From contig NC_086104.1 of assembly GCF_963921235.1 (NCBI RefSeq), forward strand, positions 54,064,001 through 54,128,000: a DNA stretch of 64,000 nt, given 5' to 3'. How positions within the stretch are numbered: position 1 is the stretch's first letter; every line of letters begins with the position of its first letter. This document shows, in pieces, positions 1 to 64,000 of the stretch. Both the position numbers and the translations under genes were made by a program. This DNA is from Mobula hypostoma. Taxonomy: Eukaryota. A model generated the notes under the pieces. It saw only the letters and a program-made list of their open reading frames with translations. It was not told the origin of the DNA and did not search any database.

Positions 1-493
1 CTACATAATTATAACATATAGTTACAACAGTGCAAAGCAATACCGTAATTTAACAAAGAACAGACCATGGGCACAGTAAAAAAAAAGTGTCTAAGTCTCG
101 AAAGTCCCATCATCTCACGCAGACGGTAGAAGGAAGAAAAAGAAACTCTCCCTGCCATGAACCTCCAGTGCCGCAAACTTGCTGATGCAGCACCCTGGAA
201 CTTCGAGCCTCCAACCAGCCCTCCGACACCAAGCACCATCTCCGCCGAGCGCTTCGACCCCGGTCCCGGCAACAGGCAATAGGCAAAGCAGAGGATTTGG
301 GGCCTTCCCCTCTGGAGATTCTCGATTGCACAGTAGCAACAGCAGCGAAGCAGGCATTTCAGAAGTTTCTCCAGATGTCCCTCCGTGCTTCTCACGTCTG
401 TCTCCATCAAATCAGGATTGTGCATGGCCCCTACTTAACAAATATGATATCATTTCGGAGTGGCCGGGTGCACTGCGTCGCGCCGCCATCTTG
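1..493 (-). mobile_element. Non-autonomous LINE-derived interspersed repeat, running off the window start
   Basis: Reverse complement of 30490-31135 along its length. The minus-strand 5' end reads CAAGATGGCGGCGCGAC. ORFs here have no recognisable product. Confidence 0.75.
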
Positions 494-724
494 TCCTCCC
501 CACCAAAATAATTAAAAACCTATTGCATACAGTAAATAGTATAATTACCTTAAATGTATCCTCAAAGTGGAGGCAATGAGACTAAATATTGGGATAAAGC
601 TAGTAACAATTACATTACAAAAATATGGGAAGTGAATTCATTGCCATCAGCCAGAGCATACAAACATTATACTGCAGTTGTGCAAGTCACTGGTGAGGAC
701 ACACTTGGAGTATAGCTCGGTCAC

Positions 725-938
725 CTTTACAGTTCTTACCCACCTGGTTTCACCTATCATCACTTTCTAGCTATCCTCCTTCTCATCCCCCCCCCACCTT
801 TTATTCTGTCATCTTCCCCCTTCATTTCCAATCAAAATGATTGTTCATTTCCATAGATGCTGCCTGACCTGTTGAGTTCCCTCCAGAATTTTGTACGTGT
901 TGCTTTGGATCTCCAGCATCTGCAGAATTTCTTATGTT
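725..938 (+). mobile_element. Penelope-like element 3' end, degraded
   Basis: CCATAGATGCTGCCTGACCTGTTGAGTTCCCTCCAG...CCAGCATCTGCAG matches the ends of the elements at 25680-25781 and 50480-50585. Confidence 0.65.
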
Positions 939-1154
939 CTTAAGATATACTCTAATTTCTTTGGATTAATTGTAGGAATAAAATGAGAAAATTAAATGGA
1001 AATACCACTGATAATGATTATTTCATTACTGAGGTTGGTAGTTTAGTGGTTCCAAGAATATAAGTTCAAAGTAAGTCTTGGCAATTTAAAATACAGTTTT
1101 GAGATGACGTAGTAAGGATAAACCAACATCAAACTGATGGATTGTCGGAAAAGT

Positions 1155-1206
1155 CATCTGGATAACTTGGCACAGAACATCTGGATAACATGGCATAGAA
1201 CATCTG
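1155..1206. repeat. 23-bp tandem repeat, about 2.3 copies
   Basis: CATCTGGATAACTTGGCACAGAA, CATCTGGATAACATGGCATAGAA, CATCTG. Confidence 0.85.
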
Positions 1207-2608
1207 CAGGGATTGTTCGCCCACTGTCACATCCCACAGAAAAATCAATGGAATCTTGCAATCACAACATAAAAACTTGTTTCTTTGAGTATTTGCAATA
1301 GTTGTTAGTACAAGTTATGACCTGAAATTGAAAGAACTTCCATTTTAGCATAATCAACATGATCTGATCAACATAGCAAAACAGGGCAATAGAAGACAAC
1401 TTATTCATAAAACGTTGCAAAATTATATGTAGGTACATGACTTATGTCCAAAACCAAAAGACAATGTACCTAATTAAATTACTTATTTTTAAAGACTCAA
1501 TAAAGAAGGCCATTTTCTGTCTCTTTGGGACTTTAAAACCGCTTTCCTTTAATGTCTGGATTTTCCCCATCAAGCAATATGCCATCCTTATCATTGAAAA
1601 TCCTTACGTAATTGATCTCAAATGAAATTTCTAAATATACAGCTCGAGTGGAAAAGTCAGCAAAGTACATTTTAACCAGTATGGTGGAAGCACTAGCTGT
1701 ACAATATCCCGGACATTGACTGAATTCATTTGGCAGCAGATAGTTGGACAGCAAGAATTAAATCCATGCCATGCCCAATTTTTTAAAAAATCTGTCTTTA
1801 GTCTATAAATGGGACGGTCATCTTATATATTCATAGTAAATAATTGGCTATTCTTTTGTTGTAAATTAATACAATGTGATGTTTCTTGCAATTGTTTTTT
1901 CCTGAAAATGAGGCTTTCATAATATTTTAACCCTTTCATTAAACAACCAGAACAATATATTTTGGGATATGGCTATTCAGCCAGTTATGTCCATACAAAC
2001 AAAACAAAAATGACCATTCAACTTACTAGTTTGTAGTTCATGACCTTGCTAGGGTAAGGCATCTCAAATAATTGTCCAGGTTCTTATTACAAACTGTGTT
2101 GAGGACCCTGTCCCTACAACATATTCAGACAATGAGTTACAGATCTCATTAAACTCCTGGTGAAAAGATCTTGTGAATGCCCCTTGAAATCCCCCCAAAT
2201 GTCTTAACAATTAAAAAAAATTACTAGGTTATAATGATTTAAATATAATAGGTCTGTCCAGGTCCTTGAATTTGATTAAATCTCCTGTACACCCTTTTCC
2301 TCCAAAGAAAATTTCAAACCAGCCAATCTCCCTGGATGATTGGGATTCTACAGCTTTTGTGTTTATCATTATATATAAAAAAATAACTACAATGGCCCTG
2401 AGTTGTTTGATCCTAATCCAGGAAAACCTGATAATAACTCAAAAATTTAAAAGAATAAAAAAGCAGAAAAAAACCATGGGTTCATTATTTAGACCTCATC
2501 AACATCTTCAGAAGAGCCAAAAATCTGAAATAATGAACCACCTTCGTCAAGTGTTAACATTACAATTTTTTCTATTTTACCACACAATAAAAGCATGATA
2601 AAGGACAC

Positions 2609-2822
2609 AAACACAAGGAAATCTGCAAATGCTGGAAATTCAAGCAACACACATAAAAGTTGCTGGTGAACGCAGCAGGCCAGGCAGCATCTCTAGGAAG
2701 AGGTACAGTCGATGTTTCGGGCCAAGACTGACAAAGGCTGTCGGCCCGAAACGTCGACTGTACCTCTTCCTAGAGATGCTGCCTAGCCTGTTGTGTTCAC
2801 CAGCAACTTTTATGTGTGTTGC
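2609..2822. mobile_element. Penelope-like insertion made of two inverted terminal copies, with a 14-bp TSD
   Basis: TSD ATGATAAAGGACAC at 2595-2608 and 2823-2836. Arms 2644-2723 and 2743-2822 are reverse complements at 76/80 positions and match the 3' end of 49329-50585. Confidence 0.9.
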
Positions 2823-3029
2823 ATGATAAAGGACACTGTGTTTCCTTTAATTCAGTATTCATCATCTCAGGCTTTAATGGAGATTCCTACTAATAACAAC
2901 ATCTAAAACCTTAATATGATGCTGTTACATGAACTGAACTCTTTGACAGTGATTCTGCTGGAGCAAAATGTCTTGACTACTTCTGAAAAGACACAATTCA
3001 GGAACAGTGTTACTAGCTATTAACTCTGC

Positions 3030-3293
3030 CATTGATAGTCCCGAGCCCAGCTGTGAAAGGAGGAGGTTAGGCATGGGGCTAGCAACCCATCCCTTAAAAA
3101 CCAAGTGCCACAGAAACATCAACAAAGCTCATTCCTGTGAGAGGAAGAATCTTCACCTTGAAGATGGATTAAGTTGTGTGGTGAAAGCAGAAGCCACAGG
3201 GCTGATCAACTGTTAGCACAGGACAGGGGATTCTAGCAAGATGCTGTTGGCAGCCTGTGCCCCAGTAGGGGTGATAGGCTTAAGAAGCAGAAG
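3030..3293 (+). mobile_element. Short RTE-related non-autonomous element
   Basis: RTE-5'UTR-like GGAGGAGGTTAGGCATGGGGCTAGCAACCCATCCCTTAAAAA, ending in GGGGTGATAGGCTTAAGAAGCAGAAG with an (AAG)n-like tail. Confidence 0.5.
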
Positions 3294-5829
3294 TTATCAG
3301 CTATTGGGATGGACCAGTTTCTTTAAATTTTATTTCTTGATCAACTTTTCTGTGAAATTCATGGTTCATAACTATATTCTGATACTACTCATTAGCCTAT
3401 TCTTTGATCAGAACTTCCCAAGTGAAAGCCCAGAATGCAGAACACAAAATAGACCCTGTAAAATTGGAGTTCTAAACCCAAACCATGTTTCCTCCTATTC
3501 AGCTTAATTTGTGGAATTCCGGGAGCTGTTGTGAGATCCATAGAGATTTTATTCCCAATTTTTTCTGCTGTAAAGTTCATTTTCATGCAGAAGTAATTAC
3601 AATTCTGTAAATGGAGAGGAAGACCTGCTTCATAATATTCCTTCTTCAAACATTGCAAAGAATATGGTCATAAATCTCATTGACCTTACTTTATGAATAG
3701 CAGCAATAATAATTTGCATAATAATAGTCACTATAGATTAAAAATAGCTCATTGTAAAACACTTTGTGCCATCAAGAAAACATGAAATACACAAGACAAA
3801 ATCTTATTTTCTTTGTCACTGATAATGAACAAAAAGTCACAGTCTCTATTAATTCATCAGCGCCTTTAAATAAGAATTGTTAAGTACCAGTGTCTGGAAT
3901 CAAATCAGTATGGAATGACATCTATTCCATATCCTTTTAGTATAGAATGACATATAAGCAACAATGTGGAGAAATGCAAACATAGTAGATAGGAAAAGTA
4001 AAAGTAACCAAATTATTATTGCTCAGTTAGTAATTTGTTTTCAGCTTTGTCAAATACATATGTGTTATTGCATTGCTATTCAGCTTCCAACATTTTATTA
4101 GGTTTGTTCAGATTATCTTCCATTCTTTCTTCTCTCTGTCACCATGTGACATTTGGAATGTGTTTTGTTTTTGCTGTTGATATTGAAAGGGATCAGCAAA
4201 AGTACCTCCCAATGATGGCACAGCCATTCACATTGTAAACATAACCAAGGACACCTCTTTGCATGAAAACAGTAGAAAACAATTATTCAGCCACTTGGAA
4301 TTTGATTTTCAAGTAATTTAACCAATTATCAAATTGAAATTAAATTGCCAAATCTAATTGTTCATTAAAGTGAGCTTCAGTTTCTTCTGCTATTTATTTT
4401 TATAGTATTGCTTTCAATGCCCTAGGCTATGGATTCACAACGTGTGCACATGCCTGAATGGCTAGTGATGATGAATTAAGTCCTAGAATTTCCCCTACTA
4501 TTCAATTTTGAAGATTTATGAGTGATCCCAATCATACTTGATGCATATGGGTTTTGGGTACCACTCTTGGGCAGCATCGAAAAGCTGGGATTCTAGCAGA
4601 CTTAATACTCATTAAATTATGAAAATAGATATAAACTGATGCAACCTGCCATATGCATTTTGATGCAAGTTAGTTAGCACAGCACAACCATCAAACCAAT
4701 ACAATGGAACCAAACTCTTTTCTTTGAGGACACTGCCTCTTTGTGTGGGCTAAATAATATAAACACCTTACTTGTGTATATATTGAAATGCTCTGTAATT
4801 TGAAGGAACTGCAATAAAAGAGTAGTTCGCTCTAAAGTTATGCAAATATATTTAATTGAAAATATAATTGTTTCTTTTTGTTTCGTTGAAATACCAAACG
4901 CTTTTATGTCACTTCTGAAACAATAGTGTATTGAAACAATCAATTGAAATAGAGGAGCTTTCCATCTAAATAGGAAAAGCAAGATAAAAGCACCAGATTC
5001 ATTCTCAATAAACAACTCAATATGCAAACTGTTTTTAAAGGTGTTCACTTTTTGGAAGACACATATAGTAAGTTCTTTGAACCTTTTGAGAAACAAAAAA
5101 GCCAGTATTTTCAGTCACTGCTATACAGCATCTAACTTGTTTGCTGTCATTGCTGACTGAGATCAAGAACACAAGTTGTACAATCACTGAAAGTTAGCCC
5201 ACAGATTGTGGAATCAGTTCACTACTCTACTACCAATTGCCCAAGATTCCTGCCTTCAGGAATAAGTTTTAGTATTATTCTATGAAATTTGCCGTTCTAT
5301 AAAAATAAACAGTTTGCTGTAATCCATGAGTTTTGGCATAGGTTTTTGTGAACAATGGGGAGGGAATGGGTTTATACTGAATACAAATCTCATATGATAA
5401 AATTTAAATTATTTATTAAATACAGCCAGTCACCAGGTTATGACAGGGTTCCAATCTTGAGAACGGTTTATAACCAGAACTGCTTCTCAGTCAGATTGGT
5501 GGGAAGATGGGTTGCCAACCAGTCTCACTGTCTCAGTGATTGAGCTAGTGAGTCTGCACAGTTCTCCCTGCCCTTCTTGGCCCCACCCAGCTCCCAATTC
5601 AGGTGGCCGGGTGGGGCATGGGGTGGAAAGGCAGAAGTGCCCCATTCTGATGTAGCAACAGATACTCGCAGATTCACAGCAGCAGGACAAATCTATTCTC
5701 CCAGTCTTCCAAATGTTGTTTATATGTTTAGGGTATCATAAATCAAGAGTGAGCTTTGAAATAATTCCTTAAATATTCACTGGCTCCAATTGACACATCG
5801 AGCTTTATTACACCAGCAGTTGGTCTGCA

Positions 5830-6235
5830 GTCTTCTGTAGCTTGATGGACAAGTGCTCATCTAAATTCTTCTTACATGTTGTGAAAATACCTGCCCCCAC
5901 CACCCACTCAGACTACGTACTTCAGATGCCAGTTCCCCTCAAATGCAAAGAATTTCTTCTCAAATCCCTTCTAAACCTGTTGTTCCTAAATCTAAACCAA
6001 AAATCTGAATACCTCTATATTGGAAAAAAACTTTTCTACCAAGTACCCTATCTATGCTCTTCATAATTTCATACAGTCCTACCAGGTATCTCCTCATCAT
6101 CTGCATATCCTGAATAAACAAAACCTATCCACCTTTTCCTTGTAGCTGAAATGCTCTATGCCAGGTAAAATTCTGGTGAATCTTTGCACCCTCTCCAATG
6201 CAATCATGTTCTTCCTATAGTCTGGTGGCTGGCCA
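5830..6235 (-). mobile_element. CR1 LINE 3' fragment, old
   Basis: Minus strand resembles the CR1 ORF2 C-terminus (YRKD..ALERVQ.RFTR..PG), as in the copy at 22900-25147. Confidence 0.65.
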
Positions 6236-6479
6236 GTATTATATAAGTATTTTATGACACTTCTGAAAAAGATAGTGTATGAAAAAAATCAATTGAATTA
6301 GAGCAGCTCTCCTTCTAAATGGGAAAAGGGAGATAAAAGTACAAGAATCATTCTCAATAAACAACCCACTGTGTTGTCTGTTTCTAATACTGTTCACTTT
6401 TTTTTGGAAACACATAGCAATTTCCTGACATGAAAGTACTTTGTGATGAACAGTGTGTGTATGTATATAACACCATATA

Positions 6480-7250
6480 CTACCTTGAGGTTCATTTTTT
6501 GCATGTATTCACAGTAGAACAAAGAAATACAATAGAATCAATGAAGAACTAGACAAGAGACAAAGATTGACAAACAACTAATGTGCAAAAGACTAACTGC
6601 ACAAATACAAAATAATAAATAAATAAATGATGCTGAGAACAGAAGTTGTAGATTGTGGAACCAGTTCAGAGTTTAGATTTTTTACACTGGTTCTGAAGCC
6701 TGATGACTATTCCTGACCTGCTGGTGTAGGACCTAAGGTTCCTGTACTTCCTTCTCGATGGCAACAGAAAGAAGGGAGCATAACCTGGTTGGTGAAGGTT
6801 TTCGGTGATGGATGTTGCTTTGTTGTGGCAGTGCTCCTTATAGATGTGCTCAGTAGTGGGGAGGGCTTCGCCTGTGATGGACTGGTCTATATCCACCACA
6901 TTCTGTAGGCTTTTCCAACCTTAGACAGTGGTGCCTCTATACCAGGCTGTTTGTTATGCAACCAATCAGGGTATTCTCCACTATGTAGCTACAGAAGTTA
7001 TTCAAAGTTTTAGATGACATGCCGAATCTGTGCAACTTCTAAGAAAGAAGAGATATTGCCATGCCTACTTTGCAATGGCATGAACACACTGATCCTGAAC
7101 AGATCCTTTGATATGATAACACCATGGAATTTAAAATTATTGACCCTCTCTACATCTGATCCCTTAAGAAGGACTAGCTCATGGATCTCTGGTTTCTTCC
7201 TCCTGTAGTCAATAAACAGCTCTTTGGTTTTGCTAGAGAAGTTGTTGTCT
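6480..7250 (-). mobile_element. Rex1/Babar-like LINE 3' fragment
   Basis: ORF 6666-6899 (ITGEALPTTEHIYKEHC...HQPGYAPFFLLPSRRKYRNLRS) plus an NFKFHG/FKFLG-like motif near 7125-7140. Confidence 0.75.
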
Positions 7251-7259
7251 TACGTTTTA

Positions 7260-8110
7260 TGAAGTTGCACCATAATCTCGCAGCTCTTATACACTGTGCC
7301 CTGGTACTGATGTCAAGTATCTGCATGCTTTCACCTCCTTATTTACCTGTGCTGCCACCGTCAGGGATTCTATTATTTGTACACAATTTTCTGTTATTCA
7401 ATACTCCCAAGGGCATTCCCATTCATTTTGTATGTTCTACCCTTATTAGTCCACCTAAGTGCATCACCATGCACTTTTCAGGATTACCGGCCATCTGCCA
7501 TGGGCCTCTCCCATCTCCAATATCATCCAGCCTAAAACTATTCCTCCTCACCAGCAACCACATCACCAAGCTTCATATCATTTGCAAACTTACAAATTAG
7601 AACTCATACATTCATATCCAAATTGTAACTACGATCAAAGATCTGTGCTATAACATGAGACACAGACTTCCAATCATGAAACAGAACTACACCTCTCCCT
7701 CTGTCTCCTTTTACTAAGTCAATCGTGGACTCAATTTACCAACAGATCAATTCTGATCCCCCGTGCTCAGTTTACTAATAGATCTATGTTAGATCAGCTT
7801 CAAATTGAGGTCCTCATCAACTGCTTTACAATATTTATCAAGTGCATGATTCTCATTAGTATATTTTGTAACCTCTGAAAATAATCATTTTGGCTAGACA
7901 GCCTTTACAAAGAAAGTCATGCTATCCTTAGTTAATTCCTGTCTTTTCAAAGGCAAATTAATCTGTGCCTTAGAACTTTTTTTTAAGGCAGCAATCTCTG
8001 TATCACTGCTCATAAACTTACCAGTCTGCAACTACCTGGCTTTTTCCTGATACATCCTTAATAAAAGTACCAAATTTGATCTCCTCCATTCAATTGCACC
8101 TACCACAAGC
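7260..8110 (-). mobile_element. CR1 LINE RT fragment, very degraded
   Basis: Minus-strand KFANDMKL near 7570-7590 and KCMVMHLG near 7450-7480. Confidence 0.55.
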
Positions 8111-8519
8111 ATAACGGATGTCTGAAGATCATTAATTTATTTATATCTAGAAGAATAAAACTGATCAGAAGCAGCATTGCCTCTTAGAGATATTTTGGAT
8201 GTAGGTCACACCGTGTCATTTTCTCCCTCTCTAAAAATCTATTCCTTCATTTCATAACTGTTAATATGTAAAGTTTTAAACTTGTTCAAATGATACAAAC
8301 AGTTAACTAGACTAAGATCCATGACTTCAAATGGTAATTCAGCATGGGTTCTACGTTCACAGGAAAATATTCATAAGCTGATTTATGTCACAATAATTTA
8401 AGTGAAAAAGAAAATCTGTATTTTTCTCAAATGACGTTTCTTCTGTTTCCCAAGACAATGTGCCCTATGGTTAATTTGGAATAATGAAGTTATGAGTATT
8501 TCACTTTATCAATTAACAA

Positions 8520-9485
8520 CCAAATACAACATAAAACAGCGCAGCACACTTTGGCCCATGATGTTGTATCCAACTAAACTAATGTCTTCTGCCCATCCTT
8601 CCATATGCCTATCAAGGAGTATCTTGAATGGCCTCATCATACAGTATTTGCCTCCACCAGCAACCCAGGCAGCACATTTTAGGCACCCACCACTCTCTGT
8701 GTAATAAACCTGGACCGCACATCTCCTTTGACTCACTCCCTCTCACCTTTAATTCATGCTTACTATTATTAGGCATTTCCAACCTGAAAAAGATATGGGC
8801 TGGCCATCTTTGTCTCTTACGATCTTGTAAACTTCTAACGGATCTCACATCAGCATCCACCGCTCAGAAAAAGCAACTCAATTTAGTCAAACTTATCTTT
8901 AAAGCACATGTCCTCTAATCCAGGCAGCATCTTCTGCAGCCTCTCCAAAGCTTCAACATCCTTCCTATAATGAGGTAACCAGAAGTGAACTGAATTCACC
9001 AGGTGAAGCCTTACTAGGTGAATAAAGCTGCCATACAATATTCCAGCTCTTGAACTCAATTCCTTGCTTAGTAAAGGTAGATATACAATATGCTTCTTCA
9101 CCAGCTTATCAACCTGTGTCAACACTGTCAGAAAATTATGGAAGTGCAACCCAAGATCTCTCTTGCCATCAACAGTGTAGTTTTTACATTGGATCTCACA
9201 AAGTGCAACATTTCACATCTGGCCATGTTAAACTCTAACTCATTTTACTGCCATTTATCCACCCATATCTGCAACAGATCTATATCCTGCTATCACTTTT
9301 GGCAGTTTTCCACACCACCAATCTTTGTATTATCTGCAAATTTACTGACCCACCCAACTATTTTTTCATCAGTCGCACAATGGAATCCTACGGAACATCA
9401 TTAGTCACAGAGACCTCCAGCAAGATGTACTGCAGTTCCATCAACCACTATTCCATCTTCTATAAGCAAATGATTTCTGATCTCT
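8520..9485 (-). mobile_element. CR1 LINE 3' fragment
   Basis: ORF 8883-9149 (LVRLHLVNSVHFWLPHYRKDVEALERLQ) and KFADNTKIGG near 9315-9345. Confidence 0.8.
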
Positions 9486-11814
9486 TTTAGACAACATTTG
9501 TAAGTATCAGAAACTACTTTCTTGTTTTTTGTGTGTATTGTGAAGCTTCTTTAAAATCAACAAAGTTTATATGACAAAGGCACTAATGTTATAGCTATCA
9601 CAATACATGCAACTTTTATTGGTGGTGTTATAAATTATTGTTGACAGAAGTTAAAGTTGTTTGAAGTTCATGTGAACAGACATCTTGCTACAACTAGGAC
9701 AGGAGATTCCATCATAGTGTAAAATGTGCTGTAATTTCCATGTACAAGAACCACCCACCCCCCTTCAAGATTGAACCAGTTAGCACAGATGTGGTTCATT
9801 ACTGTGCTTGGCTCATTGAGAATATGTTTTTCTGCTTGGTCCATTTCACTCAGGTAGGTGCCAAACAGAATCGTGCACTTGTGATCAATACTTCAACCAA
9901 ATTTAGGTTCATATTACTGACAGTGAAATGCATATTAATTGAATTCTCAGCACAGTTAAGTCCAATGCTACATTATGCATTCACATTACGTAAAGTGGCA
10001 GTCCTTACAAACTATAAACATTCTACCATTACTAATATTGAATATTTACATTCTTTTGGAAATGCAGGTTAGTGTTTAAACTCTCAAATGGTTTCACAAT
10101 TCTTTTATTTCCCTTTAATTATCTCCTGTCCACAAACAGCCTAATAACAAAAATGTACCACATCATGACACAAGTGCAAAAGTATGTCTGACATCTACTG
10201 GCTGCCTTCAGTTAACTTTCTGGGATCTGAGGAAATTAACAGGAAGCAAAACCCACATGACAAAGTCTGCAGCCAAGCCACCAACTCAATGAAGCAGACA
10301 GAATGCCCCCTAAAAGACAATTAGATTGACATGGGTTATTAGAGTCCAATCGCTTCTCTTTCACTAAAATTAAACTCATTCAAGATACCATCAAAGAAAG
10401 AATGATTTTGTTCCAACCCTCTTCACATTGCTGGGGGATGGGTGTAGTAGGAGAATGCATTTAAATTTAAATTTTAAAATCTTCCTTCCACAATTCCACT
10501 TCTATTTTCAGAAAGTCCCTACAATTACTGATGGGGAGAATCACAGATCTTCTCAGAATCACAATATAGTCCACACTGAAACTCTGAATGCAAGAACCAC
10601 TCATATCACCTGGGTAAGAATGGTGATAATTTTTTTTGGAAGCGGGGGAAATGATGGAATTAGTTTAACCCATGGAACAGAGAAGAAATATATTTAGTTA
10701 GCTTGAAAGTCACTCACAGCTTCTATTCCTGGTTTTGTGGAATTAGTGCCTTGAAAAATAAGTTTGCTTTGCGATACATTTTTAGGCTACCATTAAAGGA
10801 CTCCTTCAAAGTTCATTTGAAGTGAATAATGGATCCATAAGTTACCCAAAGACATTCAGTCGCTGGTAAATGATGTTTTAGGCAAGAATAGGGCATTTCA
10901 CCCTTGGAGATTTTCCTGTTCTTTCAGCTTTCTGCTACAATTAACTAATTTAATATATTCTCAAAACAACCACAGGCAATTCATTGTTAGCGCTAACATT
11001 ATATCCAAAGAGCAAGTTGTTAATGTACTCTTCAAGCATTATGGACAGACAGAGCAGAAATTTGTTAATTAATACTGGCTGTTCTAAGATAAATGACAAA
11101 AAACTAAGTGTTCAGATGTTGAATCTCAAGCTTACTGATAAATTGGTGAACCAGTTTCATCTCCCCATTGAAATAATCCACAGGTGAATCATGGATTTAT
11201 TAAGGTTTACCAACGGCTAAGCTGGTTCATGCGGTGTTTTAGGTGCATACAGGTGGATAAGTACCAAACCAATAATGCATGAAGACTGCAGTCAGTAGTA
11301 CTGAGTCAATGATCAAAATCAAATGACTAGAATAGAAAAGAGACTAGATTTTGTTTAAAAGAAAACAGATATTTTGCAATAAAAATTGAAGTCACCTGTT
11401 CTTGGCATTTTTCCTATTTAATAATAACTCCATTAAACTTTGACTGCATTAATTTATTGATTTTTTTTACCATATCATTAGGCCTTCAATGGCCTTGAAT
11501 TGAAAAGCTGGACAGTAAAATTTGACCTACGGATGCACTCAATAGGACACAACAGAAGCCCATCAACAGTCAGCATTTGCCTGTGAAAATAATGTAAAAT
11601 ATTCTTCAAAACAGAACTGAAGCTCAAAATTGTTGGTAGTGAAGGGCAGAATAACAACTTCTGAAATTCTATATTCAAAATAAATACAATTCTATTGTAT
11701 ACAGTAGGTAGTAAAATTACCTAAAATGTATCCTCAAAATGGAGGCAATAGACTAAATTTTGGGAGAGAGCTAATAATAATTAAATTACAAAAATATAGA
11801 AAGTGAATTTATTC

Positions 11815-12520
11815 TTGTCATCAGCCAGGGCATTACATATAAGAATTGGAACATTATACTGCAGCTGTGCAAGTCATTGGTGAGGACACACTTGGAGTAC
11901 TGTGTACAGTTTTAGTCACCTTGTTATGAAAAAGATATAGTTAAATTGTAAAGCATGCCAGAAAGACTCACAAGGACTAGAGGGCCTAAGCTGTAGAGGG
12001 AGGCTGGCCAGGCTTGGTCCTTATTGTTGAGAGTAAGGTGGGGGAGGAAAGAATGTTACAGAAATATTGAAAATTATGACAGGCATAGGTAAGGTGAGTG
12101 GTAACAGTCCTTTGCCCAGAGGAAAGATGTCCAAAACTAAGGGATATAAATATAAGGTGTGAGGGGTAAGATTTAAAAGGGAACTGAGGGATAGCTTTTT
12201 CACAGAGAGATGGTAAAGTACATGGAATGAGATGCCAGCAGAAATGCTTGAGGTAGGTACAATTGTACCATGTACTGTAGCAAGCACTTGGACAGATTTA
12301 TAGAGAGCGAGGGTCTTGAGTAGGGGTTCCCAACCTTTTTAATGCCATGGACCAATACCATTAAGCAAGGGGTCCATGGACCCAGGTTGGGAACCCCTAC
12401 TCTAGAGAAATATGGACTGAATGCAGGAAATTTCGACTAGTGATGTGGACAGCATGGTTGGCATAGATTTATTGGGCTGAAGGCATTAATTCTATGTTGA
12501 TTGCTCTATGCTTCCATGAC
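11815..12520 (+). mobile_element. CR1 LINE 3' fragment interrupted by a MITE
   Basis: Encodes LVRTHLEYCVQF and has a CR1-type 3' end GGGCTGAAGGC...CTATG. Confidence 0.75.
12321..12399. mobile_element. 79-bp hAT (Charlie-like) MITE
   Basis: Perfect 16-bp TIRs TAGGGGTTCCCAACCT / AGGTTGGGAACCCCTA. 8-bp flanks GTCTTGAG and CTCTAGAG resemble NTCTAGAN. Second copy at 61781-62440. Confidence 0.85.
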
Positions 12521-12699
12521 ACGCAGAGGGCTCAGATGCTGAGAACACCTTCACTGTATCGTATTAAAAATGAACAGCTTCCAGAGGAATGAAATGCAGC
12601 TACTGCATCAAAATCAGCTCTATGGTGGTCACAGACTCTTAACCAGTTCTTACTAAAAGTGCTACAGATTTTAAATAATTTAAAGAGTTTAAAGAAAAT

Positions 12700-12956
12700 C
12701 TTTACTTGTCAAATGTACATCAAAACATATATCGAAATGCACACTCAAAGGATGTGCTAGGGAGCAGCCCACTAATGTCATCAAGCTTCTAGCCCATCCG
12801 AATTTGGCATGTGGGAGGAAACCAGAGAAGCTGGAGGAAACCAATGCAGTCACACGGAGAACGTACTTACTCCTCTTAGACAGCAGTAAAAATTGAACTC
12901 CAAATGCCTGTTGCAGGTGCTGTAACATATTAAGCTAACTGCGACATTACTGTGCC
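12700..12956 (-). mobile_element. tRNA-derived V-SINE (HE1-like)
   Basis: Minus strand has the V-domain-like TTTCCTCCAGCTTCTCTGGTTTCCTCCCACA and a B-box-like GAGTTCAATT. Confidence 0.7.
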
Positions 12957-13187
12957 ACAGCATCTAATAGATCTTAATCTATTTAATGTTCTCAAGTTGT
13001 CAACTATCTGAGGAGTTTAATCCTGAACTAACTTCATAATTTTTTTAAAATTTAGACCTTGATCTCAACAAAGAATTTACAAAATAATGAATTATTTTTG
13101 CACCACGTTATGTATTTTATCAATATCCCAGCGAGTAAACTTAAATATTGAAAATGTAAACTACAAAGTGCTACCTACCATAATTTT

Positions 13188-13422
13188 TTTTTAATTTTAT
13201 TTTTATTTGGATAAGGAATTCACAATTATCATGTACTCTTTTCACACATATAACCTTTTCCATTTTTTTATATGTATAAAACTACAATTATTTATACATT
13301 CTTAAGTACACATTGAGACGATATAAAAGGAAAATAAACATTTAAATAGATAATTATGTACTGTGGTAAATCTAACCTATTAGGCTAAGTAATGAAATTA
13401 GTTGTTAAGAAAAATGGTAATA
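13188..13422 (-). mobile_element. 5'-truncated poly(A) retro-insertion with a 15-bp TSD (L1-type TPRT)
   Basis: TSD ACCTACCATAATTTT at 13173-13187 and 13423-13437. Minus strand ends in AATAAA followed by an A-rich tail. Target reads TTT/AAAA. Confidence 0.8.
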
Positions 13423-14429
13423 ACCTACCATAATTTTAAATGAATAAATAATTGTTAGCTTTTGGTTCTGTTATCTGTTCATTCATTCACTTAAGCTTGT
13501 GCAGATCATGGTAGAATGTCAGTAATGTAAGCTCAATAAGCCAAATATATAGAGTAGTAAGGGTTAGTACGTTGTGCTGCTGCATTGGTGCTGGAAGCAT
13601 GGCAACACTAGTGGGTTAACCCTACACATACTCAGACTGTGTTGGTCGGCTACTCCAAAAATGCATTTCACTGAATTTTTCAATGTTTCGAAGTACTTGT
13701 GACAACTAAAGCTAACATTTATACTTAAATATATTTCTAGCTGATTAATATAAAGGAAGTTATCAAAACAAATTCAGGCTTCAGTAATCCTGAGCCATAA
13801 TTTAGTTGGCAAACCATGTTTCCAAGACAAGGACTTTAAAAATTAAACAGATTAAAATACTTCTAGCTTCTTTGATGAAGATAGTGTTGTTAGTGTTTTC
13901 TTCCATTCTTACAAAGAGAGAAGCGTAACATCAATACAAAAAGTTTTATGGTGACTGCACATTTATTACATCTGGAACATGGCTGCTATTATTAGATATT
14001 ATAGATATAAATGTTAAAAACTGTGGTATTTATCATTTTAACTTAAGTATACTTTTGTTCAATATACTTCAATAAACTACAAGCAAAAAGCAATAACAAT
14101 ATTCACATTTCAAGCATCTGATTTATTAATAATCTTTACAGATACATGGGAAGCTAGAAACAAATAAGAGCCCGTTTCTGTAGCCAAACTGACAAAACAT
14201 ATTACTTGAAAATTGATCCTCAAATGCCTGTTTTTCATGCATAAATCATGCATAATGAGCATTTTGCAATACTTTTAAATTTTTTCCACCTATTTTCTGC
14301 TGAAACCCTGCCCAAATGGAAATTGAACCAACTGTTTCCTGCCACAATTCCCCCCAAAATGTAATTTCCTTAATGTATTCTGCACAGAGTTATCATCAGA
14401 GTTCGAACTTCACTTCCTATGTCATTTGC

Positions 14430-14645
14430 AAGGGGACTGTATGTCCTCCCTGTGGAATGCAAGTGTTTTCTCTGAGTGCTCTGGTTTCCTCCCACAGTCC
14501 AAAGGTGTACCAGTTAGGTTAATTAGTCATTGTAAATTGACTCATGATTAGGCTAGTGTTAAATCGGTGGTTACAGGGTGGAATGGCTCGGAAGGCCAGA
14601 AGCATCTATTCTGCACTGCATCTCTAAAATAAATAAATTAAATTA
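14430..14645 (+). mobile_element. V-SINE fragment
   Basis: GAGTGCTCTGGTTTCCTCCCACAGTCCAAAG and an (AAAT)n tail. Confidence 0.75.
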
Positions 14646-16256
14646 ATAAGAGTTACTAACTTAAGGCCTTTGTGGAAAAAACATTACAATAATGGAAAAA
14701 CAAGAATTTCACTGTCTTAAAAGTAGTGAACTGTGCATGAATTGAAATGATATTTGGTTTTTTAATATAAAGTAGCACAACTGGCAACTTCTACTAAAAC
14801 AAAAAATCTGTGTACACTTTGTAAAGATTGAGATGCAATGAACTGCTCACTGTAACTCACTGACCCCTGGATGTATAGACCTGATGTTGCCACTGATCAC
14901 AGGACTAGTGGATACAATCTAAACCACTTCATTAAACTTACAGTGGGCTATATCTTCTCCAAGTACTGCTAGAAGTTAATCCTCCCACCTCTCTATGGCA
15001 GCTGAAGAGACCTCTGAAAAGTGCTGACCTATTTCCTTGACCATCGAACAAGGAATTGCTGTATGTAAAATATCCTAGTCATGTTTTAACAGCCTTAATG
15101 GGGAGCGAACTGCAATAATGATTTCTTAAAGCTAATATGACCAAATTTGATGACATTTTCTGTGGCTTAGAATTTTGCATTAGTGCCATATAGAGCTTTT
15201 TTAGAGCACAAATTAGCTGAAATACAATATCTAGACATGAAAATATTATTTTCAGAGCTTCACAATATTAATACCAATAGGGCAGCTTGGTTGAATTATT
15301 GAGAAAATTAATCAGTGTTTTACCTATAATAGACCTTGTTCAGAGGACCATTATTAAAAACTGACAGGGATTTTAAATCACAGTTAACTTTCCAATAAGA
15401 TTCTGGCTCAAAGTTGACCAACACCTGGTGTTTGCCTGACCTAACATACTTAAATTCCTTTTCATGTATTTCTTTAAATGGAAGGCAGTATTTTTTTTAT
15501 AGACTAATGTACAGAATGATTAAGATCTGGATTTGACCAACTAGAAGGGCATTTGAATCACTGCTTCCAAAAAGGAATTAGGATGGGGCTTGATATGTAA
15601 TAGTTGGCAGAGCCGCAGTCAAAGGAGAGGGAATGTAATTTTATAAATTTAGCTCTGTAAGGATGCAAGGACTAGATTGGCTACGGTGCACTCCTATGTT
15701 CGAGTGATTCTGCAAGCAGGCATCCTGAGAGTTGGGTAGATTTGATCAAATGGAGGCAAAGTTATCTAATGCAGAAAAGAATTGTGGAAATTATGACTTT
15801 GGTTCTACAACTGATAAGAAACCCTTATATGTACATCTGTCCATCAGTGCCCGTCATTCGTTCACCAGCAGGGCTGACTGGGTACTCATCAAACTTCGGG
15901 ATAAACCATTGACAGGTAATTTCAAAAATGCCACTCAGACATAAAACAGACTTATAATTACATGGAATTTTTTGTCTTGTGAATGACAAAACAAAAACAT
16001 ATTTAGTCTTAAGTGGTAAATTGTCCACAATGTGTATTCATACTGAATTTTAAAATGTTTGCATTGCTTAACTTTTAAAAACATTTAACTTAATATCATA
16101 TAAATTCATATATTTTACTGTGCCATTGGCTTGCAATTAATAGCACTAGATGAACAAAAAGCTGATACCATTTTGAAAAGGAATTTGTTTAAAATTTTTA
16201 CATCTTACCACCAACAAAAAACAAGCTTATAAAAGTAAATCGTGTGAAGCACCCAC

Positions 16257-16274
16257 CTTCAACATAGTTGTCTT
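16257..16274 (-). CDS. Candidate 18-nt alternatively spliced microexon of an unidentified host gene (KTTMLK in phase 0, or xDNYVE in phase 1)
   Basis: Minus strand reads CTTAAT (branch-like), TCTTTTTCCTTTTTCTCCTTCCCTGCCTGTGCACACAG | AAGACAACTATGTTGAAG | GTGGGT. Three TGCATG lie upstream and the context is repeat-free. Confidence 0.55.
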
Positions 16275-16324
16275 CTGTGTGCACAGGCAGGGAAGGAGAA
16301 AAAGGAAAAAGACTCATTAAGCAG

Positions 16325-16386
16325 CATGCAAATTGGAGTTTGCCTCTGCATGTTCTGATCATGCAAGGCATTAAACACAACATGCA
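16325..16386 (-). promoter_or_regulatory. Cluster of three RBFOX-type TGCATG motifs upstream of the candidate microexon
   Basis: CATGCA on the plus strand at 16325-16330, 16360-16365 and 16381-16386. Confidence 0.5.
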
Positions 16387-17699
16387 AGTGTTCCATCAAC
16401 AACATTGAACAGAAATAAGCGTGAAAGAAGCAGTGCTCTTTAAAAGTCAGCATAATTGGAAAAAAGAAACAATATATAAAGGGAAGAAAGTGCAGTCTGC
16501 CTCTAAAGGCTTAAGTGGGTAAATATATTTTTAAAACTGTCAGGAAAGCTGAATTAGAAACAATAGACATAAAATTATTACTCTTGCATTTCCCATTCTT
16601 AATTAAACTTTTAAGACAGATTCACAGGATTTTAAAATTACAACTTCTATATACTTGAAAAGCAAAGAAGATACTAAAGCTAAACCAACAAAATATTCTA
16701 TTGAATAAAGCAAATGAAGCCATTATGCAAATACTTATCTAAAACAATTGCATAATTTAGCAATATAGCAAGTTTGTAAAAAAGAGGATAATTTCATATT
16801 TCATTTCTACCATTTTTCAAGTTTTCATGCAACTATCCATTGCTCCACACATCATCTAAAACAAAAGATTAAGTTACTTGCACAATAGTGTCTTAATGAA
16901 AGGCAGAAGTTTAATGACAATTTATTGAAATTTGTACTGCACTGATTCAAAAACCATAACAATGAGTTTGGTCCATAAATTTTATTAAATTACAGAACTA
17001 ATGAGCTTGCTTCATAATTCAATTTTTATGCCTACTATTCCTTAGCAAAGTATTTATTTTTAAACAAAAATAGAAAATGTTGAAAATATTCAGGCTAGGA
17101 GGAGTTTATCATAGTGGACTGGACTTCACAACCTCTACATTCTACTCAACAGCTTACTTTCTTTATGTTCTCACCCTATAACTGCCTAAATTGACTCACT
17201 GACCACATTACATTGTACACAGCTTAACGCCATAGTTAAACCAGGTTGCCCATATCAAATATATCCCCACCACACCCCACCCCACCCTCTCTGCAGTTTT
17301 TCAAGCTTCCTTCGCCTCCCTTTCAAGTCTGATGTTGTTGTCTATGCAGCCTGAATTACTGCCTATTTGCAGCACCTTCTGTTGTTAGTTTAGATTTCCT
17401 GCATTGCTGCTCTTTTCATCTTCAAGTATTTATTCTTCACTGTTCCATACATAATCCTTTATTACTCTATAAAGAGACAAAATTAAATAATCAAATAGCA
17501 TTTAAACACTCCCCATTCTCTTTGCTCTACCTTATCTTATACTCGATGAAACATGTTGCATCATGATTCTAACCGCAAACACACAAATCTAGCAGCTCAT
17601 CTATCAAAATTTCATAAATTAAACATAATTTTGAAAAAGTTTATTTTAAATTATATAACACATAGATCCTAGAGATGATATAATGTTCTAATAAAATAA

Positions 17700-18810
17700 G
17701 GCCATAAGGTCATAAGATATAGGAGCAGAATTAGGCCATCTAGCCCATTGAGTCTGCTCCACCATTTCATCACGCAGATCCATTTCCCGCTCAGCCCCAG
17801 TTTTCTGCATTCTCCCCATATTCTTGACTAATCAAGAATCAATCAACCTCTATCTTAAATATACCCAATGACTTGGGCTCCACAGTCACCTGTGGCAAAG
17901 AATTCCACAGATTCACCACTCTCTGGCTAAATAAATTCCTCCTCATCTCTGTTCTAAATGGATGTCCCTCTATTCTGAGGCTATGTCCTCTGGCTCTACA
18001 CTCCCCCACCATCCTCTCCTAATCTTCCCTTTTAATATTCAATAGCTTTTAATGAGATCCCCCCCACCCTTCTGAATTCCAGTGATTATAGGCCCACAGC
18101 CATCAAAAGCTCCTCACATAAATTATTCAATCCCAGAATCATTTTTGTGAACTTCCTTTGAACCCTCTCCAATGAAAGCACATTCTTTCTTAGATAAGGA
18201 GTCAAAAACTTCTCAGTATGTTCCAAATGAGGCCTCACCAGTTCCTTATAGAAAATTAACATTACATCTTTGCTCTTATATTCTAATCCTCTCAAAATGA
18301 ATACTAACATTGCATTTGCCTTCCTCACCACTGGCTCAACCTGCAAATTAATCTTTAGGGAATCCTGCATGAGGACCCTCAAGTCTCTTTGCACCTCAGA
18401 TTTTTGAATTTTCTTTTTACTTAGAAAATAGTTTGTTTTTATTTCTTCTACCAAAGTGCATGACCACACACTGTGTGACACTGTATTCCATCTGCCCATC
18501 CTCCTAACCTTACTGTAACCTCTCTGCTTCCTCAAAACTACCTGCACCTCCACATATCCTTCTATCGTCTAATAGCTTGTATCGTCACAAAACCATTAAT
18601 TCCTTCATCCAAATCATTGACATATAATGTAAAAAGAAGCAATCCCTACACAGACCCCTGTGGAACATAATACTCACCAGCAGGCAACCAGAAAAGGCTC
18701 CTTTTATTCCTACTGTTTGCCTCCTGCCAACCAGTCACTGCTTTATCTGTGATAGTATCTTTCCTGAAATACCATGGGCTCTTAACTTGTTAAGCAGCCT
18801 CATGTGTAGC
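17700..18810 (-). mobile_element. CR1 LINE 3' half
   Basis: ORF 18086-18553 (QRDLRVLMQDSLK...LVRPHLEH...LERVQRKFTKMI) and a CR1 3' terminus at 17700-17770. Confidence 0.9.
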
Positions 18811-20024
18811 AACTCATCACAAAATGTAGCATTATAATTAATGGACAGCAGCTCAGTACTTTTTCCAAAATATTTATAAAACCTAAAGTACTGCTGCACC
18901 ACCAAGTTATTTGCCTAATATTTTCCAGGAAACTGAAGCTCAAACATGTTCTCTGTTTGGTTAATTATATGGCATAGAGTTATTATACACCAAATGTATC
19001 ATTTGCTTTTAGTTGTGCTGCAGTTTACTTTTGCCATAAGCAATCCATAGTTGATGCACACTTCTGAAGTGGAACTCAGAATTCGAATCAAATTTATTAT
19101 CACTGACATGTCATGAACTTTATTGCTTTGTAGCAGTAGTACAGTGGCTTTCAAAAAATATACTACAAATTACAAGAAGATTCCTGAGAGTATCCTTACA
19201 CCATCCTGTTAGGTCACCAAGCAACCTTATCAGTATCACTCATTTGTATTATAGATGCAGTTAACTTATGAATTGATGCTGTATTTTTAAAGCATTGTTG
19301 AACACATCTCAGTTCTGCAGTAATTTTTCTTTAAAGATCCCACAGTTAAATTTATAACATAGAAAGCAAGTTTTGATTAAAGCCATCTAAGAGCTACCAA
19401 AACTGCCACACCATCAAATAATTTGATTTGTAAAATACCCTCCTTTATTCAATTTAGTAGATGTTCTGCTTTAGTGTATGTAACTGCAATGTGATTTCAT
19501 TATTTTTGGAATATGTTCTGCAGGGGCAGTGGACAGTGCAAACATAATTAATTTAAATGGACTCTTGATATCAAATACCCAAGCAAGAAGATGTAAGTAG
19601 CTTACAGGATCCACCCAGTTTACAACAGAGTTCTGTTCTTGTAAGCCTTTTGTAACCCACGCAGTGCACAAATCAGAAATGTGGCCATATATCGAGTCAC
19701 CAAGTGACAGAAGATGCCTGTAACCCTGGAACAGCTAACAAACCAAACCAGTCAGTCTCCCAAGTGCTTTAATGTATATATGCACAGCACACAAGTTGGG
19801 CTTTTATAACCTGGGAAGGACCAACAGTTGCTTCTTGCACTTTATTTGCTTAACCTTAACATTTTTTAAATAACCCTAGGTCCTTTGGTCTGTGATTTTA
19901 TCACTTATTTTTTTAAGAACTTGAACTCTCCTCTAAGGTATTTAATTATTCTTAATTATCAAAATGCTGTCAGGATGATGCTTCATGATACAATGCCTAG
20001 ACCAAGATACAGAAACTCCTCTGA

Positions 20025-20505
20025 CATCAGAATCAGAATCAGGTTTATTATCACCAGCATGTGACGTGAAATTTGTTAAATTAGCAGCAGCAGTTCAATG
20101 TAGTACATAATCTAGCAGAGAGAAAAAATAATAAAATAAAACATAATTATAAATAAACAAGTAAATCAATTACATATATTGAATAGATTTTTTAAAATGT
20201 GCAAAAACAGAAATGCTGTACATTTAAAAAGTGAGGTAGTGTCCAAAGTTTCAATGTCCATTTAGGAATCCGATGGCAGAAGGGAAGAAGCTGTTTCTGA
20301 ATCACTGAGTGTGTGCTTTCAGGCTTCTGTATCTCCTACCTGATGGCAACAGTGAGAAAAGGGTATGCCCTGGGTGCTGGAGGTCCTTAATAATGGACGC
20401 TGCCTTTCTGAGACACCGCTCCCTAAAGGTGTCCTGGGTACTTTTGTAGGCTAATGCCCAAGATGGAGATAACTAGATTTACAACCTTCTGCAGCTTCTT
20501 TCGGT
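20025..20505 (-). mobile_element. Rex1-like LINE 3' end
   Basis: (ATCAGA)n tail. Minus strand encodes HPGHTLFSLLPSGRRYRSLKAHTQ*FRNSFFPSAI. Confidence 0.8.
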
Positions 20506-22744
20506 AACAGTGTCTCATCTGAGTTGGGCAGCAGGCTGGATCAAGGAAAAATCCACCCATCTACAATTCGTGAAGTTGTTGAAAAGTAATGGCAAGGTTA
20601 TCAGTGTTTACCAATATTAATAAGTAAAATCAGATAGCAACCTCATATCTTTACTTATACAGTTTAATTTGCAAATCGTTAGGCTGCTGTGAATGCTGCT
20701 CTCCTCCTCTTGCATGTTACTGAGAAATTTGGTTTAAAAATAATAGAATGGCATGAGCTTGTACTTAATGACATATACTCATAAAATACATCATAAAATA
20801 TTAGGATCCATTCAAACTTAAGTATAGTTTCAAACAGCGTTATTTTAAAATTACTGTAGATAATTCCACAGGCCTTGAAAAACTATATATGGGAAATCAG
20901 CTTGCTGAAAAGGAAGTGCAATTCTTTTCCCTTATGTACATTATCGTTTTCTTTTACTGCTCTTTCTTTCCTCATCATTTTGCATTCTGAATATGATCCA
21001 GCTTGTATTGTGAAAATACTTATACCCTGTTAATAGAACAAATTGTGGAGGCAAAGTATAACATGCTATCATAACTATGCAAGTCTATTATAAATTGTCC
21101 AACACCTTTTTATATTTCTAATTACATAAAGTTCCAGTGCAAAAAAAAACACTGAGGGATTGTAAATTGAGTTGTACTAAATGACTGGGTCAGTGTATTC
21201 ACTGCTGACCATATAAATCAGGCTAGCATTCCTCATTAATGAATAATTTGAGAAATGATATCTGATTAGGCTTACATGCAGAGGAGCACAAATGACTTCA
21301 GGTCTGTCCCTCTCAGGCACTTTTCTCTCCTTATTTCTGAATATGATATACATTACTAGGGACTGATGGCTATAAATAATCAATGTGTTTATCTCTGGCG
21401 GTCTGCCAAGAGTAGAAGATGAAGTGAATGCCCCTTGGTCTTCGTTCACTTCACAAGTCTGCAATACTAAGCAGAGATGAAAATGGACAGAGTTGTGTTA
21501 TTATGTGAGGCAATGGGAAGAAGGATGTTGGTGGTTGGTGGAGGGGGGGTGCACGGGAAATGGGACATTGAAAATGAACACTAGAAACAGAATAGAAGCA
21601 TAATACAAGTAGATCCTTGAGCCTCTTTATATTCATGTGAGTAATCCATGCAAACCACTCTCAGCTATCAAGGGAGTTCAAATTGTGCATGTGTAAGTGA
21701 AATATCTGCATAAGATACAAGAGTGTGGAAGAATAATAAGAAATAAAGAGTAATGGAAGCTGAGGTGTGTTAGAGTACTTTTTGGGATTAGGTCATTAAC
21801 ACATAGTAAATGGCTTCAACCACCAGTCTTTTGTTTCTTGACAATACATTTCCTAAAAGCTGTGAATATCAGAATCCCAGTCCATTTGTAACAATGCACT
21901 TTCTAAAAGCAGTGAATACCGGAATACCAGTCCAGACGCTGCTGATGAGAAGGTGTGAGGTTTGCATGCAGTTTCAAAGACAGCATTATCTATACTTTGT
22001 AAATATCGACGTCCTTCATGTTAAGCATGTAAAATACCAAACAAGTGCATTGTGGATTCAGTTTGGAACAATGGATTCCTGAATACCAGTCCTGATGCTG
22101 CTGGCACCAGTAGGATGGATGTAATCAGGAGGTGTGAAGTTTGTATGTAGCTTCAAAAGAAAGCATTGTCTATACTTTGTAAATATGAAATGGTCCTTTG
22201 TGTGTGTAGCAAATAAATATCGAGCCCCACGTTGGGCAGCAGACCTTTCCACCGAAAGGGTCTCTATATGTCTGTTGTACCTTGTTTTGTCAAATAAAGA
22301 AGCTGCTTTGTATCTACCAATAACTCTCTCTCTGGTGATTTCATCCACGCAACAACAAGGTGAAAGTGCAGAAACTAGAAATAAAATTGTCCCAATTTCA
22401 CTATTCATTTATTTCCATAAATGCCTCCTGGCCTGCTGAGTTCCTGCAGCATTTTCTGTGTATTTCAGAAGTAAACATCTAAACTGAAGATGTTACTCAC
22501 CATGTTCTCAGGTATCAAATAACAAAGACGTATAGATTAGCAATAGAAAAATAATATTAGCTTTCAGAAAGCAAATGAAACCAGTGCTTCCAAACCACCA
22601 AATGGAAGTTTAGTCCTCGAGAAAAACTGTATCACTCTTCCTGTCAAGATGGTGGAGTTAGTGAAACCCAACAAACTGAGAACAGTCTGCTTGCCCCAGT
22701 ACATCCTCAGACTGTGTTGGCTGTTGATGCAAACAAAACATTTC

Positions 22745-25700
22745 ACAAGAGTTCTTCCTGTCCTTCCTACCATCCCATTAGCCTCCTCATCCAACACATC
22801 ATTCCCTGCAACATCCACCATTTTCAAAGGGATCATACCGCTAAACATATCTTTACCTCCTCCCCCCACCCTGCTTTTCATGGAGTTCACTCCTTCTGCA
22901 AGTTGAGAGGGATAAGGGCAGATCAGAAGTGTCAGTATTGCAGTTGAACAAAGGAGACTATGGAGCCATGAAGGAGGTGCTGGCCAAAGTTGACTGGTCG
23001 GATATCCTAGCAGAAAAGACAGTGGAACAGCAATGTCAGGTATTCTTGGGAATAATGCACAAGGTGCAAAATCAGTTCATCCCCTGGAGAAGGAAGGATT
23101 CAAAGGGGGGAAAGTAGCCACAGTGGTTGACAAAGGAAGTCAGAGATAGCATAGCATTAAAAAAGTATAACAGAGCTAAGGTGAGTGGGAAGACGGATGA
23201 TTGGGAAATTTTTAAGGAGCAACAGAACTTAACTAAAAAGGCAATATAGGGAGAAAAAATGAGGTATGAACGCAAGCTAGCTAGGAATATAAAGGAGGAT
23301 AGCAAAAGTTTTTTTAGGTGTGTGAAGAGAAGGAAGATAGTTAAGAACAATGTTGGGCCCTTGAAGAATGAATTAGGAGAAATTGTTATGGGAAACAGAG
23401 AAACGGCAGACGAATTTAATAAGTACTTTGGATCTGTCTTCACTAGGGAAGACACAAGCAATCTCCCAGATGTATGGATGGGCCAAGGACAACAGGGTAA
23501 CAGAGGAACTGAAACAGATTGACATTAGAAAGGAAACGGTGATGAGTAAACTGATGGGACTGAAGGCTAACAAATCCCCAGGTCCAGATGGTCTGCATCC
23601 TAGGGTACTAAAGGAGGTGGCTCTGGAAATTGCGGATGCATTGGTGATCATTTTCCAATGTTCCTTAGATTCAGTATCAGTTCCTGAGTATTGGCCAATG
23701 GCTAATGTTATCCCACTTTTTAAGAAAGGAGGGAGGGAGAAAACAGAGAACTATCACCCTGTTAGCCTAACATGAGTAGTGGGGAAGATGCTAGAGTCCA
23801 TTATTAAAGATGAAATAGCGGCATATCTTGATAGCAGTGATAGGATTGGGCCGCGCCAGCATGGATTTACCAAGGGCAAATCATGCTTCACTAATCTATT
23901 GGAGTTTTTTGAGGATGTAACCAGGAAGATAGACACGGGAGATCCAGTGGATGTGGTGTACCTTGACTTTCAGAAGGCATTCGATAAGGTACCACATAGG
24001 AGGTTAGTGGGTAAAATCAGAGCTCATGGCATTGGGGGGAGGATATTGACATGGATAGAAGACTGGTTGGCAGATAGAAAGCAAAGGGTAGCAGTGAATG
24101 GGTGTTTCTCGGAATGGCAGATGGTGACTAGTGGGGTGCCACAGGGCTCGGTATTGGGACCACAGCTGTTTACGATTTACGTCAATGATTTAGAGGAAGG
24201 CATTGTGAATAACATCAGCAAGTTTGCTGATGATACTAAGCTGGGTGGCAGTGTGACATGTGATAAGGATGTTAGGAGAATTCAAGGTGACTTGGATAGG
24301 CTGGGTGAGTGGGCAGAAACTTGGTAGATGGCGTTTAATGTGAGTAAGTGTGAGGTTATTCACTTTGGGAGCAAGAACAGGAAGTCAGATTATTACCTAA
24401 CTCCACACCGTTCAGATAAGGGAGAAATACAAAGAGATCTAGGAGTACTTGTTCATCAGTCTCTTAAGGTGAATGAGCAAGTGCAGCAGGCAGTGAAGAA
24501 GGTTAATGGAATGTTGGCCTTTATTACAAAGGGAATGGAGTACAAGAGCAAGGAAATCCTTTTGCATTTGTACAGGGCCCTGGTGAGACCACACCTGGAG
24601 TATTGTGTGCAGTTTTGGTCTCCAGGGTTAAGGAAGGACATCCTGGCTGTGGAGGAGGTGCAGCGTAGGTTCACTAGGTTAATTCCTGGGATGTCCAGAC
24701 TGTCTTACGCAGACAGGTTAGAGAGACTGGGCTTGTACATGCTGGAATTGAGGAGATTGAGGGGGGTTCTGATTGAGACATATAAGATTATTAAGGGATT
24801 GGACAAGATAGAGGCAGGAAATATGTTCCAGATGCTGGGAGAGTCCAGTACCAGAGGGCATGGTTTAAGAATAAGGGGTAGGTCATTTAGGACAGAGTTG
24901 AGGAGGAACTTCTTCTCCCAGAGAGTTGTGGAGGTGTGGAACGCGCTGCCTCAGAAGGCAGTGGAGGCCACTTCTCTGGATGCTTTCAAGAAGGAGCCAG
25001 ATAGGTATCTTATGGATAGGGGAATCAAGGGTTATGGGGACAAGGTAGGAACCGGGTATTGATAGTAGATGATCAGCCATGATCTCAGAATGGTGCTGCA
25101 GGCTCGAAGGACCGAATGGTCTACTTCTGCACCTATTGTCTATTGTCTTCTATGATTCCTTTGACCACTAGTACCTCCTCACTAATTTCCTTCCCGGTGC
25201 TTATCTCTGCAAGTGACCCAAGTGCCACACCTGCCAATAAACCTCCTCCCTCTCCTCTATTAAGGGCCCCAAACAGTCCTTCCAGATGAGGAAACACTTC
25301 ACCAACAAATCTGCTGAAGTCCTCTATTGTGTCTGGTGCTCCTGATGCGTCTTCCTCAACGTTGGTGAGATCCATTGTAAACTGAGGACACATTTTGTCG
25401 AGCACCTCCGTTACATCTGCCACAAGAGCCATCCGTTGTTGTCTCATTTTTACTGTGTACTTTACCAGCAGTTATGGTCAAAATGACAATAAAAAGTGAT
25501 TTGACTTGATAGCAGAACTTCCTGGTGGGCAAGGTCTTGGCCCCCTCTTTCCTCTCCTATCAGATTCCTTCTTCTCCAGCCATTAACCTTTCACACCCAC
25601 CAGGCTTCACCCATCACCTTCCAGCTAGCCTCCTTCTGCTCCCCCCACCTTTTTATTTATGAATCTTATCCATTCCTTCCTAGTCCTGAAGAAGGACCTC

Positions 25701-25781
25701 AGCCCAAAATGTCAACCATTTACTCATTTCCATAGATGCTGTCTGACCTGTTGAGTTCCTCCAGCATTTTGTGTGCGTTGC
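22745..25781 (+). mobile_element. Older Penelope-like element (22745-22900 and 25148-25781) split by a CR1 insertion
   Basis: Both halves are colinear with 49585-50585: the PLVLTYHP-like region, the GIY-YIG region at 25310-25420, and the terminal CTGAAGA...AAAATGTC motif. Confidence 0.75.
22900..25147 (+). mobile_element. Young 5'-truncated CR1 LINE; ORF2 RT region with stops and frameshifts
   Basis: ORFs 23383-23775 (KSPGPDGLHPRVLKE), 23779-24327 (YLDFQKAFDKVPH, GVPQGSVLGP, FADD) and 24328-25062. (CTATTGT)n tail. Confidence 0.95.
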
Positions 25782-25789
25782 AACACATT

Positions 25790-26350
25790 TCACTGTATGT
25801 TTCAATGTACAGGGTTCTGCAGTGCCTTTTTGAAATGCTACTCATGTGCTGGTCCCAGGACAGATTCTCTGATATAATCACACCCAGGAATTTAAAGTTA
25901 CTGACCCTTTCAACCTCCAATCTCCAAACAAACACTGGCTCATGGAATCCCCATTGTCTTCCTCCTGTTGTCAATAATTGGCTTTTTGGTTTTGCTGACA
26001 CTGAATGAGAGGTTGCTGTTGTGGCACCACTCAACCAAATTTCAATCTCCCTCCAGTATGCTGATTCGTCTCCACCTTTGATTCAGCCCACAACATAGTG
26101 TTATCATAAATATGGCATTGGAACTGTACTTAGCCTCACAGTCATACGTATAAAGTGAGTAGAGTGGGGGGGTCAAAGCATACAGCCCTGTGGAACCCCT
26201 GTGCTAGTAGTGATTGTGATGAAGACAATGTTTGCAATTTGTACTGACTAGGATCTGCATGTAAGGAAGTCGAGGATATACAAAGAGGTATCGAAGCTTA
26301 GGTCTAGTAGCCTAATGATTAGTTTTGAGGGGATAACAGTGTTGAACTAC
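25790..26350 (-). mobile_element. Rex1-like LINE RT fragment
   Basis: ORF 25720-26034 contains VERVSNFKFLGVIISENLSW; a GVPQGC-like motif lies near 26185-26200. Confidence 0.75.
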
Positions 26351-26809
26351 AACCTTTTTCACCAGAGAAGAGAAATTATAGAGACAAGGACACATTAAGA
26401 AAGGCAGAGAAGAATAGCCAATATTGGCGTTCTTCTTGTGCCTTGTGGCAAAATAATAAATCCAAGCTAGTCCAATGCAAGGGTCTCTCTTTAAGAAGAT
26501 GCACCCACATTTAGACAGATTGACATCAAAGAAGAATAATCAGAAATCACAGCACTGCAGTCAAACAATATTCTTCCAGGTTTTGTCCATCACAACACAA
26601 GAATGTCACTAGCAAAATCTTCTCAGGTGAGAACCTTCAGTCTAGCATGACAACCCCGTAAACAGTTTTTTTTAAATTGAAGATTGACAGAAGGAAACAA
26701 ATAGTTTTTGAGACCATTGGTTTTATCATACAAAATAATGGTTAATGAAAAGTGAAAGAATTGAGGAGACAAAATTTTATTTTGAATTGTGCATGGAAGT
26801 GCAAAATTA

Positions 26810-27830
26810 CAGCTAATACAGCTCAGCGCTTTGGAGTTCAAAGTTCAATCACTGCATCCTCTGTAAGGAGTCTCTGGTGCTAAACGGCTTTTTATAATTG
26901 ATAGTTCTTTCAAGGTTCTATTGAAGACCCTGACCTGGAATTACACTCTGACTTCGGTTCTTTGCGGGATTGGGAACTGCTCCCAGGGCCTCACAACCAG
27001 CCGGTTTTTAATATTCCAAGGATACGGCCTGGAAGGTGAGCAAGACTTCAGGATTCCGGATTTTCATGGCTCTGGAAACATGCTGATTCTAGGCCGGTGG
27101 CCCTGACTGGACCATCGCAGGAGAAAATGTTACAACAGTAGCAGCGGGTTAGCTGTTAGGGGTTGTGTGTCCAGAGAGCTGCACCTTTCTGGGGCCGACT
27201 CTCTGGGCACAGAGCTCGGAAAAAGCGATGCAACAGACTTTTAACACTGCAAATCAGCGAGTTTTTTGTTACATCTCCCCACTTGCTGTGAAATGGGGAA
27301 AACTCATTTTCCCTTATTAGGGAGAGAGAGCTTGTGGTATGTCAAATTACTGGGTGGACGAGTAGTTTTTGGGGTACTGCAAGACTGTCTTTATTGACGC
27401 TTGTAGCACGTTTTAGTGCTCGGTGGAGGGCACTGATGTTTTTTGCTGGTGGGGGTGGGAGTGGGAGGAACCATTGCCTTACTACTGCTTGTGCATGGGA
27501 GGGGGAACTGGGGAGGGGGGCTTTGACGTTCTAATGTTTACTTGTCATTCATTCTTTGTGGCGCACCTCTGTTTTGTGGATGTTTGCAAAGAAAAAGAAT
27601 TCCAAGATATATATTGTATACATTTCTCTGACATTAAATGTACCTATTGAAACCCTCCCTGTGGAATTCATGTGCTTTCTCTGGGTTCTCCAGTTTCCTC
27701 CCACAGTCTAAAGAGACACTGATAAGTTAATTGTTTAATGTTAATAGTCCCATGCTTAGAATAGGGTAAAGTTGGGGGTTGCTGGGTGGTGCGCCTTGAA
27801 GGGCCTATTCTGAACTGTATCAGTAAATGA
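26810..27830 (+). mobile_element. V-SINE split by a ~780-bp non-autonomous LINE-derived element (26876-27654)
   Basis: SINE head (GGAGTTCAAAGTTCAAT...CTGTAAGGAG) at 26810-26875 resumes at 27655 with the V-domain. The insert's 3' part is the reverse complement of 44758-45003. Confidence 0.7.
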
Positions 27831-28054
27831 ACAAACATAATCACAGTAGTAAACCAAAACAAACCCATTAGTGAAATCTGTTAAGAGAAGTGGTTTTCAC
27901 AGCAGGAAGTCACAAGGAATATCAACACAGAGTTGAAGACAACATGAACAATGGATAATCGAACTAATAGAGCATTTATGCCATCAATGATAATAGCAGA
28001 AAACAGTTTAACTTCAAGATAAACATAAAGTTAAATGGTCAGAATCACAAACAC

Positions 28055-28056
<2 letters not shown>

Positions 28057-28100
<44 letters not shown>
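28057..28100. repeat. (GT)22 microsatellite
   Basis: Perfect dinucleotide run. Confidence 0.98.
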
Positions 28101-28101
<1 letters not shown>

Positions 28102-28139
28102 GCTTCAGATAAATGGCCAGTGTATTTATTTACTGGAAA

Positions 28140-29530
28140 TAAACGTGATGTCCATTTCAGGCAAGGATATGTACCCAAGTTCAACCAAGTACCATTACTG
28201 AACTGTGAACTACTGCAGACTTACGTCAGGTGGAATATTCAATGAGTTAAACAGGACTGTGAATGCTTGTCGTGATTATACTAATTGACCCAACATTGAT
28301 ACACCAAGGTTATCTTGAGAAATTAAAGCTGAGCTCGAAAGAAATCACACTTGAATAAACTGTTGGGAAAGCATGCAGAAACATTTAGATACCCAAACTG
28401 GTATAAAAATAACCATAGTAGAAGCCAAACTACTATAAGCTTTGACTGTGTTGAAGAAGGGGACGGAAATATGTTAGGAAAATATGGTGAATGATGCCAT
28501 TGAACTAAGGATTTGACAAAAAGGTGTACTACTGCTTCCTCCATATGATTTAATATGCTGAGCTGTAAGGAACCAAAGTAATCACCAATCAAGATCTGTC
28601 ATGTGCAAATGTACAGCTGAACATGGATAAGAGTCAATAATACCTGACAATCAATACATTTATGTATTTACTCATCTACAGAACTGTATTATGGCATGAA
28701 ATTGTCACCAATAATCTTTAACACCACTTCAAAATGTAGAGTAGCAGTTAGCGTGACTATTACAGTGCTGGAGTTGGAGTTGAAAGTTCAATTCTGATGT
28801 AGTCTATAAGGAATTTGTATATTCTTCTTGTGAACCTGGGGGTTTCCTCCAAGTACTCCAGTTTTTCCCCTCGTTACAAAGACATACCCATGCGTAGAGT
28901 AATTGGTCATTGTAAATTGTCCTGTTGTACAGCCTGGGGTAAATAGCGGGGTTGCTGGGTGATGCGGCAGGTTGAGCCAGAAGATCCTGTCCTGCACTAT
29001 ATAAACAAATAAATAAAATAAAATAAAAATGTAGAATCAAGATGGTACCTGAAAAACACAAGGACCCCAAACAAGGATTGCTTCAAATATTAAAAATGCT
29101 CATGCAATTATGCAAATAAAATGAAAAGCTCCAAGCGTGCATTTGTACAGAAAATGATGGATTATCTTGGGCTAAAAGTTGATGCAAACTGATTGCAATC
29201 AGCCAAAGAAAATGTAAGAACAATTGCAAAATCAAAGAAATGTAGAACTCAGATCATTCTTAGGCATTACATCAGTAACAGAAGAAAGGTAAAGAATGGA
29301 ATTGGCAGTAAGAACAAAGAAGGTGCATAATTTCCTTACATTATTACCTTAAATGTTGAAATTTTAATGTGCAGTGATAAATTATGAAGTGGGACTATAA
29401 TAAGTCTTGCAGTTAGTAATGATCCAGGAATGCTAATTTGCATTCTGTACAATGACGATGAGTGAAAAAAGCTCTTTTCAAATTAAGTAAGAGTCATTCA
29501 GAATCGTTTGAGGATCGACAAGTGTTTCTT
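28140..29530 (+). mobile_element. Ancient Gypsy pol remnant (RT/RNase H), interrupted by a V-SINE at 28735-29025
   Basis: Plus-strand fragments DLSCANVQLNMDKSQ*YLTINT (about 28590-28660), KRAFVQKMMDYLGLKVDA (about 29130-29190) and ELRSFLG (about 29245-29265). Confidence 0.65.
28735..29025 (+). mobile_element. V-SINE
   Basis: GGGGTTTCCTCCAAGTACTCCAGTTTTTCCCC, B-box-like GTTCAATTC, and an (AAAAT)n tail. Confidence 0.75.
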
Positions 29531-29549
29531 CAATGTTGGAATGAACATA

Positions 29550-30440
29550 GGCTGCTAAATTCCCAGGGCTAGATGAGATTTATCTCAATATTGTTTTGGA
29601 AGCAAGAGAGGAAATAGTAGCAGTTGCAATGGAGATTCTTATATCAATGTCAGCCGCAGGTGAAAGAATGCTTTTCTGATTGAAAGTCTCTCACCAGTGG
29701 AGTACCAGAATGTTTTTTGCTGCAACACTTGTTATTTGTGGCATATATTGATGATATAGATGTGAATATAGGAGAGATGATCAACAGGTTTTCAGATGGC
29801 ATGGAAGTTCATAACGCTGCGGAAAGTGAGTAAGGTTATAGACAGCTAAAGCAAGACATTGATCAGATGGAAATCTAGATGAAATTTAATCCAACAAATC
29901 CAAGGTTATGCATTTTGTGAAGTCGAAAGAGGAAGGAGGTATAGGCCTTTAAGAAATGTTGATGAATATAGGAACATAGGGATCCAAAAGTGGAAAGAGA
30001 CTTGACAAGGTGGCGCAGGTGGCATATGGAATACTAGTCTTTATACGTTGTGGCACAGAATATAAAACTTCACATAAAATATAACACCACAACTTTACAA
30101 GACACTATTAAGGCTGCACTTTGAATATTGTGTGGGGTTGTGGTTGCCATATCTAAGCACTAGAGAATGCAGAAGAGGAGATTCACCAGGATATTGCATT
30201 GGACTGGAGGACTTAGATTCCATGATGATAGGCTAGGCTTATTTCCATGAATCAAAGGAGGAAGAGGGGTGACAAGATAAGAGGCATACAAAATTGTAAG
30301 AGTTATAGATTATCGTCAGAATCATTTTTTTTCATGGTAGAGGTAACACAAGCAAGAGGGCACAGGTCTAAGATTAAAGGAAGGAGTATTCAATTTAAGG
30401 GGAGCTGCTTTTTTTTAAAACAGAAAGAGTGATTAATATC
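29550..30440 (+). mobile_element. Old CR1 LINE fragment
   Basis: Degenerate PGLDEIY, SGVP, MKFNP..KVMHF and RPHFEYCV-like motifs. Confidence 0.6.
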
Positions 30441-30489
30441 CAGTGAAGGAATAAAATCTCTACATTTAAGAGACAAAAGATGTCGTGAA

Positions 30490-31135
30490 GAGAAGATGGT
30501 GGCGCGATGCAGCTCGCAGCCGCCACTCTGGTGGTGATGTGTTATTTGTCAAGTAGGGTGCCGTGCACAATCCTGATTTGATGGAGACACACGTGAGTGC
30601 ATGGAGGAACATCTGGTGACACTTCTGAAATGTCTGCTTCGCTGCTGCTGCTACTGTGTGGTCCAGAATCTCCGGAGGAGAGGGCCCCGAGTCCTCGGCT
30701 TTGCTTGTTGCTCGGCGGCCAGGGCAGGGTCGAAGCACTTGGCAGAGGATGGTGCTCAGAAAGGCTGTGTTGGAGGGGCTGGTCGGAGGCTCAAAGTTTC
30801 CTGACAGACTCAGAGTCCGCTGCAGTCGGGTTCTTCCAACAGTGCTGCATCGGCAAGTTGGCGACGCTTAGAGATTCATGGCAGGGAGAGTTTCTCCCTT
30901 CTGCCACCTACGTGAGATGATGAGTCTATCGGGACTTTGAGACTTTCGCTCTTTATCAAATTATGGTATTGCTTTGCACTGTTGTAACTATATGTTATAA
31001 TTATGTGGTTTTGTCAGTTTTAATCTTGGTTTGTCCTGTGTTTTCTTGTGATATCATTCTGGAGGAACGTTGTATCATTCTTTAATGCACGCATTTCTAA
31101 ATGACAATAAACGAGGACTGAGTGTCCTCATAATC
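30490..31135 (+). mobile_element. Apparently full-length non-autonomous LINE-derived repeat, same family as 1-493
   Basis: Starts AAGATGGTGGCGCGATGC and ends AAATGACAATAAACGAGGACTGAGTGTCCTCATAATC. No pol III A/B boxes and no meaningful ORF. Confidence 0.75.
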
Positions 31136-31136
31136 A

Positions 31137-31527
31137 TAAAAGACCATAAGACATCGGAGCAGAATTAGGTCATCTGGCCCATTAAGTCTGCTTCGCCATT
31201 CAATCATGGCTGATCCTTTTTTTTCCCTCCTCTTCAACCCCAGTTCCTGGCCTTCTCCCTGTAACCTTTGATGCCATGCCCAATCAAGAACCTATCAGTC
31301 TCTGCCTTAAATACACCCAACAACCTGGCCTCCACAGCTGCATCTGACAACAAATTCCACAAATTCACCACCCTTTGGCTAAAGAAATTTCTCTGCATCT
31401 CTGTTTTGAAAGGGCGCCCCTCTATCCTGACGCTGTGCCCTCTTGTCCTAGACTCTCCCACCATGGGATACATCCTTTTCACATCTACTCTGTTTAGGCC
31501 TTTCAACATTCGAAAGTTTTCAGTGAG
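31137..31527 (-). mobile_element. CR1 LINE 3' end
   Basis: ORF 31234-31509 (GESRTRGHSVRIEGRPFKTEMQRNFFSQRVVNLWN). Confidence 0.9.
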
Positions 31528-31864
31528 AAATATATATTGACATATACAAACGTTTGTAGATAGGCAACTGAAAAGGAATGTATAGAAGAATACTCATCTA
31601 ATGAAGATAAATGGAATTAGTGTTTCTGTTCTGCGCAATTCTCTGATTCATATTGTACAGGCTATAATACTTCCATAGAGAATTCTAAGCTCTTTCGTCA
31701 ACAGTATCAATAATCACTACAATAAGAAAGCAAAGATGAGCCATCATTTCTATGTTTGCATAATCAAATATAGAAATTGAAAGAAATAGCATTTAGACAT
31801 GCACTTAAATAGCCAAAGCATAGAAGGATGGAAGTAGTGCACATAGGCAAAATGTGGGGATCCC

Positions 31865-32148
31865 AATGAAACCTATTTCATATTGAAAGGCATAGAGAGA
31901 GTGGATGCGGAGAGGATGTTTCCTACAGTGGGTGTATCTAGGACCAGAGGGCACAGTCTCAGCATAGAGTGATGTCTAGACAGCTATAAGGTCAAATCCA
32001 TTGGTGTATTTAAAGCAAAAGTTGATAGATATGGCGAGAAGGCAAGAGATTGGGGATGAGAGGGTTAATAAATCAGCCATGATGAAATGGCAGAGCAGAC
32101 TGAATCAGCCAACTGGCCTAATTCTGCTCCTGTGTCCTATGGTCTTAA
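31865..32148 (+). mobile_element. CR1 LINE 3' end with internal deletions
   Basis: Encodes LKGIERVDAERMFPTVG.SRTRGHSL, followed by the CR1 terminal hairpin region. Confidence 0.8.
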
Positions 32149-32199
32149 AAGGCTAGTAATGACATGGTGGGACAAAGGGACTGTTTGCTTTAAAATAAA

Positions 32200-33030
32200 T
32201 TTGTAGATATGATATAAAAGTTATCATTTGAAAACTTAGACATTGATGTAAAGGAGTGATCTTGACATTGAAGATATAAAACAATGCTTTTCCAGTTGAA
32301 GAAAGGATAGCAAAGAAGATATTGCTCTGATGGAAGAAGGTGAAGAAATGTAAGAAAGATAATCTGAATCAAAAACATGGTCAGATAAAGTTTAAAGACA
32401 TTTAATAACTATTAATCTAACAGCAAATGGAAAAAGAATGTATCAAATGGAGACACAGAGAGCACTGTACTAAGCCTATTGAAAAGTTGGGTTTTGGAAG
32501 AATGGTTGAGTATTTAATATTCTGGATTCTGAGCATGAAAGTAATAGGTAAAAGATTTTTATTAGTCTGGATGACAGTATATTCCTCTGGTCAGTAGCTA
32601 AGTACAACTGGAGAGACAAACTAACGATATCTTTCTCAGAAACAACACATTGATTGTGAAGAGAATTCAGATGAACCAACATGCTCTATCATATATTAAC
32701 ACAGAGAATACTATTCATGAATCAGAATCCACTTTCTCAGTCTTGGCTCAAAAAAATTGGTTTAGATAATGGTCAGAACTGTTACTTGTCTTTACTTGAG
32801 GTCTACATGAAACAGAATGGTGCTAAAACAAACACTTATCTAACCAGATCATCCAGTGTCACAAGGTAAGGCTAAGAAAGCTGTAAAATTGTTGAAAAAG
32901 CACAAAAGAAACATGTGTTGAAGTTTAACAATGAAATGTTAATTAACAAAACTTGTGAAGTACAGATCATAGCTATAATGCACAATAAATTATGCTTTTG
33001 TTGAGCTACTAGTGATCAGTCATTGGTATT
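32200..33030 (+). mobile_element. Ancient Gypsy integrase remnant
   Basis: LDNGQN...MKQNGAK followed by PDHPVSQGKAKKAVK resembles integrase SDNGPQF...PYHPxSNGxAERxV. May continue 28140-29530. Confidence 0.5.
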
Positions 33031-33039
33031 AGGTGATCA

Positions 33040-36000
33040 GCTGAAAGTCAAAGGTAAAGTCCTGCACAGAGTTAAGTAGAAAGCTAAAAAGTAGGACCAC
33101 AAGGGTAGTAATTTCCATCTTGCTGCTTGTGCCACACAGCAGTGAGGGTAAGAATGGAATAATTTGCAGATGAGTGCATAGCTGACGAATTGGTTCATGG
33201 ACAGATTTTCATATTTCTGGATCATTGGGAATGGTATGACCTGTACAAAAAGGATGAACTCAAGGACAATCAATATCTTTGTGGGAAGATTTTCTAGAGC
33301 TTTTGGGGAGAGTTTAAACTAATTTGGCAGGGGAATGGAAACCAGTGTGATAGGGCTGAGGATGGGCTAGATGGCATAAAAGTGGGTGCTGTGTGTAGAG
33401 AAACCGTGAGGAAGAATAAGCAAATAATAGTGCAAAACTGCAGTCAGTGAGATGAATTAAAGTGCAACATAGGGTAAAATTGATAAAAACAGGACTGAAG
33501 GTGTTATATTTGAATGTATGCAGTATACAGAATAAGGTAGATATCAAGATGCACAGTGAAAGATGTCATTGTGGGCATCACTGAATTGTGGCTAAAAGAA
33601 CATCATCACTGGGAGCTTAACATGTAAATAAACACACTGTTTTGAAAAGTACAGGCAGGGAGGCAGAGGGGGTGACGCGCTCTATTCGTAAAAAATTAAA
33701 TCAAGTTGTTAAAACAAGCTACATACAATCAGAAGATGTAGAACCTGGGTAGAATTAAGAAGCTGAAAGGGTAAAAGTGACCCAGATGGGTGTTATATGC
33801 AGGCCTGTGAATAGTACCCAGGATGTGGAATACAAATTACAACAGGAGATAGAAAAGGCACATAAAAAGGCCAATGTTTCCATGATCATGAGGGATTTCA
33901 ATATGCAGGTAGATTGAGGAAAAGAGGTTGGTACTGGATCCCAAGAGAGGGAATTTATAAAATGCCTACAAGAAGGCCTTTTAGAGCAAGTTATGGTTGA
34001 GCCCACTTGGGGAAAGATGATCCTGGATTTGGTGTTGTGCAATGAACAAGATTTGATTAGAGAGCTTTAGGTAAAGGAACCTTTAGGAAGCATTGATCTT
34101 TATACGGCAGAACTCACCCCACAGTATGAGAAGGGGAAAAAGTCAGATGTATCATTATTACAGTGGTGTAAAGGGAATTAAATAGGCATGGGAGTGAAGC
34201 TGGCCATAGTTGATTGGAAAAGGACACTAGCACGGATGGCAGCAGAACAGCAAAACCTGGGGTTTCTGGGAGCAAATTATAAAGCACAGCATAGATGCAT
34301 CCCAAAGAAGTAATAAGGAGAGGATGATGTGACGGCAGTTGACAAGGGAAATCAAAGATAGCAAAAAAGCAAAAGAGGACATATAATACAACAAAAAATA
34401 ATGGGAATGTAGAGCATTAGGAAGCTTTTGGAAAAGAAGGGAAATAAAAAGCTCTAGAGAGAAAAGATTCAATATGAAGGTAAGCTAACCAATAATATAA
34501 AAGAGAATACAAAATGTTTTTCAGGTATATAAATAGTCATAGTCATATTTTATTGATCCCAGGGGAAATTGGTTTTCATTACAGTTGCACCACAAATAAT
34601 TAAATAGCAATAAAACTATAAATAGTTAAATAGTAATATGTAAATTATGCCAGAAAATAAGTCCAGGACCAGCCTATTGGCTCAGGGTGTCTGACCCTCC
34701 AAGGGAGGAGTTGTAAAGTTTGATGGCCACAGGCAGGAATGACTTCCTATGACGCTCTGTGTCGCATCTCAATGGAATGAGTCTCTGGCTGAATGTACTC
34801 CTGTGCCCACCCAGTACATTATGTAGTGGATGGGAGACATTGTCCAAGATGGCATGCAACTTAGACAGCATCCTCTTTTCAGACACCACCGTGAGAGAGT
34901 CCAGTTCCATCCCCACATCATCACTGGCCTTATGAATCAGTTTGTGGATTCTGTTGGTGTCTGCTACACTCAGCCTGCTGCCCCAGCACACAACAGCAAA
35001 CATGATAGCACTGGCCACCACAGACTCGTAGAACATCCTCAGCATCGTCCGGCAGATGTTAAAGGACCTCAGTCTCCTCAGGAAATAGAGACGGCTCTGA
35101 CCCTTCTTGTAGACAGCCTCAGTGTTCTTTGACCAGTCCAGTTTATTGTCAATTCGTATCCCCAGGTATTTGTAATCCTCCACCATGTCCACACTGACCC
35201 CTTGGATGAAAACAGGGGTCACCGGTAACTTAGGTCTCTTCAGGTCTACCACCAGCTCCTTAGTCTTTTTCACATTAAACTGCAGATAATTCTGCTCACA
35301 CCATGTGACAAAGTTTCCTACCGTAGCCCTGTACTCAGCCTCATCTCCCTTGCTGATACATCCAACTATGGCAGAGTCATCCGAAAACTTCTGAAGATGA
35401 CAAGACTCTGTGCAGTAGTTGAAGTCCGAGGTGTAAATGGTGAAAAGAAAGGGAGACAAGACAGTCCTCTGTGGAGCCCCAGTGCTGCTGATCACTCTGT
35501 TGGACACACAGTGTTGCTAGCACACGTACTGTGGTCAGCCAGTCAGGTAATCAATAATCCATGACACCAGGAAAGCATCCACCTGCATCACTGTCAGCTT
35601 CTTCCCCAGCAGAGCAGGGCGGATGGTGTTGAACGCACTGAAGAAGTCAAACACCATGACCCTCACAGGCTCGCTGGCTTGTCCAGGTGGGCGTAGACAC
35701 GATTCAGCAGGTAGACGATGGCATCCTCAACTCCTAGTCGGGGCTGGTAGGCGAACTGGAGGGGATCTAAGTGTGGCCTGACCATAGGCCGGAGCAGCTC
35801 CAGAACAAGTCTCTCCAGGGTCTTCATGATGTGGGAGGTCAATGCTACTGGTCTGTAGTCATTGAGGCCGCTGGGGCGCAGTGTCTTCAGCACAGGGATG
35901 AGGCAGGATGTTTTCCACAGCACAGGAACCCTCTGGAGCCTCAGGCTCAGATTGAAGACATGGCGAAGTACTCCACATAGCTGAGGGGCACAGGCTTTGA

Positions 36001-38215
36001 GCACCCTGGTACTGACACCATCTGGTCCTGCAGCTTTGCTCGGGTTGAGACTTTTCAGCTGTCTTCTCACCTTCAGCTGTGAAGCCCACCTTGGTGGTTT
36101 CGTGTGGGGAGGGGTATAGTCATGAAAGCAGGGTGGGGGACTGTGAGGAGGGGTAGGAGGGGAGAGTGGAATATGTGTTGGTCAGGGGCCGACAACAGAT
36201 GACTCACGTGGGGGATGGGGAAGGGACAATGTCAAATCTGTTAAAGAACAGGTTAAGTTCGTTGGCCCTATCCACACCGCCTTCAGCTCCTCTGTTGCTA
36301 GTTTGCCAGAACCCAGTGATGGTCCTCATCCCACTCCAGACCTCTCTCATGTTGTTCTGCTGGAGTTTCCACTCAAGCTTCCTCCTGTACCTGGCCTTAG
36401 CCTCCCTGATGCTGGCTTAGAGAGAGAGAGACAAGAGTGGATATTGCATGGCTGGATATTGCAAGACTGAGAGAGAGACAAGAGTAGAAATTGCATGGCT
36501 GGAAAATGACGCTGAAGAGGCAGTAATGGGGGACAACAAAATACTGAATGAACTTAATAAGTTTATTGCAACAGTCTTCACTGTAGAAGACAGTGAGAGT
36601 ATAACAGAAATTTGAGTGTGTCGGGAGACAGAATTGAGTGAAGCTGCTATTACTAAGAAGGCACTTGGGATGCTAAAAGATCTGAAGTTAGACAAATCAC
36701 CTGGACCAGATGGAAACACCCAGGGTTCTAAAAAAGGTAGTTGAGGAGATTGTGGAGGCACTAGCAGTGATCTTTCAATAATCACCAGATTCTGGAATGG
36801 TTCCAGAAGACTGCAAAATTGCAAATATCACTCCACTCTTTAAGGAAGGGAAGCAGAAGAGAGGGAACTATGGGCCAGTGAGCCTGACTTAAGTGGTTGG
36901 GAAGATGTGAGAGTCCATAATTAATGAAGACATATCGGGGTTCTTGGAGGTACATGATAAAATAAGCCATTGTCAGCACGGTTTTCTCAAGGGAAAATCT
37001 TGTCTGAAAAGTCTGTTGAAATTCTATGAAGAAATAGCAAGCAGGATATATATAGGAGAGTCAGTGGATGTTGCTTATTTGGATTTTCAGAATGCCTTTC
37101 ACAACGTACCACACATGAGTCTGCTTCACAAGAGCCTGTGGTATTACAGGAAAAAAACCAACATAGATAGAAAATTGGTTGACTGGCAGGAGGTAAAGAG
37201 AGGGAATAAAGGAGGCCTTTTCTGGTTGACTGCCGATACTGCTGGGGTTGGTGTTGGCACTGCTTCTTTTCATATTATATGTCAATAATTTGGATGATGG
37301 AATTGATGGCTTTGTAGCCACATTTGCAATTGATATGCAGGTAGGTGGAGGGGCAGGTAGAATTGAGGAAGCAGGGATTCTGCAGAACTTAGATTAGAAT
37401 TCGCAAAGAAGTGGTAGACAGATATAGTGTAGAGAACTGTATAGTCATGAACTTTGGTAGAAGGAATAAAGGCACAAGAGTATTTTCTAAACAGGGAGAA
37501 AATTCAAAAATCAGAGCTACAAAATGACTTGGGAGTCCTCATGCTTGATTCCCTTAAGTTCAACTTGCAAGTTGAGTCAGTGGTAAAAAAAGCAAATGCA
37601 AAGTTAGCATTCATTTCAAGAGGACAAGAACATAAGGGCAAAAATGCGATGCTGAAGTTTGACAAAGCATCGGTTAGTCTACACTTAAGCGTATAGTGAG
37701 CGGTTTTGATCCCCTTATCGAAGTAAAAATGTGCTGGCACTGGAGAAGGTCCAGAGGAGGTTCACAAGAATGACCCCAGAAATGAAAACTTTAACATATG
37801 AGGAGAATTTGATAACTCTGGACCTGTACTCACAGGAGCTTAGAAGAATGAGGTGGATCTCATTGAAACCAATCAAATATTGAAAAGCCTAGATGAAGTG
37901 GATATGGAAAGGATGTTTCCAATACTGGGAGAGTCTAGGACCAGAGGGCCTAGCCTCAGCATAGAGGGACGTCCATCTAGAACCGAGACAATGGTGAATC
38001 TGTGGAATTCATTGCCACAGAAAGCTGTGGAGTCCTCGTCGTTGTATATCTTTAAAGCAGAGGTTGACAGGTTCTTAATTAGTCTGGGTGTCAAAGCTTA
38101 CAAGGAAAAGGTAGATGAATGGGGTTGAGAGTGATAATAAATCAGCCATGATGCAATGACAGAGAATAATCCATGGGCTGAATGGCCTACTTTGGCTTTT
38201 ATGTCTTATAGTCTT
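33040..38215 (+). mobile_element. Long degraded CR1 LINE (ORF1 end, APE endonuclease, RT, 3' end) split by a Rex1 insertion
   Basis: LKVLYLNVCSIQNKVD at about 33495, MRDFN at about 33890 and ILDLVLCNE at about 34020. After 36420: KSPGPDG, QHGFLKGKSCL, YLDFQNAF, and a CR1 3' end at about 38210. Confidence 0.85.
34534..36417 (-). mobile_element. Young 5'-truncated Rex1/Babar LINE
   Basis: ORFs 35663-36070 (KAAGPDGV...NDYRPVALTSHIMKTLERL...DPLQFAY) and 34674-35507 (GAPQRTVLSPFLF, FSDD, YKYLG). (TAGTCA)n tail. Confidence 0.95.
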
Positions 38216-38831
38216 AATGCATGGAAAATTTGAAATATCACTGAGATGCCAAAGATTTAGTATGCTTCAGCTAAGTCTTGAGTATGGAAGAGAGGAAACT
38301 GAGATAAAAGGCATGTCTCAGGTCAGAGTCATATGTCAGCTTTGTACAGCACAGAAATGAGCCCTTCAGCACACCACCTCCATACCAACATTTATGTCCA
38401 TTTACACAAAGCTCCTTTCCCTGCACTAGCACCATATTCTACAAAAGTCATGAAGCAAAGCAAGTGAGGCAATGCTGTGTAATTAGTATTTTAATATCAC
38501 CTAGTGATTCAAAGATTCAATATTGGAGTTGTAGTTGACATAATTGTGAATGTAGTAGATAAAAATCATAATTGCACAAGCAAACTACTTAATGCTAGAA
38601 AGAGATACAGTGCTTATAAAAAGTATTCTCCTCGACCCTTGGAAGTTTTCATGTTATATTTTACCACATTGAAACACTGTGGAATTAATTTGTCTTTTTT
38701 TTTTGACAGTGATCAACAGAAAATACTCTTTCATGTCAAAGGGAAAACAGATCTCTGCAAAGCGGCTTAATTAATTACAAATATAAAACACAAAATTATT
38801 GATTGCATAAGTATTCAGTCCCTTTAATATT

Positions 38832-39141
38832 TGTAAGGGATTCGCAGCCCGTTCTTTAATTAGAGCCTTCAGCACTTTGGGCATCAAGGGAGAGAGGAGG
38901 AGGAGAGCTATCCGCAGTACCACCGATGTGGCAGAGAGGGCCTCAAGATGGCTGTGGCTCCAAAGAGGAGAGCCATGGAGTCATAAGTAGCTAGCCATCT
39001 GGACACAAGCTGGGGTCTGATCAGCCCTGGCTGTGTCACCTGGAGGAGGTTGTATGATGTTGAAAGACCTGAAACACCCGATGATTCCAGGAACATCACT
39101 GAAGATGTGTCCAGAAGCATCAGTAGATGTATGTACACAGC
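38832..39141 (+). mobile_element. 5'-truncated HERO-clade (restriction-like endonuclease) non-LTR retrotransposon 3' end
   Basis: 38832-38990 translates to CKGFAARSLIRAFSTLGIKGERRRRAIRSTTDVAERASRWLWLQRGEPWSHK*, matching the HERO EVGCRGF...AAEKASRWLW C-terminus. Confidence 0.75.
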
Positions 39142-39433
39142 TGACATACCAAATCATCACTGGTGTTAGAATCACATAATTAGTTAAATAGAGATCACCA
39201 GTGTGCAGTCAAGGTGTTTCAATTGATTGTAGTAAAAATACACCTACATCTGAAAGATCTAATTGTTAGTGAGTCAGTATCCTGGCAAAAACTACACCAT
39301 GAAGACAAAACACCCCAAGCAACTGTGCAGAAAACTTACTGAAAAGCACAAGTCAAAATGCAAGAACATTTCCAAGTCACTAAATAACCCTTGGAGTACA
39401 GTTAAGTCATTCATCAAGAAATAGAAAGAATAT

Positions 39434-40717
39434 TAGATTAGATTGAACTTTGTCATTGTGCTGAATACAGATACAAAGACAATGAAATGCAGTTACCATC
39501 CAACCAGAAATGCAAAGAATAGTGTTATTTACAAAATAAGTGTGAATAAAAAGTAAGTGCTACAGCACACGAATATAAAAGTACTGAGACAGTACAATAT
39601 GAGCGCAATACTGCTTAGTGCTGTGATGTGAGGTTCAGCAGTATCATAGCCTCAGGGAAGAAGTGATTCCTGTACCTGCTGGTGCGGGAGCAGAGGCTCC
39701 TGTAGCGTCTACCTGATGGGAGGAGAGGAAAAACTCCATGGTTAGGGTGAGATGCTGGATAATGCTTTTTGCCCTGCCCAGGCAGCATTTATGGTAGATG
39801 TTCTCAATGCTGGGCAATTGGGTGCTGATAATCCACTGGGCAGTTTTCACCACACGCTGGAATGCTTTGCGGTCCTATACGGGACAATTGCCATACCACA
39901 ATAAGATGCAGTTGGTGAGTATGCTCTCAGTGATACAGCGGTAAAAGTCTGTCAGTATCCTGGGACAGAGGTGAGCTTTCTTGATGCCCCGCAGGAAATA
40001 AAGGTGCTGTTGAGCCTTTTTGATCAGGATGGAGGAGTTCAGGGACCAGGTGAGATCCTTGGAAATGTGGACACCAAGGAATTTGAAGCTTGATACAGGC
40101 TTCACTACAGCTCCGCTGATGTAGACGGGGATGTAAGTGTAGCTTCCAGCATGCCTGAAGTCCACAATGATCTCCTTGGTCTTCTGGGTGTTAAGGGCCT
40201 GGTTGTTGTCAGCACACCATGCGGCCAGGTGCTGGACCTCATCCCTGTAGGCCGTCTCATCATCTCCTCTGATCAGGTCAACCACCGTGGTGTCGTCGGC
40301 AAGCTTGATTATGGAGTTAGAACCATGTACAGGAACGCAGTCATAGGTGAAAAGAGAGTACAGAAGAGGGCTCAGCACACAGCCTTGAGGCACGCCGGTG
40401 TTCAAGGTGAGAGTGGAGGAGGAGAGGTTGTCTAACTTAACTGATTGGGGTCTGTTAGTCAGAAAGTCCAAGGTCCAATTGCAGAGGGATGAGCTGATAC
40501 CAAGCTGGCGAAGTTTGGCGATCAGCTTGGAGGGGATCACAGTATTGAATGCCAAACTAAAGTCAATGAACAGCACTCTGATGTAAGAGTTGGGGCTGTC
40601 CAGGTGGGTCAGGGCAGAGTGAAGTGCTGTGGAGATGGCATCCTCTGTTGACCTGTTAGTGCAATAGGCAAATTGATGGGGGTCCAGGGTAGTGGGCAGA
40701 CAGGATTTCGGATGTTC
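39434..40717 (-). mobile_element. Rex1/Babar LINE fragment inserted in the Tc1 transposase
   Basis: ORF 39875-40729 ([40 protein letters not shown]). (TAGAT)n tail. The transposase frame resumes on both sides. Confidence 0.93.
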
Positions 40718-42759
40718 TACAGCTGTCAATCTGTCTAGAGCAGGCCATCCTCAAAAACTAAGTGAACCATGCAAAAAGGGGACTTGTGAGGAAGGTCACC
40801 AAGAGACCGATGTCAACTCTGGAGGAGATACAAGTTTCAGTGGCTGCGATGGGACAGACTGCGCATACAACTGTTGCCCAGGTATTTCAGCAGTTGTGCT
40901 TTATTAGAGAGTGGCAAAGAGAAAGCCACAGTTGGAAAAAAACTCATGAAATCTCGTCTAGAGTTTGCCAGAAGGCATGTGGGGCACTCTGAAGTCAGCT
41001 GGAAAAACAGCTTTTTAACCATCAGACTAAAACTTCTGTTTGGTGTAAGCCAAACACCGGACATCATCAAAACACACCATCCCTCCCATGAAGCATGGTG
41101 GTGGCTGCATCATTGTTGTGGGGATACATAAAGCCAAAGCAACACAGGAATGGCTTAAAAACAACAAAGTTAATGTCCTGGAGTGGCCAATTTACTGTCC
41201 AGATCTCCAATCTAATTGAGATTTTGTGGCTGGATTTGTAAAGGGCTGTTCACTAACAATCTCCAAGCAATCAGATAGAACTTGAGCAGTTCTGTAAAGA
41301 AGAATGAGAAAAATTTGGAGTGTCCAGATGTTCAAATCTCATAGAGACCTATCCACACAGACTGAAGGCTGTAATTGCTGCCAAAGGTGCATCTACTAAA
41401 TACCAACTGAACGGGGTGAGTAATTATGCAACCAATTATTTTGCGTTTAATAATTGTAATAAATTTAGACTAATTGGTAGAAATTTGTTTTCACTTTGCA
41501 CAAAACAGCTTTTTCTGTTGATCAGCGTCAAAAAAGCCAAATTAATTCTCCTGTGATTCAATGTCATATACTGTAACAATAAAAAATGAAAACTTCCAAG
41601 AGGGGCGAAAACTTTTGAAAGGTACTGTATTTACAAGGTCATGCCAAATAGTTATATGTTTGTGCATCTATTCTAGAACTTGATCTAGTGGAAAATGAGA
41701 ATGAAACAGGAGATTTTTCCAAATTGAGAGAAGATACAATATCATACACAACTCAAGAAAGAAAGATACCACACATAGAACACGAGTTGCTTTGAGAAAA
41801 TTAAAGGCATGAAAGGATGAATAAGCTAAATCTGTAAATTTTAGAATCTGAATCTGAATCTGACTGTTACTTCTCAACAGGGGAGAGAAGGTAAAAACTT
41901 TGTGTGTGGAAATGTATGACATTTATGTTTGAAACATGCAAACTACAATTGGAGTTGAATAAATCAGTTGCACTTGTTTGAACTTCTCCCATTGCTTCAT
42001 TATCTACATCTTCTGCATGCATCATGCTCAAAGTAAGGAAAACGTATAGTGCTGCTTTAAGAAAGAAACTAATATTGCAGATAACATTAGTTAAATCATA
42101 AAAGTTAATGTGGCCATTTCTTTTTAGTTTTCCCATCTGCTAACCTAATTCAGTTACACATGTATATCTCTTGTATAGTCCCAAAGTTAATACGTGGAAG
42201 TGAAATTGTTATATTGCAAATAGCTCACAAAACAGCCAACATTTTGTTTTAAGGAGATCCAGATAGTCTGGCATCCAGTAGAGGTTTGTTGTTTCTGGAT
42301 TCATTGTTGTTGAAAATAATGTTCAGATTGATAAGGAAATTATTCTTTGTTATTTCAGGGTGCATAGAATAAACTGCATGAAATTTTTGCTGACCATATG
42401 TTCTAATGAATTGATACAACATTGACTGACTTTTTAATGACACAAAGAAAGATAAAGTATAAAAACAGATCTGTTGAATCTCAATGTTCCAGCTTACCTT
42501 CACTTTGAGGAAAAAAAAATTACATTCTTTGATTTGAAAGCTTCCCCTTTGTTTCTTCCTGTCTTATGTTCAACAAGTTACTGTAACTACAGCGAGAAAC
42601 TCTGTTCATTCTGAAGCTCTTGAATCTTATTCCTTTGAAATGACCATCTTCCATGGCAGCAATCATCACATTAAGTGAAGCTTTTAAGAACATTACCAAC
42701 TGCCTTTTGACAATAACTTATTTTGTATTTTTTTCTCAAATCTAAACAAAATTTCATTG

Positions 42760-43960
42760 ATGAAGGACCAGCAGTAAACGTAGTGTATATGGATTTCAGC
42801 AAGGCATTTGATAAGGTACCCCATGCCAGGCTTATTGAGAAAGTAAGGAGGCATGGGATCCAAGGGGACATTGTTTTGTGGATCCAGAACTGGCTTGCCC
42901 ACAAAAGGCAAAGAGTGGTTGTTGACGGGTCATTTTCTACATGGAGGTCAGTGACCAGTGGTGCGCCTCAGGAATCTGTTCTGGGACCCTTACTCTTTGT
43001 GATCTTTAGAAATACCTGGATGAGGAAGTGGAAGGATGGGTTAGTAAGTTTGCTGATGACACAAAGGTTGGAGGTGTTGTGGATAGTGTGAAGGGGGTGT
43101 CAGAGGTTACAGCGGGACAGTGATAGGATGCAGAACTGGGCTGAGAAGTGGCAGATGGATTTCAACCCAGTTAAGTGTGAAGTGGTTCATTCTGGTAGAT
43201 CAAACAGGATGGCAGAATATAGTATTAATGGTAAGACTCTTGTCAGTGTGGAGGATCAGAGGGATCTTGGGGTCCGAGTCCATAGGTCGCTCAAAGCAGC
43301 TGCGCAGGTTGACTCTGTGTTTAAGAAGGCATATGCTGTATTGGCCTTCATCAATAGTGGAATTGAATTTAGGAGCTGAGAGGTAATGTTGCAGCTATAA
43401 AGGATCCTGGTCAGACCCCACTTGGAGTACTGTGCTCAGTTCTGGTCGCCTCACTACAGGAAGGATGTGGAAGCCATAGAAAGGATGCAGAGGAGATTTA
43501 CAAGGTTGTTGCCTGGATTGGGGAGCATGCTGTATGAGAATAGGTTGAGTGAATTTGGCCTTTTCTCCTTGGAGCAACGGAGGATGAGAGGTGACCTGAT
43601 AGAGGTATACAAGATGATAAGAGGCATTGATCGTGTGGATAGTCAGAGGCTTTTTCCCAAAGCCTCAAGAAGCCACAGGTTTAATGTGCTGCGGAGTAGG
43701 TACAGAGAAGATGTCAGGGGTAAGTTTTTTATTCGGAGAGTGGTGAGTGCGTGGAATGGGCTGCCGGCATCGCTGGTGGAGGCGGATATGATAGGGTCTT
43801 TTAAGAGACTTTTGGATAGGTACATGGAGCTTAGAAAAATAGAGGGCTATAGGTAAGTCTAGTAATTTCTAAAGTAGGGACATGTTTGGCACAACTTTGT
43901 GGGCCAAAGGGCCTGTATTGTGCTGCAGGTTTTCTATGTTTTCTATGTTCTATGTTTTCT
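42760..43960 (+). mobile_element. CR1 LINE 3' half
   Basis: ORFs 42723-43091 (YMDFSKAFDKVPH), 43128-43379 and 43422-43856. (TTTCTATG)n tail. Confidence 0.93.
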
Positions 43961-44757
43961 AAAGTGAATTATTTTACCATCAAGCTACAGGCAACGTCTT
44001 GAGATTCATCTTACAGGCAGCCGCCAAAAAAAAGAAACCAATAGAACCCATTTTTCGGGAAAAAAGCATCAAACATCCAATGTACAGTAAGAAAATCAAA
44101 TTGTTAACAATAAAATTAAGGAAATAACACTTAGAACTGAAGTTCACTAAAGTCAGTCCACAGTCACAAAGCCAAGCTCTAAAGCACTATCAAATTCTTT
44201 ACTATTGATACTGATATCCGATCTCTAAATGCCACCCACATATAAAGCAAGCTTATAATGTACAATATAAAGATTACTTGATTCACCAAGATGGAACCGT
44301 CCAAAAATAGGAGTAAACCCAAAAGACAGTGGTGGGGCTGTCATTAGTCTGAGCATTTTCACCATCACAGGGACCCTAAAAAGCCTCCATTAAATGTTTT
44401 GCTTAGCAATTAATTTGTCCAGAAGCATGTTTTTCTAATGTGAGCACTTAAAATGTTGTCAGCATTTCACAATAAGTTTGGAGCTGCCTTATGAAATGTA
44501 CTGATGTGCCAAGGGTCTATTAAATCGTATCACAAAGCAAAACTCATTAGGTTGTGCTTCTTATATTTTTGTTACTGCCAATTGACAAACATTTTTTTGG
44601 AACCAGCTGCATCAACATTTCTTAAATGTTTGAACCATACATTCCAAAACTTGCATCGTTAGCAGTGAGTAATGTCAGGAAACCTTGGACATGGCAGCAT
44701 GGATTTCCACTTTTGCTATGTTACCTGGAAATGATGACTAATAAAATTTATTTATTT

Positions 44758-45280
44758 AAAGGTTTCAAGGTCCAATTTAATGTCAGAGAAATGTATACAA
44801 TATACATTCTGAAATGCTTTATCTTCGCAACCATCCACGAAAACAGAGGAGTGCCCCAAAGAATGAATGACAGTTAAATGTTAGAACCCCAAAGTCCCCC
44901 ACCATCTACCCCCCGACACACACGTAAGTGGCAGCAAGCGACAATCCCCCTCCCCACACCGGCAAAAAAAAAGCATCAGCACCCACCACCGAGCACTCAA
45001 GCAATACAATGTGGAATAGGTCCTTCTGTCCCTCAAGCCATGCTGCCAGCAACCCACCAATTTAACCCAAGCCTAATCACAGAACAATTTACAGTGACCA
45101 ATTAACCTACTAACCGGTACATCCTAAGAGTGTTAGAGGAAACTGGAGCAGCTGGAGGAAACTCACACGTTCAAAGGGAGGATGTTCCAACTCCATACAG
45201 ATGATGTCAGAAATGAACTCTAAACTCCAATGCCCCAAGCTGTAGTAGTGTCGTGCTAACCACGACACCACCACAGCACC
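44758..45280 (-). mobile_element. Non-autonomous LINE-derived tail (44758-45003) abutting a V-SINE (45005-45280)
   Basis: First part is the reverse complement of 27400-27654. Second part has the V-domain GGAAACTGGAGCAGCTGGAGGAAACTCAC. Confidence 0.7.
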
Positions 45281-45994
45281 CACTGTGACTTATATCAATC
45301 ATGGATCATAATATGCTGACAAAAAGAAAAGTTCTATCCAATTTAATTTCTAAGCACAATTTCCTATTGAATACAAAGCTAAAATGCTTACTGCACAGCA
45401 GCAATTAGAAATTTATTTACTCAAAACAGCAATTAATCTTTCTGTTTTCTCATTCAAGCCTAACCTCCTTCAATATGTGATTTTCATGATCAATATTGTC
45501 AAGACAAGCAATAACAAAGTAAATCACAATGCAAGTAACAATACTATCAATATTTAATTTAATAGTGGGCTATTCTTAGAACATTCTCACAGGATGAAAG
45601 AAGAAACATGAGAGAACCTGAAGTGCAATTCCTGTCATATATATTTGCTCCCATTAGCTGGCCATCTGCTGTTCAGTTAAGAATATGCAACTACAATGCC
45701 TATCATCCATTATGGATGGGAATAATCTCATTCTGTAGACATATAAACCCCATTTTTACTCATACATATCAAATGAAGAGCCAAAAGGGTATTCTGCTAT
45801 TTTATGGCAAATTCAATTCGATGGTTATTAGATAATTTTGTACACCCAGCAGTTGGAAAGTGCATGAATGTTCTATTAGTATAATTCTGCCAACTAAATA
45901 TAAATAATAACTGACTAAAATCTTATTTTTTTTTAAATAAAATATAATTTTCTTTTTAATCAAGTTACTAATAGGCTTAGCTTAATTTCACTGA

Positions 45995-46975
45995 GTGATT
46001 TTAATGTGGTGTTCTGCAGGGTTCAGTGTTGGGACCGCTTCTTTTCACATTTATATGTCAATGATTTATATGACAGAAGTGATGAATTTTTGGGCCAAGT
46101 TTGCAGATGATATGAAGATTGGTGGAGAGGCAGATGGAGTTCAGAAAGCTGGTAGTCTGCAGAAAGACATATTGGGAGAATGGGCAAAGAAGTGGCAGAT
46201 ATAGTGTAGGGAAGTGTATGGTCCTGCACTTTGGTATAAGGAAAAAAGGCATAGACTTTTTCTAAATGGGGTGAAATTCCAAAAATTAGAGATGCAAAGG
46301 GAATTTAAAGTCACTCTTCAGGTTTCACTAAAGGTTAATTTACAGGTTGAGTCAGATTTAAGCAAGGCAAATGCAATGTTAGTATTCATTTCAAGAGGAC
46401 TATAATATAAAAGCAAAAATGTAATGCTAAGGCTTTATAAGGAATTTGTCAGTCCGCACCAAGACAACTGTGAGCAGTTTTGGATCCCTTATCACAGAAA
46501 ATACAGTATGTGCTGGCATTGGAAAGGATCCCCAAAATGAAAGGGTTAACATATGAGAAACATTTGATGACTCTGGGTCCATACTCACTGGAGTTTAGAA
46601 GAATGAAGGGAGGTGTCATTGAAACCTATTGAATATTGAAAGGTCTAAGCAGAGTTGATGTGGAAAGGATGTTTCCTATAGTGGGGAGTCTAGGAGCAGA
46701 GAGCACAGTTTTAGAATAGAGGGACTTCCATTTTGAACAAAGGTAATGAGGAATCTATTCAGCCAGAGGGCAGTGTTTCTGTGAAGTTCATTGCCACAGA
46801 CAGCTGTGGAGGCCAAGCCACTGAGTATATTTAAAGTGGAAGTTGATTAATCAGGGTGTCAAAGGTTATGGGGAGAACCTTTAAGTTGAGAGGATTAATA
46901 AATTAGCCATGATGGAATGGTGGAGAAGACTCAAAGGGCTGAAAGGCCGAACTCTAACCCTATATATTATGGTTT
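45995..46975 (+). mobile_element. CR1 LINE 3' half, degraded
   Basis: QGSVLGPLLF, KFADDMKIGG and ANAMLVFISRGL motifs. Confidence 0.85.
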
Positions 46976-47377
46976 AAACCTGAGAATTTCTCTACTGAGA
47001 AATGCCAATAATCAGATGGGGAGAGGTTCCTCCTGACAGGATGGATTTACTCTTGCTTGAGATAGCCAAAGATATTGCCTCAGGATTGACCAGTGGTAAT
47101 GGCCAAATAGTATTTATTAATAATTTATTAATTTTCTACCAGCCAGTAGCAACTGATGCTGTCTTGACATCCATATACTGCCTAGCAGTTGCAGGGATGA
47201 TGCTTCCACTGGCTGGTATAACGAGGACAATAACAAGGAATTAGTCATCTCAGCTACAGGTGAAGAGAAATTTCTTCATTCAAGAGTAGTGAATATTTTG
47301 GAACTCACTAACCAAGAAGTTCACCAGGAAGAGACCAATTAAATTTTTAGATCTTAAGAGAATCAGGGGATATGGGT

Positions 47378-47608
47378 TGTTAATGTGTTGTGCAATTGAA
47401 AAGATTAAATTAATTAAAAGAAAGACATGGGAGACAAGAGATACAAGTGCATTAGATATATTAGCAAGGTGCACATGTGATGTGATGACATATGCCATTC
47501 TCATACTTCGTACATAAAACCATAACAACTGCTTAAACTTTAAACAACTGCTTAAACAATATATTTACTATGTGACTCAAATATTAGTGAAACATTAAAT
47601 ACACAACA
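47378..47608 (-). repeat. 3' LTR of the Gypsy element
   Basis: Shares TGTGCAAT, GAAAGACATGGGAG, GCACATGT, ATGACATAT.CCATTC, AATATATTTAC and ATTAAATACACAACA, in order, with 51822-52062. Confidence 0.85.
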
Positions 47609-48074
47609 CTCTTCCCTGCTTAGCTATAAACTCCAACTCAATATAGAATGTCTTTCAACTTGTGTACGTACAGTATATATGCAGTATACTATATAACTTC
47701 TATATAGGTATCCAATATTACTAAAATACTGAACACACACACTTCTCCCTGCTTAGCTATAAACTACAACTCAATAGAGAATGCGTCTCAACTATTGTAT
47801 ATACACAGTATACTCTATAATACAACTACTCTACAGACATCCACAGCATAGTAAACTTTAAATTGTCCCATTCGGGCCAAACAATTTATTTGTTGTGGAG
47901 GCTTTCTTGGTCTTGTGGTATAAAGTCTTTCCTGACAAGGGAGGTCACTCTGCTTGACAGGTGAGATTTGTGGCTTTGAGAACAACCTTTGGTTCTGGGG
48001 CCTCCTCTGTGGTGGCTGAAGGAGTTGAATATGAATCTGCAGGAAATGATTCTGACAGCTCTGGATACCTTTCT

Positions 48075-49183
48075 CCTTTTCTCACTGGATCTATTTTGGT
48101 TCGTCCTTATCTCCCAGTCATGGCTTCCTTCTCTCCCTTTATCCCACTCTCAATCACTTTCTCAATCGCACTCTCTTTCCTTATCCTTGGTTTTCTCACG
48201 ATCCCTATCACAGTCCCGATCTTGCTCTCACATTCATTCCCACTCTCTTTCATGTCTTTCTCTTTCTCACAGTCCTGTTATTTCCCTTCACCTTCTTGAG
48301 AAATTAGGTTCATTTAGCCACTTCCATTTCCATAGCACTTGTGTCATCCTCCTGTCGTTTCCATTCCCTTCTTTCTGTGATGTGCATTTGGTTCACTGGA
48401 ATATTCTCTTATTAGTTCTCCTATTGCTGTTCCAATATCTCTTTTCGGTTTCGTTATCCACAACAATAGTCTGGTGAATCCAATGTTTTCATATCTCCGT
48501 TAGCTCCTTTCTTTTTGGCCAATCAGCTGGGCTTTGGTCTTTGGTCTTTGCCTCTACTCTTACAAGCAGCTTTTTATATCCCACATGAAGTCAGTGCAAT
48601 AATCTTAATGCAATAAGAGTAGATTCTGGCTCTTTATGCTCACACGTGGCCAAGTGGTTAAGGCATTGGACTAGTGACCTGAAGGTTGTGAGTTCGAGAC
48701 CCCTGCCGGGGCAATGTGTTGTGTCCTTGAACAAGGCACTTAATCACACATTGCTCTGCGACGACATTGGTACCAAGCTGTATGGGTCCTAATGCCCTTC
48801 CCTTGGACAACATTGGTGTCGTAGAGAGGGGAGACTTGTAGCATGGGCAACTTCTGGTCTTCCATACAACCTTGCTTTAGGTCTGCGGCCTGGAGAGTGA
48901 AGACCTTCCAGGTTCAGAACCATGGTCTCGCAAGACTAACGGATGCCTTTATGCTCACAAAAGATGAATGCTTGCAACTTTCCTGAAGCATCTTGAACTC
49001 TCTTGCAGCTAGGACCAAGACACATTTCACAAGTAACTGTCTGATTAATACAGATAGGTTGTCCACAAAAACTGTTGTAGATGGACCATGACTTTCATCA
49101 CTTTCATGATTCCTCTGAGTAGCATGGTCCTTCCTTGGTCCAATATGCTTCCCAACTACGGTTACAGAGGTTGGCACCAATAC
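48075..49183 (-). pseudogene. RBM25: Intronless partial RBM25 retrocopy (RRM, linker, RE/RD-rich region), disabled and interrupted by a SINE
   Basis: Minus strand reads VLVPTSVTVVGKHIGPRKDH...GPSTTVFVDNLS, VLIRQLLVKCVLV, (frameshift) SCKRVQDASGKLQAFIFCEHKEPESTLIALRLLH*LHVGYKKLLVRVEAKTK, AKKKGANG, LIREYSSEPNA, AMEME..K*.LIS, DRDCDRDREKTKDKERE. This is colinear with vertebrate RBM25 from about residue 53 to about 390 as I recall the human sequence. Confidence 0.92.
48645..48946 (+). mobile_element. tRNA-derived SINE with a CORE-like segment and 13-bp TSD
   Basis: A box TGGCCAAGTGG, B box GTTCGAGAC, CORE-like GTGTCCTTGAACAAGGCACTTAA. TSD CTTTATGCTCACA at 48632-48644 and 48947-48959. Confidence 0.9.
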
Positions 49184-49328
49184 CTGTTTGCCCTCTGCTG
49201 GGCAACACTGCATGGAGACAGTTATGGATAGAAGTCCATTCAAGCTGTACTTGTCTCAGCCAATCAGGTCTCCACAACACTGGCCCTCCTGGTTTTACAA
49301 CATACAAGCTCACTGTGGCTTATTGATT

Positions 49329-50585
49329 CGCAAAGCCTACTGACTCTCACAGCTAGCTGGACTATTCCTCTTCTCGCCCTGTCTCTTGCAAAAATGCCAT
49401 CCCCTTCTCGCAATTCCTCCATCTCCGCCGCATCTGCTCTCAGGATGAGGCTTTTCATTCCAGGACGAGCGAGACGTCCTTTTTTAAAGAAGGGGCTTCC
49501 CTTCCTCCACCATCAACTCTGCTCTCAAAAGCATCTCCCCCATTTCACGCACACCTGCTCTCACTCCATCCTCTCACCACCCTACTAGGAATAGGGTTCC
49601 CCTGGTCCTCACCTACCACCCCACCAGCCTCCAGGTCCAACATATTATTCTCCGTAACTTCCGCCACCTCCAACGGGATCCCACCACTAAGCACAGCTTT
49701 CCCTCCCCCCCGCTTTCCGCAGGGATCGCTCCCTAAGCGACTCCCTTGTCCATTCGTCCCCCCCATCCCTCCCTCCTGGCACTTATCCTTGTAAGCGGAA
49801 CAAGTGCTACACAAGCCCTTACACTTCCTCCCTTACCACCAATCAGGGCCCCAGACAGTCCTTCCAGGTGAGGCAACACTTAACCTGTGAGTCAGCTGAG
49901 GTGATATACTGCGTCCAGTGCTCCCGATGTGGCCTTCTATATATTGGCGAGACCCGACGCAGCCTGGGAGACCGCTTTGCTGAACACCTACACTCTGTCC
50001 GCCAGAGAAAGCAGGATCTCCCAGTGGCCACACATTTTAATTCCACATCCCGTTCCCATTCTGACATGTCTATCCACGGCCTCCTCTACTGAAAAGATGA
50101 AGCCACACTCAGGTTGGAGGAACAACACCTTATATTCCGTCTGGGTAGCCTCCAACCTGATGGCATGAACATTGACTTCTCTAACTTCCGCTAATGCCCC
50201 ACCTCCCCCTCGTACCCCATCCATTATTTATTTTTATACACACATTCTTTCTCTCACTCTCCTTTCTCTCCCTCTGTCCCTCTGACTATACCCCTTGCCC
50301 ATCCTCTGGGATCCCCCCGCCCTTGTCGTTCTCCCTGGGCCTCCTGTCCCATGATCCTCTCATATCCCCTCTGTCAATTACCTGTCCAGCTCTTGTCTCC
50401 ATCCTTTCCCCTCCTGTCTTCTCCTATCATTTTGGATCTCCCCCCCCCCCCACTTTCAAATCTCTTACTAACTCTTCCTTCAGTTAGTCCTGACGAAGGG
50501 TCTCAGCCTGAAACGTTGAACTGTATCTCTTCCTAGAGATGCTGCCTGGCCTGCTGCGTTCACCAGCAACTTTGATGTGTGTTGC
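49329..50585 (+). mobile_element. 5'-truncated Penelope-like element (RT C-terminus, GIY-YIG endonuclease, terminal repeat) with a 14-bp TSD
   Basis: KPTDSHS.LDYSSS at the 5' end. ORF 49868-50092 (VIYCVQCSRCGLLYIGETRRSLGDRFAEH...PVATHFN). TSD GTGGCTTATTGATT at 49315-49328 and 50586-50599. Confidence 0.93.
50486..50522 (+). ncRNA. Minimal hammerhead-ribozyme motif in the Penelope terminal repeat
   Basis: AGTC-CTGACGA-AGG(GTCTCAG)CCT-GAAA-CG-TT-GAACT: CUGANGA and GAAA core boxes, short stem II, and palindromic AACGTT in place of stem III. Confidence 0.7.
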
Positions 50586-51821
50586 GTGGCTTATTGATTG
50601 CTGTATTTCAGTTACAAAATGTCATTCCCACAGGAATTTTCTTTTCTCCAGTATAAATTCTTAGATGGATAATGCAGTCTTTGTTTTAGTATCCTTAGAA
50701 GCCTGTTCAAACTCATTTTGTGGAATGACTGAAGCAACCGAGCCAGTGCCCAATTCCATTTTAATTAATTTACCGTTCACTTCCAGTGTAAGCTATTTTG
50801 CTTGTCTATTGTTAGATTTCACATTAAGGCTACTCAAGCTACCTAGTCTTACGTCACTCTCATCATTATCAGATTTTTCAACAACAGCATGCTCCTTTTG
50901 AAACTGCAACTTGACTTTTAGCTTTTTCTCTTCCCTGCACAGTCAATTTATTTTTTTATCTGCCTGACATGCTCTTCATATTTGATCTACTTTTTTGTAT
51001 TTTCTACAGTTTTCACCTTTAACCCTACATTGGTCTAATGTATGTGAGCCCCTGCCACAATGGTAACACAATTCATTCAGGCAAGCCAGTTTCTGTTTAG
51101 ACATTGCAATTTTGTTCATGCTCAATTCAATTACTGGCTGCAACTCAATTGTCCCTATCTGCTATTTCCATTGATACAGCTATTTCAACTGCTCTATTAA
51201 ATGTAAGCTGTGCTTCAGTTGGGAGCTGTTCTTGAATGCTTTCATGCAAGATTCCACAACTAAACTATCTCTCTATACATTATTCAGCCTATCAATGAAT
51301 TGACAATGCTTAGACAATTTCTTTAATTAAGCCATGTATACCGAAATGGATTTTCCTTCCTTTTGATTCCACTTATGAAACCTAAAACCATTCTGCAATC
51401 AATAATGGTTTTGGTTCTAAATGTTCCTGCATTACTTTCACAATATCAGCAAAGCCCATTTCAGCTGGTTTGGTTGGAGCAGTTGAACTTCAAAGCAAAC
51501 TATATGCCTTTAAACCCAATGCACTCGGCAAAACTCCTACACGTTTCTCATTGGCCATTTCACTTGCTCCAAAATACTGTTCAATTAGTTCAATTACAAA
51601 TATGCCAGTTACCTGTTGAACAATCAAATGCATCTTTCTTTCTGATATGGTCAGCTATTTCTGCTCTTTTTATATAATTATTATCATTATCTGGTACACA
51701 TTGCTTATGAACCAGTGTATTCTTAGCTTTCATGCCTTTTTTAAAAAAACTTGATAGTCTCTGCACATGCTGAACTGCTTTTTTTTTAACCCAACCATTG
51801 TTCATTTTAAAAATACTTCAT

Positions 51822-52062
51822 TGTTATGTTTGTGCAATCAAAAATATTAAACTGATTAATGGAAAGACATGGGAGGAGACAGATGAGTGTACATTAGTTT
51901 TGTTATACTTTTAGTGAGGCGCACATGTATCAATGTCGTGGCATAATGACATATACCATTCATGTATTTCATATATATGACCAGAATGAATTATTTAAAC
52001 AACAAAGGATGCTTAATAAAATAATATATTTACAATATTGCTCAAATATTAAATACACAACA
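51822..52062 (-). repeat. 5' LTR of the Gypsy element
   Basis: TGTTATG...ACACAACA, a diverged direct repeat of 47378-47608, located upstream of gag on the minus strand. Confidence 0.85.
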
Positions 52063-53804
52063 GGGGTCAGTGCAAAAAAGCAGAACAGAGCTAAAAGGTT
52101 ACCAGTTATCTTCTCGATCAGCAGAGCAGGTATGCAAGAGAAAATTCCTTCGTCCTGCTTCTGGTTCATTTGCTTTAAAATATTTAGAGGCACTGGATGA
52201 GGTGCAAATCGACAAGGTTTTAGGCAACAAAATATTGAATAGCACAATGCTCATCTCCCCGAAGATAAAAAAAATGCCAGAAAACTTATCAAAGTCCATT
52301 AAAAAGGGGATGTGGTCACAAGTTTAAGACAGGCAGATATTAATACAATTCATAATTTGAAAGAAAGTCATTAAACAATAGAATATAAAAATCAGTACCA
52401 TAAGGACAAAGGTAATTTGGTCAAAATTAGAGGTGGAATACACAGAGACTAGCATAGGACATAAAAAGTGACCAGAGTTAGGCCTAATTGCACATAATAG
52501 CCTATTTCTGGTAGAAATTATAATAAATACTCACTGATGAATCTGAGGATCTAAACTGTAACATCCATTAAGGAAGATACAATCTAGCTCTGTTCCTGTT
52601 TTACAGGTCAACTGTTTAACAGAACCAAGAATATCATAAGTGAAATCTACAGTATATAGTAATATTAAGGAAAAGTACATGTAAACAAAGACTGAAAGTT
52701 ACCAAAATGCCTCGTGTATAAATTTCTGAAAATGTGATGCATGCAATCTTGTAGTCATTTTAAAGCCAATCCTAATAAAAAAAACATTAAAACCTATCCT
52801 TTATATTCCTATTTTGGCAACGACATTTGACAACACATTAGCAGTAATGTGGATACCCATAAAAATGTTCACCCTGCAGAAGTTAAATACCATAACTTGT
52901 TGATAGACCGAAAGAAACAGTTCTGAAGATAGGCAAACCATTTATTCTTCAGCAATATTATAAACAAATAACAATGTAATTGTATAAAAGCTATTCAAAT
53001 ATACGAATTATTTTGTGCTCTAATATGAAACTTCTATCAGAATAACCATTAAGACATAATTTTGAATATAATCAGATATATGAATAATTCGTCCACCCTA
53101 CTCTTCAGTCCAATAGTTAACATAAGTTGCACTTTTATTTATTGGACAAAATAATATTCAAAACAACTAATTTGTTTAAACACATCTACCTTGACCCAAA
53201 ATAGTCTAAGAGGTTCCCCCCACCCCACCAGTGGCTGAATTATTCTTTAAGATAATGATTCCTAGAAATCTTGAAATACTACTTCTGTAAAATCTGTAAT
53301 CTAACAAGTGGCAAAAAGGATTTTGTACATTCAACAATCAATTCCCCTGAAGCCCACCAACAAGCTGATAAAACAGAACTAATCGCGATACTCTACATTT
53401 CAGTTTGACTAAAATTAAAACTAAATCTTCTAGTTGGTGTTCCTTTACAAAAAAAAACAGACAACCAACTAGCATTTTGTATAATTGGCAAATTAAATGA
53501 TAACACAAGCTACAAAGAAATAGTGACGCAATCAACACTCAGTTATACTGGAATATATCTGACAATTTTCAGAATATAAAATACAACATTTTGAAACTGC
53601 TATCATGGTTTCCTATTCTTCCACCTGATGTGCTGCTGATGTTTTCTCAAGTGTAAGCAGCAGAAATCTGCTGACTGCTGAGAATGTCTATTTATATCAC
53701 TGTAAATAAAATGGAAAATATTATATCTTGTTGAATGCAGCATAACTTTTTTAAAAAACATCAAATTGCTAGATTGAATGCTACATTTGGTAATGACTAC
53801 TTAC

Positions 53805-54085
53805 TCAGAGAGCAGTGCAGCACAGAAACAGGCCCTTCAGCCCATTTAGTCTGTACCAGGCTGTTATTCTGCCTACTTCCATCAACCTGAACCTGGACGA
53901 TAGCCCCGCATACCCCCACCATCCATGCTCTTACTCAAATCTCTCTTGATTGTTGAAATCAAACCTGCATCCACCACTTCATCCAGCAACTCAATCCACA
54001 CTCTCACTGTCCTTGGAGTGAAGATCATCCTCAGATTTCCCTTAAATATTTCACCTTTGACCCCCTAGCTTAACTCTAGTTCTGG
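53805..54085 (-). mobile_element. CR1 3' end / CR1-tailed SINE fragment
   Basis: CAGCACAGAAACAGGCCCTTCAGCCCA terminus followed by decayed ORF2 C-terminal sequence. Confidence 0.65.
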
Positions 54086-56614
54086 TTAAAATCTCAATGC
54101 CTATTCAAAGTTTATGACAGTTTTTACATTTAAAGTGTTAATTAAGAATCGGTATATGGGTTTCTGAACAGTAGTCTATGAAATTGTACCATATGACTGG
54201 CCAAAGTGAATTCATCACAGATGCAGGATGCCAGATATCCTCCTGAGCTGAGACCTCATAACTGTCAAGGTTAGAAAGAGTGAAACCCTTCTATTTAGAA
54301 TTTCTTCAAAATTCACTGAGTGCCACTGATTACTTGCTGATTGTTAAATCCAAGTCAACTTACTTTTCATGATGTTGCAAAGGAATGAAAATGTAAATAT
54401 AATTTTGGTGTTTTTCATAACTGGGAATAAAACTTTAAGGAAGCTAATTATCAAATAAATTCTTACCCGCATTCCAGCAACATATATAAATCAGACAAAA
54501 TAATAGCAACATTCAGTTATTCTAACTAACTTTGCTTCTTGGCTCCATGGGAAATAGAAAACAGCAAAGTAAGTACTTTTAACTTTTAACGCATTGATCA
54601 AAAAAGTGCACACAAAACATTATATGGAAAGTTAACATTAACATTGTGCCAGCAATTATTTTCACAGACAAATATGAGAAATACAAGAAATACTCAAGGT
54701 CAAATATACTTTTTTCTTTTTATGATGATCCAACAAGTAAACTTAAATCTTGATCTAAGCTATAGTTTGCCATAATTAAGTTTGGCAAATGGTAAGTCTG
54801 ACCATAGCTAAGGCACAAATCCAGCACCTTTGATGGAAAATAGGGCAATACCTTAATCTATCCCATTTCTAACAGGAAACCGTTGGATGGTGAGTGTGGG
54901 CGGGGGGGGGGTGGGGGCGGGAGGAGTCCTTTGTCCACTATCACAAGAAAATAAAACTGCGGTGTTCCCAGAAATTCTCTGCAATCCCCATTACTTTCTA
55001 TCCCACAATAAAGTCAACATCCTTCTGAAAATTATTAAATTGTCCTAATTATCTGAGACAATATAAAGTCACTATATCAATTACTTTTAATTTCAACATC
55101 ATACTATCCCTCAATCTACTGTTTGAGTACATTGACTCCTTCACTGCACAACTGATGATGCCATCCCAGAGTTGTAAGAGAACTCATGGTAAGAGAAGTA
55201 TTTTGTTATGCCTCTAACAGTGCACTGAAATTTGCAATCTGAAGTAATGGGCTATCTTTGAATATCAAATTCATTATAATGGCATACCTGGGTTAATGTA
55301 AAAGATTAATTAAATTATACAGTGTGTTTGGCTAAACTACTCTTTTATTGGGACTTTTTATATGAGGCTGCCAGAAAGAAAATCAACATGGATTTGCCCA
55401 TTAAAATCAATGGTGAATTGTTCTCCTTTTCAGCCAGTTTTCACAGCCAAATCACCTAAATTGAAAGAGAATGGGGTTCTGAGCTGGTTGTAGCATTTAT
55501 TAATCTTAAATACAGTAAATGATTACTTACTAATTTAACTAATTGACTGACGAGAATAAGTTTTGAAACAGTAAGATGTCTAATCAATACATGCAGTTGC
55601 ATTTTTAACTGTAGATCCAAATTTCATGATGGGAATGGTCTCTTCAGAGTGCTGAAAGAAGAGTTGAGGGTGGTGGTTGAGTAGAGAGAATGATGAGTCT
55701 GGTTGTGGCATCAATTAGGAGGTATTGTAATTTAAATAGCAATATCTCACTATAACCTTGCACCTTTTCTCATTATCATCTTGTACCTTATTTTCTACCT
55801 ACACTGCACTTTTTCTGTAGCTGTTACACTTTATTCTGCATTCTGCTTTTTTTTTTAAACCTTGTACTACCTCAATGCACTGTGAAATAAACTCATCCGT
55901 TCCAACAGTCTGCAAGACAAATTTTTCGATGTACCTTGGTGATAATAATACAAGAATTCAAATTCCAATGATTAGGGAAAGTAGTGGGACAGAAGATGAG
56001 GATAACAGAAATCCAATCCTTGTTCTGACAGAAGGAGAAGGAATGAGACGGGATGAGTGCAGAAGTGCAGTTTGTGGACAGGTGTTGTGGACTCTTGTCA
56101 AAAATGGTGTGAAAGAACCTCGAATGGTGAATTAAAATATTGTACTGAAAACACTGTTGTGGTTGCACAGATCAAGCCTCCATCACCTGCACCTTTTCCT
56201 TCCCCCTTCCCTTCATTCAGTGATCCAATCATACCTTCAAGAAGTAGTAATTTACCTGTACTACTTAGCCTATTTGATGATCAGTGTGGTTTCCTTTACA
56301 TTTGTAGAAATGTAGATTGGACAGCTGAATCTCCTTTCAGTCTTGCAAGAGTGACCTGAGCTTTTGGTTGCCCGTCACTTCATTTCTCCATCCTACACAT
56401 ATGTGTATTTTGTGACTTACCACATTCCTATGAATCTCAGTGCGAAAAAAACAACACTGCATCTTCCTACACCAAATTCAACAACTCCAGCGATCAATTT
56501 TACCGTTTTCAACCTCACATATCAGGCACTCAGCCACCCCCACCCCTGCTTCTTTTTGGATAATGCACAGCTATAAAAGCACAATGAAAATAACAAAAAA
56601 AAAATGCTGTAAAC

Positions 56615-58740
56615 GTTAAAAAAATAGAAAATGCTGGAAATATTCAATGGGTCAAGCTGCATCTTGGGGAAGAGAAACAAGTATAAATGCTTCAGGTTGG
56701 TAAACCTTCATGAGAAATGAAGACAAACGAAGCTTGTGAAGCTGCAAGGAGGCTGGGAGAGGAGGATGACTGATCGTTGATAAACAGGATGACCATGGGG
56801 ATAAGCCGCAAACAAGGTTATCTGTTCAATGAGTAAGTGGGAGCAGATAGAGATAAAGAATATAGATAATGGAATCCAGACAAAAGAATGTGGGAGTTAC
56901 AAAATCCAGAGCAGTGTGTCAGGCTAGGCATATCCTCCACTCTCATAGAAAGGAAATAAAAATTAACTGATCTTGTATTACAGATGGATAACTGACACCG
57001 ACAAAAAAAGAACAAGCTACGTGAGATTGTAGAATTCATTATTGTAGTCCAGACAGCTACAATGTGCCCAGACAGAAGATGCGCTGCTGTTCCTCCAGAA
57101 TTCATTAAGCTTTACTGTAACAGCAAGGAGGTCATGGAGCAGTAGGTCAGTGTGGGAGTGGGATGAGAAATTGAAGTGGCAGGCAATGGGAAGCATGGTG
57201 TCACTCCTTTACAATGTACACACAGGTGTTCTGTGAAGCAATGACATAATCGCACTTGGGTCCTGGATGCACTGTAATTTGCCAATTGCCACAACCGGTC
57301 TACAGTGGATGTGACCTCATTGGAACGTCACATTGTCTTGAATCACTTGGACAACGCTAATACTTACATCAGGCTGCTGTTTATTGACTACAGCTTAGTA
57401 TTGAATACAATCATTCCCAGAATTCTGATCAAAATTTGTGCCTCTGTACATCCTCCAGTAACTGGATCCTTGACTCCCTCATCAGAAGACCACAGTCTGT
57501 GTCGATCAGAAATAACATCTCCACCTCACTGATAATCAATAATGGTGTACCTCAAGGATGGTGGCTTACCCCACTGCTCCTCTCTCTACATCCATGACTA
57601 TGTGCCGAAGCACAGCTCAAATGCCATCTGCAAAGTTGCAGGTTACACAACTACTGTTTGCAGAATTTCAGTTAGGGACAAGAAGGCATACAGAAGCGAG
57701 ATAGATCAGCTGCTTGAGTAACATTGTAGCAACAACCATGCACTGAACATCACTAAGACCAAATAAATGATTAGGGACTTCATACAGGGTGAGATAAGGG
57801 AACACACACCAGTCCTCATCAAGGAATCAAGAGTGGAAATGGTGAACAATTTCAAGTTCTTGGGTGTCAACATTTTTGAGGAACTATCATTATCCCAACA
57901 TGAGCATTCTAACTGGATGTATCGTCGTCTGGTACGGGGGTGGGGGGGGGGGTGCGAGGGTAAGCAGCACTGCATAGGACTGAAATAAGTTGCATAAAAT
58001 TGTAAACTCACTCAGCTCCACCATGGGAACTAGCCTCCCCAGCATCCAGAACATCTGCAAGGAGAGATGCCTCATAAAGTGACATCCATCATTGAGGACT
58101 TCCATCACTCAGGACATGTCCTCTTCTCATTGCTACCATCAGGGAGGAGGTACAGGAGCCTGAAGGCACACACTCAATGACTCAGGAATAGCTTCTTCTC
58201 CTCTGTCATCAGATTTCTGAACTGACATTGTATCCATGAACTTTTATTTTTCTTATTTAACAAAATTCTTGCTGGAGTACACCTTGAGTGAGATCCACAG
58301 TTTCGTCTGTCATCAGTAGGAAGGCAAACGCAATGTCTGTATTATTACTGTAATTTACAGTTTTTATTATGTACTTCAATGCACTGTTACCAAGTAACAA
58401 ATTTCACAACATATGCTAATGATATTAAACGGGACTCTGATTTGGATTTTCCAATGTAGAGAAGACTGCATTAACTGCACTACACTAGGTTGGAAGCAGT
58501 GCATATGAATCACTGTTTTGGATAGAAAAACTCCAGTATGACAAAAAGAGAAAACGCAAAGGACAAGTGTTGCCTAGCCTTTAGGGCAAATGGAAAGTGT
58601 GACTGGTAGGGAAATAAGAGCGAATTAGAGGTTCCTGAAGGAACAGTCCCTGCAAAAATATAAGGGGTGGACAGGGTAATTTATGTCGAGTGGTAAAATT
58701 ACTGAAAGTGGCAGAAATTGTAGAGAATAGGAACACTGGT
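56615..58740 (-). mobile_element. Old Penelope-like element (56615-57290 and 58450-58740) split by a Rex1 fragment
   Basis: Terminal AAAATGCTGGAAATATTCAATGGGTCAAGCTGCATC, with a GIY-YIG-region remnant (FTEHL, ACHFNFSSH) on the minus strand. Confidence 0.55.
57300..58448 (+). mobile_element. Rex1-like LINE 3' half, degraded
   Basis: HLDNANTYIRLLFIDYS..NTIIP, GVPQG, VNNFKFLGV and GHVLFSLLPSGRRYRSLKAHTQ motifs. Confidence 0.85.
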
Positions 58741-58816
58741 AGGATAGAAGGATCAGCTCTATTCACTATATACAGTATATTTACATGTATTAGAAATTTG
58801 CTGTGGTGTTAGTGCT

Positions 58817-59053
58817 TAGGTATGTCGCATCCGGAATTATTTCCAGTTAGTGGACGATTTCCTTCCGCGCCGCTCTGACGTACTGGGAAATTGCATACAA
58901 GGCAAGTTACAGCAGTGGTTTGCCACTGCCTTCTGCTGGGTGATTTTTTTTTTTTAAAGAGGTCACCAGCTCTTACCAGGAGCCGGCTGGATTCAAACTC
59001 GGGACCTCTTGCCCCTAAGTCCAGCGCTGATGCCACTACGCCACCAGCCAGCC
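58817..59053 (-). mobile_element. tRNA-derived SINE with an RTE-like segment and ~12-bp TSD
   Basis: Minus strand has A box TGGCGTAGTGG, B box GAGTTTGAATCC and AGAAGGCAGTGGCAAACCACT. Flanks GGTGTTAGTGCT (58805-58816) and GGTGATAGTGCT (59055-59066). Confidence 0.8.
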
Positions 59054-61489
59054 AGGTGATAGTGCTACATCCAACAAAAAAAATTCAATAATTACAAATA
59101 ATATAAAAATAGAGGTATAAGTACTGATATGGAATAAAATGAGCATAAATACATATATACCAGCATGTATTTACAATGCTAACAGCATTCTAGAAAGTGG
59201 TTTAAAGTGGACTGTAGTGACTGAGGTAATAAATAGAGGGCAGTGTAAGGTGAGGACAGAAGATCTCTATCCTTGTTCTGTTCCAGAGGAGAAGGGGTTG
59301 CGGGGATTGACACTGAAGATTACAAGAAATGGATAAGTTTCCCTCTCCATAATGAAGGTCCTAAATTGAGGGTTAGCCAATTTCCTTAACGTGAACAGAT
59401 GACCCAGCAAATATAGATTGGGAGCATCTGTTTGCGTGCATAGTGGGAATTATTCAGAAGAGAAACAGCAAAAAGTCAAAATAAATATACTCCTGCAAGT
59501 TAAAAGCCAGGGTTAACAAGTATAGGGAATTCTGAATTTCAAGAGTTCAATAAAAAGAATAAAGGAAGCATTTAACATGTATGGAAAACTCATGAAATAT
59601 GCCTGTCAAGTATTATTGCTTATTTATTTATCATCATTATTTCTGTTTCTTTCATATTTGCAATTTGTTGTCATTTACATATTTGTTGTTTGTCCATCCT
59701 GTCGGGTGCAACCTTTCATCGATTCTATTAGTTTCTTTGATTTACTGAGTCTACCCACTAGAAAATGAATCTCAGGGTTAGATATAGTGACATATATGTA
59801 CTTCGATTTCCAATGAACTTTGATCTTTGAGAAGTGTAGGGAGGCACTTACAAAAGAAATTAGAAAGGCCAAGAGGGAACATGAAGTATCATGAGCCAGC
59901 AGGTAAAGTCGAAGGTATTTTATACTACGTAAAGTAGTTCAGTGAATGGCCAGATCTATTCTCCATGGAGCAGAGAAGCTTAAAAAGGAACATGATTGAG
60001 CTAATTAAACTTATGAGGGGTATAGTCAGTGCAGACTTCAAGAAACTTTTCACCATATCCAAGATAGATAAAACTGAAGGACATGACTGAGGGCAAGAGA
60101 GACTTTGAGGCAATATAGGGGTACCTTCATCACCCAGAGAGTTGTAAGTTGCTCAAAGGTTTAAAAGGTTCATTTATTATCAAAGTATATGATTCTGAAA
60201 TTCTTCTCCAGACAGCCACAAAAACCAAGAAAAGAATGATCATCAAGCCCCAAATCCCTCCTCCTCGCACAAAAAAAATTTAACAAAAACGGAACAGGCA
60301 TATCGACGCATAAATCCTCCTTATAAGCTGAGGCAGTGAGAGCATTTCAGAATCTAGATGAACATCTGCATCAGTTTGGAATAAGAGGCTTTAAACAAAG
60401 TGTTGGGCGATGATGTCAATATGGAAGGATGCCCACTGGTTGCCTTGGATGACTTGGGCTGAATGGCCTGTTTCCGTGCTGTACATTTCTATGACTCTAT
60501 GACTGCTGGGCTGCTCCTGCTCTTCATTCTCCTCAGAGCTAAAGTACATGGCCTCACCTCTCAAAAGTCCAACACTTGCTGTTTTTATTTTAATAATACT
60601 GCTGAGTAACTGGGGGGAGAAAAGTCAATTCAGTTTAAAGCCGTACTCTGTACTTTAATGTGAGTTGTAGACTGTAAGAAATTCACCCTCTTACCTTTGG
60701 GAATTTTGTTTTGTGCCCTTACCTTTGTTCCATTGTAATTCTCCCCAAATGACATTAATACTGGTACAGTGTTAAAAATTAGCCTTGCATGAGTTCCATA
60801 CTCCCTGGTCTGAAAAATCAGTTCCTCATTCCTTACAAAACAATGAGCTTTCACTAATCCTGTCTTTGCACTTTATATAGTGTAGCTATGCAATTCGTGA
60901 GCACTTAGATCATATCCTATGCTCTTAGTTGGTTATTCAACCTCTTACAAGCTCATTTACAGCTTCATACATTGTGCTTGGACTGTTTTTTTTTCTCTGT
61001 GAAGATCATTAACAATGATTGAGAATCAAACAAGATGGGAATCTGAGGTAAATGCAACGTGTTTTTATTTCATGAACACTCCTTATTGAGATTTCCCCTG
61101 ATAACTTCCTACCTGAGTGCCTGAGCAAAACCCAAGAGGCCGGGCTCCTTGCACAATAAAATGCTCCCTGTGAATCCTGCTCTTCACGAAATAGTCCGTG
61201 CTCTCCTGGGCATATTCTGTCACAGCAGCAACCTTCTGCCCAACCACTAATCCATCACTGCAGCATCCATTTCAAAGCAGGATCAGTCACTGGTGGATTG
61301 CTGCTTATATGATGGTATATCTCTTAAGCCAATTGCCGACAGCTGTGAGAATTTGCAATAGATCAACGGAGAAGCACTGTGCTAAACCTGACACAAACCA
61401 GCATGATGCAGAGAACCCAACGACAATTATATGACACACAATGCTGTTTTAACACCATTGAAACGCAATGGAGCTTAGAATGACTGAGT

Positions 61490-63738
61490 TATAGAACATG
61501 GAAATGGCCCCTTTGGCTCAAGTTGTTCATGCTGTGTCGCCCAGCTAGCCAATCCCATTTGGCCTCGTTTGCCAACAGTCCTCTAAACCTCTCTTGTCCA
61601 TGCACTTACCTAGTTCACTTTTCTATGTTGCTAATGTATATGCCTCAACCACTATTTCTAGCAATATCTATCACCCTTCGTATGAATATACCTAAAATGT
61701 CCCTTTTAAATCTCTTACTTCTGATCATAGATTCTTGTTTTTTGCACTTCTCCCTGCAAAAGGTTTCACACTGTTAATGCCAGGGGTTGCCAACCTTTGT
61801 GTACTGCACTGTAATGGCTTCTTTGTAATGTTTCACTGCTAAGGCTAACGAAATGGCTTCTCTGTGATGTTCACTGCTGAAGTAATGGTTTCTCTGTAGC
61901 AGAAATGTTTGGTTATGGCTGGAGATAGCAGGACCGTGGTATGCATGTTAGCCAATCAGGATTTTGTTGCCCTGTCTTGTGAATCGGGCTTTTGCCAGAG
62001 AGATGCGGGGAAAAGATGCGAATGGAGAGATTTGGTAGACCGCCAGACGGGCTGGACTCAGAGCGAGGGTCCAAAAGGCAGCGATGATCGGAGGAGGTCA
62101 ATGGTGAACGACCTGCATATCAGTGAGCTCCAACTTTGATTAGGCCCTTTCTTCCCCCTTTTATTCCATTTCTCTACCAACCATATATAGTCAAAGTAAG
62201 AGTTATAAAGCTTAATCGTTTATAATCGCATATTGTGTACTGTTTGTTATTTCGGGGTACTGGTTTGTAACAGGGGACACATTATGCAGCATCCACCCAA
62301 ATGAGATTTCTTAAGTTTGGCCGGGCCGGGGGTTATCACCCCCTATATTAAGCCGCTAGCCAAAACGAGAGTTAAATTTTTTATGCCATGGACCAATACC
62401 ACTTCACAAAGGGTCATGGACCCCAGGTTGGGAACCCCTGGCCTATGCCCTTCATGATATTATATACCCCTATCAGGTACCCCTCATTTCCTACATCCTA
62501 ATCTACGTAACCAGGCAATATTCTGGTAAATCCATTCCGTACTCTTACCACAGCTCTCCAGTGTCTTATAAAATTGCAACGCAACTTCCCAACTCCAGTA
62601 CTAACTGCTGAAGGCCAGTGTGCCTAACATCTTCATCACCCTATCTACCTATGATGTTGCATTCAGTAAACCATGCTTTTGCACTTCTTGGCCCTTAGTT
62701 CTATAACATGCCCCAAGCTCTACCATCCACTGTATAAGCCCTACCCTGGTTTGATCTCCCAGAATGAAATATTTCACATCTGTCTGGATTGAGAGCTATT
62801 TGACAATCCTCAGCCCACATAACTAGCTGACCAAGATCACCGTGCAACTTTCCATAACCTTCGACACTACTAAAATACCACCCATTACAGTATCATCTGC
62901 AAACATAGTAACCATGCTATGCACATTATATCAGAACCGTTTATATAAATTACCAACAACCAGTGTCCCAACACCGCCGATCCCTATGGCACACCATTAG
63001 ACACAGACCTCCAATATGAGAAACAATCCTCACCCAGCACCTTCTGCTTCCTACTACTGTTCCAATTATGAATCCAATGTATTCTCCCCACCTCCCCCAG
63101 ATTTCATGCAATTTAACATTGCTTATTGACCTGCCATAAGGGATCTTGTCAAAAGCCCTGCTGAAGTCCATACAGACAACATCCACTAGCCTGCTTTCAT
63201 CTACCTTCTTGTTACCTCCTCAAAGAACTTCAAAGGGTTTAACAGACATGACTTCCCACAACAAAGATATGCTGAATGTCCCAAATCAGGCCCTGCCTCT
63301 CCAAATGTTAGTAGATCATGTCCCTCTAAATTCCATCCAACAAGTTACCCACCACCATTATCAGACGGAGTGACCTGTCATTTCCTGGGTTGTTTTTGCT
63401 ACCCTTTGTAAACTATAGTACCACATTAGCCACTGACTGGTCCTCCGAAACCTGCCTGATGCCAGAGATGAAGTAGAACTCTTCTTTAGCTTCCCACGAG
63501 ATCCAAGAATGCACCAGGTTAGGCCATATGAATTTGTCCACCTTAATGCATTTTAAGGCCTCCAGTACCTCCTCGTTCCTAATTCATATGTGGTCCAAGA
63601 CAAACCACTCATTTCCCCCATTTTCTTAACTTACATCATTTCCTCCATAGTGAAAACAGAGGAGAAATATTTATTAAGTATCTCCCCCATTTCCTTTGGC
63701 TCCACACGTAGATGGACATATTGATCTTTAAGAGGGCC
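61490..63738 (-). mobile_element. CR1 LINE fragment, degraded, hosting a MITE and a solo LTR
   Basis: ORF 62950-63186 (DVVCMDFSRAFDKIPY), MFADD near 62890-62905, and a CR1 3' end at about 61490. Confidence 0.8.
61781..62440. mobile_element. hAT MITE (same family as 12321-12399) split by a ~580-bp probable solo LTR (61798-62376)
   Basis: CAGGGGTTGCCAACCTT | insert | TTTTTTATGCCATGGACCAATACC...AGGTTGGGAACCCCTG. The insert starts TGT, has ~35-bp internal tandem repeats and a CCAAT box. Confidence 0.75.
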
Positions 63739-63744
63739 TACTAA

Positions 63745-64000
63745 ACTATATCATGTTTAAATTTAGAAAAAATCAGAAGTGACATTTTTGATCCTTCGGT
63801 TAAATTTGAAGAGACTTGGGAACCATTTATTCAATATTTTCATATGATGTAATTTGACCTTTCCGAATCCTTCTTATTAACTTAAAATATATGAATAGAG
63901 GAGCGGAGTTGACGACATTACTGAACATGTTCGATTTAAGATATTGGTCCAGCCTTGTTTTGTTCCGTTTACTTTTTTTTGGGTTTAGTATTTAGTTTTT
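63745..64000 (+). mobile_element. L1 LINE ORF2 C-terminus and 3' UTR (5'-truncated, runs off the window)
   Basis: 63745-63852 translates to TISCLNLEKIRSDIFDPSVKFEETWEPFIQYFHMM*, resembling the LKLEKI...KF...W.PF end of fish-type L1 ORF2. A T-rich UTR follows. Confidence 0.75.

Follow-up and report, generated by a model that had tools for sequence, protein, structure and literature searches.

Acutely transforming retroviruses carry host sequence fused to gag in place of replication genes and depend on a helper; they need env and are selected for their oncoprotein. A related route, LTR-mediated retroposition of animal mRNAs, has been published (Tan et al. 2016, Genome Res, PMC5131818). In the parts of that paper drawn on here, the retrocopies resemble the locus described below: in each, an LTR element is split around part of an mRNA that lacks introns, and both switches show microsimilarity; there is no poly(A) or duplication belonging to the insert, and secondary retroposition as a non-autonomous element occurs. 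As presented in the same source, maize Bs1 is comparable in having host exons between LTRs and switch points common to all copies, and HERV-K/FAM8A1 of human in having an mRNA piece within an LTR element, microsimilarity at the fusion, and a carrier that is dead today. Bs1 has been reported to be transcribed and translated, according to the part of PMC13317346 used here. The crocodilian KIT-ligand/CrocERV29 and nectin3/CrocERV31 captures, as described in the sections of Chong et al. (2014, PMC4299795) used here, likewise involve old vertebrate LTR lineages in which a spliced mRNA was taken up and multiplied.

Results

The window, a 64,000-nucleotide stretch of the Mobula hypostoma genome, contains a minus-strand unit with the order LTR-gag-protease-RBM25-integrase tail-LTR, which is bounded by a 5-bp target duplication and interrupted by two younger insertions. 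Its features, in the direction of the element, are as follows.

52063..52067, minus strand: target-site duplication, 5' copy, 5 bp, matching 47373-47377 with one mismatch
51822..52062, minus strand: 5' LTR, TG...CA, 241 nt
50960..51658, minus strand: gag remnant with stops and frameshifts; CCHC knuckle near 51070-51020
50600..50800, minus strand: aspartic protease, first part, with a decayed catalytic motif
49329..50599, plus strand: later insertion of 1,271 bp that holds a GIY-YIG remnant and has a 14-bp duplication
49223..49328, minus strand: protease, last part
49184..49222, minus strand: tip of RBM25 exon 3, followed by what is left (36 of 48 nt) of the alternative exon that lies in host intron 3
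48960..49183, minus strand: RBM25 exons 4 and 5 with the beginning of exon 6, spliced; first half of the RRM
48645..48959, plus strand: younger 315-bp insertion with a tRNA-like head and a 13-bp duplication
48070..48644, minus strand: remainder of RBM25 exon 6, then exons 7-9, which carry deletions, and the first part of exon 10, all spliced; closes with the 9 nt of microhomology to the parent
47850..48069, minus strand: C-terminal tail of a Gypsy integrase, in a frame that differs from that of RBM25
47609..47849, minus strand: 3' untranslated part; polypurine tract at 47620-47609
47378..47608, minus strand: 3' LTR
47373..47377, minus strand: target-site duplication, 3' copy, 5 bp, pairing with 52063-52067

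This order had been proposed in a sequence-only reading of the window, and it is borne out by the LTR pair (52062-51822 versus 47608-47378; 78% identity, K2P 0.264), by Pfam remnants of gag and protease that fall below the cut-off (zf-CCHC_5, E 0.0016; gag-asp_proteas, E 0.021), and by a full Gypsy polyprotein (P0152). Only residues 21-386 of P0152 find a match in the window, so the unit lacks RT, RNase H and the integrase core between its LTRs, again as that reading had stated. It was also right that the unit carries its own duplication (52067-52063 versus 47377-47373, one mismatch), that this copy is dead, given the stops and frameshifts in gag, and that the two internal insertions came later, as each has its own duplication and copies elsewhere in the genome (74-93% identity). 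The longer insertion is presumably Penelope-like, and the shorter may be SINE-like, judging from its tRNA-like head; an Rfam search of 47000-52500 gave one chance match and none for the 315-bp insertion. A word-based protein search with the protease frame returned nothing among 364 candidates. The proposal of a single CR1 3' end, restored when the flanks are joined, was not confirmed: no match spanned the joined flanks among the fetched loci, and the 3' flank gave, besides itself, one weak 62-nt match in the genome. The window copy shows further changes: its primer-binding site after the 5' LTR, present in sister copies, is partly deleted; about 75 nt of post-protease linker, including most of the 7-nt microhomology at the 5' switch, are lost; and a 133-bp duplication in the 3' untranslated part is private to it.

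To characterize the insert, the host RBM25 gene was located with the C-terminal part of fish RBM25 as query, a Pfam PWI search for it having recovered other genes and not RBM25. The gene maps to contig C1, and all nine exons tested have AG/GT ends. Set against this gene, the insert proves to be spliced mRNA: it takes in the tip of exon 3, then an alternative exon of 48 nt and exons 4-9, and stops early in exon 10. In the window, its pieces match the host mRNA at 86% and 82% identity and run directly across six exon joins, which confirms the earlier assignment to an intronless RBM25 segment spanning residues 53-390; in addition, the natural open frame of a sister copy (L022) is RBM25 at 61-79% identity among the 120 matches listed. 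The extent first given, 48075-49183, required correction at its start: host-derived DNA begins near 49222 because the 48-nt alternative exon precedes exon 4, and it ends near 48070. The alternative exon derives from host intron 3 and retains 36 nt in the window (49219-49184), and the join to exon 3 is marked by only 3 nt beyond the microhomology. The best reading is that the captured isoform had exon 3 joined directly to the alternative exon, a splice that is absent among the joints listed for the host gene.

A pol-bearing Gypsy parent family, which by its resemblance may belong to the Mag-like clade of Ty3/Gypsy, is present in the same genome. P0152 domains map on parent loci in the order gag-protease-RT-RNase H-integrase, and the family has TG...CA LTRs, a primer site, a polypurine tract and target duplications of 4-6 bp. 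The analysis supports the helper dependence suggested by the sequence-only reading; the enzymes would have been supplied in trans. In the chimera, the host sequence has pieces of a single LTR element on either side, and these are not contiguous within that element. Parent and mRNA have 7 nt in common at the 5' switch, TGCCACA, after which parent copies go on into RT, and 9 nt at the 3' switch; GAGAAGAAA stands directly before the integrase tail and is exact in five of the six parent copies that retain pol and have a parent-type tail. Precisely between these two stretches, about 3 kb of pol is gone; the shared stretches are the signature of a double template switch. In chimeras and parents alike, about 110-240 nt separate the integrase tail from the LTR, so there is no room for env and the element does not qualify as an env-bearing retrovirus.

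The chimera is not confined to the window. Counting matches at up to two mismatches, alongside controls, gave 650 for the chimeric 5' junction (control 0), 408 for the chimeric 3' junction (control 1) and 1,799 for the parent 5' junction (control 0), so that chimeras supply roughly one in four of the junctions counted for the family. At least 650 chimeric copies were thus counted, and extrapolation gives about 2,300. The copies lie at different sites, with unrelated flanks, their own 5-bp duplications and common switch points, as expected of secondary retroposition. Both outer ends are available in 16 copies. Of these, 10 have a target duplication with no more than two mismatches (16% of shuffled pairs); the duplication is exact in three of the 16 (0% of shuffled pairs) and has three or four mismatches in six. 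Capture by template switching, integration as a unit and membership of an amplified chimeric family, all anticipated from the single copy, were each supported by direct tests. LTR divergence has a median of 0.238 in chimeras (24 of 55 loci measurable) and ranges from 0.15 to 0.33 in parents (8 of 25), and the chimera expansion is of the same age as that of the parent. Deletion derivatives that are free of RBM25 (L150, L157 and L165) also multiplied; short length with intact ends therefore suffices. No substitution distinguishes the long from the short class at p<0.001. G>A changes are only mildly in excess of C>T (0.094 versus 0.078), so we do not invoke strand-biased editing. Beyond 30 nt, gag-pro variants show linkage close to background, and a recombination step can accordingly only be proposed.

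Whether the RBM25 part served the element was judged from its variants. Rare variants include 704 nonsynonymous changes, with 708 expected under neutrality, and those shared by 12-50% of copies include 47, with 40 expected. A stop at codon 16 is present in 18% of copies, and a search for an intact copy found none among 70. Pairwise omega is 0.78 in the RBM25 part, compared to 0.55-0.58 in gag-pro with the same estimator. Host and copies differ by 20 synonymous changes and one nonsynonymous change; because the copies are star-like, the selection test is weak for the founding template. The RBM25 part decays neutrally, and the best reading is that it was a passenger; all examined copies have since decayed. 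The claim that the element carried a host RNA-binding domain thus holds for the DNA, but the domain bears no sign of selection during the spread.

The alternative that survives best accepts the same capture but supposes that a Gag-protease-RRM product was made and aided the spread, for instance through binding or packaging of the chimera's RNA or through an effect on splicing. In its favor, the 5' junction is in frame between protease and RBM25 in 41 of 65 copies (the remainder are mostly off by small indels), the shared deletions drop the Glu/Arg-rich exons and the commonest leaves the RRM, chimeras hold their sizeable share of the family, and the synonymous difference between host and copy (~0.14) somewhat exceeds private divergence (0.09-0.10), leaving room for changes on the stem. 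The in-frame junction and RRM-sparing deletions could reflect chance (one in three for the frame; purine-rich repeats for the deletions) or function. However, shared variants are not depleted of amino-acid changes, the codon-16 stop is frequent, omega is higher than in gag-pro, and RBM25-free derivatives spread too, and we consider this alternative unlikely. The broader proposal, that an expressed in-frame fusion gave an advantage or that RBM25 copies fed back on regulation of the host gene, is scarcely more probable.

Two other routes are far less credible. The element could have resided in RBM25 intron 3 and acquired the exons by read-through and splicing, so that template switching would account for the 3' junction alone; exon 4 does begin exactly after a CAG in the element, and the 120 kb surrounding the host gene contain LTRs of the family. 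This splice capture was rejected because the CAG-ending stretch proved to be a host exon and not element sequence, and the true 5' junction lies inside exon 3, at the 7-nt parent match, where there is no splice site. A LINE-made pseudogene or cDNA patched into one Gypsy copy, followed by DNA duplication of the locus, is just as improbable, since, although the window is rich in LINE remnants (6 of its 20 long frames match RVT_1), the RBM25 part has no mRNA 3' half and, as the sequence-only reading had it, no poly(A) or target duplication of its own, both its ends run directly into parent-family sequence, pol is lost precisely between the microhomologies, and the copies have unrelated flanks and 5-bp duplications of their own.

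Discussion

We conclude, with a probability of roughly 85%, that the window copy belongs to a helper-dependent Gypsy subfamily whose RBM25 passenger was captured by template switching and then amplified. A spliced RBM25 mRNA, with exon 3 joined to the 48-nt alternative exon, would have been packaged together with element RNA in an active Gypsy particle. Reverse transcriptase would have moved from the element RNA to the mRNA at the 9-nt match that immediately precedes the integrase tail, copied some 1.07 kb, and returned at the 7-nt match just after the protease, replacing about 3 kb that encode RT, RNase H and integrase. As both LTRs, the primer site and the polypurine tract were retained, enzymes of the intact family could copy the chimera, which reached roughly 2,000 or more sites during the parent's own expansion, with a shorter deletion derivative as a second source. 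We infer a single capture, helper supply in trans, and transfer of the cassette by recombination to the gag-pro backbones of several helpers.

With this history, one capture accident would have given rise to a major vertebrate repeat subfamily, copied to hundreds and probably about two thousand places. Because the parent, the donor gene and both switch points survive together, the family forms an unusually complete natural record of template-switch capture, which also shows a non-autonomous element competing with its helper. The copies preserve an ancient RBM25 splice isoform, provide thousands of neutral markers of one age, and will confuse annotation, read mapping and counts of the RBM25 gene family in these genomes.

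The family was not described among the matches listed in literature searches on RBM25 with retrotransposons or LTRs, elasmobranchs, sharks and chondrichthyan retrocopies, and the main text of a 2026 ray genome preprint is without RBM25; a Repbase or Dfam consensus is possible. The sequence-only reading drew a likeness to transducing retroviruses; the mechanism is LTR-mediated retroposition (Tan et al. 2016) and is not specific to such viruses. Acutely transforming retroviruses need env and selection for an oncoprotein, whereas here there is neither room for env nor a sign of selection. The CrocERV captures, in the sections of PMC4299795 used, are retroviral, keep pol, number nine and six copies, and are under purifying selection, whereas the carrier here is a Gypsy element that lost pol, with no selection detected. 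HERV-K/FAM8A1 also has a retroviral carrier rather than a Gypsy one and is described as a single case in PMC5131818. As summarized there, maize Bs1 is a plant element with 1-5 copies and three donor genes, in contrast to one donor, thousands of copies and neutral decay here. The route of gene capture is therefore known, and it is the scale that is unusually large: the copy number is far above that of the published cases compared (1-9, in the sources as cited), by two to three orders of magnitude. The cases in the portions of Tan et al. (2016) considered are young single loci or have few secondary copies, whereas the RBM25 chimera is old, has at least 650 and perhaps about 2,300 copies, and has both switch points in common.

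Structure of the window element

The unit at window 47378..52062 is a member of a real, old, non-autonomous Gypsy subfamily that carries a spliced RBM25 fragment. Its LTRs are 78% identical, and the unit is bracketed by a 5-bp target duplication with one mismatch; gag and protease, both broken, lie between the LTRs, as do two younger insertions with close relatives at other loci.

52062-51822, minus strand: 5' LTR
47608-47378, minus strand: 3' LTR
49329-50599: larger younger insertion, with a 14-bp duplication
48645-48959: smaller younger insertion, with a 13-bp duplication

The LTR pair, the remnants and the duplication bear out the LTR-gag-protease order and the imperfect 5-bp duplication described in the sequence-only reading. 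The lack of an RT, RNase H or integrase core that it reported also holds, as the full Gypsy polyprotein P0152 (Pfam order CCHC, protease, RT, RNase H, integrase) matches the window at residues 21-386 of 1,324 alone. The sole endonuclease-like remnant within the unit is part of the larger insertion. A 133-bp tandem duplication seen in the window copy (47606-47812) crosses the polypurine tract and LTR start. Decayed LINE-type RT frames occur at window 23776-24324, 34677-36181, 36911-37285, 39878-40750 and 42717-43088, and no host-gene domain was found in the 20 long window frames scanned.

The RBM25 insert and its host gene

A natural open frame of a sister copy (locus L022) matched 220 proteins; the 120 listed all carry the RRM family, and the named proteins among them are RBM25, the others being unnamed. 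The genome searched comprises 3.48 Gb in 200 contigs, with the window on contig C22 and host RBM25 on contig C1 (99.79-99.84 Mb), where nine exons were delimited, each with AG/GT ends. Aligned to the host transcript, the window pieces agree at 233/270 and 465/565 bases and run through six exon starts with no intron between, confirming the joined exons that had been proposed from the sequence. The 50 nt of the insert upstream of exon 4 correspond to a segment of host intron 3 with a pyrimidine tract, AG and GT; this segment is a 48-nt in-frame alternative exon, absent from the bony-vertebrate RBM25 proteins printed for comparison. It is genuinely spliced, because contigs of public runs (possibly RNA) contain canonical joints from it to exon 4 in 3 of the 4 runs examined and, in 2 of the 4, to a further small exon, 30 nt long. 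The 30-nt exon is missing from the element, whose captured isoform has exon 3 spliced straight to the 48-nt exon. The latter looks conserved in the host, since it shows one majority difference from the old copies, at a CpG-type site.

L148:3786-3833 (fetched locus, host RBM25 intron 3): 48-nt alternative exon, in-frame, canonical joints in public runs
L148:8676-8705 (same intron): 30-nt alternative exon, in-frame, canonical joints in public runs

Switch points and the parent family

In the chimera, ~3 kb of pol has been exchanged for ~1.07 kb of mRNA. The motif TGCCACA is common to the parent and host exon 3 precisely at the template change; it is exact in 3 of the 11 gag-picked parents printed, the remainder being off at one to three decayed positions, and most of it has gone from the window copy through later deletion. 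At the other switch point, GAGAAGAAA is common to the parent and host exon 10, and among pol-bearing copies that have a parent-type tail it is exact in 5/6 of the first locus set and 2/6 of the second, where the rest have a mismatch or small deletion. The protease frame is preserved across the 5' join, with modal spacing in 41/65 copies; the 3' join, as read from alignments, leaves the integrase tail in another frame. Among 30 loci picked by gag alone, RBM25 followed within the fetched flank in 8 and RT-type sequence in 13; the other 9 gave no information.

Several related structures were also observed. Locus L094 has RT and RNase H, and its join to the integrase tail (element strand, near position 4946) resembles the chimeric 3' junction; it is possibly a parent-chimera recombinant. 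Three of 20 parent-junction loci (L150, L157, L165) are RBM25-free parent deletion derivatives with one common junction into the same purine-rich integrase-tail site; they probably form a further non-autonomous subfamily and mark a hot spot for switching. At L097, a gag copy is followed by a second gag-pro piece, inverted. The unnamed library protein P0123 (652 residues) is 55% identical to the gag of the chimera/parent family and runs gag-protease-start of RT with an integrase-type tail at its end, an arrangement resembling that of a relative from another genome with an internal deletion.

Amplification and age

Among 29 other loci of the first search, two of which are one element, gag or protease lies upstream in 22 and the integrase tail downstream in 28 (within 1.5 kb). 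All 54 of 54 matches to a fish RBM25 are intronless fragments, and none reaches the C-terminal half. Junctions were counted with 27-mers at ≤2 mismatches against reversed-pattern controls. The genome search with the chimera's junctions, proposed as a check by the sequence-only reading, gave 650 matches for the 5' junction (control 0) and 408 for the 3' junction (control 1); the parent 5' junction, searched with one degenerate letter, gave 1,799 (control 0). The 5' pattern is matched by 11/40 copies selected without it and the 3' pattern by 15/83, and extrapolation from either yields ~2,300 copies (~1,500-4,500 from sampling error alone), where the 40 are the best-scoring matches and some of the 83 have no 3' end in the fetched stretch. 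In 16 copies with both outer LTR ends, the 5-bp duplications are exact in 3, with one mismatch in 1, two in 6 and three or four in 6; shuffled LTR-end pairs gave 0% exact, 2% with one mismatch and 14% with two. Two LTR-sized matches to the family lie upstream of host RBM25 (L038-L049, 120 kb around the gene), which suggests that its solo LTRs are very numerous.

LTR-to-LTR distances have a median of 0.238 in chimeras (measurable in 24/55 loci) and range over 0.15-0.33 in parents (8/25 loci); helper and chimera therefore spread together. Identity to the host transcript is 86% across the 83 copies, which are star-like, with 37 of a short class, 28 of a long class and 18 unclassified; the classes share no diagnostic substitution, and many short-class copies have identical deletion ends. 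Divergence from the host intron is ~1-8% in runs coded as other organisms, which is lower than the decay of the copies; two of the three runs contain exon 4-to-cassette (48-nt exon) joints with other letters between, as expected of diverged copies. These sequence comparisons hint that the family may predate the splits from those organisms.

Recombination and selection

Common non-CpG variants among 54 chimeric copies are far denser in gag-pro (65 in 1,197 sites) than in the insert (8 in 573; p 3e-5). The excess drops to two- to three-fold, yet remains, with decayed copies as reference, and 52/65 gag-pro variants also segregate among 27 parents, versus 22% of control sites. This pattern would fit recombination of the RBM25 cassette onto several helper backbones. 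Mutable sites, rather than recombination, stay an alternative explanation of the excess, because linkage of gag-pro variants falls almost to background past 30 nt and enrichment at third codon positions is only weak (23/52, p 0.07). Omega is 0.55-0.58 for gag-pro, a value that projection may push down, versus 0.78 for the insert.

Outside CpG-type sites, nonsynonymous variants of the insert numbered 704 in the rare class (708 expected under neutrality), 226 in the next (214 expected) and 47 among those common to 12-50% of copies (40 expected). Across the first 570 nt, every one of 70 copies has at least one stop or frameshift. The neutral-like counts lower the odds of a role for the fusion, although the result is weakened because a star-like burst leaves selection little time to show. 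Where the host differs from most copies, 20 sites are synonymous and 1 is nonsynonymous, as expected from continued constraint on the host gene. The RBM25 fragment is most likely a passenger.

Comparison with known captures

A literature search, repeat libraries excepted, returned no paper on an RBM25-carrying Gypsy family. The capture mechanism is already known; the scale is unusual. Five tested features of LTR-mediated retrocopies, as given by Tan et al. 2016 (PMC5131818), are present in the RBM25 chimera; secondary retroposition is also described in that paper, where Bs1 has 1-5 copies. The crocodilian ERV captures of Chong et al. 2014 (PMC4299795) number nine and six copies, with selection acting on them.
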